Positions 1 through 64,000 of a stretch of 64,000 nucleotides of DNA are shown one piece after another. This stretch comes from Nemertoderma westbladi (lineage: Eukaryota; Animalia; Xenacoelomorpha), in the NCBI GenBank assembly GCA_032718475.1, contig JAUCBJ010008242.1, forward strand, positions 62,001 to 126,000, in the 5' to 3' direction. The notes under the pieces were generated by a model. That model was not told the DNA's origin and searched no databases. It saw only the letters and a list, made by a program, of their open reading frames with translations. Position 1 is the stretch's first letter. Each line of letters opens with the position of its first letter. Made by a program: the position numbers and the translations under genes.

Positions 1-1500
1 GGCCACACTTTGGTTCGTTGCTTAGCCTCGTTTAGTAGCAATTGTCAATAATTAACTTCTATTCCCATGGAAACTAGAGTTCTCTGGAACTGTTGCTTTA
101 ACCTTTGAAAAAAAATTCAGTACAAATTGTGGTTCAGATAACACATATATATACTGAGTTTCAGAAAATATTGTAGTTTATGTCCAAATTACCGATTTTC
201 TATCAAAATGCATCTGTTTGCAGTGGTTGTCATGGAAACTGAAAAATAGAACAATGTAATTCGGATGCAGAATAAGTCATATAGTGGGGGTAGGGGTTAG
301 TCCCAAGTCATAATACTATTAACTTGTGCTTCAAATTATCATGTTATAAATTTTAACATCTGTTTAGACTTGTTGCTATGGTAATTGGATTGTGTAATTA
401 ACCTCGAATGGATTGTATATGGACCTTACAGATGAGTTGCAAAACCCCAAATTTTGATTTATTACATTATTTTGCTACAAATAGAGTTATTGAATTTAGA
501 CTTGAATGATATAGACTTTAATAAACTCCAGTTACCATGGTAACAAGATATTTCTGGAATGTTTTGAGTTTCACTAAAAGTTCGAACTAGTGGATCCAGA
601 TAACACATATCCCAGTTTCGTAAAATTTTATCGCGAAGTCTATGTCCAAATGAGTTATTTTTGTATAAAAACATCTGTTTTCAGCGGTTGTCATGGTAAC
701 TGCAAAATTAGAACAATGAAATTCGGACGCAGAATAAGTCATATAGTGGGGGTAGGTGTTGGTCCCAACTCAATACTACTTAACTTAGTGCTTCAAATTA
801 TACATTTTATAAATTTTAGCATCTGTTTAGTGCTTGTCTGCTATGGTAACATGGACTATTTTCTAATTAACCTCACAATGGCTTGGATATGGACCTTATA
901 TGAGTTGCAAAACCCCAAGTTTATATATATTACAGTTCTGCTACAAATATAGATTTGAATGATATAGAGTTTAATAAACTACAGTTACCATGGTAACTAA
1001 ATTTCTGGAATAATTTAAGTTTCACTAAAAGTTCCAACTAGTGGTCCAGATAACACATTCCCAGTTTTGTAAAATTTTATCGTGAAGTCTATGTCCAAAT
1101 GAATAAGTTTTGAATAAAAACATATGTTTTCAGCGGTTGTCATGGTAACTGAAAAATAGAACAATGTAATTCGGATGCAGAATAAGTTATATAGTGGGGG
1201 TAGGGGTTGGTCCCAAGTCATAACACCTTGCCCTTAGGCTTCAAATTAACATTTTATAAATTTTAACATCTGTTTATCCCGGTTGCCAAGGTAACTGGAT
1301 TTTCTATTTAGCCTCAATCGGCTCTGCTATGGACCTTATAGTTGTGTTGCGAAACCCCAAGTTTATATCTATTATAGTTTTCCTACAAATAGAGTTATAA
1401 ATATTGACTTGAAATACATAGACTTTTTTTGAAGTCCGTTGCCATGGAAACCAGATTTTTCCTGGATATGAGACCCGGCCCAAAAGATTCGCCTCGTCGA
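1..1500. repeat. About three diverged tandem units of ~450-480 bp rich in GTTNCCATGGNAAC palindromes; probably the interior of a non-autonomous DNA element
   Basis: Block 'cagcggttgtcatggtaactgaaaatagaacaatgtaattcggatgcagaataagtcatatagtgggggtagg' recurs at ~221, ~682 and ~1131; 'gttgcaaaaccccaa' recurs at ~436, ~904 and ~1347. Confidence 0.75.
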
Positions 1501-2343
1501 GTAGTATATACATGCAAAATTTCAGGGTACTTTTAAAGGCTAGTTTTTTCGCCTATCAAAAAACCCCAAATCTGCCTCACACAAGTAAAATAGCCCACTA
1601 TGAATAGACCATCTCAGCTAAGGAAAATCTTTCTTAGCGAAAGTAGTTGATTTTCCTTAGCTTCGTGGATTTTGCGACTTTAAAAAAAATTATGACGTAA
1701 GAACTTCAGAAAAAAAAGTAAAATTAATTGGCAAAGATCAGCCACCGTACAGTATCTTACGGTATTTCAGGTAATTTATTATTATGGCTTAAGGCATTTC
1801 TTTCCAACCGCAAACAACGTGTTTATTGTGGGAAACCAGTCATCCATTTATTGTGACGTAAATTCTGGCACACCTCAGTTGTAGAGGTAAATTCCATATT
1901 AAAATTAGGTAAATGTGTCGGATTAAAAATAGGTTAAAAATGCCCTTTCACGCTTGCATATAAGTACAGTATAAAGTCAAGTACACAATTACGCCATATC
2001 ATTTTGTCAACTCACTGGTAATGTAAAATGTTTAAATATATACTATAAGTAAATAATTTCGATTCAGAGTATCAAAATATCGGAATTTTGTTTGTTCTGC
2101 ATGTCAACTCGTTTATAACTCGTTTATAGACTCAACTTGCTGACTTACAGTAGTAAACTAAAACTTTATACTTTGATCCGGTTCGTGTATTATATATTGT
2201 TATAGATACAATCCGAACGGAGTAAAATAATGACACATGGGGATTAGCATTACAATTAAATACAGTAGCAATAAATAAAATAACTAAATAAAATATTAAC
2301 TATAAAAAATATGTTTTATGGTTCTAAAACATAAATTAATTAA

Positions 2344-3307
2344 TTAATTAATTAATTGAGCTTGATTAGCTCCGCTAAAGTGGGACAGGGCAGGCATTGT
2401 AGTGCGTGAAAAAGTGATCCACAAGAGGCGCCGGAAGAAACTGCATACACATGTAGGTGATGGCTGATGGAACTTCTTGGCGCTGAGACATAGTTTGTGG
2501 TGGAACCCGTGAGCTGTCATGCGGGTAATTAAGCGCCTGATCTTTTGGCCTGAACGCTTCCATGTCGAGGTGTTAAAGGCGGGACCCAGAATGAATTGCC
2601 GCGCATCGAAACTTGCTTCTCGTTCAACACGGAAAGCTCGGTAGTTAGCTAACACATCGTTGTTGAAGACTGAGTTGTTTTTCGACACAATGTCTTCAAC
2701 AAGTGACTTTTCATCAAGAAGATGGAGAGCTAGAGTTGAAGAAGCCGATGTATGTAGCGATAACATGCGTTTGATATGTGCTGTCTTTATTTTGTCTAAA
2801 TCTTTTAGGTGTTGCAATTTGAGGTGATGGCCAATAGCATCAATTGCATATGTAGCCATTGGGGAAATTTTCATTCTAAATATTAGCAAACCAGTTTCCG
2901 TAGTCAGCAGTGGGAGATGATTTAGAGAACCAATCACAGCATAAGCGGATTTCATTTTTTCCTTGATGTGCAAGCTGAAACTCAGGGAAGGTTGCAAGGT
3001 AACACCCAGATACTCATATTTGTTTGATATGGTAACCAACCAGTTTGCCACCATAATAAAATTTATCACAGAGACATAGACGTCCATCTTTTCTAAACTT
3101 TACTATCTTGGTTTTAGTGAGATTGACATCCATCCCATTAGCGTTACACCAAATTTGAAGCACGTTGAGAACGCGTTGGATGTCTTCGCGGTTGTTTGAG
3201 TAAAACACCAGATCATCGGCGTAAAATATGAACTTGATGAAAGCGGCTGCCGTTCGAATTGCTTCAGCGAGGTCGGCAATGTAGAAGATGAAGCACGTTG
3301 GTGATAG
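2344..3307 (-). pseudogene. Non-LTR retrotransposon (LINE) ORF2, 3' part of RT and C-terminal region, frameshifted
   Basis: Minus strand reads LSPTCFIFYIADL...KFIFYADDLVFY (YADD), VNLTKTKIVKF and YEYLGVTL; continues the QGDSL motif at ~32365. Confidence 0.9.
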
Positions 3308-4482
3308 TGTAAAGGCTTTTGCGGAATTAGCTGGTTATTTTCCCCGCAAAGTACCCTGTAGGCGTTTTAGCGGACATAAAAAGCCGTTTCCTTACTGTAC
3401 AGGTGTTTTAGTGGACATAAAAAGCCATTTCTTCTGTATGTGTACTTTAGCGGACATAACTAGCGATTTTATGTCGCAATACGCCAAAATACTCTTGATA
3501 CAGTGTAGTTCAAGATGACGACATCTATCAGCTGATATGTCCACATGTAACTTTTTCTTTGTTCTTTGTTCGGTCGACCAATCAGAGCGATTTTCATTTA
3601 TTTGTACAGAAACCTCCGGGAAATCCCGCAATGCATTATGGTTTATGTTTACCTTTTTTCCTGATGCCAGAACACCGGCTGTGGAATTATTCTGTGTTTC
3701 AGACTTTAGCCAAAACATTAGAATGGCTTTGATCATAGAAACGTATAACTGTTATTCTGCCATACCTGGCATACCAGACTTGCCGTACCTCTCACCGCAT
3801 TATTTTACTGCTATTTACTGTTGGTTATTAATTGTATCAGTTGATGGAATATTGTTATATTTGGAGAATATCGATAAATAACCATAAAACCCCAATCTTC
3901 TTGATATACTGAAGGTGAGAGACCGGTTACATATAGCAATTGCGACTTACATTAAAGTGGTTTTGGAGTGAATTTAATGCTATTTCATAGGCCCTACAGG
4001 TGTCAGTTGCTGTTCTCTTTATATGTGACTAAAATTAGTGAAGGTCGGCAGATCGGTGTGCCGCATTGTGCAGTAGTGTGCATGACTGTGACAGATAACA
4101 AAGCATCTCCTAAAGAATGCGCTTTATACGTGAATCATTAGCCATCCCGTTGTGTTTAGTGTAAGTCATAACTCTGTTTACATACTTAGAGCGCCACGTC
4201 CTAAAGGAACTGTTGATATTTCCCGAAAGTAAATAATATTTGTCAGAGATTATATATTAACGATCAATCGAATAATACAGTAGGCCTACACCGCAATAAG
4301 GTCAGAGCTTCCGAATCCAGTCTCCCGGGTAAATCCAGCGGGTGAATGGTCGCGCATAGGCTGGCTTCGGCTAATGTAGTTTTATGTGTATCAAATACTC
4401 GTCATAGGCTAAAGTCGATTTATAACCTAGAAGACACCTAAATTTGGCAGGTTAAACTGCTAAAGGTCTAAAAGCACGAACA
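3308..4482 (+). repeat. 5' LTR of outer BEL element
   Basis: Starts TGTAAAGG, ends GAACA; about 9 substitutions versus 31188-32362. Confidence 0.97.
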
Positions 4483-6083
4483 ATAACAGTTATTTCTTCT
4501 GATTGCAGTGTAGGCAAGAAATACAGTTTACTATTGTTCTGGTAAGAATAATAACAGCTATTGCTTCTTTATTGCAAAGTAAGCAATAAAGGTAAAAGTA
4601 CCGGTCGACCGGTAACCAGTAGGCCTGACTGCCTAACCACCCGAACCGGTACTTACAGCAGTACAGGTACATCAGTATTATTTCGATTGTGATATATTGT
4701 ATATTGTAGGCTGTTAGGGGATTAGGGATTGATCACCCCTTATTCCTTTGTATGGTCTACTTATTTCTGTCAGTTTTATTTATTTGTAGGTTAATATTGA
4801 ACAGAAGGCGTGTAAGCCTGCTCAGATTGTACAGGTAATTTGTAGGCTGGAATGTTGTCTGACTGTTGTTAAGTCTGAAGAGATTGCAGTGTGTGTAGAG
4901 TGTATGTCCGATAAAGTACTAGTTAGGAACGTGGGGGCTTCCAGTGCTGTAAGGTAAATCCCCCCCTCCCCCCGAAAGAATAAGTCGTACTACTCGGTTA
5001 GAACGCATACTAACTAACCATTTCGGAGTCTGCATGTGCTGTGGTTTATTTAGGCTTGATAGTAGTCTGCCAGCGTTTGGTCTGTATTTTGTTTGTGTAG
5101 TCTGTACGGGTAGCGTAATATTTATTATTCAGAGTTTATGCGATTATTCGCAACATACATACCCCCAAGTTTATTCCTACAGTAATTGTGCTTGTTATAC
5201 ATACCGTTATAGTTAAATTAACCCCGGTACTACATCAGGGCTGTTTGGCGTAGGTAAAGACTGGTGATTTTATGCTCTAGTCACTCCGGCAGATACCGTG
5301 GTTCTTTTAGCTGTACAAGTATTTTTAACTGCTGGTTATTTGTTGTATAAGTACTTGTACCTAATTTAGGGTTTAGTGTACAGTGCTTTCCGAAAGTAAT
5401 TAGCGTGTAGGCAGTATATTTGTGTTGTAAAGTGGTTAATAGGCACGTTGGCTCTGGCAGGCCACGGTAATTAACTTCTAGGTAGGAACACTCCGTGAAA
5501 CATAACGTAGTACTTATAGCTCTACGGCTATAAGTCGTCAGACAGTGGTATTTTTCCTATGTGGACAACGCAGTATATTTACTACTGCTTTATTATTTTC
5601 AAATACCGTAGTATCTTGTCCGTTGTAATAACCAGAAATTCTAACCCTTGTTAGGCTGGTTTGTAGACTTCTTGTAAAATTACCCCTAAAAATTCGTACT
5701 TGTATTTTTTTGTGTTTATTTAGAGATTGTAATCTCACCCCGTATTGTACGTAATTTGTAGTAATAAGTAACTTAGGCAAATTAGAATTATTTGTTTTAG
5801 TGTCCAATACAATAAGTAGCACTTCACTGAGAGCGTACAGCTTCTGTGTAGTGACTCCTTCCCAGAAATAATAACATTTATTTCAAATATTGACAAAAAA
5901 CCCATTAAACGGGTATATATATTATAAATCAACTCAAACCGATTTATAAAATAGTAGGCCTGTCTTACAAAAATTAGGTCTTAATGTCAGTTGGACTACT
6001 GCTTAAATAACGGTAATCAAGTAAAGTAAAGTAAACAAGTAACCCCTAAAATTCAGAAATTCAATTATTCTAAAATAATTGAC

Positions 6084-6305
6084 ATACCGGTATTTGCGAT
6101 AGGCCTATTATATATTTCTATATATTTGTGCTGAAATTATATACCGGTATTCTGTAATTAATTCTAGTCTATAATTATACTTATATACTATAAGTGTAAG
6201 CTGTATACCGGTATTCACGATAGGCCTATTATATATTTCTATATATTTGTGCTGAAATTATATACCGGTATTCTGTAATTAATTCTAGTCTATAATTATA
6301 CTTAT
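6084..6305 (+). repeat. ~101-bp direct repeat (period 121) in the 5' leader of the outer element
   Basis: ataccggtatt...ctagtctataattatacttat at 6084-6184 and 6205-6305. Confidence 0.9.
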
Positions 6306-6324
6306 TCAGGGATTCTTCAGCTCT

Positions 6325-9300
6325 TTGGAGCGATTAGAGGAACAACTGTTTCAACAACCCCAAGGACCTCAAGAGCAGGGAGAGCTGCTTTATCAAGTTA
6401 GAGAAAGAATTCTAAGAATCAGACTAATCCTATCGGCCTTTGAGGAAGCTTTGAAAAGAAGACAAGACACGTCGTTGCAAGTTGCCGTAAAGACTTGGTT
6501 CCAGCGGGTGGGTCTCAAGGTTCAAGGAACAGCCCAGTGGAAATCTCAGCTGGCTGAGCGCTCAACCCATGGAGAATCAACAGACACTACCTTTTCTCAA
6601 GTGGAAAGCGAAGCGACAGCAGAGAAACCGCAGACGAGGGACGCTATTGACATCTATCTGTCAGACTATCAACGATTTCTAGGTGATGAAGAGTTGAGGA
6701 GACGGCTGGCTGGACTTCGCCCTAATAGTGAAGGAGCCAAGCTTGTGTTGGACGCAATAGATGTGGAAATGTTAGCTGCGAACCAAGCTAAATTTGATGA
6801 ACGCCTCCGCATCGCTAGAGTCCAAGAAGAACAAGTAAAGAAAAAACGTATAGAAGACAGAAAGACAGCAGCAGCGGCAGCGGCAGAAGTTGAAAGAAAA
6901 GCGGCAGCGGCAGCGGCAGCGGCAGAGGCTGAAAGAAAGGTAGCAGCGGCAGAAGCGGAAAGAAAAGCGGCAGAGGCAGTGGCAGAAGCAGAACGGGGAG
7001 CGTCGGAAGAGACCACCCAACTAGAGTTGGAAAATCTTCAAGAGAAGCAAGACTGCATAAATAAACAGTTAACAGCTAGTCAAATGCAGATGATAAGTCG
7101 ATCTACTCCCAAAAGGCAGGGATTTACATCATCTGATGAAGGCGATACCACCGATCCTGAAGGCGGAGGAAATAGATCTCGTCTAAGCAGGCGTAGAAGA
7201 ATGTCCCACCGTCAGAAATTGCCTGATTTGCCCCCAGCTGTTAGAAGGCAACTAGCTAGTACAGACTTAGGTAGTACAGAACCCACAGACCAAATTATTA
7301 GGGCAGCAAGCTATAGTACTATAGTAGAGCCTACTATAGTAGATGAGCCTGAAATAATTAGGCCTGTTCTCGAAGCCACCCCTTCGGTGATAGAGACACC
7401 TGTACTCCCAGAACCTACCTCTAAATTCCCTTTGCATAGCACTAAACTACCTGTGCCCAGCAGAACAGCCCATGAGACAGTTCCTGTCCTGGACTCCGAG
7501 CGAAATATCAATGATTTGTCGCCCGTTGTTCCCCGTCCACCCGCTACTATGTTGGCGGCTCCCGCTTCGGCGGTCGAGTGGGTGGATGAGAGACGGCGGG
7601 GGATGGATCTCCTGCTCGGGCAGATGCAGGAGACTGTTCAACAGTTCAAGGGCACAATAAGGGAAAGTAGGTTAGAGTTGCAAGAAGTGCAGCAGAGTAT
7701 CGCGTTAGAACGCGATAAATTAGTAAATACCCAAAGGGGTATACCACCAACCCCGGTAACAATGTGTCAACCTGTTAGGTCTGAAGTATTTCATGCGCAA
7801 GGTGTGGAGCCTACACGCATCTATACTGCTAGTGAAGTAGAAACTCCAATCTTAAACCCTATTAAGGGTAATTATAAACCTGTTGACAATGGTATTCCAT
7901 ATAGACCTGATCATAATCCGAGAAATTTATATACCGATAACTCGATATTAAATAACACGATGGCCCAAGAAAGTTTTACGCGTCAAATGGCTAGAACCGA
8001 AGCCCGTCAAGCGGTAAAGGTGGGAGAGATCGTCAAGTTCAATGGAGATGAGATGAAATGGTTACCTTTTAATGAATATTACAAAGATAACATACAGAAC
8101 TCTGTGCTATCTAATGGAGAGAAACTTAGATTCCTCATCGAGTGCTTGGAAGGATCTCCCAAGCTAATGGCGTTAAAGTTTATTGGACATCCAGACGGAT
8201 TAAGGCAAGTTTGGGATACCCTAAACATCAGGTATGGTAATAGGAATAACATAGCTGGGTATTTGTATGCAAAGTTGGTAGCGCCCCGAAAGTTTATTAG
8301 CAGCGGGATTATAGAGTTTTCCGATGAGATTCAGGAGATCTGCAGACAATTAGATTGGCTAGGTAAGTCTCATGAGTATCAGAGTGCTATGGTTATTAGA
8401 GCAGTGGCTTCTACTTTACCGAAGGGTGGAGTAGGTACACGCTGGGACAAGAAAGTGTTATATATGATGGAACAACAACAACGAGACCCTACCATGGCTG
8501 ATCTCATGTCATTCTTGGATGGCGAAGTGAGATTACAGCTCATAAAGCAGTCCAGAGAGAAGACATCGGAAAGTAAGGTAAGTGAGAAACCTGTTTCTAG
8601 GAGAAAGGTAACACCAGTGTGTTATACAGACGACGGCGAAAGCCAGACTTCTCAAGGGGAGGATAGCGGGAAAGACACTGAAAGATCTTATTATGTCAAT
8701 AAAACGCCTAAAGAACAGGTAAGTAAATTCAAGTCTCGAACCAATGACAGGAGAGAACAGGTAAGAAAAACTCCTCCTACGTCTCCCAAGAGAATTCAGG
8801 TGAGAAAGCCCGAAGAAAGAACGAGTGTGCATAATGTTATTCAAAATAAGGTAAGTAACATCAAACCAAAATGTGTGCTGTGCGACGGGCCCCACCGTTT
8901 GAATATGTGTGATAAATTCCTAAAGAAATCATTAAAGGATAGACGTGAAGTTATGTGGGATAAGCGGTTGTGTTATAATTGCCTCAGACAAGGACACCAA
9001 CGGCGAACCTGTTACTCCGACACAAGGTGTGCAAAGTGCGGCGCGAAACATCATATCTTGTTGCACACTGAATTTGAAAGAAACAGCCCGAGTCAGGTAA
9101 GTGAGCCCGAACTACATGTCCAATTCAGTGGTGTGAACGACACGGACCAAAGTTCTGAGATGGAAGGATTCTATACGGATGAATTCTCCGACGAAAATGA
9201 ATCCTGTTACCTAATAAATACCGCAGTGTATCGAGCACTTACGTATGAGAAAGAAACCGATAGTGAGCTTCCCCCAACTGCTCGTGACCGACAACCATCT

Positions 9301-9462
9301 TGGAAAGCACCAACTTCCAATGTAGGAATCCGAGAATTTCCCGTAGTGCAGTTGAGAGTCCACGGGCCTAAAAAGAGTTATATAGTGAACGCCCTCCTTG
9401 ACTCCGGCAGCACAGGAACATTCATCGACAAAGAACTAGCCGAAGACATCTTTGCTGGATAA
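6325..9462 (+). CDS. gag: Outer BEL Gag plus start of aspartic protease (no ATG near the 5' end; ends at an in-frame stop inside PR)
   Basis: 1045-codon ORF; DUF1759-like KFNGDEMKWLPF...EKLRFL; CVLCDGPHRLNMC, CYNCLRQGHQRRTC, CAKCGAKHHILLH; ALLDSGS. Confidence 0.92.
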   Translation: MERLEEQLFQQPQGPQEQGELLYQVRERILRIRLILSAFEEALKRRQDTSLQVAVKTWFQRVGLKVQGTAQWKSQLAERSTHGESTDTTFSQVESEATAEKPQTRDAIDIYLSDYQRFLGDEELRRRLAGLRPNSEGAKLVLDAIDVEMLAANQAKFDERLRIARVQEEQVKKKRIEDRKTAAAAAAEVERKAAAAAAAAEAERKVAAAEAERKAAEAVAEAERGASEETTQLELENLQEKQDCINKQLTASQMQMISRSTPKRQGFTSSDEGDTTDPEGGGNRSRLSRRRRMSHRQKLPDLPPAVRRQLASTDLGSTEPTDQIIRAASYSTIVEPTIVDEPEIIRPVLEATPSVIETPVLPEPTSKFPLHSTKLPVPSRTAHETVPVLDSERNINDLSPVVPRPPATMLAAPASAVEWVDERRRGMDLLLGQMQETVQQFKGTIRESRLELQEVQQSIALERDKLVNTQRGIPPTPVTMCQPVRSEVFHAQGVEPTRIYTASEVETPILNPIKGNYKPVDNGIPYRPDHNPRNLYTDNSILNNTMAQESFTRQMARTEARQAVKVGEIVKFNGDEMKWLPFNEYYKDNIQNSVLSNGEKLRFLIECLEGSPKLMALKFIGHPDGLRQVWDTLNIRYGNRNNIAGYLYAKLVAPRKFISSGIIEFSDEIQEICRQLDWLGKSHEYQSAMVIRAVASTLPKGGVGTRWDKKVLYMMEQQQRDPTMADLMSFLDGEVRLQLIKQSREKTSESKVSEKPVSRRKVTPVCYTDDGESQTSQGEDSGKDTERSYYVNKTPKEQVSKFKSRTNDRREQVRKTPPTSPKRIQVRKPEERTSVHNVIQNKVSNIKPKCVLCDGPHRLNMCDKFLKKSLKDRREVMWDKRLCYNCLRQGHQRRTCYSDTRCAKCGAKHHILLHTEFERNSPSQVSEPELHVQFSGVNDTDQSSEMEGFYTDEFSDENESCYLINTAVYRALTYEKETDSELPPTARDRQPSWKAPTSNVGIREFPVVQLRVHGPKKSYIVNALLDSGSTGTFIDKELAEDIFAG

Positions 9463-10706
9463 CCCAAGTTCCGAACTAAGTTAAACATGTCAGGAATTAT
9501 GCAGGTTTGGAAATCTACAGTAATTGCAGATTACTATGTAGGTGCGTTGTCCACCCCCCAGGATGAACTAGGAGAACACAGTATAAGGTCAGTAAAAATG
9601 GTTGCGATAAAGAACTTCACTACCCGCCAAGTGGAACCTTATAACTGGGATGAGGACGATTTCACCCAGCAGCTTAAGATACCTAGATTCAACACAGACT
9701 ACCCTGGAGTGCAAATACTCATCGGCCAAAATGCGCATGAGGCGCTTGAGACATTGGAGAAACGGCCTGCTCAACCGCAACCACTACAAACCTATGCGGG
9801 AAGAACTAGGGTAGGTTGGTACTTTACTGGCCCTTCCCGTAGAACTCTCATGGAAAGGTTACCCAAAGAACGGGTCTACCAGGTAAGTGAATGGGAAGCG
9901 GAGAGCAGTGAGGTAGACGACACAACTGAGGGAACACCATACTCCTCAGATAATGACGATATCCACCAACTCTTCGACGAGGAGAATACCATCGACCTCC
10001 TTACGGAAAACGAAACTTGGCAAAACCAAGTGAACCTATGTCAACTCATTCGTCCATCAGGACCAGTCGACTATAACGACGAACTGAATGACGTGATAGA
10101 TCGCTACAACGCGAAGACTCGGGATGAACACGCCGTACGATTCTTTACTCAAGAGGCTGTAGAGCCCAATTCCTACGATAAGGCCCTATCGGTAGAAGAA
10201 GAAAGAGCCAAGCAGATACAGGAAACAACTACATGTTTTCTTAAAGATCAAGGTAGATATGAAATTGGTCTGCCATTTCGAAAGCGAGAACCTATATTTA
10301 TAAACAACCGACCCTTGGCGGAGAAAAGAATTGCGCAACTACATCGACGCCTTACGGCAAATGCTTCAGCTAAGGAAATGTACAAAACTCAGTTGAAGAA
10401 ATTTATTGACAAGGGATATGCCGAGCGAGTACCGGAAGAAACACCCATAACTGAGAGAACGTACTATCTAACACATCATTACGTTCCCAAACCCGGTAAA
10501 CCCAACGAAGTCCGGGTAGTATTTGACGGCTCCGCCCTCTACATGGGCCAATCCCTCAATTCCGAGTTGTTGCCAGGACCCAACTTACTCCAATCCTTGT
10601 TGGGAATACTCTTAAGATTACGAAAATATTCAATCGCTTTTGCCTCAGATATAGAAGGCATGTTCTTACAAGTCAAGGCGCTAGATAGGGATCGAGACAG
10701 CCTACA
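9463..10706 (+). pseudogene. pol: Outer BEL pol, first part (rest of PR and N-terminal RT), cut by the inner element
   Basis: Same frame as gag after TAA; ILIGQN, RTRVGWYFTGP, RVVFDGSA, SLNSELLPGPNLL, SDIEGMFLQV. Confidence 0.93.
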
Positions 10707-11243
10707 TGTGACGGGATCCAAGAGGGATCCCGGTTTATCCGGTTTTAGTTCACGCGTCCCCGCCGTGTATAAAGAGTGAATAAGTTCGTGCTGTTTGTCG
10801 TATATAATATGATATGCAGGTATAGATATAGATATAGATATATTGTCGTATACGGAAGGCGGGATACGGTAACTAAAGTCCCAGTCCTTCCCTAGCTAAA
10901 CTATTGTAACCTAATCTAGCACCGGTATTGCACTGAGATAACTGAATTGGTATTATTACTGCCAAGTGGCTATATTGCACGGTTGGCCTTGTTACTCTAC
11001 CTAATCGATGCCTTTCCCCCCTCTGATTGGTTGATACCCTTGTTGGCGCCCTTTGGAGTGTTCCCGTTCACTCCACCTATTCTCTCTGGGTTAGGGGTTT
11101 GGCCCCTGACCCTCATTGTGTGCTTCTCCTTCCCATTCTCATTGGGATGGCACGAGTTGGTTAATTACCCAATCTCGTGGCTCCCAATATTGCTTATCGG
11201 CTTATAACTTTATGGGGTGTTAGCGGGATTGAATAAGCTAACA
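10707..11243 (-). repeat. 3' LTR of inner BEL element (537 bp)
   Basis: Matches 24092-24619 except 2 substitutions and one 13-versus-4-bp replacement; adjacent to PPT. Confidence 0.97.
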
Positions 11244-12048
11244 CTCCCCCCCATGCTATCTTCCCGGTAAGAAGATAGCATCAACCAAAAAGTGCGCTAC
11301 AATCCCGCTGGATCCCGATCTAGTATCGGGTGTGGGGTGGAATTCTTTTCTCTCGGAGCCGGCTTTCCAGGCCGCCCCCTATGGGTATGATAACGCTACC
11401 CTGTGTGCCTGGCGTCTCATGTCGGGCCGATCGCGCTCACCTCTCACGCAACTTTTGTTTCCCCAACACTTCCGCCCTATCTCTTCTTCACTCTCATCCT
11501 AACTCTCTCATACATTCGGACCTCCTCGTCCCTTACTCAGTCTCTTATTCTCCCCCCCCCCACACTAGAATTGCGTCCGCACTCTCTCTGCACTCCGCAC
11601 TATTACTCCGTTCCTCAACCCTACTCTGACTACCTCATCCCTTCTGACGAATCTCCCCTCCCCTCTTGTGCCGTCGCACTCAAGAAGTGTGAAATTGTCT
11701 GGTGTCTCGTCCATAGTGCCATAGTCAGTTATCCCCCAGTCCCAGTAGTTAATTGAGAAAGGTTGTATGACTATAGTACTTACTCCCAGCGTATATTCGT
11801 AGATTACTAATTACTACATACGTACATACAAATTGCACTTATATGATTATTTGCATTAATTAAATCTGTACTTAATAGTTCGTACGTCCCACGCGGCGCC
11901 TTCCAGGCGCACCACGTCCCAGTCTCAGTCTCTATCCCTCGACTCTGGGAACCTATCTGTTCCTCTGGGGATAGTTCCCCCTGGCGTCCTCTTCCCTGGG
12001 CCGTTTCTTGGTTATCACCGTTCCTCTGGCATCATCCGCTTTCTGCTT

Positions 12049-14482
12049 TCAGACCTTCGCTGCCACTTCCTTGCTGATCCCGGTCGTTGGCTCCTTGGGC
12101 GCTGGTGTTATTAGTGCCCGATATCGCTTCGCCGGTGGCCCCTCAGAGTGGCCCGGTTGCCTCCCTCTGGTGGCGTCCCATAGGATCATTTTCATTGCCT
12201 TTGGTATGTGCTCTGCCAAGAAATCCCTAAACTCCCTTCGGTTCTCTGGCGTCCACCTGTCCAAATACCTTTGCGTGTTCATCACTCCGGCGTACGACGC
12301 CGCCGTTGCTACCTCTTGGTAGGTAAACGGTAGCCTCCGCTTTATGATTTCCATGTGAGTCTCCTGATTGATAAGGAAGAAACCCCACTTGAACTCCTGG
12401 GCCTTCATGCGCTGGCGCGTCATGGCCCCGACGTCGGCCCACTCCTCGAATCTTGTGAACTTCTCCTCGTCGTTCATCCAGTCGCACTCGCGTCCGTAGT
12501 GTCCCCGAAAGTGGCACTTTGGACATCGGTTATGCAACCGTGGACACGCCCCCATCCTGTGGCTTGGTTCTCTGCAGTAGAGACAAAAGGTTCCCTGTTG
12601 GAACCGGTATAGGCAGCTGCTTTCCCGATGGGTCTGTCTCCCACAGTAGTCGCAGCCGAGTACCAATGTCTCCCGTCCCACCTTGTCCTTCGTCCCAAGC
12701 GATCTCCGCGGTCTGTGGAGTCGCTGGTAGGCGAACTTCTCTACGTTGGTCTCTCTATCTACGTCGATCTCTCCGCCCCTCTCGGGCATCGTCTCCCCGA
12801 ATACTATCCGTGGTGCCGTCCCCGGTTGCTCGCCCAACCTGATGGTGCTCCCCGCGAAATCCATCGCCGGGTCCTCGTGCACCCAGGTCCGCTTGCCGGA
12901 TCTGTTCCAGAAGGCCCTCGCCCCACTGGCCGTCACGACCCTTCCGCCAACCCAGTCCGTGTCCGAGTGGCCTATCCTCTCGATGGGCGGCATCTCTCCG
13001 AACTCGTCGTCGTCGTCCTCCTCTTCTGGTAGTGTCTCCAATCCCGGTATCCCGATGGATCCACTATGTCCCTTCCCGCCTTGGCTCTCACCCGTAGCTC
13101 TCCATCCTTCTAGCTCCCTTAACTTCCTTGGCGGTTGGTCGCCCTCGGCGCCTGCTGGTATAGGCATCATTTGCAACCCCGACGTCGACTGTTTCGGCGA
13201 TCCCACCGTCCATCCCAATTCTCGCCCTAGAGACTCCCCCGAACTCCCTGATGAAGTCCAATGAAGTTCGTCTAGGCCTGCCTGTTCCTCGAAGCCGTAA
13301 CTCTGTGTCCTGGCATCCTCTTCCCTCTCCTCTGCTTCTATCCTCTCCCGTCTAGCGACTTCTTCCAGTCGCTTTGCTTCTCGTCTATCCGTCTCTAGCT
13401 GCTCCCATCTCTGATACGGTGTATCTGTCTCCCCGTCTACCAGATGTCGGCTGTTGTAGTACACCGACTCGCCCTTCAGCCCCGGGTGGTCTACCAGACC
13501 GTCAAAGGCCGTCTTAAAGGCTCTCCTGTAGCTTAGGGGTGATCCCGATAACAGAAATGCCCCTGGTTCCCTCTCGATAACCACGGTCATGAATAAGTTA
13601 AGCAAACTTATCATCATCCAGTCTTCCTGCAGGATATATCGCTTCTGATATACCTTTATCGCTCCCCTGCGGAACTGATATACCTCCTGCTTTCCCGGTC
13701 TCGCTCCCCACTCTAGCGAGTTCGCTAGTTCTGCTCCGTATTCTTCCCTAAACTTCCCCCAGTCCATCGGTTTGTGGCATACGAGCCCCAATAATTGGCC
13801 CATCGCCACCGCCCCGCATTGGCCTGTGTTTTCGACTACCCCCAACCCATCCGGTGCCGTCATAGCCATAAAGACTTTCTGCATATCCAGGAGGTTGGTG
13901 GCGTCCGGACCGATGATCCTCTCCGCGTCCTCGCGAATCGCCGATCCCACTTTCGTCGTCGACTTCTCCCTTACTAAGACTTGTACCGCTTTTGGTAACT
14001 GGTTTAATTTCGGTCCGTCCTTCTTCCCATACGTCCCTAGGTCGAATAAGAAGATGTCCCCATTTGGCGCGGCCAAATGTAGGAGTATGGTCCTGGCCGA
14101 CCCCGCCGTTCCTCGTCTCGAACCCGCCTTGTCTTCCACGGTTCCCTCGTCGTCTAGGATCATATATCCTCCTCTGTTGACGGACTCTATGAATCTCTTC
14201 CAGTCCTTCCTCGGTGATTCCCTCGGGTACTTCGGAATCCCGAACTTCGCCTCGTCCCCTTTCACCACGTAGTGGAAGTGTTGGAAGATCGCGTTGTCTA
14301 GGTGCTGTTCGCTGTTCGTGCATCTCTCTGAAGTGATCCTGCAGCGCTCGCGCCGCGTGACCCCTTTCCAACCTCTCGTAGTATTCTCTCGTCTTCTCTT
14401 CCGGATGTCTCTCAGTGAAATCCACCAGTATCTCCTTTCCTCCTGACTCCGCTTTTCTCTTTCTGATCAACTTACTCGCCAT
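12049..14482 (-). CDS. Accessory protein of inner BEL element: DEDD(y)-type 3'-5' exonuclease (WRN/EXD/RNase D-like), coiled coil and 3 CCHC zinc knuckles; ~808 aa after removing a 7-bp duplication
   Basis: ILDDEG (ExoI), TILLHLA, IFLFDL, LPKAVQVLVREKSTTKVGSAIREDAERI (ExoII), NLLDMQ, W...YQKRYILQED (ExoIII-like); CDYCGRQTHRESSC, CLYCREPSHRMGAC, CPKCHFRGHYGREC; GCTGTTC x2 at 14304-14317 explains the frameshift. Confidence 0.82.
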
Positions 14483-14964
14483 TCCGAACGTTCACTCGCT
14501 CACCTGCAAGGTGGTGCCTTACCAAGGCGCAATACAGATGAGTGATGTATCTAAGATGTTCTGTACGGTTCGATAATGGCCTATTTCCTACTTAACTGCG
14601 CCTTTTAACCTAAATTATTCCTAATTAATTTTGAAGCTAGTAAATGAGCGTAATTTACAATTTCTGTCCGTTACTTTTATTATGTTCTAGAATAACTTCC
14701 CTTGTGTTGCCACTATTTTACAACTTTCAGCTCTATTCTGTTTATTTATCTATTTAACTTGATTCTACTGTCCTACTACTTACTACTGCCTATGGATTAT
14801 TCTATTCTCTAATCCACATTCTGGCCTACTCTGTGGGTCTATGCAGTACAGCAGTATGCGTCGTGTGGCCACACGACTCACCCAGCTGTACTCATATGCC
14901 CCCCTCTCGCTACTAACGCTACTAACTGCTAACTAATATCTATATCTATATCCCCTTTTACCTC

Positions 14965-15400
14965 TTACTCTCTCTCTTCTAACTAACAGTACTACGTACC
15001 CTCTAACTCTAACTCTTCTAACTAACGGTACTTACGTACCCTCTAACTCTCTAACTAACTAGCGGTACTTACGTACCCTCTAACTCTCTAACTAACTATC
15101 GGTACTACGTACCCTCTAACTCTCTAACTAACTATCGGTACTACGTACCCTCTGACTCTCTAACTAACTATCGGTACTACGTACCCTCTAACTCTCTAAC
15201 TAACGGTACTTACGTACCCTCTAACTCTCTAACTAACTATCGGTACTACGTACCTCCTAACTAACTAACTAACTAACGGTACTTACGTACCCTCTAACTA
15301 ACTCTCTAACTGGCGGTACTACGTACCTCCTAACTAACTAACTAACTAGGTACTACGTACCTTCTAACCAACTCTCTGTCTACTAACTGCGTACCTACCA
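14965..15400. repeat. Minisatellite (~33-37-bp units, ~11 copies) between integrase and the accessory ORF
   Basis: Unit ctaactctctaactaactatcggtactacgtaccct with variable (ctaa)n. Confidence 0.92.
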
Positions 15401-15513
15401 TGTACTATTTTTTTTATTTTATTTTATTATTTTGTTTGTGGGAAGGGCGGCTCGCCCTCAATCCCACCCCCCTCAGTCCAAAACTTGGACGACTAAACTT
15501 TTCTGTAACTCTA

Positions 15514-18500
15514 CTAAGGTGCCCCTTCTAATAGACAGCATTTGCCTACAGCTCTCCTGTAGGTTTTTCTGTCCTTCGCACCTATCTTTCCACCTATCCG
15601 CACTTCTACCGATCGGACTCTTCCGTCCTCGTCGGAGTAGGTGCCTACAACTCTCGCCAACCGCCATTGGTTGTTGATGATAGTATCATCCGTAACGATT
15701 ACGAGATCTCCCTCTCTTAACTCCCTGTTTGACTTCCTCCACTTGCTTCGTTTATGGAGTGTGGGTAGGTATTCCTCGACCCACCTCCTCCAATACTCTG
15801 CGCTTATTGCCTTTGCGACTTTCCAACTTTGGCGGGAGTGTATGTCATCTGGGTCTACACCCCGCATATCGATGGTCGCTGGCCTTTCCATCAGGAAATG
15901 GCTAGGCGTCAGCACGTCTAATGACTCAGGGTCATCATTCTCCGGATATAGCAGTCTGCTATTAATGATCCCCTCGCACTTCGCAAGTACTGTCCGTAAG
16001 ACGTCCTCAGTGACCATGTGGGTGTTCATCAGCTTCGTCATTAGACGCTTTGAACTGCCCACCAGTCTCTCGACGCATCCTAGTGCATGTGGTGCATACG
16101 GCATCCTTCTCTCCCACTTTACTTGTCGTCGTCTCATGGCTGCCCTGACTTCTTCTCCCTCCAAGATGTCCAAGGCCTCTGCCATCTCACTCTCTGCGCC
16201 CACAAAGTTGGTGCCGTTGTCACTGTATATCACTGCGATCGTCCCACCTTTGCGGTCCCTAAACCTTTCTAAGGCATTAATGAATGCTGATGCGGTTGCA
16301 TCTTGGGCGAGTTCTATCCCTACCGCCCGTGTGTTGTTGCATACGAAGATAATGCCGTAGCGTTTCTCCGTGTGTTGCATCACTTTGATCTTTATCGGCC
16401 CGAACATGTCCACACTGCAATGCGTAAATGGCGGGTCGTGCTGTCTTACCCTACTCGCCGGTAGTGGCGCCATCTCCTGTACGGCTCGCTCCTTCTTCGC
16501 TCGTCGGCAGGTCTGGCACTGCCCCACTACCGCTTTTACCTTCTTCCTCAGTTGTTTGACCCAATAGGTCCTCCTTATCTCTGTGAGGGTTCGGTTGGTG
16601 CCCCCATGTAATATCGATTTGTGGGAGTCCCATATAATCTGGTGGACTATTGGCGATCCTGTAGGAATGATGATGGGTTTCGGTGGTACGACTATGCTGT
16701 TGTTGTATCCCACCCTAGAATTCATTACTAGAATCCCGTCGTCATTGAGTTGTGGCGACAGCGTAATCAGCTCGCTGTCCCGTCGGAGGTGCTGTTGGTT
16801 ACCGACGCGTTCCACCTCGTCGCCGTAGTTCTTCCGTTGTTCATAGCGGATCACTGCCTTGGCCGCTCCTTCCAGATCTATGGTTGTCCTGATCTTCTTG
16901 TCCTTGCCAACTCCCGCAAGGAAATTCCCGAAGGCTCTCCAGTACGCCACTAGTTTCTTGGTCTTATACCAACTAGAACTGTAGCTGAGGAGTTTATCCG
17001 TCGGGTTATCGCACAGTTCCCGTCCTGGTTGCACGTCCCTAATCTCCCTCACAATCTGGGAGTATATCTCTTCTCCCTCTGAATCTCCCTCTTCTCCCTC
17101 TGACACTACTTCTGAGCCCGGGTCCACCTTTCTCATCGGCGGCCAGGCCTCCTTATCGCTCAGAAATTGTGGCCCATGTTGCCACAATACTTCCTTCTTC
17201 AAGAAAGTGTGGCGTACCACGCCCCTTGACAACAAGTCCGCTGGGTTATCGTCTGTTGGGCAGTAGTGCCACCTTTCCAATTCTGTACTCGCCCTTATTT
17301 CGTCCACTCTATTCGCGACGAATATCGGGTATCTCGTCCTTTCGTTGTGTAGCCAACCAAGCACTACCATGGAGTCCGTCCAGTAGTGTGTCTCCACTAT
17401 GTTGGGAATAGTATCCACTAGGTAGGCTGTGGCTCTTACTCCTAGTCTCGCGGCTGTCAATTCTAACTTAGGAACTGATGCTGAATCTGGTGGCGTTGAC
17501 TTTGCTTTACTAAAGGCTAGTCTTGGCTTATGAGCCCCCTCTCGTTGTACTAAGTAGAGTGCCGCTCCGTACGCTTCCAACGACGCGTCGGAGAACATGT
17601 GTAGGTCCAGATTCGTCATGTTCCCATCCGGGAAATACACCCGTGGCATGTTGTATGTTCCCATCTTCTCCAAGTCTCCTGTCCACTTGCTCCACTGCTT
17701 CTTGATTTCCTATGGTACCTCTACGTCCCATTCATCTTTCAATTTGTATACTCTCTTGAGTATCTGTTTCCCCGTGACTAATAATGGGGATGCTAGGCCT
17801 AGGGGATCGTATATCCTTGCTATATACGATACATAACCCCTCTTCATGTGGATGTCTGCGCCCTCCTGGCTCAGCTGATACTTCAGTTCGTCTGTCTCTC
17901 TATCCCACACGATTCCCAATGCCTTCTGCTGGGATTCCGTTCTCTTAATTGCCATGTCCTGCCCTTTGGCTGTTGTGGGATTATCCATGGTCGATTCTGG
18001 TTTCCTGTCCTCTATGGCTTTGATAAATTCTTCCGAACTGGATTGGAATTTGGTCAGGTTAATGCCGGATCCTTTTAGGATGTCGCGAACCTCGCGCCCT
18101 GTATCCAGTATCTCCTTAACCGTATTTCCAGACTCCATTCCATCGTCTACGTAGAAGCCGCATCGAATCATATCGACGGCCCTACTGCTGTATCTATCTT
18201 CCTTCCCCTTTACTGTGTCTCTCACTGCCATAGTCGTCGTAAATGAAGACGACTTGGCTCCCATGTTCTGTACTACCATCTTATATGCCGGTATTATCGA
18301 CGGTTCTTCCTCGCCGTTATACCATAAGAAGCGCTGACTGTCGCTATCTTCCTCCGTTACACGGACTTGGTTGAACATGCCTTCTATGTCACACGTGAAG
18401 GCGTGTTTCCCATTTCTAAATCTAAGTAACACCTCTATGCCCGAATTGTATATGTTTGGGCCTTCTAACAGGTAGTCGTTTAAGCACTTTCCGTCGGTCT

Positions 18501-21500
18501 TTGCCGATGCGTCGACTACCATCCTTAGTTTACCTTTCTTTGGGTCTAAAGCCACGTGCAGTGGCAGGTAATATGTCCTATCCGTGTTCGGCTCGTCGAC
18601 CGGTAACTCCACGGCCCATCCTTTCTCGACGTACTTCTTAATTGTTCTGTGGATGTACTCATTCTTCTCGGGGCTCCATTTTAGTGTTTGTTTCAGTTTG
18701 CGGAGTCTCGTGAGTACCATCCCCCTATTGTCGGGCAGCGGTATCTTCGGTAGTTTCCATACCATTGCTATAGTATACCGTCCCTCATTGCATGTCATTG
18801 ATTCCTCCACGCTTTGTAGAGCCTGCTTGTCTTCTACTGAGGTCCCGACTCCGGTTTCTTTCAGTCCCTCGAAATCCTGTCTGAGCAGTCTTTTAAGCTG
18901 CTCCTCTGCTCCCTCGTCACCCATTTCCTGCATTGTTCCCGCGAACATGCATCCTGATGTCTCCGACATCCTAAATGGTATCTTACTCTTGATTGGACCA
19001 CTCAGCGTCCACCCGAATGGTGTTAATATTGCCACCGGGTCACTCTGCTTGTCTTCGCCGAAGACCGTTTGCATTCTTTCGTGGGCCGTTGGGCAGTCCA
19101 TGCCTACTATGATGGACACCTTCCTAACGTCCACGTCTGGGATAGAGAAGTCAATGTCGTCCAGGAATTTATACTGCTCGACCTCGATGTTGGTTGGTCG
19201 CCTGGCATTAATATTAATTGACTCTATCACTTGGATGGGGTCGATGGTTGCCCCATAGTCGCATCCTGGTGCTATTGCTGCAATTGCGCACCGTCCTGTT
19301 CTCATCTCCAGGATCTCATCTTTGCTAGAGATGGTTGTTACCGCCATCCTGCTTGGCCTCGTTCTCAATCCTATCTCCTCGGCCACCCATTCCTCGACTT
19401 ATGTGAAGGCAGCTCCACTATCAACCAGCATTAGTGTTGTTACTGATCGATTGCCTTCCCCGATCACTCGCACTGGTACTACTCCAAGTAACACTGTTCC
19501 CCTCTTCTTCGCCCCTACTGTGCTGGTCGCCATCGTTTGGCCTCTCCTTTGACCAAATTTTATTGGCTTCTCCTTGCACTCCCTTGCTCTATGTCCACTC
19601 ATTACACATCGCGAGCAGATTTTATTGCTGAACGCATAATCTATCTGATCCTGCCTAGGTAGCGCCTGCCAGTACCTGCAGTTCATGGTTTGATGAAGCG
19701 CATTTGCGTGTAGCTGGCATTTGCTCTTTGGGTCGTAGCCCTCTTTATACAGTGCATTGCGTATCGCAGTTGCGTTTGTACCAAAGTCCCTACTATTCTT
19801 ATTGTTTGGATTTAGCCTACTGGGCGTACTGGGGTTATGTTTATTCGTGTTGTTATTGTTTCCCTGTCCGCTCCATGGTGTTGTCTTTTCTTCGGCTAGC
19901 TGTGGACTTGCAGTCCCCTGCGTCGCTGCATATGGCAATGATTACCTGAGTCTCGGTAATGCGTTTGATGTGTTGTGCTCTGGTTTCGGTCTATGGTAGT
20001 CTGTCTTCGGTCCCTTTCCCAGGCTATCTTCGCTATAGACTGGGTCAGTTATTAGTTCAGCCTCGTAGTTTAAGAAGTTTGACATTTCTTCTAAACCCGG
20101 TTCCGCACCCTTCTTATCTCGAGTGGAGAAGGCGATTTTTCTCCACTTGTTGCGCAGCCAGCTTGGTAGTGCCTGCGCTATCGTGGTGATGTTATTGGAC
20201 GCATTGAGCTCGTATGGCGCGTCTAGCGTCTTCAGCACGATCAGCGCCTTTTCGACTTTGTTAGCGAACGTCTTAATGCTAACGGGATTATCCTGTAGGC
20301 CACCCGATGTTATGCCTCTCAGCGTCTGCCTGATGATCTTGGCCGGGTGCCCGTATTCCCTATCCAGTGCCCGCCATGCTGTCGTGAAGCCGCCCTCTAT
20401 TCCTTGATATTGCCTCACGATATCGTATGCTGGGCCTCCCGTGTACACTTGTAGATACTTTAGGCACTCCGCCTGCGTCAAGTTTTTTGTTAGTATTTCG
20501 TTACTATACATACGCCGAAACTGTAGATATTCTTCCGGCCTACTCCCATCGAATTTGAATGGTTCCACGGGTGGTAACTCGATCCTCGTTTTCAACGCAT
20601 CGATCAACGTGGCCATCCCCATCGCCTGTGCTTCCAATGGATTCGATGGATGCTGTATAGTTTCTCCTGTCTGGTGCGTTCCGTCTGTCCTATTTCTTGA
20701 CTTTCTCTGACTTGGGTATGTCATCGGGGGTAGCGGCCCCCTCCATATTTCTGTGTCACACGACCTATTCTCATCCAAGGGTCTCGTTGTTCTTGCTCCT
20801 ATCGGGGTATATTGTTGATATTGTGATGGGGGAATGTCACCCTGTCCCCCCCCCCACCGGTATGTTTGGTACTGGGGTTGATGTTAATATGTTGGGGCCC
20901 ATGCACCTATCCGCAATAATTCCCCCCTCCCCTGGGTATATGTTATGTCCCTGCATGCTGTAGTCATACTGCTGTGCTGGTACCGGTATAGGCCTATCAG
21001 CTTCTGGCCTACCCGCCGGTATGTATTCCGCGACTTCCGGGTTTAATCCCGTTGTCCACGCTATCCTATCGCCTACATTGCCTCTCTCAGTATGGCCTAT
21101 GGTATGTGCAGTAAGGCCTACAGTATGTCCTACAGTCTGCATGTGTTGTTCGGGATCGAAGTTTATTCTTCTCGAATAATCCTCCCCGCGGCTACCGTAT
21201 TCTCGATCGATAGGTGTATTCCGTCGGAAAGTTTCTCTTCGACCCCCCTCTCTACTGTTCTCATCTTCGTACCGGTACATCGCGTACCCCTCTCTCGCCG
21301 CGTAGTGCGCCTCGCCGGGTCGCATCTCTCCGGGGCGACGGCAATCTCCCGGAGTCCGACCCCACTGACTCTCTGTTCTCATCTCGACTACCGACGGCTC
21401 GCTATCCGTCCTCGCTCTTCTATCGTTCGCGGCGATACTTCTACTACTGTCTTCTCTTCTTCTCCTTTCAGTGGAGTATTCCCGCTCGTGAGATCTCTCG

Positions 21501-24022
21501 TCGACCTCCCGGTTAAACCCCACTGTTCTTCTTCCCTCTTCTGATCGGGCTCGACGCTTCGTCCGCCCTCTTACGAAGTCAACCTGTCTCTCTCTACTCG
21601 GTCGCACGCTGCTGGGGATACTCGCAATCCCCCTATTACTTTCCGTCGCTGGTTGTTGCGCTTTACCTATTTTGGCCCTCGCATTATCCGCTGACGGCTG
21701 TGGGACACTCTCTGCCCCCCCCTCTCGCCGCTAACTCGCTGTTGTGGGGCCCCTGTAGCCCCCCCCCCACTCGCCACATCTAATTTCACTATCTCTCACT
21801 ACGTTACTATATCCCTCTTTAGTCGACACATCAACCCTATCGCGGTCGGGTCTATTCACCCCCGCCTCTCTCTCTGCTATTGCGTGGCCTACCAGGCCCT
21901 CTGCTCCCTGCCTACCGACTATGCGGCCTACCAGGCCCTCGCTGGGTCCATCCAACCCAGCCACTCCCTGCCTACCAACTACGTGGCCTACCAGGCCCTC
22001 GCTGGGTCCATCCAACCCAGCCACTCCCTGCCTACCAACTACGTGGCCTACCAGGCCCTCGCCGGGTCTACCTAACCCAGCCACTCCCTGCCTACCAACT
22101 ACGTGGCCTACCAGGCCCTCGCCGGGTCTACCTAACCCAGCCACTCCCTGCCTACCAACTACGTGGCCTACCTGGGCCCCATCTGTCTGGCCATACACGC
22201 CCGACGTGTTTACATTAATAGCACCCGTATTGGGAGCGGAATTAACTTGTTCGTTCGAAATAAAATCATTTGAATTATCTTGTAAATTCGGGCTTGGCTC
22301 ATTAATTAAATTATTTGAATTATTATTATTTTGATTATTTGGATTATTTTGCGTAGCTACATTAATGTTAGGATTATTTTCTACATTAATATTAAGATTG
22401 TTCTGATTTAAATTTAAATTACTACCACTAGGCAAAGTATTTCCTGCAATAAAGGTTTGATTAGAATTATCCCATACGGTACTATTAATATTAACCACGT
22501 CTGCTGTACCATTATCATTATTACCCCCCCCCCCCCGCCCGTACGGTCACACCAGTTTTGTTGGGTCTGTCGTGCGGTCCCTGTAAGTGGGGTATTAATA
22601 AATGTATCCACGGCCCCTGGCTCCTCTAAAATACTCGAGCCTGTCTCGCTCTCAGACGCCCCCGCCCGCACCAGTTGCAGCTCGTGCGCGCGTCTAACCC
22701 TATGTTCCCCAAGCTCACTTTGGCGTCTCTTTAATTCCTCGTGGTCTCGCTCGGCTCCTGCCATTCTCCTCTCACACTCCCGCGTGTCCCGCTCAGCCAA
22801 CTCTACTACTTTCCTAGCACTCTCCCTTCGCCTCGCTTCACGCTCCTTACGTTCACTTTCCTTTCTCGCCTCATGCTCCTTGCGTTCCGCCTCGCGCCCT
22901 TTGCGTTCCCTTTCCTCTCTCGCCTCACGTTCCCTACACTCCTTTTCCTCTATTTCCTCACACTCCCTAAGGCCTCTCAAAGCCCGTTCGGCCCTCTCTC
23001 CGGTTTCTCTAATCAATGCCGCTTCCCTCTCTAGCCGCATTCTTCCCTCCTCTAGCCGTTTATCCATTTCCCTTTGACCATGCTCTATCAGCTCGAGACA
23101 GTACGCGGCACCTGCCTCTCTCACCCGTCTTTCTTTCGCGGAGGATGTAGCAGACTTATCGGTTACGACGGACTCCCTCCGCCTTCCCGATCTACTAGCT
23201 TTCCCCCTCCTCCCGGAACTCCCTCCGACCGACGAGGCCGAATCCTCGGGGTTAACCTCGGATTCGCCCCCTTCAGGTCTGTTCCAACCCATTAATTTTA
23301 TACCCCGGGCATCGATTAAATATGGCCCTATGTACACTACACTACAGTTCCTCGGCAACCTTTCTCGCTCTCTCCTCGGCCAATTCTCTCTGCCCGAAAC
23401 GCATTAGATAGTATAAATGTCTGTCCGACTTACCTAGTTCTGACTTCAGTTTTACCTCGTCTATCGTTTTCCCCTTTCTGGCCTCCTCTAGTAGTCTCCG
23501 GGTCGCGTTGTAGGCCCGTCGAAGTCGCTCAGAAACCCCAACGTCCTCGTCGCCGACCTCTCGTCCGTCTCTCCGGGTTCGACGTCGTACCGGCGGCCCC
23601 ACCGTCGCCGTTTCGGCGGGCCATCCGTCGCCCACGGCCTGTGGCTGGCCGGCGACATCGGTATCGACACCTCCGTCGTCTCTCCGGGTCCTTCCTCGTA
23701 CCGTCGGCCCTTCCGTCGTCGTCTTGGTGGGCCGTTCGTCGCTCTCGGCCTGTGGCTGGCCAGCGACGCCGGTGCGTCGACCCTCGTCCCGTGTCGACTC
23801 GTCTCCTTCTCCCTCGAGCCCGCTCTCTCTATCCTCCGACTCGACTCCCCCTCCTCTCGACTCGGCTTCTGACTCCAGATGGTCTCCCTCGTCTTGAACT
23901 TCCGGGTCGCCCGTTATCGATGGCTCCGGTGTCGTGGGCCTATACCGCCTGGTCGCGGCCTCGCGGATCGTTTGTTCTTTGTCCGGGGTCCGCGTCGGTG
24001 TTATTTCTCCCGACTGACTCAT
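15514..24022 (-). pseudogene. gag-pol: Inner BEL gag-pol polyprotein, disrupted by frameshifts (several at G-runs) and in-frame stops at 19942, 19399 and 17710
   Basis: Collinear ORFs 23342-24022, 22414-23358, 21731-22498, 20837-21607, 19942-20778 (FDGSRPEEYLQF), 19399-19938 (CQLH..H..C, CSRCVMSGHRAREC, LVDSGA), 17710-19386 (RT), 15514-17673 (RH+IN). Confidence 0.95.
21880..22175 (-). repeat. 60-bp coding tandem repeat in inner gag N-terminus (GLVGHVVGRQGVAGLGRPGE, ~4.5 copies)
   Basis: Lines 21961-22170 repeat with period 60. Confidence 0.95.
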
Positions 24023-24091
24023 CTTTCTTTATCTCTAAATTGGTCGCTGATGGTTACAGAGTTTATCTAGGGCGGCAGCTGATTTAGTTAC

Positions 24092-24619
24092 TGTGACGGG
24101 ATCCAAGAGGGATCCCGGTTTATCCGGTTTTAGTTCACGCGTCCCCGCCGTGTATAAAGAGTGAATAAGTTCGTGCTGTTTGTCGTATATAATATGATAT
24201 GCAGGTATAGATATAGATATAGATATATTGTCGTATACGGAAGGCGGGATACGGTAACTAAAGTCCCGGTCCTTCCCTAGCTAAACTATTGTAACCTAAT
24301 CTAGCACCGGTATTGCACTGAGATAACTGAATTGGTATTATTACTGCCAAGTGGCTATATTGCACGGTTGGCCTTGTTACTAGGTGCCTTTCCCCCCTCT
24401 GATTGGTTGATACCCTTGTTGGCGCCCTTTGGAGTGTTCCCGTTCACTCCACCTATTCTCTCTGGGTTAGGGGTTTGGCCCCTGACCCTCATTGTGTGCT
24501 TCTCCTTCCCATTCTCATTGGGATGGCACGAGTTGGTTAATTACCCAATCTCGTGGCTCCCAATATTGCTTATCGGCTTATAACTTTATGGGGTGTTAGC
24601 AGGATTGAATAAGCTAACA
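24092..24619 (-). repeat. 5' LTR of inner BEL element (528 bp)
   Basis: Direct copy of 10707-11243; gag ATG lies 70 bp downstream at 24022. Confidence 0.97.
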
Positions 24620-27600
24620 CTACGATTTCTGTGGTGGCCTGAAGGAGACCTCAACCAGAAACCGGTGGAGTATTGGATAACCATCCAGGCTTTTGGGATC
24701 ATCTCAAGCCCTTCAAATGCCTGCTCAGTGGTGTGCACCACTGCTGATGACAACCGGGACGCCTTCTCTAAAGAGGTTATAGACAACATCAAACAGGATA
24801 TATATATGGACGACAATTTAAAGTCCCTCCCATCGGTGGAAGAAGCCATTGATGTCGCCAAAGGAACGGCAGAGTGCTTGAAAAGAGGTGGATTTCGATT
24901 AACTAAATTCACCAGCAACTCCCGTGAGTTTCTGGAATCGATCCCGGTAGAAGATCGAGGAGTTAAAGATCTAGACCTAATCAAGGACGATCTTCCAGAA
25001 ACCAAGACGCTTGGTTTGAAGTGGGATACAGAGAGAGATATCCTGTTTTTCCAGCTAAAACAGCAAGATAATCCAGTTCGGACTAAACGGATTTGTTTAA
25101 GTATTCTGAGCACTTATTTCGACCCATTGGGATTTATTAGCCCAGTTATATTGATTGCTCGGAGTTTAGTACAACAAATGTGGCTTGAAAACCACTCATG
25201 GGACGATCCACTTAAGGGAGAACTATTAAAGAAGTGGATGAAATGGGAAGATTCTCTACCATCCATCGAGAACTTTATAATTTCCCGTTCATATTTTGGT
25301 CATGTTCTCCCTACGTATTCCTATCAACTCCATGTGTTTGGAGACGCCAGCGATATGGGAATAGGTATAGTAGCCTACCTGAGAGTTGAAACTCCGGATG
25401 GAATCAAAGTCGCCTTGGTTACCTCTAAGGCCTCCAAGTAACATAAAGGACCCCCTTGGAAATAAGCTGCAAAGCTTTAGGGGTAATCCTATATGTTATG
25501 TTGGACAATACCTTCATACCGGTACATTGTTTGGTGTATTTGTTATTGTTTTTACATAATGTATAAATAAATCTATCTATAAATCTATCTATCTATCTAA
25601 GGCATTGATAAACAACAAGTTGAAAGTTCCTCGAGCGGAGTTAAAAGCTGCTCTATACGCTACAGCCATCGGCCGGAATGTAACGGAAGAGATAGACTAT
25701 CCACTGGAGAAAACTGTCTATTGGACCGATGCTTTGCTCGTGTTGGAGTATATCACCAATGAAGTCTGTCAGTTCAGCGTCTTCGTTACCAACAGAGTCG
25801 CCATTATACTTAGTCGTACGAAGATAGATCAATGGAGACATTGCCCTGGGACGATTAATCCAGCCGACATCGCCTCCAGGGGAGCAACTCCGCAAGAACT
25901 GATAGATACTCCAGACTGGTTAGGTGGACCCGACTTCCTAAGCAAAGAAGAGGATGAATGGCCTCCTCATCTTACCACGGCTGAGATTAGACAAGCCAAG
26001 GGAGCGGAGAAAGTCAAACCTAAAACCCGGGCGAGTAAATCGAAGTTATTTAAACCTGTGATAGATCTGTCTGTACTACACACTTCCGGAAACGACGCTT
26101 TGGATCCACAATCCCCCGCCACAAATAAGTCTGTTGTGGAAATCAGAGAGAGAGATTGGAAATCTGGAACGCCAGACGTCTCGCAAGGACTCTCACCCCT
26201 CCTGCAGAGAGCGATACATCACTATAGTTCCTGGAATCGGCTCTGTAAGGCCGTTACATATTTAAAGCGATGTTTTCATCATCACTACTACAGGACGAAG
26301 ACCACTAGTGATACCGCTCCACTGACATCTGCGCAGGTCCATGTTGTTAAAGATCTTCCCAAATACAAGATATCCGACAGGTTTCTGAAGGAGAAGATCA
26401 GTTACCAGGAGCATGAAGAAACCAATAAGCAGATACTGAGACTCCTGCAATGCTATGAGGATTCCGATAAGTATTTCCTGTTGTTGAGAAATCCACAGAT
26501 GCGCTTAAGGGATCGTTTCTCTAGCACAATGATAGATGGGTTAATACGTGTTGGAGGAAGACTAACTAATGCTCCATTATCCTTTGACACTAAGTTTCCC
26601 ATACTCATTAGAAATCTTGAAATACAAATCAAGATGATTGTAGATGTTCACAGTAAGCTTTATCATGCTGGTAGAGAACGAGTTCTTAGCAAAATTCGAA
26701 CTCGCTATTATTTTTATAAACCCCGTAGAGCTCTGAACTAAGTTCTTAGGAACTGCATACCCTGTAGGAAAGCATTCAGTAGGCCTTTAACACAGCGAGA
26801 GGCAGAATTACCTAGGGAACGAGTAAGCTTCTATGAACCACCCTTTACTAATACCAGTGTGGATTTATTTGGCCCTATTGAAGTATATCGTGCTAGGACT
26901 ATAGTCAAGAGATGGTGTGTCATCTTTGTCTGTATGACTTGTAGAGCTATCCATCTCGATATGGTGAACGATTTATCTACCAATAGCTTCATATTGAGCT
27001 TACGCCGACAGATCGCTCGCTTTGGAACTAGTAACACGATGAGATCTGATAAGGGAACGAACTTCATTGGTGCCAACAATGAAATCAAGGCTTACGTCAA
27101 AGATTGGAACCAAAGACAGGCGGACGATCAGCTAAGGGTAACAGCGTCTAGCTGGACCTTCAACGCCGCCGACGCCCCTTGGTGGGGAGGAAGTTGGGAG
27201 AGATTAATCAGGAGCGTGAAGACCGCATTTCACTTTATAGTGCCTTGCCGCGCGTATCTCACCGACGAACTTTTGCGGACGTTAATGGAGGAAATCGCCG
27301 CCTATCTCAATGAGAGACCGCTTATGCCAGTCTCATCGAGTCCCGATTCCCTGGAAGCGCTAACACCCACGCACTTCCTACTGAAGAAACCTGTAGCCAT
27401 GCTCCCACGATCGGAAATCACGGACGGAGACGAATACTGCTGGCAAACTTGGCAACTTATGCAGTTGTTATCCCGTCGTTTCGCTGACCATTTCGAAAAA
27501 CATTATCTGCCTACGCTACAACTTCGAACTAAGTGGTTTGCGCAGCAAGAAAACGTCAGCGCCGGAGACATGGTCCTTATTGTGGATTCAGATCTTCCAC

Positions 27601-27860
27601 GGAAGCGGTGGCAGACAGGTCGTATCATCGAGACTCATATCTCTGATGATGGTTTGGTGCGATCGGTAGAACTCGTCGTCATGCGATGTAACTTTAAGAA
27701 ACCGGGAATTGTCTTCGAGACACAGCAACTCAATCGCCCAGTTGGTCGTTTATGTTTACTGGAAAGATACAGAGAACTCTCCGGAAACTATGGAAGGCAA
27801 GATACTCTTCCTACGACCACCTCCCTAATCCAACAAACATCTAGGGACTCCCCAACGTAA
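24620..27860 (+). pseudogene. pol: Outer BEL pol, second part (RT, RNase H, integrase), with a 164-bp insertion and a nonsense codon at 26739
   Basis: Removing the inner element restores DSLRFLWW; YMDD; DPLGFISP; VFGDAS; VPRAEL; H..H..C..C zinc finger spans the stop; DDE core. Confidence 0.94.
25432..25595 (+). mobile_element. 5'-truncated non-LTR retroposon/SINE 3' end inserted in the outer pol
   Basis: 8-bp TSD TCTAAGGC (25424-25431 / 25596-25603); AATAAA then (ATCT)n tail; removal restores VTSKALINNKLKVPRAEL. Confidence 0.88.
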
Positions 27861-28417
27861 CAGCGTCTGGAGTGGGTGTGTGACTATATTATTTTATATT
27901 TGTTCTTATTATTTTATATTTATGTATGTATTATTATGTAATTTTATTATAATCGTTTTCTTTAATTTTATTTAGTAGAATGTTATTTTAGAGATTATTT
28001 AGTAGATTAGTGCAATATATATTAGTGTTTATTACTTACTTACTTCTATTAAATTATATATTTAGTGCGACGGCGAGAAATAATTCTTTTTCTCTTTCCT
28101 TACTGTCCGTATTACATTATAAATACGTGACTACAGTAAGATGAAATATCCGTACTTATTAAAGTACAATAAAGCTCCTACTATATTCAAGTATTATTGG
28201 TAAGTAGAGTATTAGGAATGCAAAGTTCAGATCCTCGTGTCTCGGCTAAACCAAGCTCTGGGTAGACCTTGGAAACGACTTGCCTCTTCTCACTGACATT
28301 GCTTCTTGCGATATTGCTCTCATACCGTATATTAAATAATACATATAGTAGCGTGATGTCCCTTTAACAGTAGCGTAAAACGCAAAATAAATCTGTTAAA
28401 CCCTTTGACCATCTGTA

Positions 28418-28746
28418 ATTCTAGTCGATTAAGATATCGCGGCACCCACCGATATACTTAAAAGACTAAATTCTAGAATCAATGGTTAACGTCCCCAGAC
28501 ATGTTCTGGAATAAACCGGTGCCCATCTTAAATATTAACTATTAATATTTATAAAATCTGTCAAACAAATACAATAGAGTAACTACTTACAAGTTAACTC
28601 TAGAGAATCTATAAATTAAAATCTGTCAAAATTTAGATCCTTTAAAATTCTAGTCAATTAAGATATCGTAGCACTTACCGATACTCTTAAAAGGACAAAT
28701 TTCCTAGAATCAAGGATCCCAGTCCCCAGATATGTTCTGGAATAAA
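28418..28746 (+). repeat. Two diverged ~100-bp direct repeats in the 3' non-coding region of the outer element
   Basis: attctagtcgattaagatatcg...gtccccagacatgttctggaataaa at ~28418-28516 and ~28646-28746. Confidence 0.8.
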
Positions 28747-29570
28747 ATTGTTTCTATTTTAATATTAAATAATAAAATTTACGGGAATAAATTTAAATTC
28801 ATTTCTTTTAATGAATTTGATAAATTGTCATTTTTATACAATTTATAACATTCCCAAAATTCCATTAATTAATAGATCATGGGAGCGGAGATCCACCCTA
28901 TTAAGTATATTAGTGTGCGAGAATCTCCAATATATAGTCAATAGCCGATAAAATTCATAAAATCATGTATAACGAGGAATATTGACAATTAAAGAATTAC
29001 TATTAAATAGCATCCCAGATCTGTATGCATGAGAATTACCCTAATTCTACTGCTAGCTTTCCATAATGTCATCATGGCAACAACCACGCTAGAATTAGAA
29101 GTGAGTTAAAAGAACAATAGAAAAGCTTGCCCCATTGAATAGCATAAGGAATAAATAGCACACTGCTAGTATCCAAGGATACCCAATAATAACGTGGCAT
29201 TCTGGAAGGCACTTGACTAACGGACAAATGGCCCGAATGTGTGCGGTTTGTGACAGTTGTGTGGAATTTGTGCATTTATAGGTGAATGTTACTACTAAAG
29301 TGTGTTTACAGTAGCGAGTCGCAATTGTGAAAGTAGCCCTAACTCTCCAGTAAGAACCTGAAGTAAATCTAAGCCTTTGGGACAGACGGTGGAGTGACTC
29401 GCGCTGGTTGTTGTGGTCGTTGTGCAGCTACTATGTTGGCGATAGGCACATCGGCGAAAGTACACCAGCGCTGAGGATCTTGCGCTGTCCGGGGGCCGAG
29501 AGGGGTAGGCAGCGACGCCCTCTAGCCTAATTATAACTAATTATAATATTGATAAACTCATATAGCAGCT

Positions 29571-31110
29571 ATGACTGAGTTGATAGAGGATGATCTTGGT
29601 ATCAGGGAGAAATATACGCTACCGTTGCAAGCGTTTGTTGATAGCTTGATACGCAGCGACGCTAGTCCAACTACTACGTAGGACGGTGGTCGTTATATGA
29701 TGTCCCAGGAGCAACTTACGCGTGAATTGGACTATCGAAAATTCACTGCTCGCTATACGCATCGTAATGGTACGCATTTGGACTTCTTAACTACTGGTCA
29801 TCCTATCGATTTACACGATACGGACGATGTCGACACCGAAAGGGAAATGGTACTATTTAAATATCCTACCCAGCGGAGTCGGAACGATAAACTGAAAATC
29901 GAATGCGAAAATTCTATTCGAAATCGACTCGAAAGAGAAGACGTTAAAGAACCGGACAAACGCAGTAACTCCAACGTATATTTAGAATTCTTGAGAGAAA
30001 CGTTGTAAAACCGAATAAATATCACCCGTGTTTCCCCTACAAGACTTGCGTCTTTGGTATTATTGCGATGAATGCCCAAAACCCAACCAACAAACGTAAA
30101 GATATAAACATCCGCGGAGACGTTGCTTTAAACACGGTTTTACTCGCTATATTTACGGGAGTTTCGAGCGAAACTTGTTCGATGTATCACCTACGCTCGC
30201 TCGATTCAAACGATCCTTAAATAAACCTATGATCAGAGTTCCGGAATACTCGGTCAGACCTCCTCATTCCCTAGTTAGACCTCAGACTCTTGATCCTAAT
30301 AGTATCACGGATCCTCCCGAACTGTACTCACTGTTCAAAGATCTAGTGTTACCCGAACAGTTAGTCGGTGGCACTCCGGTTGTGGGCTCCCTAAATATTC
30401 ACCCATCTTACCTAGTCGGATTGGGACGCGGACATCTAATATCGCCATTCAACCGTATCATCGTCCCTGTTTAACCCGATACAACCTGTCACCAAGGCGG
30501 AGGAGAGAGTTGTATGAAACGCGTTAGACACTATTCGTCAAAAGATCGGAAAAGGAACCTACAATTGTTTAGAGAAACGTAAATTGCAGCAGCAAGTCCA
30601 AGCGGTAAACGAATTAGCTTTATCTCAGTTCGATCAGGAAATCCAGAATCTCCAAGAAGATATCGAACTTGGACGACTCTACTCTAAAAGAGTTTCAGAC
30701 GAATGCTTCCAACAACAAGCGGAGGAAAATCAGCTTGAGGAGAAGCATATCGATTCCGATAGAGCCCGAGAACGCGAGTTGAAAGAATCATCAAACCGAG
30801 GAAATTTCTCACTACACACGGTCCACCTACCGCTCTTGTGCAGACGAATCGTCAGGGACCAATAAGAGCTGCTGTCTTAAAATGCGCTCTCAAGGTTGTT
30901 CGATCTCGTTCCACTGAGGTTGATATAGATCAGCCAGGTACCTCGACCGGCGGATACATCGACTGTAATTCTAAACCTTCCGATGCAATTATATTGCACC
31001 CTTCACCCAGGAGTTATAGCCCTCCTAGTAAAGTGGCTCGCCCCAAAGAGAAAAGGACTCTTGCTAGCCTCAAAAGACTGCGTAAACGCCGTCCGCGCAA
31101 GAAAGACTAA
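29571..31110 (+). pseudogene. Decayed accessory ORF of unknown function between integrase and 3' LTR of the outer BEL element
   Basis: ATG at 29571 in frame with 29697-30008 across one TAG; further collinear fragments 30175-30474, 30584-30865 and 30838-31110; coiled-coil-like segment and basic C-terminus KRLRKRRPRKKD. Confidence 0.6.
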
Positions 31111-31187
31111 CTGTTTAGAGTATTTTTATATTTTAGAAACTATGATTTTTATATTTTATAGAATTAAATCCCATTTTCTGGGAGCGG

Positions 31188-32362
31188 TGTAAAGGCTTTT
31201 GCGGAATTAGCTGGTTATTTTCCCCGCAAAGTACTCTGTAGGCGTTTTAGCGGACATAAAAAGCCGTTTCCTTACTGTACAGGTGTTTTAGTGGACATAA
31301 AAAGCCATTTCTTCTGTATGTGTACTTTAGCGGACATAACTAGCGATTTTATGTCACAATACGCCAAAATACTCTTGATACAGTGTAGTTCAAGATGACG
31401 ACATCTATCAGCTGATATGTCCACGTGTAACTTTTTCTTTGTTCTTTGTTCGGTCGACCAATCAGAGCGATTTTCATTTATTTGTACAGAAACCTCCGGG
31501 AAATCGCGCAATGCATTATGGTTTATGTTTACCTTTTTTCCTGATGCCAGAACACCGGCTGTGGAATTATTCTGTGTTTCAGACTTTAGCCAAAACATTA
31601 GAACGGCTTTGATCATAGAAACGTATAACTGTTATTCTGCCATACCTGGCATACCAGACTTGCCGTACCTCTCACCGCATTATTTTACTGCTATTTACTG
31701 TCGGTTATTAATTGTATCAGTTGATGGAATATTGTTATATTTGGAGAATATCGATAAATAACCATAAAACCCCAATATTCTTGATATACTGAAGGTGAGA
31801 GACCGGTTACATATAGCAATTGCGACTTACATTAAAGTGGTTTTGGAGTGAATTTAATGCTATTTCATAGGCCCTACAGGTGTCAGTTGCTGTTCTCTTT
31901 ATATGTGACTAAAATTAGTGAAGGTCGGCAGATCGGTGTGCCGCATTGTGCAGTAGTGTGCATGACTGTGACAGATAACAAAGCATCTCCTAAAGAATGC
32001 GCTTTATACGTGAATCATTAGCCATCCCGTTGTGTTTAGTGTAAGTCATAACTCTGTTTACATACTTAGAGCGCCACGTCCTAAAGGAACTGTTGATATT
32101 TCCCGAAAGTGAATAATATTTGTCAGAGATTATATATTAACGATCAATCGAATAATACAGTAGGCCTACACCGCAATAAGGTCAGAGCTTCCGAATCCAG
32201 TCTCCCGGGTAAATCCAGCGGGTGAATGGTCGCGCATAGGCTGGCTTCGGCTAATGTAGTTTTATGTGTATCAAATACTCGTCATAGGCTAAAGTCGATT
32301 TATAACCTAGAAGACACCTAAATTTGGCAGGTTAAACTGCTAAAGGTCTAAAAGCGCGAACA
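31188..32362 (+). repeat. 3' LTR of outer BEL element
   Basis: Direct copy of 3308-4482, preceded by short purine tract GGGAGCGG and followed by TSD GATAG. Confidence 0.97.
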
Positions 32363-33438
32363 GATAGTGAGTCACCCTGAAGAACACCGCGTTGTTGGCG
32401 AATCAGATTTGTGACCTTAATGCCGTCGTAAACCCGGAAATAGTTTGAAGTCAGAGCTCTAATTATGTTAAAAAGTTTGCCTTTACGCCGCTTTTGTGTA
32501 GTTTTGATAATAGCACTGTACGACACTGATCGAATCAAACGCCTTTCGTAAGTCCACAAAGACAGCATGTGTGGCGAGATTCTGAACTAGGTGCGTTTAG
32601 CGAGGAAGCGATGTCGGAAAGGAGTAGCTCGATCGCACCGATAGTTGACCTCCCAGAGGAAAAACCGTATTGTTCAGGGGGGATTACCGAGGGATCAATG
32701 TTCCGCCGAATTCTCAAGTTTATTATGACAGTAAAAATCTTTAGGAATACACTTAACAATGCAATGCCTCTGTAATTGTCGGGACTGGAGATTGCACCTT
32801 TCCCTTTGTAGAGTATATCTAAATGGAAGGTTGCTTAGATTGAGACATGTGTTATATAAGAGAACCATGAATACGAGAACAAACGGTGCCGATTGTTTCA
32901 GATGTTCATAGTAGATCCGATCTGGACCACTGGCTTTATTGTTGGAAGAGTTGGTTAATACCCTCTGAATCTCCACTTCTGAGATCGGATCGTTAAACCA
33001 CTCCGACTCTTCCAGTTCGGAGCTGGTAGTTATTGGGATGGGAGGAGCGTTCGATGGCTCATTGCTCATTCCAAGAACAGAGCGAAAGTGACTCTCGAGT
33101 CGCGTTGATTCGATGGGTGCGATTGTTGGTTTATATTCCTTCAGTAGGTTCCATGGTTTTACATGGAGTGTGTTCTCCTCGAATAATTCACGTTTCCGTT
33201 TAACGAGGAGTTTATATTCCTTCCGAAGATTCCAATAACGTTGTCTGTCCACCTCGGAGTTTTGTCGAAGCAGCATGACATTCATTACGGTTTCCTTTAG
33301 ATTTTTACAATGAGAGTCAAACCATGGCTTTCCATAATGGGAGTGACTTTGTTTTGGCACAGTTGATTTGATGAGTGCACTTGTTAGGATCTCCGTAGCG
33401 TTATCGATATCATTCACATTGAGGATTGTGTATTGCAA
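32363..33438 (-). pseudogene. LINE ORF2, 5' part (linker and RT N-terminus) of the element split by the outer BEL; 5'-truncated and frameshifted
   Basis: KPWFDSHC, NKASGPDRIYYE, EQYGFSSGRST, RGVLQGDSL. Confidence 0.9.
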
Positions 33439-34017
33439 GTAGATAGGTCTACCTATTGACTGACTGAACTGATAGTAAACTACTGTAAGTTATAGGTTAT
33501 ACAGTAGCTATGTATTGTAACTGTACGTATAGGTATACTGTAGGTAACTTGTAAGATTTTATCATAAAATAATATAATGTCTGAGAGGCAGTTGACATGT
33601 CCATTGAAGTTTGCTTCTGAAACCGCACTATCGTATAACAAGACTAGAGACCATAAGGACGTTAACTACGTTACAGTTGAAGTACGGCGAGGTTTATTAC
33701 TGTCGAAAACTATTAAATTATATATAGGCCCTATTTTCGCCGTGGATGCTGTGGTTCCGACGGCAGATCTCTGCAACTGCAGTATCGTAACCGGTACTAT
33801 GGTGGGTCAACATCTACCCATACAAGCGCTCACCGGCATTGTTCGATCTGTTATCAAACTTTCGGTTTCCGTTCACATTATTAACGACACTTCGTGAAGT
33901 CCCATTGCCTGACTGCATTACTTCCAATAAAATGTGCGCCAAATAGTGTATTTAAACCGCGGCGGGTCCGAAATACTACTACTACTAGGATCGGCATGCT
34001 GCATTGCAGCTGCATTT

Positions 34018-34680
34018 TTAAGAATGCTGTGCCGGCTTGTCAACAAAATTGCACCGCCACAACTCCCTATCACCCATGACATTTGCTAGATCATCCACAT
34101 CTTTAAGGCCAGTGTCCTTTAAGATGCGTCTCAAGAAAGTCATGGGCTGTCCACCATGCTTATTCACTCCATGAGGCTGCCAAAGTACAAGATTATGCAC
34201 TGGCTGGTCCTCACGGCGAAAGCAATGTCCTGCAAAGCGGAGGCGATTTTGTTCTAGTGTCAAGCTTGGGGGAACCAATGAGACACCTCCAATGTTATAT
34301 AGTGTCTGGTTGGAGATGTGTGCATTGTACTTGACACAATGAACCCGGCGTAGCATTCTTGTGAATGTGCCATCCAGAGATTTGGTGTCCTCAGCAGTTA
34401 GAGCCCAGCATGGACTCCCGTAGAGGAGTACTGGAACTACTGCTGCTCTAAATAATCGGACCTTAAGTTTCCGATTAATTCTCGGTGACTTCCAAATCCT
34501 GGAAAGCCTATTCAAGGCTGCCCATGCCTTTCCCTTACGTATTCGAAGGTCCTCACCTGACTTCCGGATCCATGATCCCAGGTAACAGAAGTCGTCCACA
34601 TGCTCAAGCATACCATCCTTTGAGCTTATGCTCATCCGATCAGAGACTTGCTGATGACTTTCAAAGTCCGAAATAGCGCC
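34018..34680 (-). pseudogene. 3' fragment of an RTE-like LINE (RT C-terminal region)
   Basis: VDDFCYLGS, LKVRLFRAAVVPVLLYGS.CW, RMLRR, RLRFAGHCFRR, DRELWR. Confidence 0.85.
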
Positions 34681-36680
34681 AATACCAACCTACCGGTACT
34701 AGAAAATTAAAAAATAAAAGTAAAAAAACCCTGATATTTAATTGAAACATCTCATTAGTTTGGATTTGGAACATAATACTAGAAATTATTGTTCGGCCTA
34801 CAGTATTCGTATAATCGGCGGAGAATTTTATTTATTTGTGTGGAATTAATTTCGCACTACCAAATCGTCAGTGCGACATATTTTCCAGCTTTATATCGCA
34901 GTATCGCAGTGCGACATTATTTCTCAGTTTGTCCCTACTGTACGTCATACATTTTACTATGATGTCCAGTATGTCACAGCGTCATTCAGTCATTATTAAA
35001 AGGTTTCTCTAGAAAGTTTGAGTGCATAACTACAAATAATTCCCCCCACAAATAAATAAAAGTTGATTCGCCATTGTTCAAAATTAGCACATTAAAGCTT
35101 TTACCACCCTCGTTATATTATTTCCCTCGCCGTCGCTCGGGAAACAAAATCGCTCGTGCCGTAACGCTATAATGCGCTATTTTTTAAACAATGACGTATT
35201 TATTATAGTTAATATCATTTCATCAATGTGTCAACATGTCAATAATTAACAATTCAATATACTGTATGTATGTATTACTGTATTATTGATATACAATATT
35301 TGTATATTTGATATACAATTATTGTATTATACAGTGTATTTATGTGGTGTTCTTTTGACTTTTAAGAAACACACAAAACTCAAATTGAATCAATTCATCT
35401 TTTGACTTTTAAGAAACACACAAAACTCAAATTTAATCAATTTTTAACAATACAAAATGTAAAAGAAACGTGAGCGAAATTTTTTGTGGCAAATTCTTGT
35501 TTTCACTTCTGCACTCACTTTAAGAGCTTTGAGAGCACGAGGACGAGCTTTGAGAGCCCTGTCGCTCCATGCCAGGGCACTCGAATTACTCTTACTTCGC
35601 GACAGATATATTCACCTAACTGGTGTATTTATTGCAGTCGGATCCATTGGAAGCATGGCATCCTTGTTGATGGTGTTATATCTTTACCGTGCCGCATTAT
35701 TCATAGCGTAGATACTCATCGAAATCAAAGATCCCTCCAATTTCACTGTCCGTTTATTGAATGTTTACAAACAATTTCTGGTAAACAAAATTTTTTGTTG
35801 CATTTATCGACCATCCACAATGCAATATACAGCAAAATCGACAAGAGTTTAGTTTATATTGTACGGCAGGTGTCCGTTTGAGTATGACGTTGCTGTATCC
35901 TCTGCTAGAATTAATAATGTCGCAACATGTAGCAGTTATACCAGCGCCAGCCAAGATAACTCCAGCGCGAATATAGCCTTCCCTATGGACGTTGAAGAAG
36001 ACCAGTCCCAGCGTCAAGAGTGGTCGGAACTTTTGTTGAACTCTGTACTAGACTGAAATTTAGTAAATCGGCAGTGATCCCAACATTTACAGTACCTATT
36101 TTTAATCTCCCTTTCAAACACTTACCCATTTTTAATCTGTCCAACTTACCTATTTTTATTATGGAATTTACCCCTTCTCCACCCCAGGGTAGTGTACTCG
36201 GTCCCTGTACTCCTTAAATATAGCTAGATAGCGATAATAAATAAAATAATACATTATACTGTATAGGCCTAATACTGTATGGGGACTTGGTATGTATGTT
36301 GTTGTTATAATCCTCCATTTATATTGACACAACGATAATAAAATATGCATAACTTTACAAGCTATGTCCTACGTACCGGTAACTCATACTGCAGCCTGTC
36401 CAAGGGTTCAGATCAGGCAGTCTGATAGTTGATCCTCTGGGGCGAGCCATATATCCGCGATGTGCTTTTATACATCGTAGTCATTGTGCATAATACGACA
36501 CCCCCTTTCGAGCTCGTTGCAACCCATATGTAGCACCGAGCTTAGTGCGAACTAAAACCGATGTGAATTCTGGGTCTATCAGTTTGTACTCATAGTTTGG
36601 GTTTGACCCGTCTCGTATACTTTTTGTTCGGATATAGACACTACGCGCCTACTAAGTTTCCCATTTAAGTGGAGCCTTGT

Positions 36681-39600
36681 TCACCAGAAAAGTGTGAAAA
36701 GTTTTATGAATATAACTTGTGAGGGGCCGCGCTGTAGATCCGGGTTGGGATTTCGTACGTATTGTGGCCACGCCTGGTGTTGAGCCAAATCTGTCCGGAA
36801 TTTTCCGATTTCGCGATTCCGAATTTCGGTTGGGCCAGGTACAGATTCAGGGCCCGGTGTCCGAGAACGATTTCCGTATCTTGGACCCCCCTCAGCTTCG
36901 GTAACCGAGGGGTCTCGCCGGGAATGTGATGATAGCTCGGGTGAACTATCCGGAGGGGGCGGTGAAGCTGGGTTTGGATTTTCGGATGACGTGTCCGGAA
37001 TAATTAGTCTCCTATTCCGGATGAGAACGCGTCCGGATGGTGTCCGGATGGAAAACTTGCGGTTCTCACCTGCCTCCGCGACTATTCCGCGCCGATCCCA
37101 TCGCCGTGTCTTTTGGTTCTGAATAAGTATGGGGGTTCCAACAGTTATTTCAGACAGGCTACGAGAGCGTCGGTTGTATCTTGCAATGCGTTTATTTCGG
37201 ACACTTGGCGATGTCTCGTCTAGAAGTGTCCGGGTTTGTTGGACTTGGGTAGAAAACGCTGAGTGATGAGCTGGTACGCGCGATCGTAATGGATGGCCAA
37301 ACACCACTTCAGCAGGTGATAAACCGGTTTCTCGGGGCGCGTTACGCAATTCTAAGAGGCCGTCGCGGAAAGCATCGCTATCAATGTTGCCACCCGACTT
37401 GTCAAGGAGACGTTTAAGGGCCTTGACCGCGGCCTCAGCATGCCCGTTGCCCTGAGGGTATTCAGCTCAGGAAGTGACGGGTTTAACACCCCAGTTACTC
37501 AGGAATTGAGTGAACGCATGAGCAGTAAATTGCGTGCCTCCGTCTGATCGTAACCGTGTTGGAACGCCGTATTGGACAAACCAGTTCTTTAGAGCCATAA
37601 TTGTATGTGTGGCGTCAGGTGGCGTATTGAATTTAACGATGTCGGGCCACCCGGAATACCGGTCCACCAAAGCGAGATAGTTCTTCCCACTCAGCATGAA
37701 GAAATCTCCGCTAATATCTTCGAAAGGACGGGTTGGTTGTCCCTCAATGAAGTAAGGTTCCTGGATCTGAGATGGACGCATCTCGAGGCAGGTGTGGCAT
37801 TGCGCCACAGTTTGTTTAATGTCATTAGTTATTCCGGGCCAATAAACACATTGGCGAGCACGGCGGAGTGTTTTTTCGATGCCTTGGTGGGATGCATGCA
37901 GTTGGGATAGGGTGTCCTTGCGGGCAGCAAATGGTATCACGATACGGTGGCCCAATAGCACCAGACCATCCGAGGTGGTCAACTGGTCGCGCGTAGACCA
38001 GTATTGTAAGGCGCTGGGTTTCGTACGGGACTCTGGCGGGAAACCCTGCTCGACGGCGCGAATGAGTTCCATATACAGGGGGTCAGCAGCTGCTAAGCTC
38101 GACAGTTTGGTAAGTACTGGGTCCGCGAGTGTGGCACTGTCGCCACCGGCAATTGTGGCAGCGGTCTGGCGAGTGACGGCACGTACATAGTGCGCCATCT
38201 CGCCGTCATCCACGATGTCGTCGTCCGACGGGTTGTCGACAGGCGCGAGTGAAAGCGCGTCTGGGATGCGGTGATTTGTGCCTTTAACCCATACAGTTGT
38301 GAACGTATATGGGGCGAGCCTCGCTTTTAGGCGCTGTATACGGGAATTATCAGTTGCATCGATAGTTTGATTATTAAGTATCGACACGAGCGGTTTATGA
38401 TCCACGAGCACCTCGAAATCAGGTAAACCGAGTAGATAAAGTCGGCATTTAGTTATTGCCCAAGCAACGGCGAGCAATTCTAACTCTACCATGGCGTATC
38501 GCGCCTCAGTTGGAGTGGTGAAACGCGATCCACACTCGACTAAGCGCCAGACGTCGCCATGGAGCTGGAGGAGGGCATATCCGAGTCCATGTAGACGGGA
38601 CGCATCGGTAGACAATCTGGTTGGCAGTACGGTGTCGAAAGGAGCTAGGATTGGCGTAGTAGTAAGGGCCAATTTAGTCGCTTCAAATGCCCGCTGCTGA
38701 TCTGGAGTCCAGATGTATTGAGCCTTTGGGCTCAATAGGGGTCGCAGTGGCGCCATTATGGACGCTAATGAGTCCGTAAATGGAGCTAATTGCTCCGCCA
38801 ATCCGATGAAACTCCTTAAATCCGTGATATTATGTGGACATGGGAAGGCTGAGATCGCTTTTAATTTGTTAGGATCGGAATGAATGCCCTCCCCACTGAC
38901 TATATAGCCCGCAAACTTAACTGAGGGCTGAGCGAGTTGAATTTTTCGCGGGTTCAAAGTAATGCCATGGTCCCGGCATCGTTGTAATACATCACGGATG
39001 GCTAGAAGATGGTTTTCTAGAGTATCGCTGTAAATGATAATGTCATCTACGAGTTTAGTAACACCCCGGAGTCCCCGAAGTGCGTCGTCGCCCCGGCGGT
39101 TAAACTCGTCTCCAGAGGATACGAGTCCCATGACGCTCCTTAGGAATTTAAAACGCCCCCATGGCGTCATAAACGTTGTGAGTTCCTGAGAGGCGGGGTC
39201 CAAGGGAATCTGCCAATAACCAGATGCGGCATCCAGGACAGTGAATATCCTGGCCGTGTTGTCTATTCCCGCCACAACCGTACGTGGTGACGGGGTTGGG
39301 TAGTACGGGCGGCGAACCTGGTCGTTCAGGCGACGCAAATCAACACAGAGGCGCAACTGACCGCTGGGCTTACGGGTGACTGTCATAGGGTGAGCCCAGT
39401 CAGTCGGAGTATCGATTCGTTCGATGACTCGGCGCGATGTAAGTTTATCGAGTAGTTGCTTCACTTCATCGCGCAGAGCGAATGGAATCGGGCGCGCGCC
39501 ATTTACGTGATATGGAGTGGCGTTGCCTTTCAAAAGGATATGCATAGGTGGGCCGTCCATGGGGCGTAATGGGGCGGAATCGTCGTCGAACACGTCCATG

Positions 39601-41252
39601 AACTCGCGCAGTAGCTGCATTGCAGGCGTGTTTGGAGATGAAGACTCGCTAGGTTTACGAGAAATACAGGAACTAAGCGTCCCACACGAATGCATTGCGG
39701 TTGGGATCGGGACGATTTGTGCGGGGAAGTTACGGCGAAGAATCCCCAAGTCAGTGATGACGGCGCGTGACAGTATCATACCGTCTACCTCGGGTGCAAC
39801 CACAATCTGTGTAGTTGCACGGACACCGTTGTATGATACAGCAGCATCGAACCTCCCAATAGTTTCCAGAGGTAAACCATCGGCAGCCAGGAGATTTAAA
39901 TACACGGTTGTACGAAGATTGCACCGTTTACCCCCGAGTTGTGCGAATAGTTTCCCGCTAAGAAGAGTAGCACAGGCGCCGCTGTCAGGAAGCGCACGAT
40001 GTACCTTACCGAGGGACTCGTCCAAGTTTGTGTCCTCGATGGTGATTGAAATGTACAACAGTTTACAAATCGCGTCGTCCCCATTGTCGCTGGAAGACGA
40101 GGTTGCGGCAATAATGGTTGAAACGCGTCCGTTTCGTCCGCTAGGTTTAGAAGAGGAGGACCGGCACAACTTTTTTATAGTGGCCCAATCGCCCACAGTT
40201 GAGACATGTGGCAGACCGGGCTGGGCAATTATCTTTATTAGAGTGCGGTTTACCACCGCAATTGCGGCATTTATCCGAAGTGGAATTGGGGGAGAAAGTT
40301 TTATTCGACTTTGACTCCGAGTTTGGGGGTCGACCCACTGAGTTGCTCCTGGACTGTTTATAGTTTGAAACCTTAGAGACAGGAGGTTTGCCGGAAGCGA
40401 GAACGGATTCATTGCGTTCGCTATTTTCCATGGCCTGACAGATACGCACGCAATCGTCCAGGCCGGGTGCCGGAAGAATCTTCAGCAACTCGGAGCGAGT
40501 TTCGGGATGACGGAGGCCGACCAGAATCTGAGTAACCATCTGGGTTTCACGGCAATGCCCACATATCTCCGCGTTGTCAGCAAGATCGTCCAACGCAACC
40601 CGGAAGGAATCGAATGTTTCCCGTGGTTGCTGTTTCCGTTCACGGAAACGTATTGCGTCTACAGCAACTGATCGCTTGTTGCGTAGATGCTGTAGGAGTC
40701 TGTCGAGAATTACCTCAGTTGATATCGTAATGTCATCAACATCAATGCGCAGTGACACTCTAATAAGGTCCTGTAACTGTGAACCGAGAGCTGTCACTAA
40801 AGTGTACACCTGGACCGATCGATCGAAACACTCCAGTTGTTCGCGCAAGGCAAAAACTCGCCAGTGTTGTCTCCAACGCTGGAAACGGACATAATCGACA
40901 TCGCCGTCGATTTTTTCCAAAACCGATGTGTCCGGAACCCTTCGGCGTGGGGTAGACAATGGTGGAACCGGTACTGGTGTACCGGTACCGGTCCCGGTAG
41001 GCCCGTCGGTACCGGTAAGCGGAGGTATGGCGGTGATGTCGCGGAAGGTAACGCCGTAGGTTTAATCGCCGTCATAAAGGCGTCCATTTTCTCTGCCATA
41101 TCAGCAGAAAAATAACGCAACATATTGTCGAGGCGCTCCGTCATACGGGCCTCGGTGTCCGAAATCTGGTTAGTGATGGCTGACTCGATTTCGGCGGATA
41201 TAGTCGGTAGATCGTCGTCATCCGTGGCGGTTGGTTTCTTCCGGGGCGGCAT
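36681..41252 (-). pseudogene. gag-pol: Gypsy gag-pol (two CCHC knuckles, PR, RT, RNase H, IN); frameshifts near 40990 and 40175, nonsense at 37467
   Basis: [15 protein letters not shown]; [12 protein letters not shown]|LC; LPDSGA; [11 protein letters not shown]; [10 protein letters not shown]; LVDDII; TDAS; RSDGGTQF; YPQGNGHAE. Confidence 0.94.
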
Positions 41253-41312
41253 CTTTGGCCTATTAATGTTATTTATCGTCTATGGTTTTACCGCACGTCC
41301 CATTTAGACGAT

Positions 41313-41328
41313 CCTACACACTGCGCCA
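41313..41328 (-). promoter_or_regulatory. Primer-binding site of the Gypsy element (resembles a tRNA-Ser 3' end)
   Basis: TGGCGCAGTGTGTAGG immediately after the 5' LTR. Confidence 0.8.
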
Positions 41329-42359
41329 TGTTGTTGTTATAATCCTCCGTTTATATTGACACAACGATAATAAAATATGCATAACTTTACATGCTATGTC
41401 CTACGTACCGGTAACTCATACTGCAGCCTGTCCAAGGGTTCAGATCAGGCAGTCTGATAGTTGATCCTCTGGGGCGAGCCATATATCCGCGATGTGCTTT
41501 TATACATCGTAGTCATTGTGCATAATACGACAGTATGTATATAAAATCTATGGGAAAAACACTATAGAGTCTTACCCCACAAACTAACAAATAACATAGA
41601 ATAAGAGGACATTACGCCCAAAGTAGTGCTCAGCCCTAAGCCAGATAACTGCAAATTGTAAAATCGAATATATTTTTTATACTGGGTGTGTTTGCCCCAG
41701 CAACCTACCAGTTTTTCCATTGGTATCATTGATTTACTTACTGTATAGGGTTATAATGTTCTGTGGTGTGACGTCTGTTTGGGATAGGTGGTAACAGAGT
41801 TCATTGTGCGATTTTTTAGGTCATTGCATTGGTGCAATATATAGATAGGCTTGGCTAATTCCCTGTCCAGCTGACGATGGTGTCGAGGATTAGCGGCTAC
41901 TGGTCCTAAACACCGAAACGCAACCAAATTTTTCACAAATTAATTATTTTTGCCCTAGTCCTACCTCTTTCACGGCGACAAAGTTGTCATATATTATCTT
42001 ATAGAATATAGGATTAGTTTTTGTGCAGTATATACTACCGGTATTATTTAGTGTACTGTATGGCGGTTAGGTTAGGGTGCTATAATACATACTTGTATGT
42101 TGAGCATGTTTTAACATATTTGTTTTTTGTTTATGTCGTTTTTGTTTGTATTGTTTGTGTTGTTTTTTGATGGCCTACTTTGGGCGTAATGTCCTGTGTC
42201 CTGATCCTATGTTTTTTGTCAGTTTATGGGGTATACGATTTTATATAATACATAAGGGCTTTCTAGAAAAAATTAAATTTCATGTGATGTTTTACATTTT
42301 TGTATTTTGACTTTGACTCGGTAGTGTGAACGCGGCCTAAGAGTAAAGACGACCATCTC

Positions 42360-42810
42360 TTGGCTTCAGCAATTCTTAGATTAGAAATTTGGAACAAAAT
42401 CTGGTCGGTAAGTCGGATGATAATTTTAAAGATCTAGGTGTCATTGTTTGCTCGAATTTGGAGATTAATATTTACTGTAAAGAGGAGGCAGCTACGGCTC
42501 TCAAAATAGTAAATCTATTATTTCGTTGTTTTTATACGAATAATATGAGAAGAGTCTTATGCTAACAGAGCCTATAAAAGTTACATACAGTACGACCAAT
42601 CATTGAATACGAATACCGTACACCTATATGGTCTCCTTTTCAACTAGAGAATATTGACTCAGTCGAACGTGTGCAGCGTCGCATTACTCGCAGGCTATAT
42701 CATATGCACGTTTTGGACTTGGTACACGTTGGTACAAATTATAATCGTTTACAATTTCTAAATTTACAACCACTTCAAGTTCGTAGAATTATATTTGATA
42801 TGAAAATGAC
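42360..42810 (+). pseudogene. Degraded CR1/L2/Jockey-group LINE 3' fragment
   Basis: FKDLGVIVCSNL, RAYKSYI-RPIIEY, IWSP, IDSVERVQR, LQPLQVRRIIFD in shifting frames. Confidence 0.75.
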
Positions 42811-43867
42811 TTTAATATAGTAGCTTTAATATATAAATTTTTAATATAGTTCTTAATAGGCCACTAATTTGTTTTTTATTTTTATTTGTGTATTGTTTGA
42901 TTTTATAGACCGAATCGCTTTACTTTTTTTTACTTTATTCGTTATCTTGTTTTTATTTAAATTACCGGTAACTGATAATTATGTTTTTTGGTTATCCAGC
43001 ATTAGTGTAAGTGAAAATAATTATTTCGAGTTAACACTAACGTAAGTCAGTAAGTTTTTGTCATGTGCTGCAACATTGCCTGACTTTGATACCGGTATTG
43101 ATACCGGTACTGGTAGCCCGAACATCAATTATTGTCGCTGTCCCCAGTCAGCCAGTCTCCCCCCACCACCGTTGTCGCTGCTTCGGGCTAGGCCTACTTT
43201 ATTCGTATCATCGCGATTTTGAAAATGAATTCTGAATTGCTAAACGCTGACCATCAACGCAGTCAAGCTGTCAAGCACAAGCTGTCATGGTTACGCGCTA
43301 AACAGTCAAAGAAATCAGGCAATACTGCAATGGCAGTACCGGTATTGCATATTAGCAATTCTACGTTTGCCAGTTTGCTCCTTTCTCTGCTGCTCTGTTC
43401 GCTGCCTGAACTAGGCCTGTAGACTGTATGTAATGTACTATGTAGCAGTATAGGCGACTCCAGGAACTGCACTACATCCTGACCCTGTGAGTATATGACC
43501 AGCTGACTATGGACTACCGGCTGACCGGTAGTACCGGTACTGTAGTAAGCTGTAGTACTGTCTGACTACTGACTGTAGTCAGGTAGTAGGCCTACTCCAC
43601 TCCCTACTGCTGTTGCCGTACGGTCTGACGGCAGGACGGTACAAGGCCTAGTGTAGTATTGTCTACTGCCTACTGCGTCTGTCAGACTGTAGGCCTACCT
43701 AGCTGCCTAGTCCAGTAGTCCACTACTCAGATAATCTGATAGTAGAGTAGGCCTACCGTACCGACACAGGACAGCAGGATTATACATACAGGTATCTGGG
43801 TTATCAGGGTATAGCTGTATAGCAGTGCAGTATACGTGATACGATACGGTATTGCCCTAAATTCACG

Positions 43868-44653
43868 ATGAAGATATTCGTGGGTAAGCTTCCCGATTTG
43901 GTAACGTCCGATGATCTTCGTAAATTATTCGAAGAATACGGGAACGTTAGCGATTGCGATCGTTTGCATGATAAGGATTACGGATTCGTACACATGCACC
44001 GCGAGAAGGACGGCCAGGCTGCGATCGCGGCGTTGAACGAAAAAATGTTCATGGGAAACCGAATCCGCGTCGAAGCGTCGCAAAGTAAATCGGGACGAAC
44101 GAATAGTTCAGACGGGTGTCACAATTGCGGCGAGTTAGGCCACTTCGCTAGAGAGTGTACCAATACGGGTAGGCGCGTGATTCCGAGATCGCGTGAAACG
44201 GTTCGCGAATGGGGACCACTCGAGAGTTACATGGACGCCGCTGTCCGGAGGAGTTCGTATGATCGCTACATCGAGGAACAACGTAAACCCTTCCCGGAAC
44301 TCCCGCCAGGGTTTATCGAGTTTCTCGATTACTTCCGTGAGAGCATGGCTCGTCGTGGCCGGGATCGGAGCCCACAGCGCACGCCGGAGGAGTTAGTGCG
44401 GCAGTTTATCGATCGGGATCGCGGTAGGCTCACGGCGTCGGCCGCCCCTCGCTCCACCTTCCGGGACTACGACGCGTATCGCTCGGTCGCCGAACCGCCC
44501 GCTGTACCGATGCATCCGCCCCCGCCGTTGCCGTGGGAGACAACGTCTTCGTCGCTTCGACAGAGCGCCGAAGCGGCCGCCGCAGCCAGCGCTGCTGCAT
44601 CGTACTACGAACAACGTCCCACGGTGTCCGGGTACGCCAGCTACAAGTACTAG
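43868..44653 (+). CDS. RNA-binding protein with one RRM and a CCHC zinc knuckle, lark/RBM4-like; intronless CDS
   Basis: RNP2 KIFVGKL, RNP1 KDYGFVHM, CHNCGELGHFAREC, R/D/P/A-rich tail; AATAAA at ~44678. Confidence 0.85.
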   Translation: MKIFVGKLPDLVTSDDLRKLFEEYGNVSDCDRLHDKDYGFVHMHREKDGQAAIAALNEKMFMGNRIRVEASQSKSGRTNSSDGCHNCGELGHFARECTNTGRRVIPRSRETVREWGPLESYMDAAVRRSSYDRYIEEQRKPFPELPPGFIEFLDYFRESMARRGRDRSPQRTPEELVRQFIDRDRGRLTASAAPRSTFRDYDAYRSVAEPPAVPMHPPPPLPWETTSSSLRQSAEAAAAASAAASYYEQRPTVSGYASYKY

Positions 44654-46155
44654 AGGTTATCCTCATTTTATGTCTAAAATAAAACTAATTATATAAAACT
44701 TGGGTTCATTTTATTTTATTTTATGTCGAACACTTACTTTTTATTAACTATCTGACTATGGCGTGACGTAGATTATATATCGCTGTTTTACAAGAAACAC
44801 ATTGTAATTTCGTAGATTACCGAGTTTTTTTTCGGTTTACTAGTCGTATAATACGAGATCGGACTGTTTACCGTTTTGCCGTACTAACAATCGCCGACCG
44901 TTTACTCTGGTCTCGGAAATTGGTCGAGAATTTATTGCTGTTGACCTGCAGGCTATCGATAAATTCACCGGATACTCTAAGGATCCAGACCGGTGTTAAG
45001 AGATCGGTTTCCGCGAATCAGCAACTAAATTAATCTCAGTTTATTGCGTTATATCGTTATACAGATAAGTTTCGGGGATGCGAATCGTTACACACTTACG
45101 TCACTAGCAATATTTTCTTGTCGTTCTCGTTGTTCGTATATAATTCGAGTGGTTTTACCTATCGGTTACTTTTGCTTGTAATCGTTAACTCTCTGCATTG
45201 TTTGTGTGTTAAATTGGCAGTAAATTATTGTAAAAGAAAGTTAGATCGTTTTCATATCCGAATACGGCTGGAGTGATCGTGGCAGGACCGATGATGCTGT
45301 GTGGGGGGGGGGGGGGGGGTCTATCTATATCCAAGCTTTGGGCTTATAATTTAAGTATCATGGTTGGAAACATGATGTATCGCAAATATCCCTCCTGCTC
45401 ATGGGTTTATATATTAACAATAATAATATTTTATAAATAAATAAATATAAACTCTAACTAATATTATATTAATAAATCAACTATTACCTTTATGGTGCGT
45501 AAAGTAGCACTTTATAGGATTTATATGACTATTCGGGTGGGTTTATAACTTTACATCCCCCATACCTTACACCCACTCCACAGTGTAAGTAATTATTTAC
45601 TACTAAATGTTACGAAGCACATTATAATAACAGTAAGAGGATTCGTCACATAACAGTAACTGTATATATCTGATAGTGAAGTAGAATGGCAACGTCAGCA
45701 AACTAATAATTTTATTATATTTAAATAGTAGACTAACACCAACTAGCAGACTGTACCGGTCCAGGTAACACTACCTCCATCTACTATAACTTCTAGGTAG
45801 ATAGAATTATATATTTAGGTACAAATGTTTAGTCTTTGATGCAATTAAATCTTATTATAAAATGTGGATCGGTACATGTGTTACATTACACACACTAAAT
45901 AATCATTGCACAGACGCAACTGGAGCGGAAATATCTGCAACGCATAACAAATAGTGCACCGAATAGGCCAGTTGTAAAAACTCACAAAATACGGCGGGAG
46001 ATAAATACCACGTGAAATAAAATAACTGAGATAAATACCACGTGAAATAAAATAACTGTCTTCGATTATAATATGTTGTGCTGGTTGGGTGGGTGAGGAG
46101 GGGGGTGGGGTGTAATACAGTCTCACGTACTGACGTACTTCCGAGAGTTATTACG

Positions 46156-46866
46156 TCACTGCATCGTGAGGAAGGCGGCGCGCGACCGATCTACGTCTTT
46201 GAGTTCCACCGCTGAAACCATCGGGCCGCTTCTCGTCGGTTTATTTTGAGCCGACGTGTAGAGCATCACCGCTACAACGACAACCGCTGCGCCAGCCCCG
46301 AACCGGTTCGAGTAACGCGTTTCTAGGAAGAGCCAAGAGGCGACGCACGATAGGATTATAGCGAACGAGGTAGCGAAACCTTTTAGAATGTTATCCGCGT
46401 ATTTAATGACGACCGCTACTATCAGCCCCCCGGCCGCCTGCAGTCCGATAACGCAGTAAGTTAACTCGTTGTATCCGTAGAAAAAACCGTCGCGTTGGAT
46501 GTTACTGTAATCGTTGCTAAGCAACGCAATCACCGCGAATAGAATTTCCCCGAGACAGAGTTGAATGTTTCTGTGCCAGACGGATGTTTCGCCACTATTT
46601 TTAAGCATTTTCTCGAAGTAAACGCTCGCGAAACCCGAGCACAATGTGGCTACAAGCACCGCGCCGAAGCCTGTCATTATATTGTGGTGGTCTACTAAGG
46701 GGGTTGTTTCCGTGGTAACTGGGGCGGTTGCTATGGAGTCGTACTGCACCAATCCTATTCCGGTAAACAACAGCAACAAGGCGCCCCATTGGCTGGCGGA
46801 GAGTCTTTTGGATAACATTGTGACCGAGAATAATGCTGTGGTAAGTAGCTTCAACTGGGAGCAGAC
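46156..46866 (-). CDS. SLC35A2/A3-like transporter exon 4 (spliced total ~374 aa)
   Basis: cgttag| VCSQLKLLTTALFS, SGFASVYFEKMLK, SVWHRNIQL, GGLIVAVVIKYADNILKGFATS. Confidence 0.95.
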   Translation of the reverse strand, partial: VCSQLKLLTTALFSVTMLSKRLSASQWGALLLLFTGIGLVQYDSIATAPVTTETTPLVDHHNIMTGFGAVLVATLCSGFASVYFEKMLKNSGETSVWHRNIQLCLGEILFAVIALLSNDYSNIQRDGFFYGYNELTYCVIGLQAAGGLIVAVVIKYADNILKGFATSFAIILSCVASWLFLETRYSNRFGAGAAVVVVAVMLYTSAQNKPTRSGPMVSAVELKDVDRSRAAFLTMQ

Positions 46867-47004
46867 CTAACGATAACAGTTATTGCATTAATTAATTAAT
46901 TATTGTAATAGTATATAATGTTAATTGAGAAGGGCGATCTGAAAACTACTGATATACATCCACAAACCCCGTGATCCATATTGTCAACTATCTTAACTAT
47001 AAGT

Positions 47005-47383
47005 TAGTGTTTAAACGGGATCCCGATCCCGAAAAACCGGGATCCCAGTGAAAAATGCGACCCCATCCCCATTTTTTTTGGAACTGGATCCCGAAGTCCA
47101 TCAGCAGAACGGAAATGTTTTGATTTTATCGAATTTTTATGTCAGTAAACCAGCCAGTAATCAATTACAAAATAATTTAAATATATATAACTTTATCTCA
47201 CTAGTATTTCAGAAGTGTAAGATAAAGTGATTGTAACCAAAAACAAAACAGCCACATATACTTTAAGGAAATCCCTTTAAGGAAATCAATCCAAAATTGC
47301 AATCCTGATCCCAAAAACGGGATCCCGAGAGTGATAATCCCGATACCCGAATTCCCGAAAAGTATGATCCCATTTAAACACTA
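47005..47383. mobile_element. hAT-like MITE
   Basis: TIR TAGTGTTTAAA(C/T)GGGATC; imperfect 8-bp TSD ctataagt/gtataaat; internal GATCCCG subterminal repeats. Confidence 0.7.
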
Positions 47384-47730
47384 GTATAAATCCAACATTT
47401 TAAATTTCCTCTGGAAAACCCCATGCCCACACTCTCACTGTTACATAAGTCTCTTAATCCAATATACTTACTCCCAATAAGCCCCATATAATCCATCTCC
47501 AACAAATAATACCCATAATCCAATGTCACTCTTAAGTCCTATAGATTATCCAATACACTCTTACTCTTGTGTAAGTCTACTTTTATATATAAGTCCCATC
47601 CAACAGTATCACTCTTATGAATGAATGGGATAATCTTTAGGTTCATTAAGCCAATGAATGGCTGTTCTCCATAATGGGTGATCTTCTACAATATATCCTT
47701 CCACTGACTCCAATTATCACTCTTATGTAA

Positions 47731-50700
47731 GTAGGTAAGTCCCATAAACCAATATACACTCACTCTCACAACAGTCCCAAAATAAATCCAATATAGGTTA
47801 CCTGGTAAGTCCCATAAACCAATATACAGTCACTCTCACAACAGTCCCGAAATAAATCCAATATAGGTTACCTGGTAAGTTCCATAAACCAATATACATA
47901 CACTCACTCTCACAACAGTCCCAAAATAAGTCCAATATAGGTTACCTGGTAAGTTCCATAAACCAATATACACTCACTCCCACAACAGTCCCAAAATAGA
48001 TCCAATATAGGTTACCTGGTAAGTTCCATAAACCAATATACACTCACTCTCACAACAGTCCCGAAATAAATCCAATATAGGTTCTGGTAAGTCCCATATA
48101 CACTCACTCTCACAACAGTCCCAAAATAAATCCAATATAGGTTACCTGGTAAGTCCCATAAACCAATATACACTCACTCTCACAACAGTTCCAAAATAAA
48201 TCCAATATAGGTTACCTCGTAAGTCCCATAAACCAATATACACTCACTCTCACAACAGTCCCAAAATAAATCCAATATAGGTTACCTGGTAAGTTCCATA
48301 AACCAATATACACTCACTCTCACAACAGTCCCGAAATAAATCCAATATAGGTTACCTGGTAAGTCCCATAAACCAATATATACTCACTCTCACAACAGTC
48401 CCGAAATAAATCCAATATAGGTTACCTGGTAAGTCCCATAAACCAATATACACTCACTCTCACAACAGTCCCGAAATAAATCCAATATAGGTTACCTGGT
48501 AAGTCCCATAAACCAATATACACTCGCTCTCACAACAGTCCCAAAATAGATCCAATATAGGTTGCCTGGTAAGTTCCATAAACCAATATGCACTCACTCT
48601 CACAACAGTCCCAAAATAAATCCAATATAGGTTACCTGGTAAGTTCCATAAACCAATATACACTCACTCTCACAACAGTCCCAAAATAAATCCAATATAG
48701 GTTACCTGGTAAGTTCCATAAACCAATATACACTCACTCTCACAACAGTCACGAAATAAATCCAATATAGGTTACCTGGTAAGTCCCATAAACCAATATA
48801 CACTCACTCTCACAACAGTCCCAAAATAGATCCAATATAGGTTACCTGGTAAGTTCCATAAACCAATATACACTCACTCTCACAACAGTCCCGAAATAAA
48901 TCCAATATAGGTTACCTGGTAAGTCCCATAAACCAATATACAATCACTCTCACAACAGTCCTAAAATAGATCCAATATAGGTTACCTGGTAAGTGCCATA
49001 AACCAATATACACTCACTCTCACAACAGTCCCGAAATAAATCCAATATAGGTTCTGGTAAGTCCCATATACACTCTCTCTCACAACAGTCACAAAATAAA
49101 TCCAATATAGGTTAGCTGGTAAGTCCCATATACACTCACTCTCACAACAGTCCCAAAATAAATCAAATATAGGTTACCTGGTAAGTCCCATAAACCAATA
49201 TACACTCACTCTCACAACAGTCCCGAAATAAATCCAATATAGGTTACCTGGTAAGTCCCATAAACCAATATACACTCACTCTCACAACAGTCCCAAAATA
49301 AATCCAATATAGGTTACCTGGTAAGTCCCATAAACCAATATACACTCACTCTCACAACAGTCCCAAAATAGATCCAATATAGGTTACCTGGTAAGTTCCA
49401 TAAACCAATATACACTCACTCTCACAATAGTCCCAAAATAAATCCAATATAGGTTACCTGGTAAGTTCCATAAACCAATATACACTCACTCTCACAACAG
49501 TCCCGAAATAAATCCAATATAGGTTACCTGGTAAGACTCACTCTCACAACAGTCCCAAAATAAATCAAATATAGGTTACCTGGTAAGTCCCATAAACCAA
49601 TATACACTCACTCTCACAACAGTCCCGAAATAAATCCAATATAGGTTACCTGGTAAGTCCCATAAACCAATATACACTCACTCTCACAACAGTCCCGAAA
49701 TAAATCCAATATAGGTTACCTGGTAAGTCCCATAAACCAATATACACTCACTCTCACAACAGTCCCAAAATAGATCCAATATAGATTACCTGGTAAGTTC
49801 CATAAACCAATATACACTCACTCTCACAACAGTCCCGAAATAAATCCAATATAGGTTACCTGGTAAGTCCCATAAACCAATATACACTCACTCTCACAAC
49901 AGTCCCAAAATAAATCCAATATAGGTTACCTGGTAAGTCCCATAAACCAATATACACTCACTCTCACAACAGTCCCGAAATAAATCCAATATAGGTTACC
50001 TGGTAAGTCCCATAAACCAATATACACTCACTCTCACAACAGTCCCAAAATAAATCCAATATAGGTTACCTGGTAAGTCCCATATACACTCACTCTCACA
50101 ACAGTCCCAAAATAAATCCAATATAGGTTACCTGGTAAGTCCCATAAACCAATATACACTCACTCTCACAACAGTCCCGAAATAAATCCAATATAGGTTA
50201 ACTGGTAAGTTCCATAAACCAATATACACTCACTCTCACAACAGTCCCAAAATAAATCAAATATAGGTTACCTGGTAAGTCCCATAAACCAATATACACT
50301 CACTCTCACAACAGTCCCAAAATAAATCAAATGTAGGTTACCTGGTAAGTCCCATAAACCAATATACACTCACTCTCACAACAGTCCCAAAATAAATCCA
50401 ATATAGGTTACCTGGTAAGTCCCATAAACCAATATACACTCACTCTCACAACAGTCCCGAAATAAATCCAATATAGGTTAACTGGTAAGTTCCATAAACC
50501 AATATACACTCACTCTCACAACAGTCCCAAAATAAATCAAATATAGGTTACCTGGTAAGTCCCATAAACCAATATACACTCACTCTCACAACAGTCCCAA
50601 AATAAATCAAATATAGGTTACCTGGTAAGTCCCATAAACCAATATACACTCACTCTCATAACAGTCCCAAAATAAATCCAATATAGGTTACCTGGTAAGT

Positions 50701-53641
50701 CCCATATACACTCACTCTCACAACAGTCCCAAAATAAATCCAATATAGGTTACCTGGTAAGTCCCATAAACCAATATACACTCACTCTCACAACAGTCCC
50801 GAAATAAATCAAATATAGGTTACCTGGTAAGTTCCATATACACTCACTCTCACAACAGTCCCAAAATAAATCCAATATAGGTTACCTGGTAAGTCCCATA
50901 AACCAATATACACTCACTCTCACAACAGTCCCGAAATAAATCCAATATAGGTTACCTGGTAAGTCCCATAAACCAATATACACTCACTCTCACAACAGTC
51001 CCAAAATAAATCCAATATAGGTTACCTGGTAAGTCCCATAAACCAATATACACTCACTCTCACAACAGTCCCGAAATAAATCCAATATAGGTTACCTGGT
51101 AAGTCCCATAAACCAATATACACTCGCTCTCACAACAGTCCCAAAATAGATCCAATATAGGTTGCCTGGTAAGTTCCATAAACCAATATGCACTCACTCT
51201 CACAACAGTCCCAAAATAAATCCAATATAGGTTACCTGGTAAGTTCCATAAACCAATATACACTCACTCTCAGAACAGTCCCAAAATAAATCCAATATAA
51301 GTTACCTGGTAAGTCCCATAAACCAATATACACTCACTGTCACAACAGTCCCGAAATAAATCCAATATAAGTTACCTGGTAAGTCCCATAAACCAATATA
51401 CACTCACTCTCACAACAGTCCCAAAATAAATCCAATATAGGTTACCTGGTAAGTCCCATAAACCAATATACACTCACTCTCACAACAGTCCCAAAATAAA
51501 TCCAATATAGGTTACCTGGTAAGTCCCATAAACCAATATACACTCACTCTCACAACAGTCCCAAAATAAATCCAATATAGGTTACCTGGTAAGTCCCATA
51601 AACCAATATACACTCACTCTCACAACAGTCCCAAAATAAATCCAATATAGGTTACCTGGTAAGTCCCATATACACTCACTCTCACAACAGTCCCAAAATA
51701 AACCCAATATAGGTTACCTGGTAAGTCCCATAAACCAATATACACTCACTCTCACAACAGTCCGAAAATAAATCCAATATAGGTTACCTGGTAAGTCCTA
51801 TAAACCAATATACACTCACTCTCACAACAGTCCCAAAATAAATCCAATATAGGTTACCTGGTAAGTCCCATAAACCAATATACACTCACTCTCACAACAG
51901 TCCCAAAATAAATCCAATATAGGTTACCTGGTAAGTCCCATATACACTCACTCTCACAACAGTCCCAAAATAAATCCAATATAGGTTACCTGGTAAGTTC
52001 CATAAACCAATATACACTCACTCTCACAACAGTCCCAAAATAAATCCAATATAGGTTACCTGGTAAGTCCCATAAACCAATATACACTCACTCTCACAAC
52101 AGTCCCAAAATAAATCCAATATAGGTTACCTGGTAAGTCCCATAAACCAATATACACTCACTCTCACAACAGTCCCAAAATAAATCCAATATAGGTTACC
52201 TGGTAAGTCCCATATACACTCACTCTCACAACAGTCCCAAAATAAATCAAATATAGGTTACCTGGTAAGTCCCATATACACTCACTCTCACAACAGTCCC
52301 AAAATAAATCCAATATAGGTTACCTGGTAAGTCCAATATACACTCACTCTCACAACAGTCCCAAAATAAATCCAATATAGGTTACCTGGTAAGTCCCATA
52401 TACACTCACTCTCACAACAGTCCCAAAATAAACCCAATATAGGTTACCTGGTAAGTCCCATAAACCAATATACACTCACTCTCACAACAGTCCCAAAATA
52501 AATCCAATATAGGTTACCTGGTAAGTCCCATAAACCAATATACACTCACTCTCACAACAGTCCCAAAATAAATCCAATATAGGTTACCTGGTAAGTCCCA
52601 TATACACTCACTCTCACAACAGTCCCAAAATAAACCCAATATAGGTTACCTGGTAAGTCCCATAAACCAATATACACTCACTCTCACAACAGTCCCAAAA
52701 TAAATCCAATATAGGTTACCTGGTAAGTCCCATAAACCAATATACACTCACTCTCACAACAGTCCCAAAATAAATCCAATATAGGTTACCTGGTAAGTCC
52801 CATAAACCAATATACACTCACTGTCACAACAGTCCCGAAATAAATCCAATATAGGTTATCTGGTAAGTCCCATAAACCAATATACACTCACTCTCACAAC
52901 AGTCCCGAAATAAATCCAATATAGGTTACCTGGTAAGTCCCATAAACCAATATACCCTCACTCTCACAACAGTCCCAAAATAAATCCAATACAGGTTACC
53001 TGGTAAGTCCCATAAACCAATATACACTCACTCTCACAACAGTCCCGAAATAAATCCAATATAGGTTACCTGGTAAGTTCCATAAACTAATATACACTCA
53101 CTCTCACAACAGTCCCGAAATAAATCCAATATAGGTTACCTGGTAAGTCCCATAAACCAATATACACTCACTCTCACAACAGTCCCAAAATAAATCCAAT
53201 ATAGGTTACCTGGTAAGTCCCATAAACCAATATACACTCACTGTCACAACAGTCCCGAAATAAATCCAATATAGGTTACCTGGTAAGTCCCATAAACCAA
53301 TATACACTCACTCTCACAACAGTCCCGAAATAAATCCAATATAGGTTACCTGGTAAGTCCCATAAACCAATATACACTCACTCTCACAACAGTCCCGAAA
53401 TAAATCCAATATAGGTTACCTGGTAAGTCCCATAAACCAATATACACTCACTCTCACAACAGTCCCAAAATAAATCCAATATAGGTTACCTGGTAAGTCC
53501 CATAAACCAATATACACTCACTCTCACAACAGTCCCAAAATAAATCCAATATAGGTTACCTGGTAAGTCCCATAAACCAATATACACTCACTCTCACAAC
53601 AGTCCCAAAATAGATCCAATATAGGTTACCTGGTAAGTTCC
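47731..53641. repeat. 60-bp tandem satellite (~100 copies, with 51-bp variants) in intron 3 of the transporter gene
   Basis: Unit cacaacagtcccaaaataaatccaatataggttacctggtaagtcccataaaccaatatacactcactct; the last unit overlaps the end of exon 3. Confidence 0.98.
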
Positions 53642-53747
53642 TGCATCCAAATTTGAAGTAGCAACAAACTGTAACAAGTTTTGCACCGTGTAAATAAAGG
53701 AAGGGACTATCATTTTCAGTGTTTCTACTTTGTTTTCAACTATGGAT
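53630..53747 (-). CDS. SLC35A2/A3-like transporter exon 3
   Basis: ttacag| ...ETLKMIVPSFIYTVQNLLQFVATSNLDAGTYQ |gtaacc. Confidence 0.93.
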
Positions 53748-54371
53748 CTGTAACGAAAAATTAATAGGAAAAGTGATATTTGTATAAATACTGGTAGAAT
53801 CAGTAACTAGTTATCTTTAGCAACTAGAAACTGTTCTAAGTGTAACTCCTCTGGTAATATTATCACTATACAACATCACTACCGAACCTTGCAGACAATA
53901 AAGGCACCCCTCAATCGCAATCATTTATAAAACTATATAACATTCATCCCTTCGCCTTTGTTAGTTGCAGGTTTTTTAAAGAAGACTGCGAACTGACTTT
54001 TACAATGCAATTTTACATTTACGATTACTGCTTTAATAAAAATATACCTGGACCGGTTTGTTTTATTCCGTTTTAAAATATTAATTTATTTTATGACGAT
54101 GTACAAAACTTAATTGAGTAATCTAGTACTTTAGTATAATATCAATTACTCCTATCTATCACAATAATCGCTGGGCTCGCAAAACAACTCACACTGTAAT
54201 CAAATAAAATGAAAAATTAACCATAATTAAGAAAATATTTAAATGATTCAATTATTGCTGTAAGAAAGCGGTAACATTTGGCGGTAAGTGAGAGATATAT
54301 TTCTCCATAATGAAATTAAACTCATATTATTGAATGAATCTCTTCAATATTTATTTAAAAAGGTAACTCAC

Positions 54372-54594
54372 CTGCGTAAACTATTAGAAAATCCAGCGAA
54401 GCTTCTTTCTTCATAACATAAAATGATAGCTAAGCATATTATAAGTTTAGTAAGTTCGTAACACAGTACAGCTGTAGTGCTGTAATACATGGGGCCTTCC
54501 TGCGTACGTGAGTAACGCATTAAAACAATAAGCGACGCGTTCTGAACCGTGAGTAATACTAAACTCGAGTATTTAACGAGTCCTGGGGATTCAT
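54372..54594 (-). CDS. SLC35A2/A3-like transporter exon 2
   Basis: atgcag| ...LVKYSSLVLLTVQNASLIVLMRYSRT...STTAVLCYELTKL... AG|gtgagt. Confidence 0.92.
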
Positions 54595-54852
54595 CTGCAT
54601 AGAAAAAGGTTGCAATGAAATAAAAGGAAAGGTAATTAAAAATATTATATTATATTTAATATCGGAGCAGGTAATTGTAAAAAACCCTAGCGGGAGTGGG
54701 GAGAGGTATAACATGTATAAGGTTTAACACATAAACTGCTGATCTGTTAGTAACATAAATTATTTTTTCTTCATTGACGTACGTCATCACGATAAGAGAT
54801 ACAAATTAATTTTAAATAGGCGCTTTATGATCATGTTATTACTTCAGATAGA

Positions 54853-55042
54853 GGCGCACATTGACCGCAAGTGAAAATAGTGATCTTCAGCGCAAATTGA
54901 CCGCAAGTGAAATGACGTATAGTTTATTGTTTTGGTTTGAAAACACCGCCATTGTAACCTGCTCCTTTCCCTTAATGTTTTAAATTAAATTAATTGTTCA
55001 AACCCACTGAAACTTATTTTGTGTTTGCGGTCATTTTGCGCC
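54853..55042. mobile_element. Small inverted-repeat element (MITE-like)
   Basis: ggcgcacattgaccgcaa ... ttgcggtcattttgcgcc imperfect TIR; no clear TSD. Confidence 0.55.
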
Positions 55043-55211
55043 ATTGACACTATTAGATACCTTCCGCTACTAATTAAACGTATTTAAACCGATCGCGATC
55101 GGGAATAATTTGTTCGGTATATGAAACTTTTTATTTTGGACATTTTTTGCTGTTATAAACATCTAGATATTGATACATTTTCAATTTTTTTGTGAAAACC
55201 AGTGTACCAAT

Positions 55212-56517
55212 CAGGGATCGTACGGTACTACCGCTACCGCAAATACCGCGCTTTTTACTACCGCTACCGCAAATGCCAACTACTGTGGTATTTGTGGTAG
55301 TTGGTAATTAGTAAATTTAACCCCCCTCAGTGTATTCTTACCCCCATGATATTTTAAATTTCAATATATTTTAAATTCGATATAAGCCAACAGTTAAGAC
55401 CACAGATACCTCTAATACACAGACAAACACACACTGGAGATTTGTATATAGTAAAGTAGGCCGGCCTACTGTAGAAGATACAAAAAAATACACCGAGAGT
55501 GAGAATAGGGGAATTTAACCGGGGATGGATTTGTACAGAGTGAAAATTGATAAATGCAGGGGTGAGTTTTCACTGGAGGGGGATAAAATAGGGTAGGTGT
55601 AAAACGCGGATCCGGATTCCAAAATTATCAATTAAGGGAAAGGAGCAGGTTACAGTGGCACGTTAATTTAACCAAAACAATAAACTAAAGTCAATAGAAC
55701 AGGTTATAGTTTTATTTTTGGGAGTTATAAAAATGTAAAAAAAATCGACTTCCGTAGGGACAATGTTAAATGTAGAATCCGGATCCGCGTTTTACTCTGA
55801 CCCGATAAAATACGCTAGGGAAATTACACCCCGGGAGCGTATTGCCAATCCTTACACTACTAACTAGGGAAATTACACCCCGGGAGCGTATTGCCAATCC
55901 TTACACTACTAACTAGGGAATTTTAACCGGGGGTGATTTTGTATGGGGAGTGAAAATTATCTGTTACACCGGTACCTAAGAAGTAAAACTTTTACTGTAA
56001 ACTGTGTTCCTAAATTAAGTTGAAGTTCCTATCAATCATATGTCATAACAGGCTGAAACAGCAGCAATAGTAATAGTCAAATTATTTGAAATCGTCAAAT
56101 AATTTTCTAAAATAATAATCCTGATTTCGAATAACTATAAAATTAATAAGACATAAATTTTTGATGATACCAAAATATTACAAAACTTTTTTCGTATCAT
56201 ATCGCATTTTCTTACAATCACATTAATATCACATTGTATCCTTTATTTATACCTTTAAAAAAAATCACCATATATGCAAAATAAACGTTCAACCATCGTT
56301 ACAGCAGTTACACATTAAATAAAAAAAATTGATTCGTATTGTATCGTATTTTTCTGTCAACAAAAACAAAGATAAATTAAAAAAAAACAATTCAAGCAAA
56401 CGATATACCAAAAATAAACGCCACACTTTAAAAAAAATCATCAAAAAGGTGAGCCTCTAACTTCATTAATAACAGCTACAATTTTTGCTGCCGCAAAAAG
56501 TAACCTTACGATCCCTG
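55212..56517. mobile_element. Non-autonomous hAT-like element with nested inserts
   Basis: TIR CAGGGATCGTA / TACGATCCCTG; perfect 8-bp TSD GTACCAAT (55204-55211 / 56518-56525). Confidence 0.88.
55591..55803. mobile_element. Mutator-like (MULE) MITE
   Basis: ~29-bp TIR gggtaggtgtaaaacgcggatccggattc / gaatccggatccgcgttttactctgaccc; perfect 9-bp TSD GATAAAATA. Confidence 0.88.
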
Positions 56518-56833
56518 GTACCAATCAAAATGGTTGCGGAATGGTCCGTGAAAAGGAGTGTAGCCCTGAGTGTAGGCCCATGTTAAACAATCGGATGCAC
56601 ACTTTCGCTACGACTGACACGCCACTACCGGTACTATAACATTGGAGCTTGTTTTTAAGCTTCCCCACACCCAAACCATAACTAAAATCAAAATATGTAT
56701 TATTAAATTATGGTAAACCAGATCGACTAGATGATATGTCAGTATGTAGTTGAGGAGTGATAACTTCAGTACCATTCGGTGATTCATTTTGTTGAATACC
56801 GGTCTGACGGTCCGGTATGAAAGTAAGATATAC

Positions 56834-56906
56834 CTTTTGTAGGTCCAACATCATCGTTTCTTCCCGGATAGCTGGACAGATTATCCAAGGATTTCATTTT
56901 AGACAT
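56834..56906 (-). CDS. SLC35A-family nucleotide-sugar (UDP-Gal/UDP-GlcNAc-type) transporter, probable exon 1
   Basis: ATG MSKMKSLDNL...PTK G|gtatat; phase 1 fits exon 2; not conserved enough to verify by homology. Confidence 0.6.
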
Positions 56907-58925
56907 CGTTGTTATTTAGAGAATCCAAAGTTACTCTGTTAGCGGACAAGGTTATTATCGCAGAGTCAGTCCGCCCTCGTTATGTCTATGGCGCTACGGC
57001 TGTGCAGAATTCAGACTATTCGTTGATACCGGTATCGAAAATCCTAAGAGTTTCGCCACACCAACAACAGAACAACCGCAGAATAATAATATTATATAAA
57101 TATTTTTGAAATTCCCACTCAACATTTACAATGATACAACAATATCTGCCTATTGACCAATCAGCGATCACCCAAAGGACATTCAAATTGTGCATTTTTT
57201 TAAATATCAAATTTGCATTTTGTTAATATTTATTTTTATATTTGTATATCATTTTTATTATCTCATTTGACGATAAGAGAAATGTAGAAGAAAATGTATT
57301 TAAACTAAAATTAAAAAGTATGCAACTAAAAGTACTTGTTCTCTAACAGTTTCGCCAACATATCAATATACTTACAATAGATAAAACAAACAATGCCCTA
57401 TAAATCAATATTGAATCATAGAATACTGTATGTATGTTACTGAATATATATACTGTAGCATCTCCAAACGCCAACGCTGCGCCAACATAGTACCATATGT
57501 TACCATTGAAATACAATCTAATGTTGAGGGAATCTGAATTGAGAAGTGGATGTGGGGGTATTGTGTAGGGGGGGGGGGGGGGGGGGGGGGGGGGTTGGAA
57601 GCACATACATTATACAAAATAACTGAACAATGGACACATACTTTAGTATTTTAGACATTTTTTTCCATTTTTTTTAAATACTGGTTTATTTAACACTTTC
57701 GATATTAAACTCTTGTTTATTTTTTCCTGAAAGGGACCGGGTAGGAGAGGGTGTGGTGCTACACGTCACTGTATTTTGATGAGACCTACTGTATATCATC
57801 ATGTACATCATATTATATTAATAATTATACCCTCAATTTTATAATATATCGCATTTAATGAATTAAACAATATAAATAAAAAATATTAGCATCCTTTGTG
57901 CGGGGGGGCGATCCACGATGTAAGGTAAGCCTTAGCGTAGGGGTATCATTAATCAACCTGTCGATCTGTAGATTCGCATATTTGCATATTTTATTATATT
58001 TCTTTATGTTGATTTGTTTAATTATTTATTATATTTTATCGCATATTTTAATAACTCGGCCAATACGCGATGAAATTACACATCTAGTCAGGCAAAAGTT
58101 GAGAAATTTTCCAATTATAATTTACGTGTGACCTTCGGGAAGCTAAGATAAAAGCAGTTAATTATGTTAATTCGGTAAAAAGCGTTATTTCCATCGTGTC
58201 CTTTCATGGAAATTAAATATTTCCAACTACAAGTAAGATTAAATTAATTGTAGATAATTGTATTAAAAATTATACAACTAGAATCCCCATTCCATCATAG
58301 TTTTTAATTATTTCAAGTGATTTGCTTTAAGAAATGTGTTTTTAATTGATCTAAACATAAATAACATGGTACCAAAATTTGATACTTCTTAGTTATTGGT
58401 CACTTTAATGTAGAAATTCCAGAAATCAAACAAGTAGACCCCCATAGCTTTGGGATTTTTTTACCAACACAATCAACAAAGGTAATTTCCATGAGGCTAT
58501 AATTTCAAACCGGATTAAATTCTACCCATATTGAACGAAGTTATACCAGTTTATTTTTTGTCATCACTTCACGGTATTTGTTCAACTGTCCCCAGTTTGG
58601 GAGATAGACTTGTATTGGTGACCTTACAATTGCCTCCTTATTAACAGGGTAAATTACTTTAATAATATTTCAATATCATTAAATACATACATCGTGGTAT
58701 AAGCGTGGTGTTTCGTTTTGTATCAATCATGGAGAGTTTCACATTTTTGCTTTCCAGTATGCCATTCATAAATGGGAAAATTTTACATTTATGAACGGAC
58801 CCTCAGGGAATTTATGTATGTTTTAGCGCCCAAATCGAAATATTTAACAAATCCATATATTAATTATTATTTCTGCGAAAACATAATGAAATATTAGACT
58901 TTTAGCACAACATCGAACAATATCC

Positions 58926-59639
58926 CTAAGTTGGACTATATGAATTCGCTTTGTGTTTAGGTTGAAATTGGAAGGTTTCTGGAACCTTTCCGAGAATAAG
59001 TTCTGTAATTTTAATCCAATCAGCGCAGTTTGTGCTGGAAAATAGAGTTTCTAGATGATCTCTACCGATAAACGGAGGCGGACGAAGGTTCAGTCGCTGT
59101 GGTTGTTCTAGAATACCAACGGGAATATATCGGTGTAGGAAGGACAACCATTCCAAAAGGAATCTCCGCGTTCTCTCGACACCTTGGGCGTCGGAGCCCC
59201 AATGCTCCAACCCGTAGTTACAGAAACGACGCAGAATATCCAGTCGTTCGCTCGAGGAAATATCCCAACTGCGTTGCTCCTTAATCTCGGTGAATATCCA
59301 GGGTTTAACGAGCGCCCCTCGTCCGATCATGCAGCCCGCGACCCGGCTGGAGGCGACCCGGGCCACGTCCGCGTACCCGAACACGTCCCCGCACCCGAGT
59401 ACCGGCATGTCCCCGGCCGCGAGCGCGCAGCTCTCCAGGTAGTCCCAGTCCGCGGTGTGCGTGTATCGCGCCTCGCGGGAACGACCGTGCACCGCTCCCA
59501 TCGCCGCGCCGTACTCCCGACACAACGGGAGCAGTTGGTGGGCCGTGTTACGGGATGTTTCCACTCCGGTTCGCATCTTTACCGTCACCGGAACGTCGAG
59601 AACCGAAGTCAACCCGAGGAGAATTCCTTTCAATTTCCG
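58926..59639 (-). CDS. DUS3L: DUS3-like exon 2 (spliced total ~753 aa)
   Basis: ttgcag| RKLKG...PVTVKMRTG, HGRSREARYT, MIGRGALVKPWIFTEIKE, GLEHWGSD, FQPKHKANSY. Confidence 0.95.
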   Translation of the reverse strand, partial: RKLKGILLGLTSVLDVPVTVKMRTGVETSRNTAHQLLPLCREYGAAMGAVHGRSREARYTHTADWDYLESCALAAGDMPVLGCGDVFGYADVARVASSRVAGCMIGRGALVKPWIFTEIKEQRSWDISSSERLDILRRFCNYGLEHWGSDAQGVERTRRFLLEWLSFLHRYIPVGILEQPQRLNLRPPPFIGRDHLETLFSSTNCADWIKITELILGKVPETFQFQPKHKANSYSPT

Positions 59640-59845
59640 CTGCAAATAACAAACTAATTAATAGAAACAACTAGAATAACAGTTTATAAGTAATTTTACT
59701 CTTATTGGGCGGAAACCCTCCGGGTATCCGAGTGGCTAATGGAACTCACATATCGTCTATTTTATCTTTACGGATTTGCCCCCCCCCCCCCCTCCCACAA
59801 TTTTTCTTTCTACCCATTAATGTAATACTATTAGTTTAAACGAAC

Positions 59846-61393
59846 CTTCCGCTTCATCAGAGCGCAACCGCCGCCTCTATTGAAGACGCTGTCGATCGGA
59901 CAGCCCATATTAACATCGACGAAATCGACATCGACTTCGTTAGCGATAAGCTCCGCGCACCGACTCATTGCGTCGGGGTGTTCTCCCTCTATCTGCACCC
60001 CGAAGACATCCTCGGTAGAGTGCCGCCTCAGTAGCGCCCACTCCGAGAGTTGTCCCGCCAGCAGACAGTGCGACATGGCCATCTCCCCGCAGGTGATGTC
60101 GGCACCGAACTCCTTACAGAGACGACGGAATGGCAGGTTACCCACCGTGGTTAAAGGGGCCAAATACAACTTGTTACGGAAGTCAATGTGTTTAACTTGG
60201 TCCCGTTGGCAACCACGTTTGTTACCAAGGTAACTACGAGTTGGTGGACCATCTAGTCTGTTGGACTCAACTTCGTGCATGACAGACTTCCCTTCCTTAA
60301 CGACTATATTAGTAACCGCCGTCGCATCAATCATAAAATTATCTGTATTAGCATCACTCACAATATTAGCCGTATTACCATCAGTCACAATATTAGCTGT
60401 ATTAGCATCATTCACATAATTAGCCGTATTAGCATCAGTCACAGAATTAGCCGTATTAGCATCGTGCACAGAATTAGCCGCATTAGCATCACTCACACTA
60501 TTAGCCGTATTAGCATCAGTTGCAGAATTAGCTGTATTAGCATCACTCACATTATCAGCATTAGTTACAGAATTAGCTGTATTAGCATCAGTCACAATAT
60601 TAGCTGTATTAGCATCAGTCACAGAATTAGCCGTGTTGGCATCAGTTGCAGAATTAGCCGTATTAGCATCACTGCTATCGATAGGTACAACACCTGCGTT
60701 GGGCGCACTATCGCCATCCGTAACTATGGATTCCTCGCCCAATATCCGCCTCCACTCAACCATAAATTCATCCGATTTCGGGAACTGGTATTTCCGTTTC
60801 CACAACTGAATTTGTACAGATTTCTTTAAATTATTTGTGACTCCCGATACTTTGCCACTTTTACTCACATCGAAGATTTGAACGAGTGTAGCGGGGTCCG
60901 TGTGCGACTTGGCGAACCTGCAGGTAATTCCGTATTTACATAATCCCGTTTTACTATAAAATGGACAACGGCCCTCCAAGTCTTGCGGTTTGGAATTCCA
61001 GTAGGTTTTAACGTCGTGCGAATATTTGCATTTTTCCCCGAAGTTACATCGCTCTGGGTTCTCCAACACGTATGAATAACATAAACTCAGCTCCTCAACC
61101 TTCCCAGTCCTCGGACGGTGTTTATTTTGTCCCCTAATCCGTTTCCTAGGCGGCGATGCCTTGGAAACTCCCTCCACAGTTTGACCTTCAGACTCTGACT
61201 TTGCCAGAGACTTTGCGTAGTTTCGACAGGCCGGCAGTTCTGTGTAATTGACGTATTGACGTAGAATTCTCGCCTGGCCGGGGGCGTTAAGGGCAGTTTC
61301 AATTAAATCAATCGGCATCCATGTAGGAGGCTCTTGTCGTTCCGGCTCTAATCCAACGCAATCCCCATCACTTATACCTTCAATGTCGGCCAT
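59846..61393 (-). CDS. DUS3L: tRNA-dihydrouridine(47) synthase DUS3-like, exon 1
   Basis: RGQNKHRP, two CCCH fingers ([11 protein letters not shown]; CP...[13 protein letters not shown]), [29 protein letters not shown]; ends AAG|gttcgt. Confidence 0.95.
60320..60675 (-). repeat. 27-bp coding minisatellite (DANTANSVT, ~12 copies) inside DUS3L
   Basis: Repeats of acagaattagccgtattagcatcagtc; frame preserved. Confidence 0.95.
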
Positions 61394-61577
61394 GGTTCCG
61401 GTGGACAGCCGAAAACGCAAACGGAAATTATAGTAAATAAGAAGCGAAGCCTAACCCACAACGCCACAAGTAAAGTAACCTAACTGCTTTTAAATTTCCC
61501 GCCTAACTAACAAGTAAAATTACAATTGCAATTATTGAGCACTGGAATAACATTGAAATTATAAAATAACAACATAG

Positions 61578-62795
61578 TAACAACATATTTAATTCCTTTG
61601 ATCCTCGCGACATACAGAACGGTTTAGACGTAATATTATATCACTGGTGTAATCAAAACGGTATGGAACTAAATCTGAACAAACCAAATATGATAAAGTT
61701 CAGGAAAGGTGGCCCGGTGTACAGTACAAGCTGAGATAACACCAGTGACTCCCCAAACATCTCAGCCTAGGCTGAGAACACTCCCCTTAGGATGATATGA
61801 CTCCCCTTAGGCTGAGATGACTCCCCTTAGGCTGATATGACTCCCCTAATGGAGTTATAATTCATATACGTACCTGTGTTATTTTTGTAAATTGCAAAAA
61901 TAAGACCGTAACTTATGTTATTGAGATATCGTTTGTTGTTTTGGTTAGAAAAGCCCGAAACGGTAACCTGCCCCTTTCTTTTAATTAAGTAATCTATTGA
62001 GAAAACTGGAGAGTGTTCTCAGCCTAGGCTGAGAAAACTGGGGAGACATATTTGGTGGGGAGTTATCTCAGCCTGTTACACCGGCTCGCCAACTCTGATA
62101 AATTTTATTATGATGAGAATATCATTGAGATCTGCATAATGGATATGAATATTTAGGAGTGACTCTCCAACCCACATTAAGCTTCACCAAACATACAATG
62201 CGGAAAAAGCGAAAAGTGTTTGCTGCAATGGGATGCCTTTCGAATCAACATCTTTTATTAGTTGATACGGGAATGAAAATCTTCCATATGCAATTCTACC
62301 CCCTTGTGACATACGCCTTCCCTGTCATAGAAAAATTTCTAACCGTAAACCAGTTAAAAGAACTCGACATAATTAAAGCAAGATTTGTTAAACGCCTGCT
62401 AGGTACAGACAATACAGGCGAGAGCGTGATGATAATTTTATAAACCAGGGCTTCTTAAAGGACCGGCGTTTATAAATTACTCTTGGAAAGGAGCTCTCCA
62501 ACAGATCCGCTATATCATAACTAGAACTACGGCCCATGATTGGCACTCCAACTTATTCACAAACTCTGAACCATTCCACAGGCGATCAGATCAGTGTTTA
62601 TGCAGCTTTTGCCGCGGCTCAGCCCATCACCTGTACCACGTGCTAGACTGCCCCAACCGTCCCTCTTTAAAATCTTTATCGAATTCAGTGATATTTTAAA
62701 TTACCTATGTTGTTTTAATTTAAATTTTATTTATAACGATTAAACACTCATTTACCCCCATCATGGGGTGTATTATACTGTATGTTTAAAAAAAA
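61578..62795 (+). mobile_element. 5'-truncated LINE (related to the element at 2344-3307) with A-tail
   Basis: WCNQNGMELNL, KFRKGG..LANSDKFYY, YEYLGVTLQPTLSF, LKELDIIKARF parallel the 2.3-3.3 kb element; A-run at 62788-62796; flanked by ~48-bp direct repeats. Confidence 0.8.
61718..62080. mobile_element. Non-autonomous DNA transposon with TGT...ACA ends and CCGG TSD (Ginger1-like)
   Basis: CCGG|TGTA...gctgagataac...ctcccc and ggggagttatctcagcctgtTACA|CCGG; internal palindrome ctcagcctaggctgag on both sides; interrupts the LINE frame. Confidence 0.7.
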
Positions 62796-63211
62796 ATTAT
62801 TGAGCACTGGAATAACATTGAAATTAACAAAAATAACAACATAGCAAGAGAGCAGAGACAATAGGTAGATGGTAGTCGATAAGGAGATGGTAGTCGCACA
62901 TGATGATAAAGTAAAGAATGGCAATTTTACTGTTACTTATGTACAGTGGTTACCAGTTACGTTACCCTAGACGGGAAATCGAATCCTTATTATTTCATTC
63001 CATCCTGTACCTAAAAGAAGAACTGAACAGTTTGACGAAGGACAGTTTGAAATCTAGTCCATAGTCCATACGACCAATAAATGCAACTAGCAACCCCCCC
63101 CCCCCCCCCCCCCCCCCCTCGGGTTAGGTATTGGTCATTGAAACGAAATAGTTGGGCCGGTAGTCCAGGGATAGAGGGAACCAATGTCGAAAATATTCAT
63201 TCCTGAATCCA

Positions 63212-63452
63212 GAACATACTTCACCGGAGAACATACTTCACCGGATAACATACTTCACCGGAGAACATACTTCACCGGAGAACATACTTCACCGGATAAC
63301 ATACTTCACCGGAGAACACTTCACCGGAGAACATACTTCACCGGAGAACACTTCACCGGAGAACATACTTCACCGGAGAACACTTCACCGGAGAACATAC
63401 TTCACCGGAGAACATACTTCACCGGAGAACACTTCACCGGATAACATACTTC
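63212..63452. repeat. 15-17-bp minisatellite (gagaacatacttcaccg)n
   Basis: About 14 near-perfect copies. Confidence 0.95.
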
Positions 63453-64000
63453 CCTCTGATTCTATCAATACAATAGTGCATTGGTATACAATACATGGTA
63501 CCGCACATTACTAACTCATAAGTGTATAAATTTTTTGTAGAATTAAAAGTACTGAAAATCCCGGCTGGATATAAGGTGTCCCATAGAAATACAGCCTACA
63601 TACAATTTGAAATCTATTTCATGAAAATAACCTAAATTTAAAATACCAAGCTGCAAAAAGGCAATTTTTAGAAATACAATTACACTTGACTTACAGGTAT
63701 AACATGAAATTCAAATATATATAGGGCTATATGATGTATAATTGACCTCGCTGTCTAATATTTAATTAAAATAAAACATTAGCGAAAAATTTGAGTTAAA
63801 ATTAAGCACCGGTACATTTCCATGCAATAAATAGTTATTATTACCGTATTACAATTAATTAATTAATATTTTTCAATACTTCCTTCCTTTGAAAGTTGTT
63901 TTGAAGTACCGTATTATCTTATTTACGTTTAAACTGTGTGACATTCTGTATTCTGTGTGACCACATTTACATTTACATTTTGAATTAGATTTATGTAAAA

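Follow-up and report, generated by a model that had tools for sequence, protein, structure and literature searches.

The closest described systems are the DEDDy-type ORF3s of the bdelloid rotifer LTR retrotransposons Juno1/2 and Vesta2/5, a gene type that these elements have in common with Athena/Terminons, in a paper that names the Juno, Vesta, TelKA and Mag clades (PMC5408684). In the available part of that paper, neither selection nor activity is reported for these proteins, exonuclease activity not having been demonstrated. Transposon-borne DEDD nucleases are also known from Dada (DEDDy, inserted in the transposase; PMC3706591) and KolobokD (DEDDh; PMC9587614), which are DNA transposons, and the accessible text of both sources proposes that the nucleases act on DNA ends. 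Among cellular enzymes, the mitochondrial RNase D of Trypanosoma brucei, TbRND, joins a DEDD domain to four CCHC knuckles through a 28-residue linker (PMC7797062; PDB 7C42/7C45/7C4C); according to the part of that paper at hand, removing the knuckle domain left far weaker RNA binding and cutting, and overexpression depleted guide RNAs. The precedent for capture named in an earlier sequence-only reading of this DNA holds for rotifers (PMC5408684, available part), while no nematode case was found in a literature search. That search also found no report of a DEDDy ORF3, or of an exonuclease-plus-knuckle architecture, in BEL/Pao elements.

The window (the whole 64-kb stretch of DNA analyzed) contains a complete BEL/Pao element on the minus strand, which encloses the gene studied here, ORF3. 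At 13.9 kb it is longer than the 4.2 to 10 kb given in the ICTV profile of Belpaoviridae (PMC8742986). Its parts are as follows.

10702..10706, plus strand: left copy of the 5-bp target-site duplication; right copy at 24620-24624, with one mismatch
24092..24619, minus strand: 5' LTR of 528 bp, TG...CA (sequence comparison)
24083..24091, minus strand: primer-binding position directly 3' of the 5' LTR, with no TGG start
19402..24028, minus strand: gag region, with several broken frames in this copy; DUF1759 and a weak zf-CCHC
15514..19398, minus strand: pol region with RVT_1, Peptidase_A17, Integrase_H2C2, rve and DUF5641; a stop inside at 17710-17712
14972..15368, no strand assigned: 36-bp tandem repeat in 11 copies, in the spacer between pol and ORF3 (repeat search)
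11244..11252, minus strand: polypurine tract
10707..11243, minus strand: 3' LTR of 537 bp, with 4 mismatches and 9 gap columns relative to the 5' LTR

The assignment to BEL/Pao comes from Pfam domains, which follow one another on the minus strand as DUF1759 (7.8e-12), RVT_1, Peptidase_A17 (2.3e-22), Integrase_H2C2, rve and DUF5641 (8.7e-25). Gag precedes RT, RNase H and integrase, in the order known from Metaviridae and with domains of the Pao type, and the paired LTRs, target-site duplication and polypurine tract are likewise those of BEL/Pao (Belpaoviridae) elements, so that the element type first proposed was borne out by the LTR pair, the duplication and the domain order. We take the Juno, Vesta, TelKA and Mag clades to be Ty3/gypsy-type, whereas the host element of this ORF3 is BEL/Pao. 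The element sits within the RT region of a second, outer BEL/Pao element, and the joints of the empty site (10701-24620) were present in all four sequencing runs examined. That ORF3 belongs to an element which integrated as one piece is shown by the paired LTRs, the target duplication and the joints of the empty site.

ORF3 (14482-12049, minus strand) is on the same strand as pol and lies between the integrase stop (15514) and the 3' LTR (11243-10707), as had been claimed, which is the slot of the env-like third gene of Belpaoviridae (PMC8742986). The features within and next to it are the following.

14503..14507, minus strand: possible splice acceptor, pyrimidine-AG/G, some 20 nt upstream of the ATG of ORF3 (sequence only)
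14310..14482, minus strand: N-terminal piece from the ATG at 14482; a basic, KRKRK-like run lies close to its beginning (sequence)
14298..14310, minus strand: short deletion that breaks the frame in this copy and is absent from the sister contigs mapped
13561..14202, minus strand: probable DEDD-type (RNase D/EXD-like) 3'-5' exonuclease domain (weak, agreeing tests)
14154 and 14148, minus strand, within this domain: D and E of ExoI; 13929, D of ExoII
13710-13696, minus strand, within this domain: W-x-x-R-P; 13638, 13626 and 13623, Y, E and D of an ExoIII-like motif
13296..13416, minus strand: E/R-rich stretch, 56% charged, with a coiled coil predicted from composition only
12666..13296, minus strand: linker of about 210 residues, rich in G/S/P and charge, probably disordered (composition)
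12654-12613, 12585-12544 and 12525-12484, minus strand: three CX2CX4HX4C zinc knuckles (exact pattern matches)
12049..12471, minus strand: C-terminal region, stop at 12051-12049, with a basic PPAKRYR near the end (no family match)

Neither the signal peptide nor the C-terminal TM anchor of an env fusion glycoprotein was found in ORF3 by hydropathy: the best 19-residue window reached 1.3, and the N-terminal piece was hydrophilic (best 12-residue window, 0.09). ORF3 was therefore rejected as an env gene, as the sequence-only reading had it, which sets it apart from the third gene of Belpaoviridae, whose profile lists only gag, pol and env (PMC8742986). Along similar lines, the ORF3s of Juno and Vesta are described in the available part of the rotifer paper as non-env genes 3' of pol; they are homologous to RNase D-like 3'-5' exonucleases, have an altered catalytic motif and lack a TM segment (PMC5408684). 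The ATG at 14482 and the domain-coding part of ORF3 are in different frames in this copy. Sister-contig depth dropped to zero at 14303-14308 in runs X1-X3, with loose ends on either side, and one X6 contig crossed with gaps. This copy, unlike the sister contigs, has lost sequence near 14300-14310, and for that reason the 808 residues previously given for the protein are not the length of the family. The AG of the candidate splice acceptor was also present in sister contig ends. The ORF3 protein may be translated separately from Gag-Pol, on an RNA that is spliced or that starts internally; a protein produced in this way could act in trans, outside the particle.

Variation among sister contigs was predominantly silent. 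Below the break (13390-14298), 24 of the 31 listed variants were synonymous, against 34% expected under a transitions-only null (P ~1e-6), and the other two frames of the same stretch gave 8/31 and 0/31. Above the break (14310-14482), the synonymous fraction was 7 of 9 listed variants (P 0.009, against the same 34%), and all three listed for the knuckle and C-terminal part were synonymous. Given this excess, ORF3 is under purifying selection across sister copies, and the possibility raised beforehand, that sisters might lack the ORF or carry it as a neutral sequence, did not hold. By contrast, the rotifer env and GDSL ORF3s that were sequenced showed neutral variation, according to the available part of PMC5408684. 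With its many sister copies, ORF3 is best read as an accessory gene that selection maintains in a multi-copy BEL/Pao family. It is extremely improbable that it is a passenger fragment of a host gene, or a host gene hit by the element, of no use to the element. Although no long contig among those listed joins ORF3 to pol in another copy, ORF3 is intronless and flanked by two LTRs with a target duplication, more than 1,000 variant contigs per deep run cover it with mostly silent variants (depth not being read as copy number), and the selection signal rejects, and largely refutes, a neutral passenger.

All the motifs on which the exonuclease claim was originally based were found in ORF3 in the same order. 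When the domain was aligned to 31 bacterial RNase D/NrnC domains, with which its motifs are collinear over about 190 residues, its D17, E19, D92, K144 and W165 fell on all five invariant columns. The two residues of the ExoI D-x-E are thus on invariant columns, within a strand (residues 13-22) of a model guided by a DEDD alignment, and all the alignment methods used placed K84 and D92 of ExoII on the conserved K and D. ExoIII, already called atypical, reads Y-I-L-Q-E-D, a Y-x3-E-D preceded by about 12 inserted residues, instead of the Y-x3-D of DEDDy enzymes; in the rotifer ORF3s the altered motif is DEED (PMC5408684, available part). D194 was on the ExoIII catalytic column in one alignment and not in another, and the guided model had a pLDDT of <50 at 190-196. 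When the domain was added to the 31-sequence alignment, 4/4 catalytic columns were matched, an outcome seen in 5/768 shuffles and 1/106 natural windows, and its profile score of 22.4 was reached by 4/278 shuffles and 0/53 natural windows. The count of conserved columns gave no separation (7 matched by the domain; at least 7 in 190/958 shuffles), and hmmsearch was given no weight because the domain ranked 1/503 at only 2.6 bits with a first 20-sequence profile and 13/1108 with a 38-sequence profile.

Pfam, NCBIfam, PHROGs and PDB sequences gave no match to the N-terminal domain. The PF01612 cut-off was not reached, and no Pfam family appeared for the domain at E values up to 10, so the ORF3 protein is likened to the DEDDy family in its working and is not filed in it. 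A phmmer search against 1.84 billion representatives returned no real relative, its single match, a 14-fold repeat protein over 20 residues, being dismissed as an artefact. Word-based protein searches gave nothing for the in-frame ORF, the domain (against longer proteins) or the knuckle and C-terminal region, and scans of metagenome, viral and prokaryote contigs, plasmids and phages, as well as an exact look-up, gave no match. Weak matches appeared in 24 of 301 proteobacterial genomes; the four examined were all non-exonucleases. Atlas ranked a cluster of WRN-like exonucleases first (0.81; 38% of its members carry PF01612), and the 10 best family matches all agreed on the exonuclease family; we treat this as a lead only, since the score is <0.9 and one in three shuffled proteins attains 0.8.

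Structure prediction had been proposed earlier as a check. The unguided single-sequence model had a pLDDT of 31.8 and a fold search with a meaningless best Z of 3.1, whereas the guided model, a single, partly circular one without a control, had values of 82 to 89 in 7 of its first 11 ten-residue blocks and of <60 in most blocks beyond residue 110, ExoIII included. With Foldseek, this guided model matched best to TbRND (E 4.6e-6, 19% identity) and EXD2, two proteins that the guiding alignment did not contain. VIA-align placed it on TbRND with a Z of 10.3 (rmsd, 3.9; 186 aligned), tied with diDNase and NrnC, and Z values against DEDD structures reached 10.8, in a model steered by a DEDD alignment. 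Several weak, agreeing and partly circular tests thus make a DEDD (RNase D/EXD-like) fold quite probable for the N-terminal domain: the motifs of the original exonuclease claim stand, the fold is only probable, and a direct family match is missing. Metazoan EXD2, Nibbler/Mut-7, Exd1, Egalitarian and WRN exo, fold matches of the guided model at only 12 to 21% identity, likely form a pool of host donors from which no single one can be named.

A different globular domain, in a selected, knuckle-bearing RNA-binding protein with a chance match to the motifs, is quite unlikely. The absence of a library match, the Atlas score, the marginal or negative profile tests and the origin of the fold matches in a guided model would all fit such a protein; on the other side, the family was named from sequence before any test and given independently by Atlas, the motifs are collinear, and the top Foldseek matches belong to subfamilies outside the guiding alignment.

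The knuckles fit their pattern exactly. Three exact matches occurred in 0/100,000 shuffles and one in 7/100,000, upholding the triple-knuckle claim, as do the charged stretch and the G/S/P-rich linker for the predicted coiled coil and disorder, both judged by composition. Pfam zf-CCHC models all remained below cut-off on the ORF3 knuckles, Atlas gave a zf-CCHC lead for the region (0.77), and comparison with the PDB gave weak sequence matches to nucleocapsid, Lin28 and TbRND knuckles (E 0.18-0.31 for TbRND). In the rotifer paper the term CCHC does not occur, and only a Maelstrom-like Cys-His-Cys motif is mentioned in Vesta2/5 (PMC5408684). The arrangement is that of TbRND, a DEDD exonuclease domain (probable here) and then tandem CCHC knuckles, with no HRDC, so the fusion is less unusual than the sequence-only reading supposed (PMC7797062, available part). 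ORF3 differs in its number of knuckles (three), in the roughly 300 residues that separate them from the N-terminal domain and in an additional region at the C-terminus, and the likeness is best taken as one of architecture and fold match, not as demonstrated common descent.

Our preferred explanation, held tentatively, is that ORF3 is a selected accessory gene whose product combines three knuckles with a likely RNase D/EXD-type exonuclease and trims or degrades short single-stranded RNAs, host guides being the likely target. By analogy with TbRND, the knuckles would grip the body of the RNA and boost a nuclease that is weak by itself, which would then work from the 3' ends; that the substrate is host silencing guides (piRNA/siRNA) is the least certain step. 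Mature piRNAs usually carry a 3' 2'-O-methyl group, a hindrance to such nucleases, which counts against a piRNA target, and the roughly 300 residues between nuclease and knuckles, compared with 28 in TbRND, count against the explanation as a whole. It is rather unlikely that the BEL/Pao family has built a TbRND-like enzyme of its own, recruited independently of the rotifer cases and used in trans against piRNA/siRNA guides.

The long linker and extra C-terminal region would also suit a scaffold, that is, a DEDD-fold protein with a weak or dead nuclease, serving like EXD1, Egalitarian or Maelstrom as an RNA-binding adaptor or decoy that shields or transports the RNA of the element. The atypical ExoIII after its insertion and the presence of Egalitarian and Exd1 among the fold matches point the same way, and EXD1 and Maelstrom are described as inactive DEDD derivatives that keep RNA binding (PMC5408684, available part). 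We consider this adaptor rather unlikely, given acidic residues at 4/4 catalytic positions and an E at the ExoIII position whose codon changes silently, at 13624, across most of the sister depth.

An active exonuclease might instead serve the replication of the element, by trimming the 3' tail of an RNA primer, RNA remnants or cDNA ends. According to the ICTV profile, the primer-binding site of Belpaoviridae spans 18 nt and pairs with a host tRNA (PMC8742986). In this element the site is not of the TGG type, the first 9 nt of the primer position are complementary to 24262-24254 within the element's own LTR (29/5000 LTR shuffles reach 9 nt), and a self-derived primer might need 3' trimming. The knuckles resemble those of nucleocapsids, and similar roles have been proposed for the rotifer ORF3s (PMC5408684), Dada (PMC3706591) and KolobokD (PMC9587614), in the parts of these sources available. 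The outer BEL/Pao element, however, has the same LTR-pairing primer position (11 nt), yet tblastn found no ORF3 relative elsewhere in the 64-kb window; self-priming thus seems not to need the enzyme, as judged from one decayed copy. As a separate ORF need not be packaged either, a role in replication appears unlikely.

The case bears on the question of whether animal retrotransposons make proteins that actively suppress piRNA silencing. The BEL/Pao ORF3 adds a second LTR superfamily, and clear purifying selection, to the DEDD ORF3 cases, its nuclease label being likely. Should the domain not be a nuclease, the ORF3 product would still be an orphan accessory protein that selection maintains in a high-copy element. 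Its domain layout has a cellular analogue of known mechanism in TbRND, which makes a direct biochemical test possible of whether the knuckles license 3' trimming of short RNAs and whether a 2'-O-methyl end blocks it. If the BEL/Pao family does direct a TbRND-like enzyme against guides, this would be a transposon-encoded enzymatic counter-defence against small-RNA silencing.

ORF3, the extra gene between pol and the 3' LTR (14482-12049, minus strand), lies in a 13.9-kb LTR retrotransposon (24619-10707, minus strand) identified as BEL/Pao, a metazoan group (PMC8742986), because its Pfam domains were found in the order DUF1759, RVT_1, Peptidase_A17, Integrase_H2C2, rve, and DUF5641. This group, together with eukaryotic genes nearby, points to an animal host. 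The two LTRs differ by 4 mismatches and 9 gap columns, a purine tract is found just ahead of the 3' LTR, and a 5-bp target duplication with one mismatch flanks the element. It was inserted in the RT region of another BEL/Pao element on the plus strand, and the empty site (10701 joined to 24620) was seen in contigs of four of four sequencing runs. Since stops and frame changes interrupt its gag-pol, the window copy is dead; at two of these stops (near 19400 and 17712), the aligned contig depth carries another letter throughout. Upstream of the Gag core there is a long, charged, repeat-bearing region (23342-24028 and 22414-23403, minus strand; tandem units of 111 and 60 bp), and this region together with ORF3 accounts for the size of the element, compared with 4.2 to 10 kb in the ICTV profile of Belpaoviridae.

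Features of the window (LTRs of the ORF3-bearing element from self-comparison of the window; sister copies are its other genomic copies)
24619-24092, minus strand: 5' LTR of the ORF3-bearing element, 528 bp, TG...CA
11243-10707, minus strand: 3' LTR of the same element, 537 bp, TG...CA
14972-15368: 36-bp tandem repeat in the pol-ORF3 spacer, 11 copies, variable among sister copies
3307-32362, plus strand: outer BEL/Pao element, LTRs of 1176 bp (99.2% identical), split in its RT region by the ORF3-bearing element
2344-3334 and 32695-34689, minus strand: non-LTR retrotransposon RT-like fragments flanking the outer element, judged by eye
36296-41532, minus strand: Gypsy-type element bounded by 205-bp LTRs of 99% identity; its pol frame is long and open, and gag and a primer site of TGG type are present
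43868-44653, plus strand: intronless gene with a single RRM and CCHC
about 47600-54000: 70-bp satellite array, ~6 kb, with strong strand skew
58926-61450, minus strand: DUS3L-type gene in which an internal repeat, ~100 residues long, lies between CCCH fingers and Dus domain

We take the RRM and CCHC gene to resemble lark/RBM4, though with one RRM. In the outer BEL/Pao element, the 3.3-kb stretch from integrase to 3' LTR contains short frames only (the longest of 124 aa) and is possibly a decayed third gene.

On the minus strand, the integrase stop (15514) is followed by a 1-kb spacer with the 36-bp repeat, which may act as a promoter or enhancer, and then by the ORF3 ATG (14482), which is out of frame with the long open frame that ends at the stop at 12049. 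In contigs from three studies, depth was zero at 14303-14308 in three runs, with loose ends on either side, and one contig crossed this break, with gaps. The window copy is missing a short stretch near this point that sister copies retain, which explains the mismatch between the ATG and the long frame; therefore, the 808 residues proposed in the sequence-only reading are not the family length. Our ORF3 analyses used unaltered in-frame pieces only. These confirmed the three predicted CX2CX4HX4C knuckles as exact matches (none of 100,000 shuffles yielded three) and also include a charged stretch and a linker of ~210 residues. No 19-residue hydropathy window exceeded 1.3, and ORF3 is not env, as the same reading had held.

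In each deep run, between 1,276 and 2,529 contigs covered the first 1.1 kb of ORF3. Among the best 40 of 174 variant places by support (contigs with <80% likeness left out, sites sharing ancestry), 24 of the 31 listed below the break were synonymous, against 34% expected if every change is a transition (binomial P of about 1e-6), with 8 and 0 of 31 in the other two frames. Above the break, the ATG frame gave 7/9 synonymous variants (P of 0.009) and the other frames gave 0/9 and 2/9, while in the knuckle and C-terminal part all three listed places were synonymous. Two of the runs, X1 and X3, represent one sample, and the best run is possibly the source of the window. The ORF is present in sister copies with mostly synonymous variants, and the family maintains its reading frame on either side of the break. 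ORF3 is real and selected; that it is a passenger seems extremely improbable. No joint between ORF3 and pol in another copy was found among the long contigs listed, so their linkage is shown for the window copy only.

The N-terminal domain (13561-14202, minus strand) was examined as a candidate DEDD exonuclease. Direct searches were blank: there was no match in Pfam, NCBIfam, PHROGs, or PDB sequences, no relative in a word-indexed protein set, and a single match among 1.84 billion representatives, rejected as a repeat artefact. An unguided structure model was uninformative (pLDDT of 31.8). Indirect evidence, from the Atlas, the motif columns, and a guided fold, agreed in direction. The Atlas top, a lead only, was a WRN-like exonuclease cluster (0.81, recognition 3178) with PF01612 on 38% of members and 10 of 10 best family matches in agreement. 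Against 38 bacterial PF01612 domains, those of 40 that had readable frames, the profile score was 22.4 over 73 columns, attained by 4/278 shuffles and 0/53 natural windows. In an alignment with 31 of these domains, of RNase D and NrnC types (PolA excluded), D17, E19, D92, K144, and W165 (numbered within the domain) fell on all five invariant columns, and LEWGARP lay opposite the W-x-x-R-P-L of the family. Added to this alignment, kept fixed, the domain matched four of four catalytic columns, as did 5/768 shuffles and 1/106 natural windows, a test picked after a broader conserved-column count had failed to separate it (7 of 17 columns, with 190/958 shuffles reaching at least 7). The hmmsearch rank was 1/503 with a small profile and 13/1108 with a larger one. 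The model guided by the bacterial alignment, partly circular and without control, had a mean pLDDT of 64 and a pTM of 0.63, with confidence high over most of residues 1 to 110 and low beyond. Its best Foldseek matches, TbRND (E of 4.6e-6) and EXD2, ranked above the guiding families themselves, RNase D and NrnC, and VIA-align with TbRND (Z of 10.3, rmsd of 3.9, 186 aligned) was tied with diDNase and NrnC. From these sequence and model comparisons, a DEDD fold appears likely; a domain of another kind, with the blank searches on its side, is quite unlikely.

The ExoI and ExoII motifs are found at the expected positions. ExoIII is atypical, as had been read from the sequence (E at the YxxxD position, D next): an insertion of ~12 residues precedes the motif, which has the sequence Y-I-L-Q-E-D, and the role of fourth ligand may thus fall to E193 or to D194. 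The codon of the E at this position shows silent variation at 13624 in most of the aligned depth. The ORF3 product is probably a DEDD exonuclease; set beside this ExoIII and the ExoI and ExoII in place, a dead-enzyme RNA adaptor seems somewhat unlikely.

Within the available portions of the published reports, DEDDy ORF3s are described from the rotifer LTR elements Juno and Vesta and from Terminons (PMC5408684, PMC6431247, PMC5718144, PMC6338049), and DEDD nucleases from the DNA transposons Dada (PMC3706591) and KolobokD (PMC9587614). The ICTV profile gives gag, pol, and env only for Belpaoviridae (PMC8742986), the main text of a BEL/Pao survey has 0 occurrences of "exonuclease" (PMC3118150), and a literature search aimed at transposon-borne exonucleases listed no BEL/Pao or knuckle-fused case, most subscription journals and Repbase reports, in which an ORF of this sort might be annotated, being outside its scope. 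ORF3 is of a known kind, and what sets it apart is BEL/Pao as the host superfamily, the triple-knuckle layout, and the extreme divergence.

ORF3 might act in priming of the element itself or at its cDNA ends. A TGG-type primer site is absent, and the first 9 nt past the 5' LTR (24083-24091) are complementary to a stretch inside that LTR (24254-24262, minus strand), a pairing reached in 29/5000 shuffles. The outer BEL/Pao element, also without a TGG-type site, has an 11-nt LTR pairing (4483-4493 with 3745-3755, plus strand; 10/5000 shuffles), and the Gypsy element has a TGG primer start and no such pairing. Next to the 5' LTR of both BEL/Pao elements, these pairings form a self-priming-like signature. 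In the outer element no ORF3 relative was detectable, so the ORF3 enzyme seems dispensable for self-priming, and we regard a role in priming or cDNA ends as unlikely.

Among architectures of known mechanism, TbRND comes closest, with a DEDD domain and four CCHC knuckles compared with three in ORF3; in the available part of the report, TbRND without knuckles had strongly reduced RNA binding and cleavage, and its overexpression depleted guide RNAs (PMC7797062). By analogy, the role of the ORF3 knuckles would be to grip single-stranded RNA so that its 3' end reaches the nuclease. A putative splice acceptor lies 20 nt upstream of the ORF3 ATG, and both ends of ORF3 have basic stretches similar to nuclear localisation signals. 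Given its own ATG, the possible splice acceptor, and the basic ends, the protein would be made separately from Gag-Pol and be free for action in trans. The reading that we favour, tentatively, is that ORF3 would trim host small-RNA guides. More doubtfully, this BEL/Pao family may use a self-built TbRND-like enzyme in trans against host piRNA/siRNA guides, as a means of counter-silencing.
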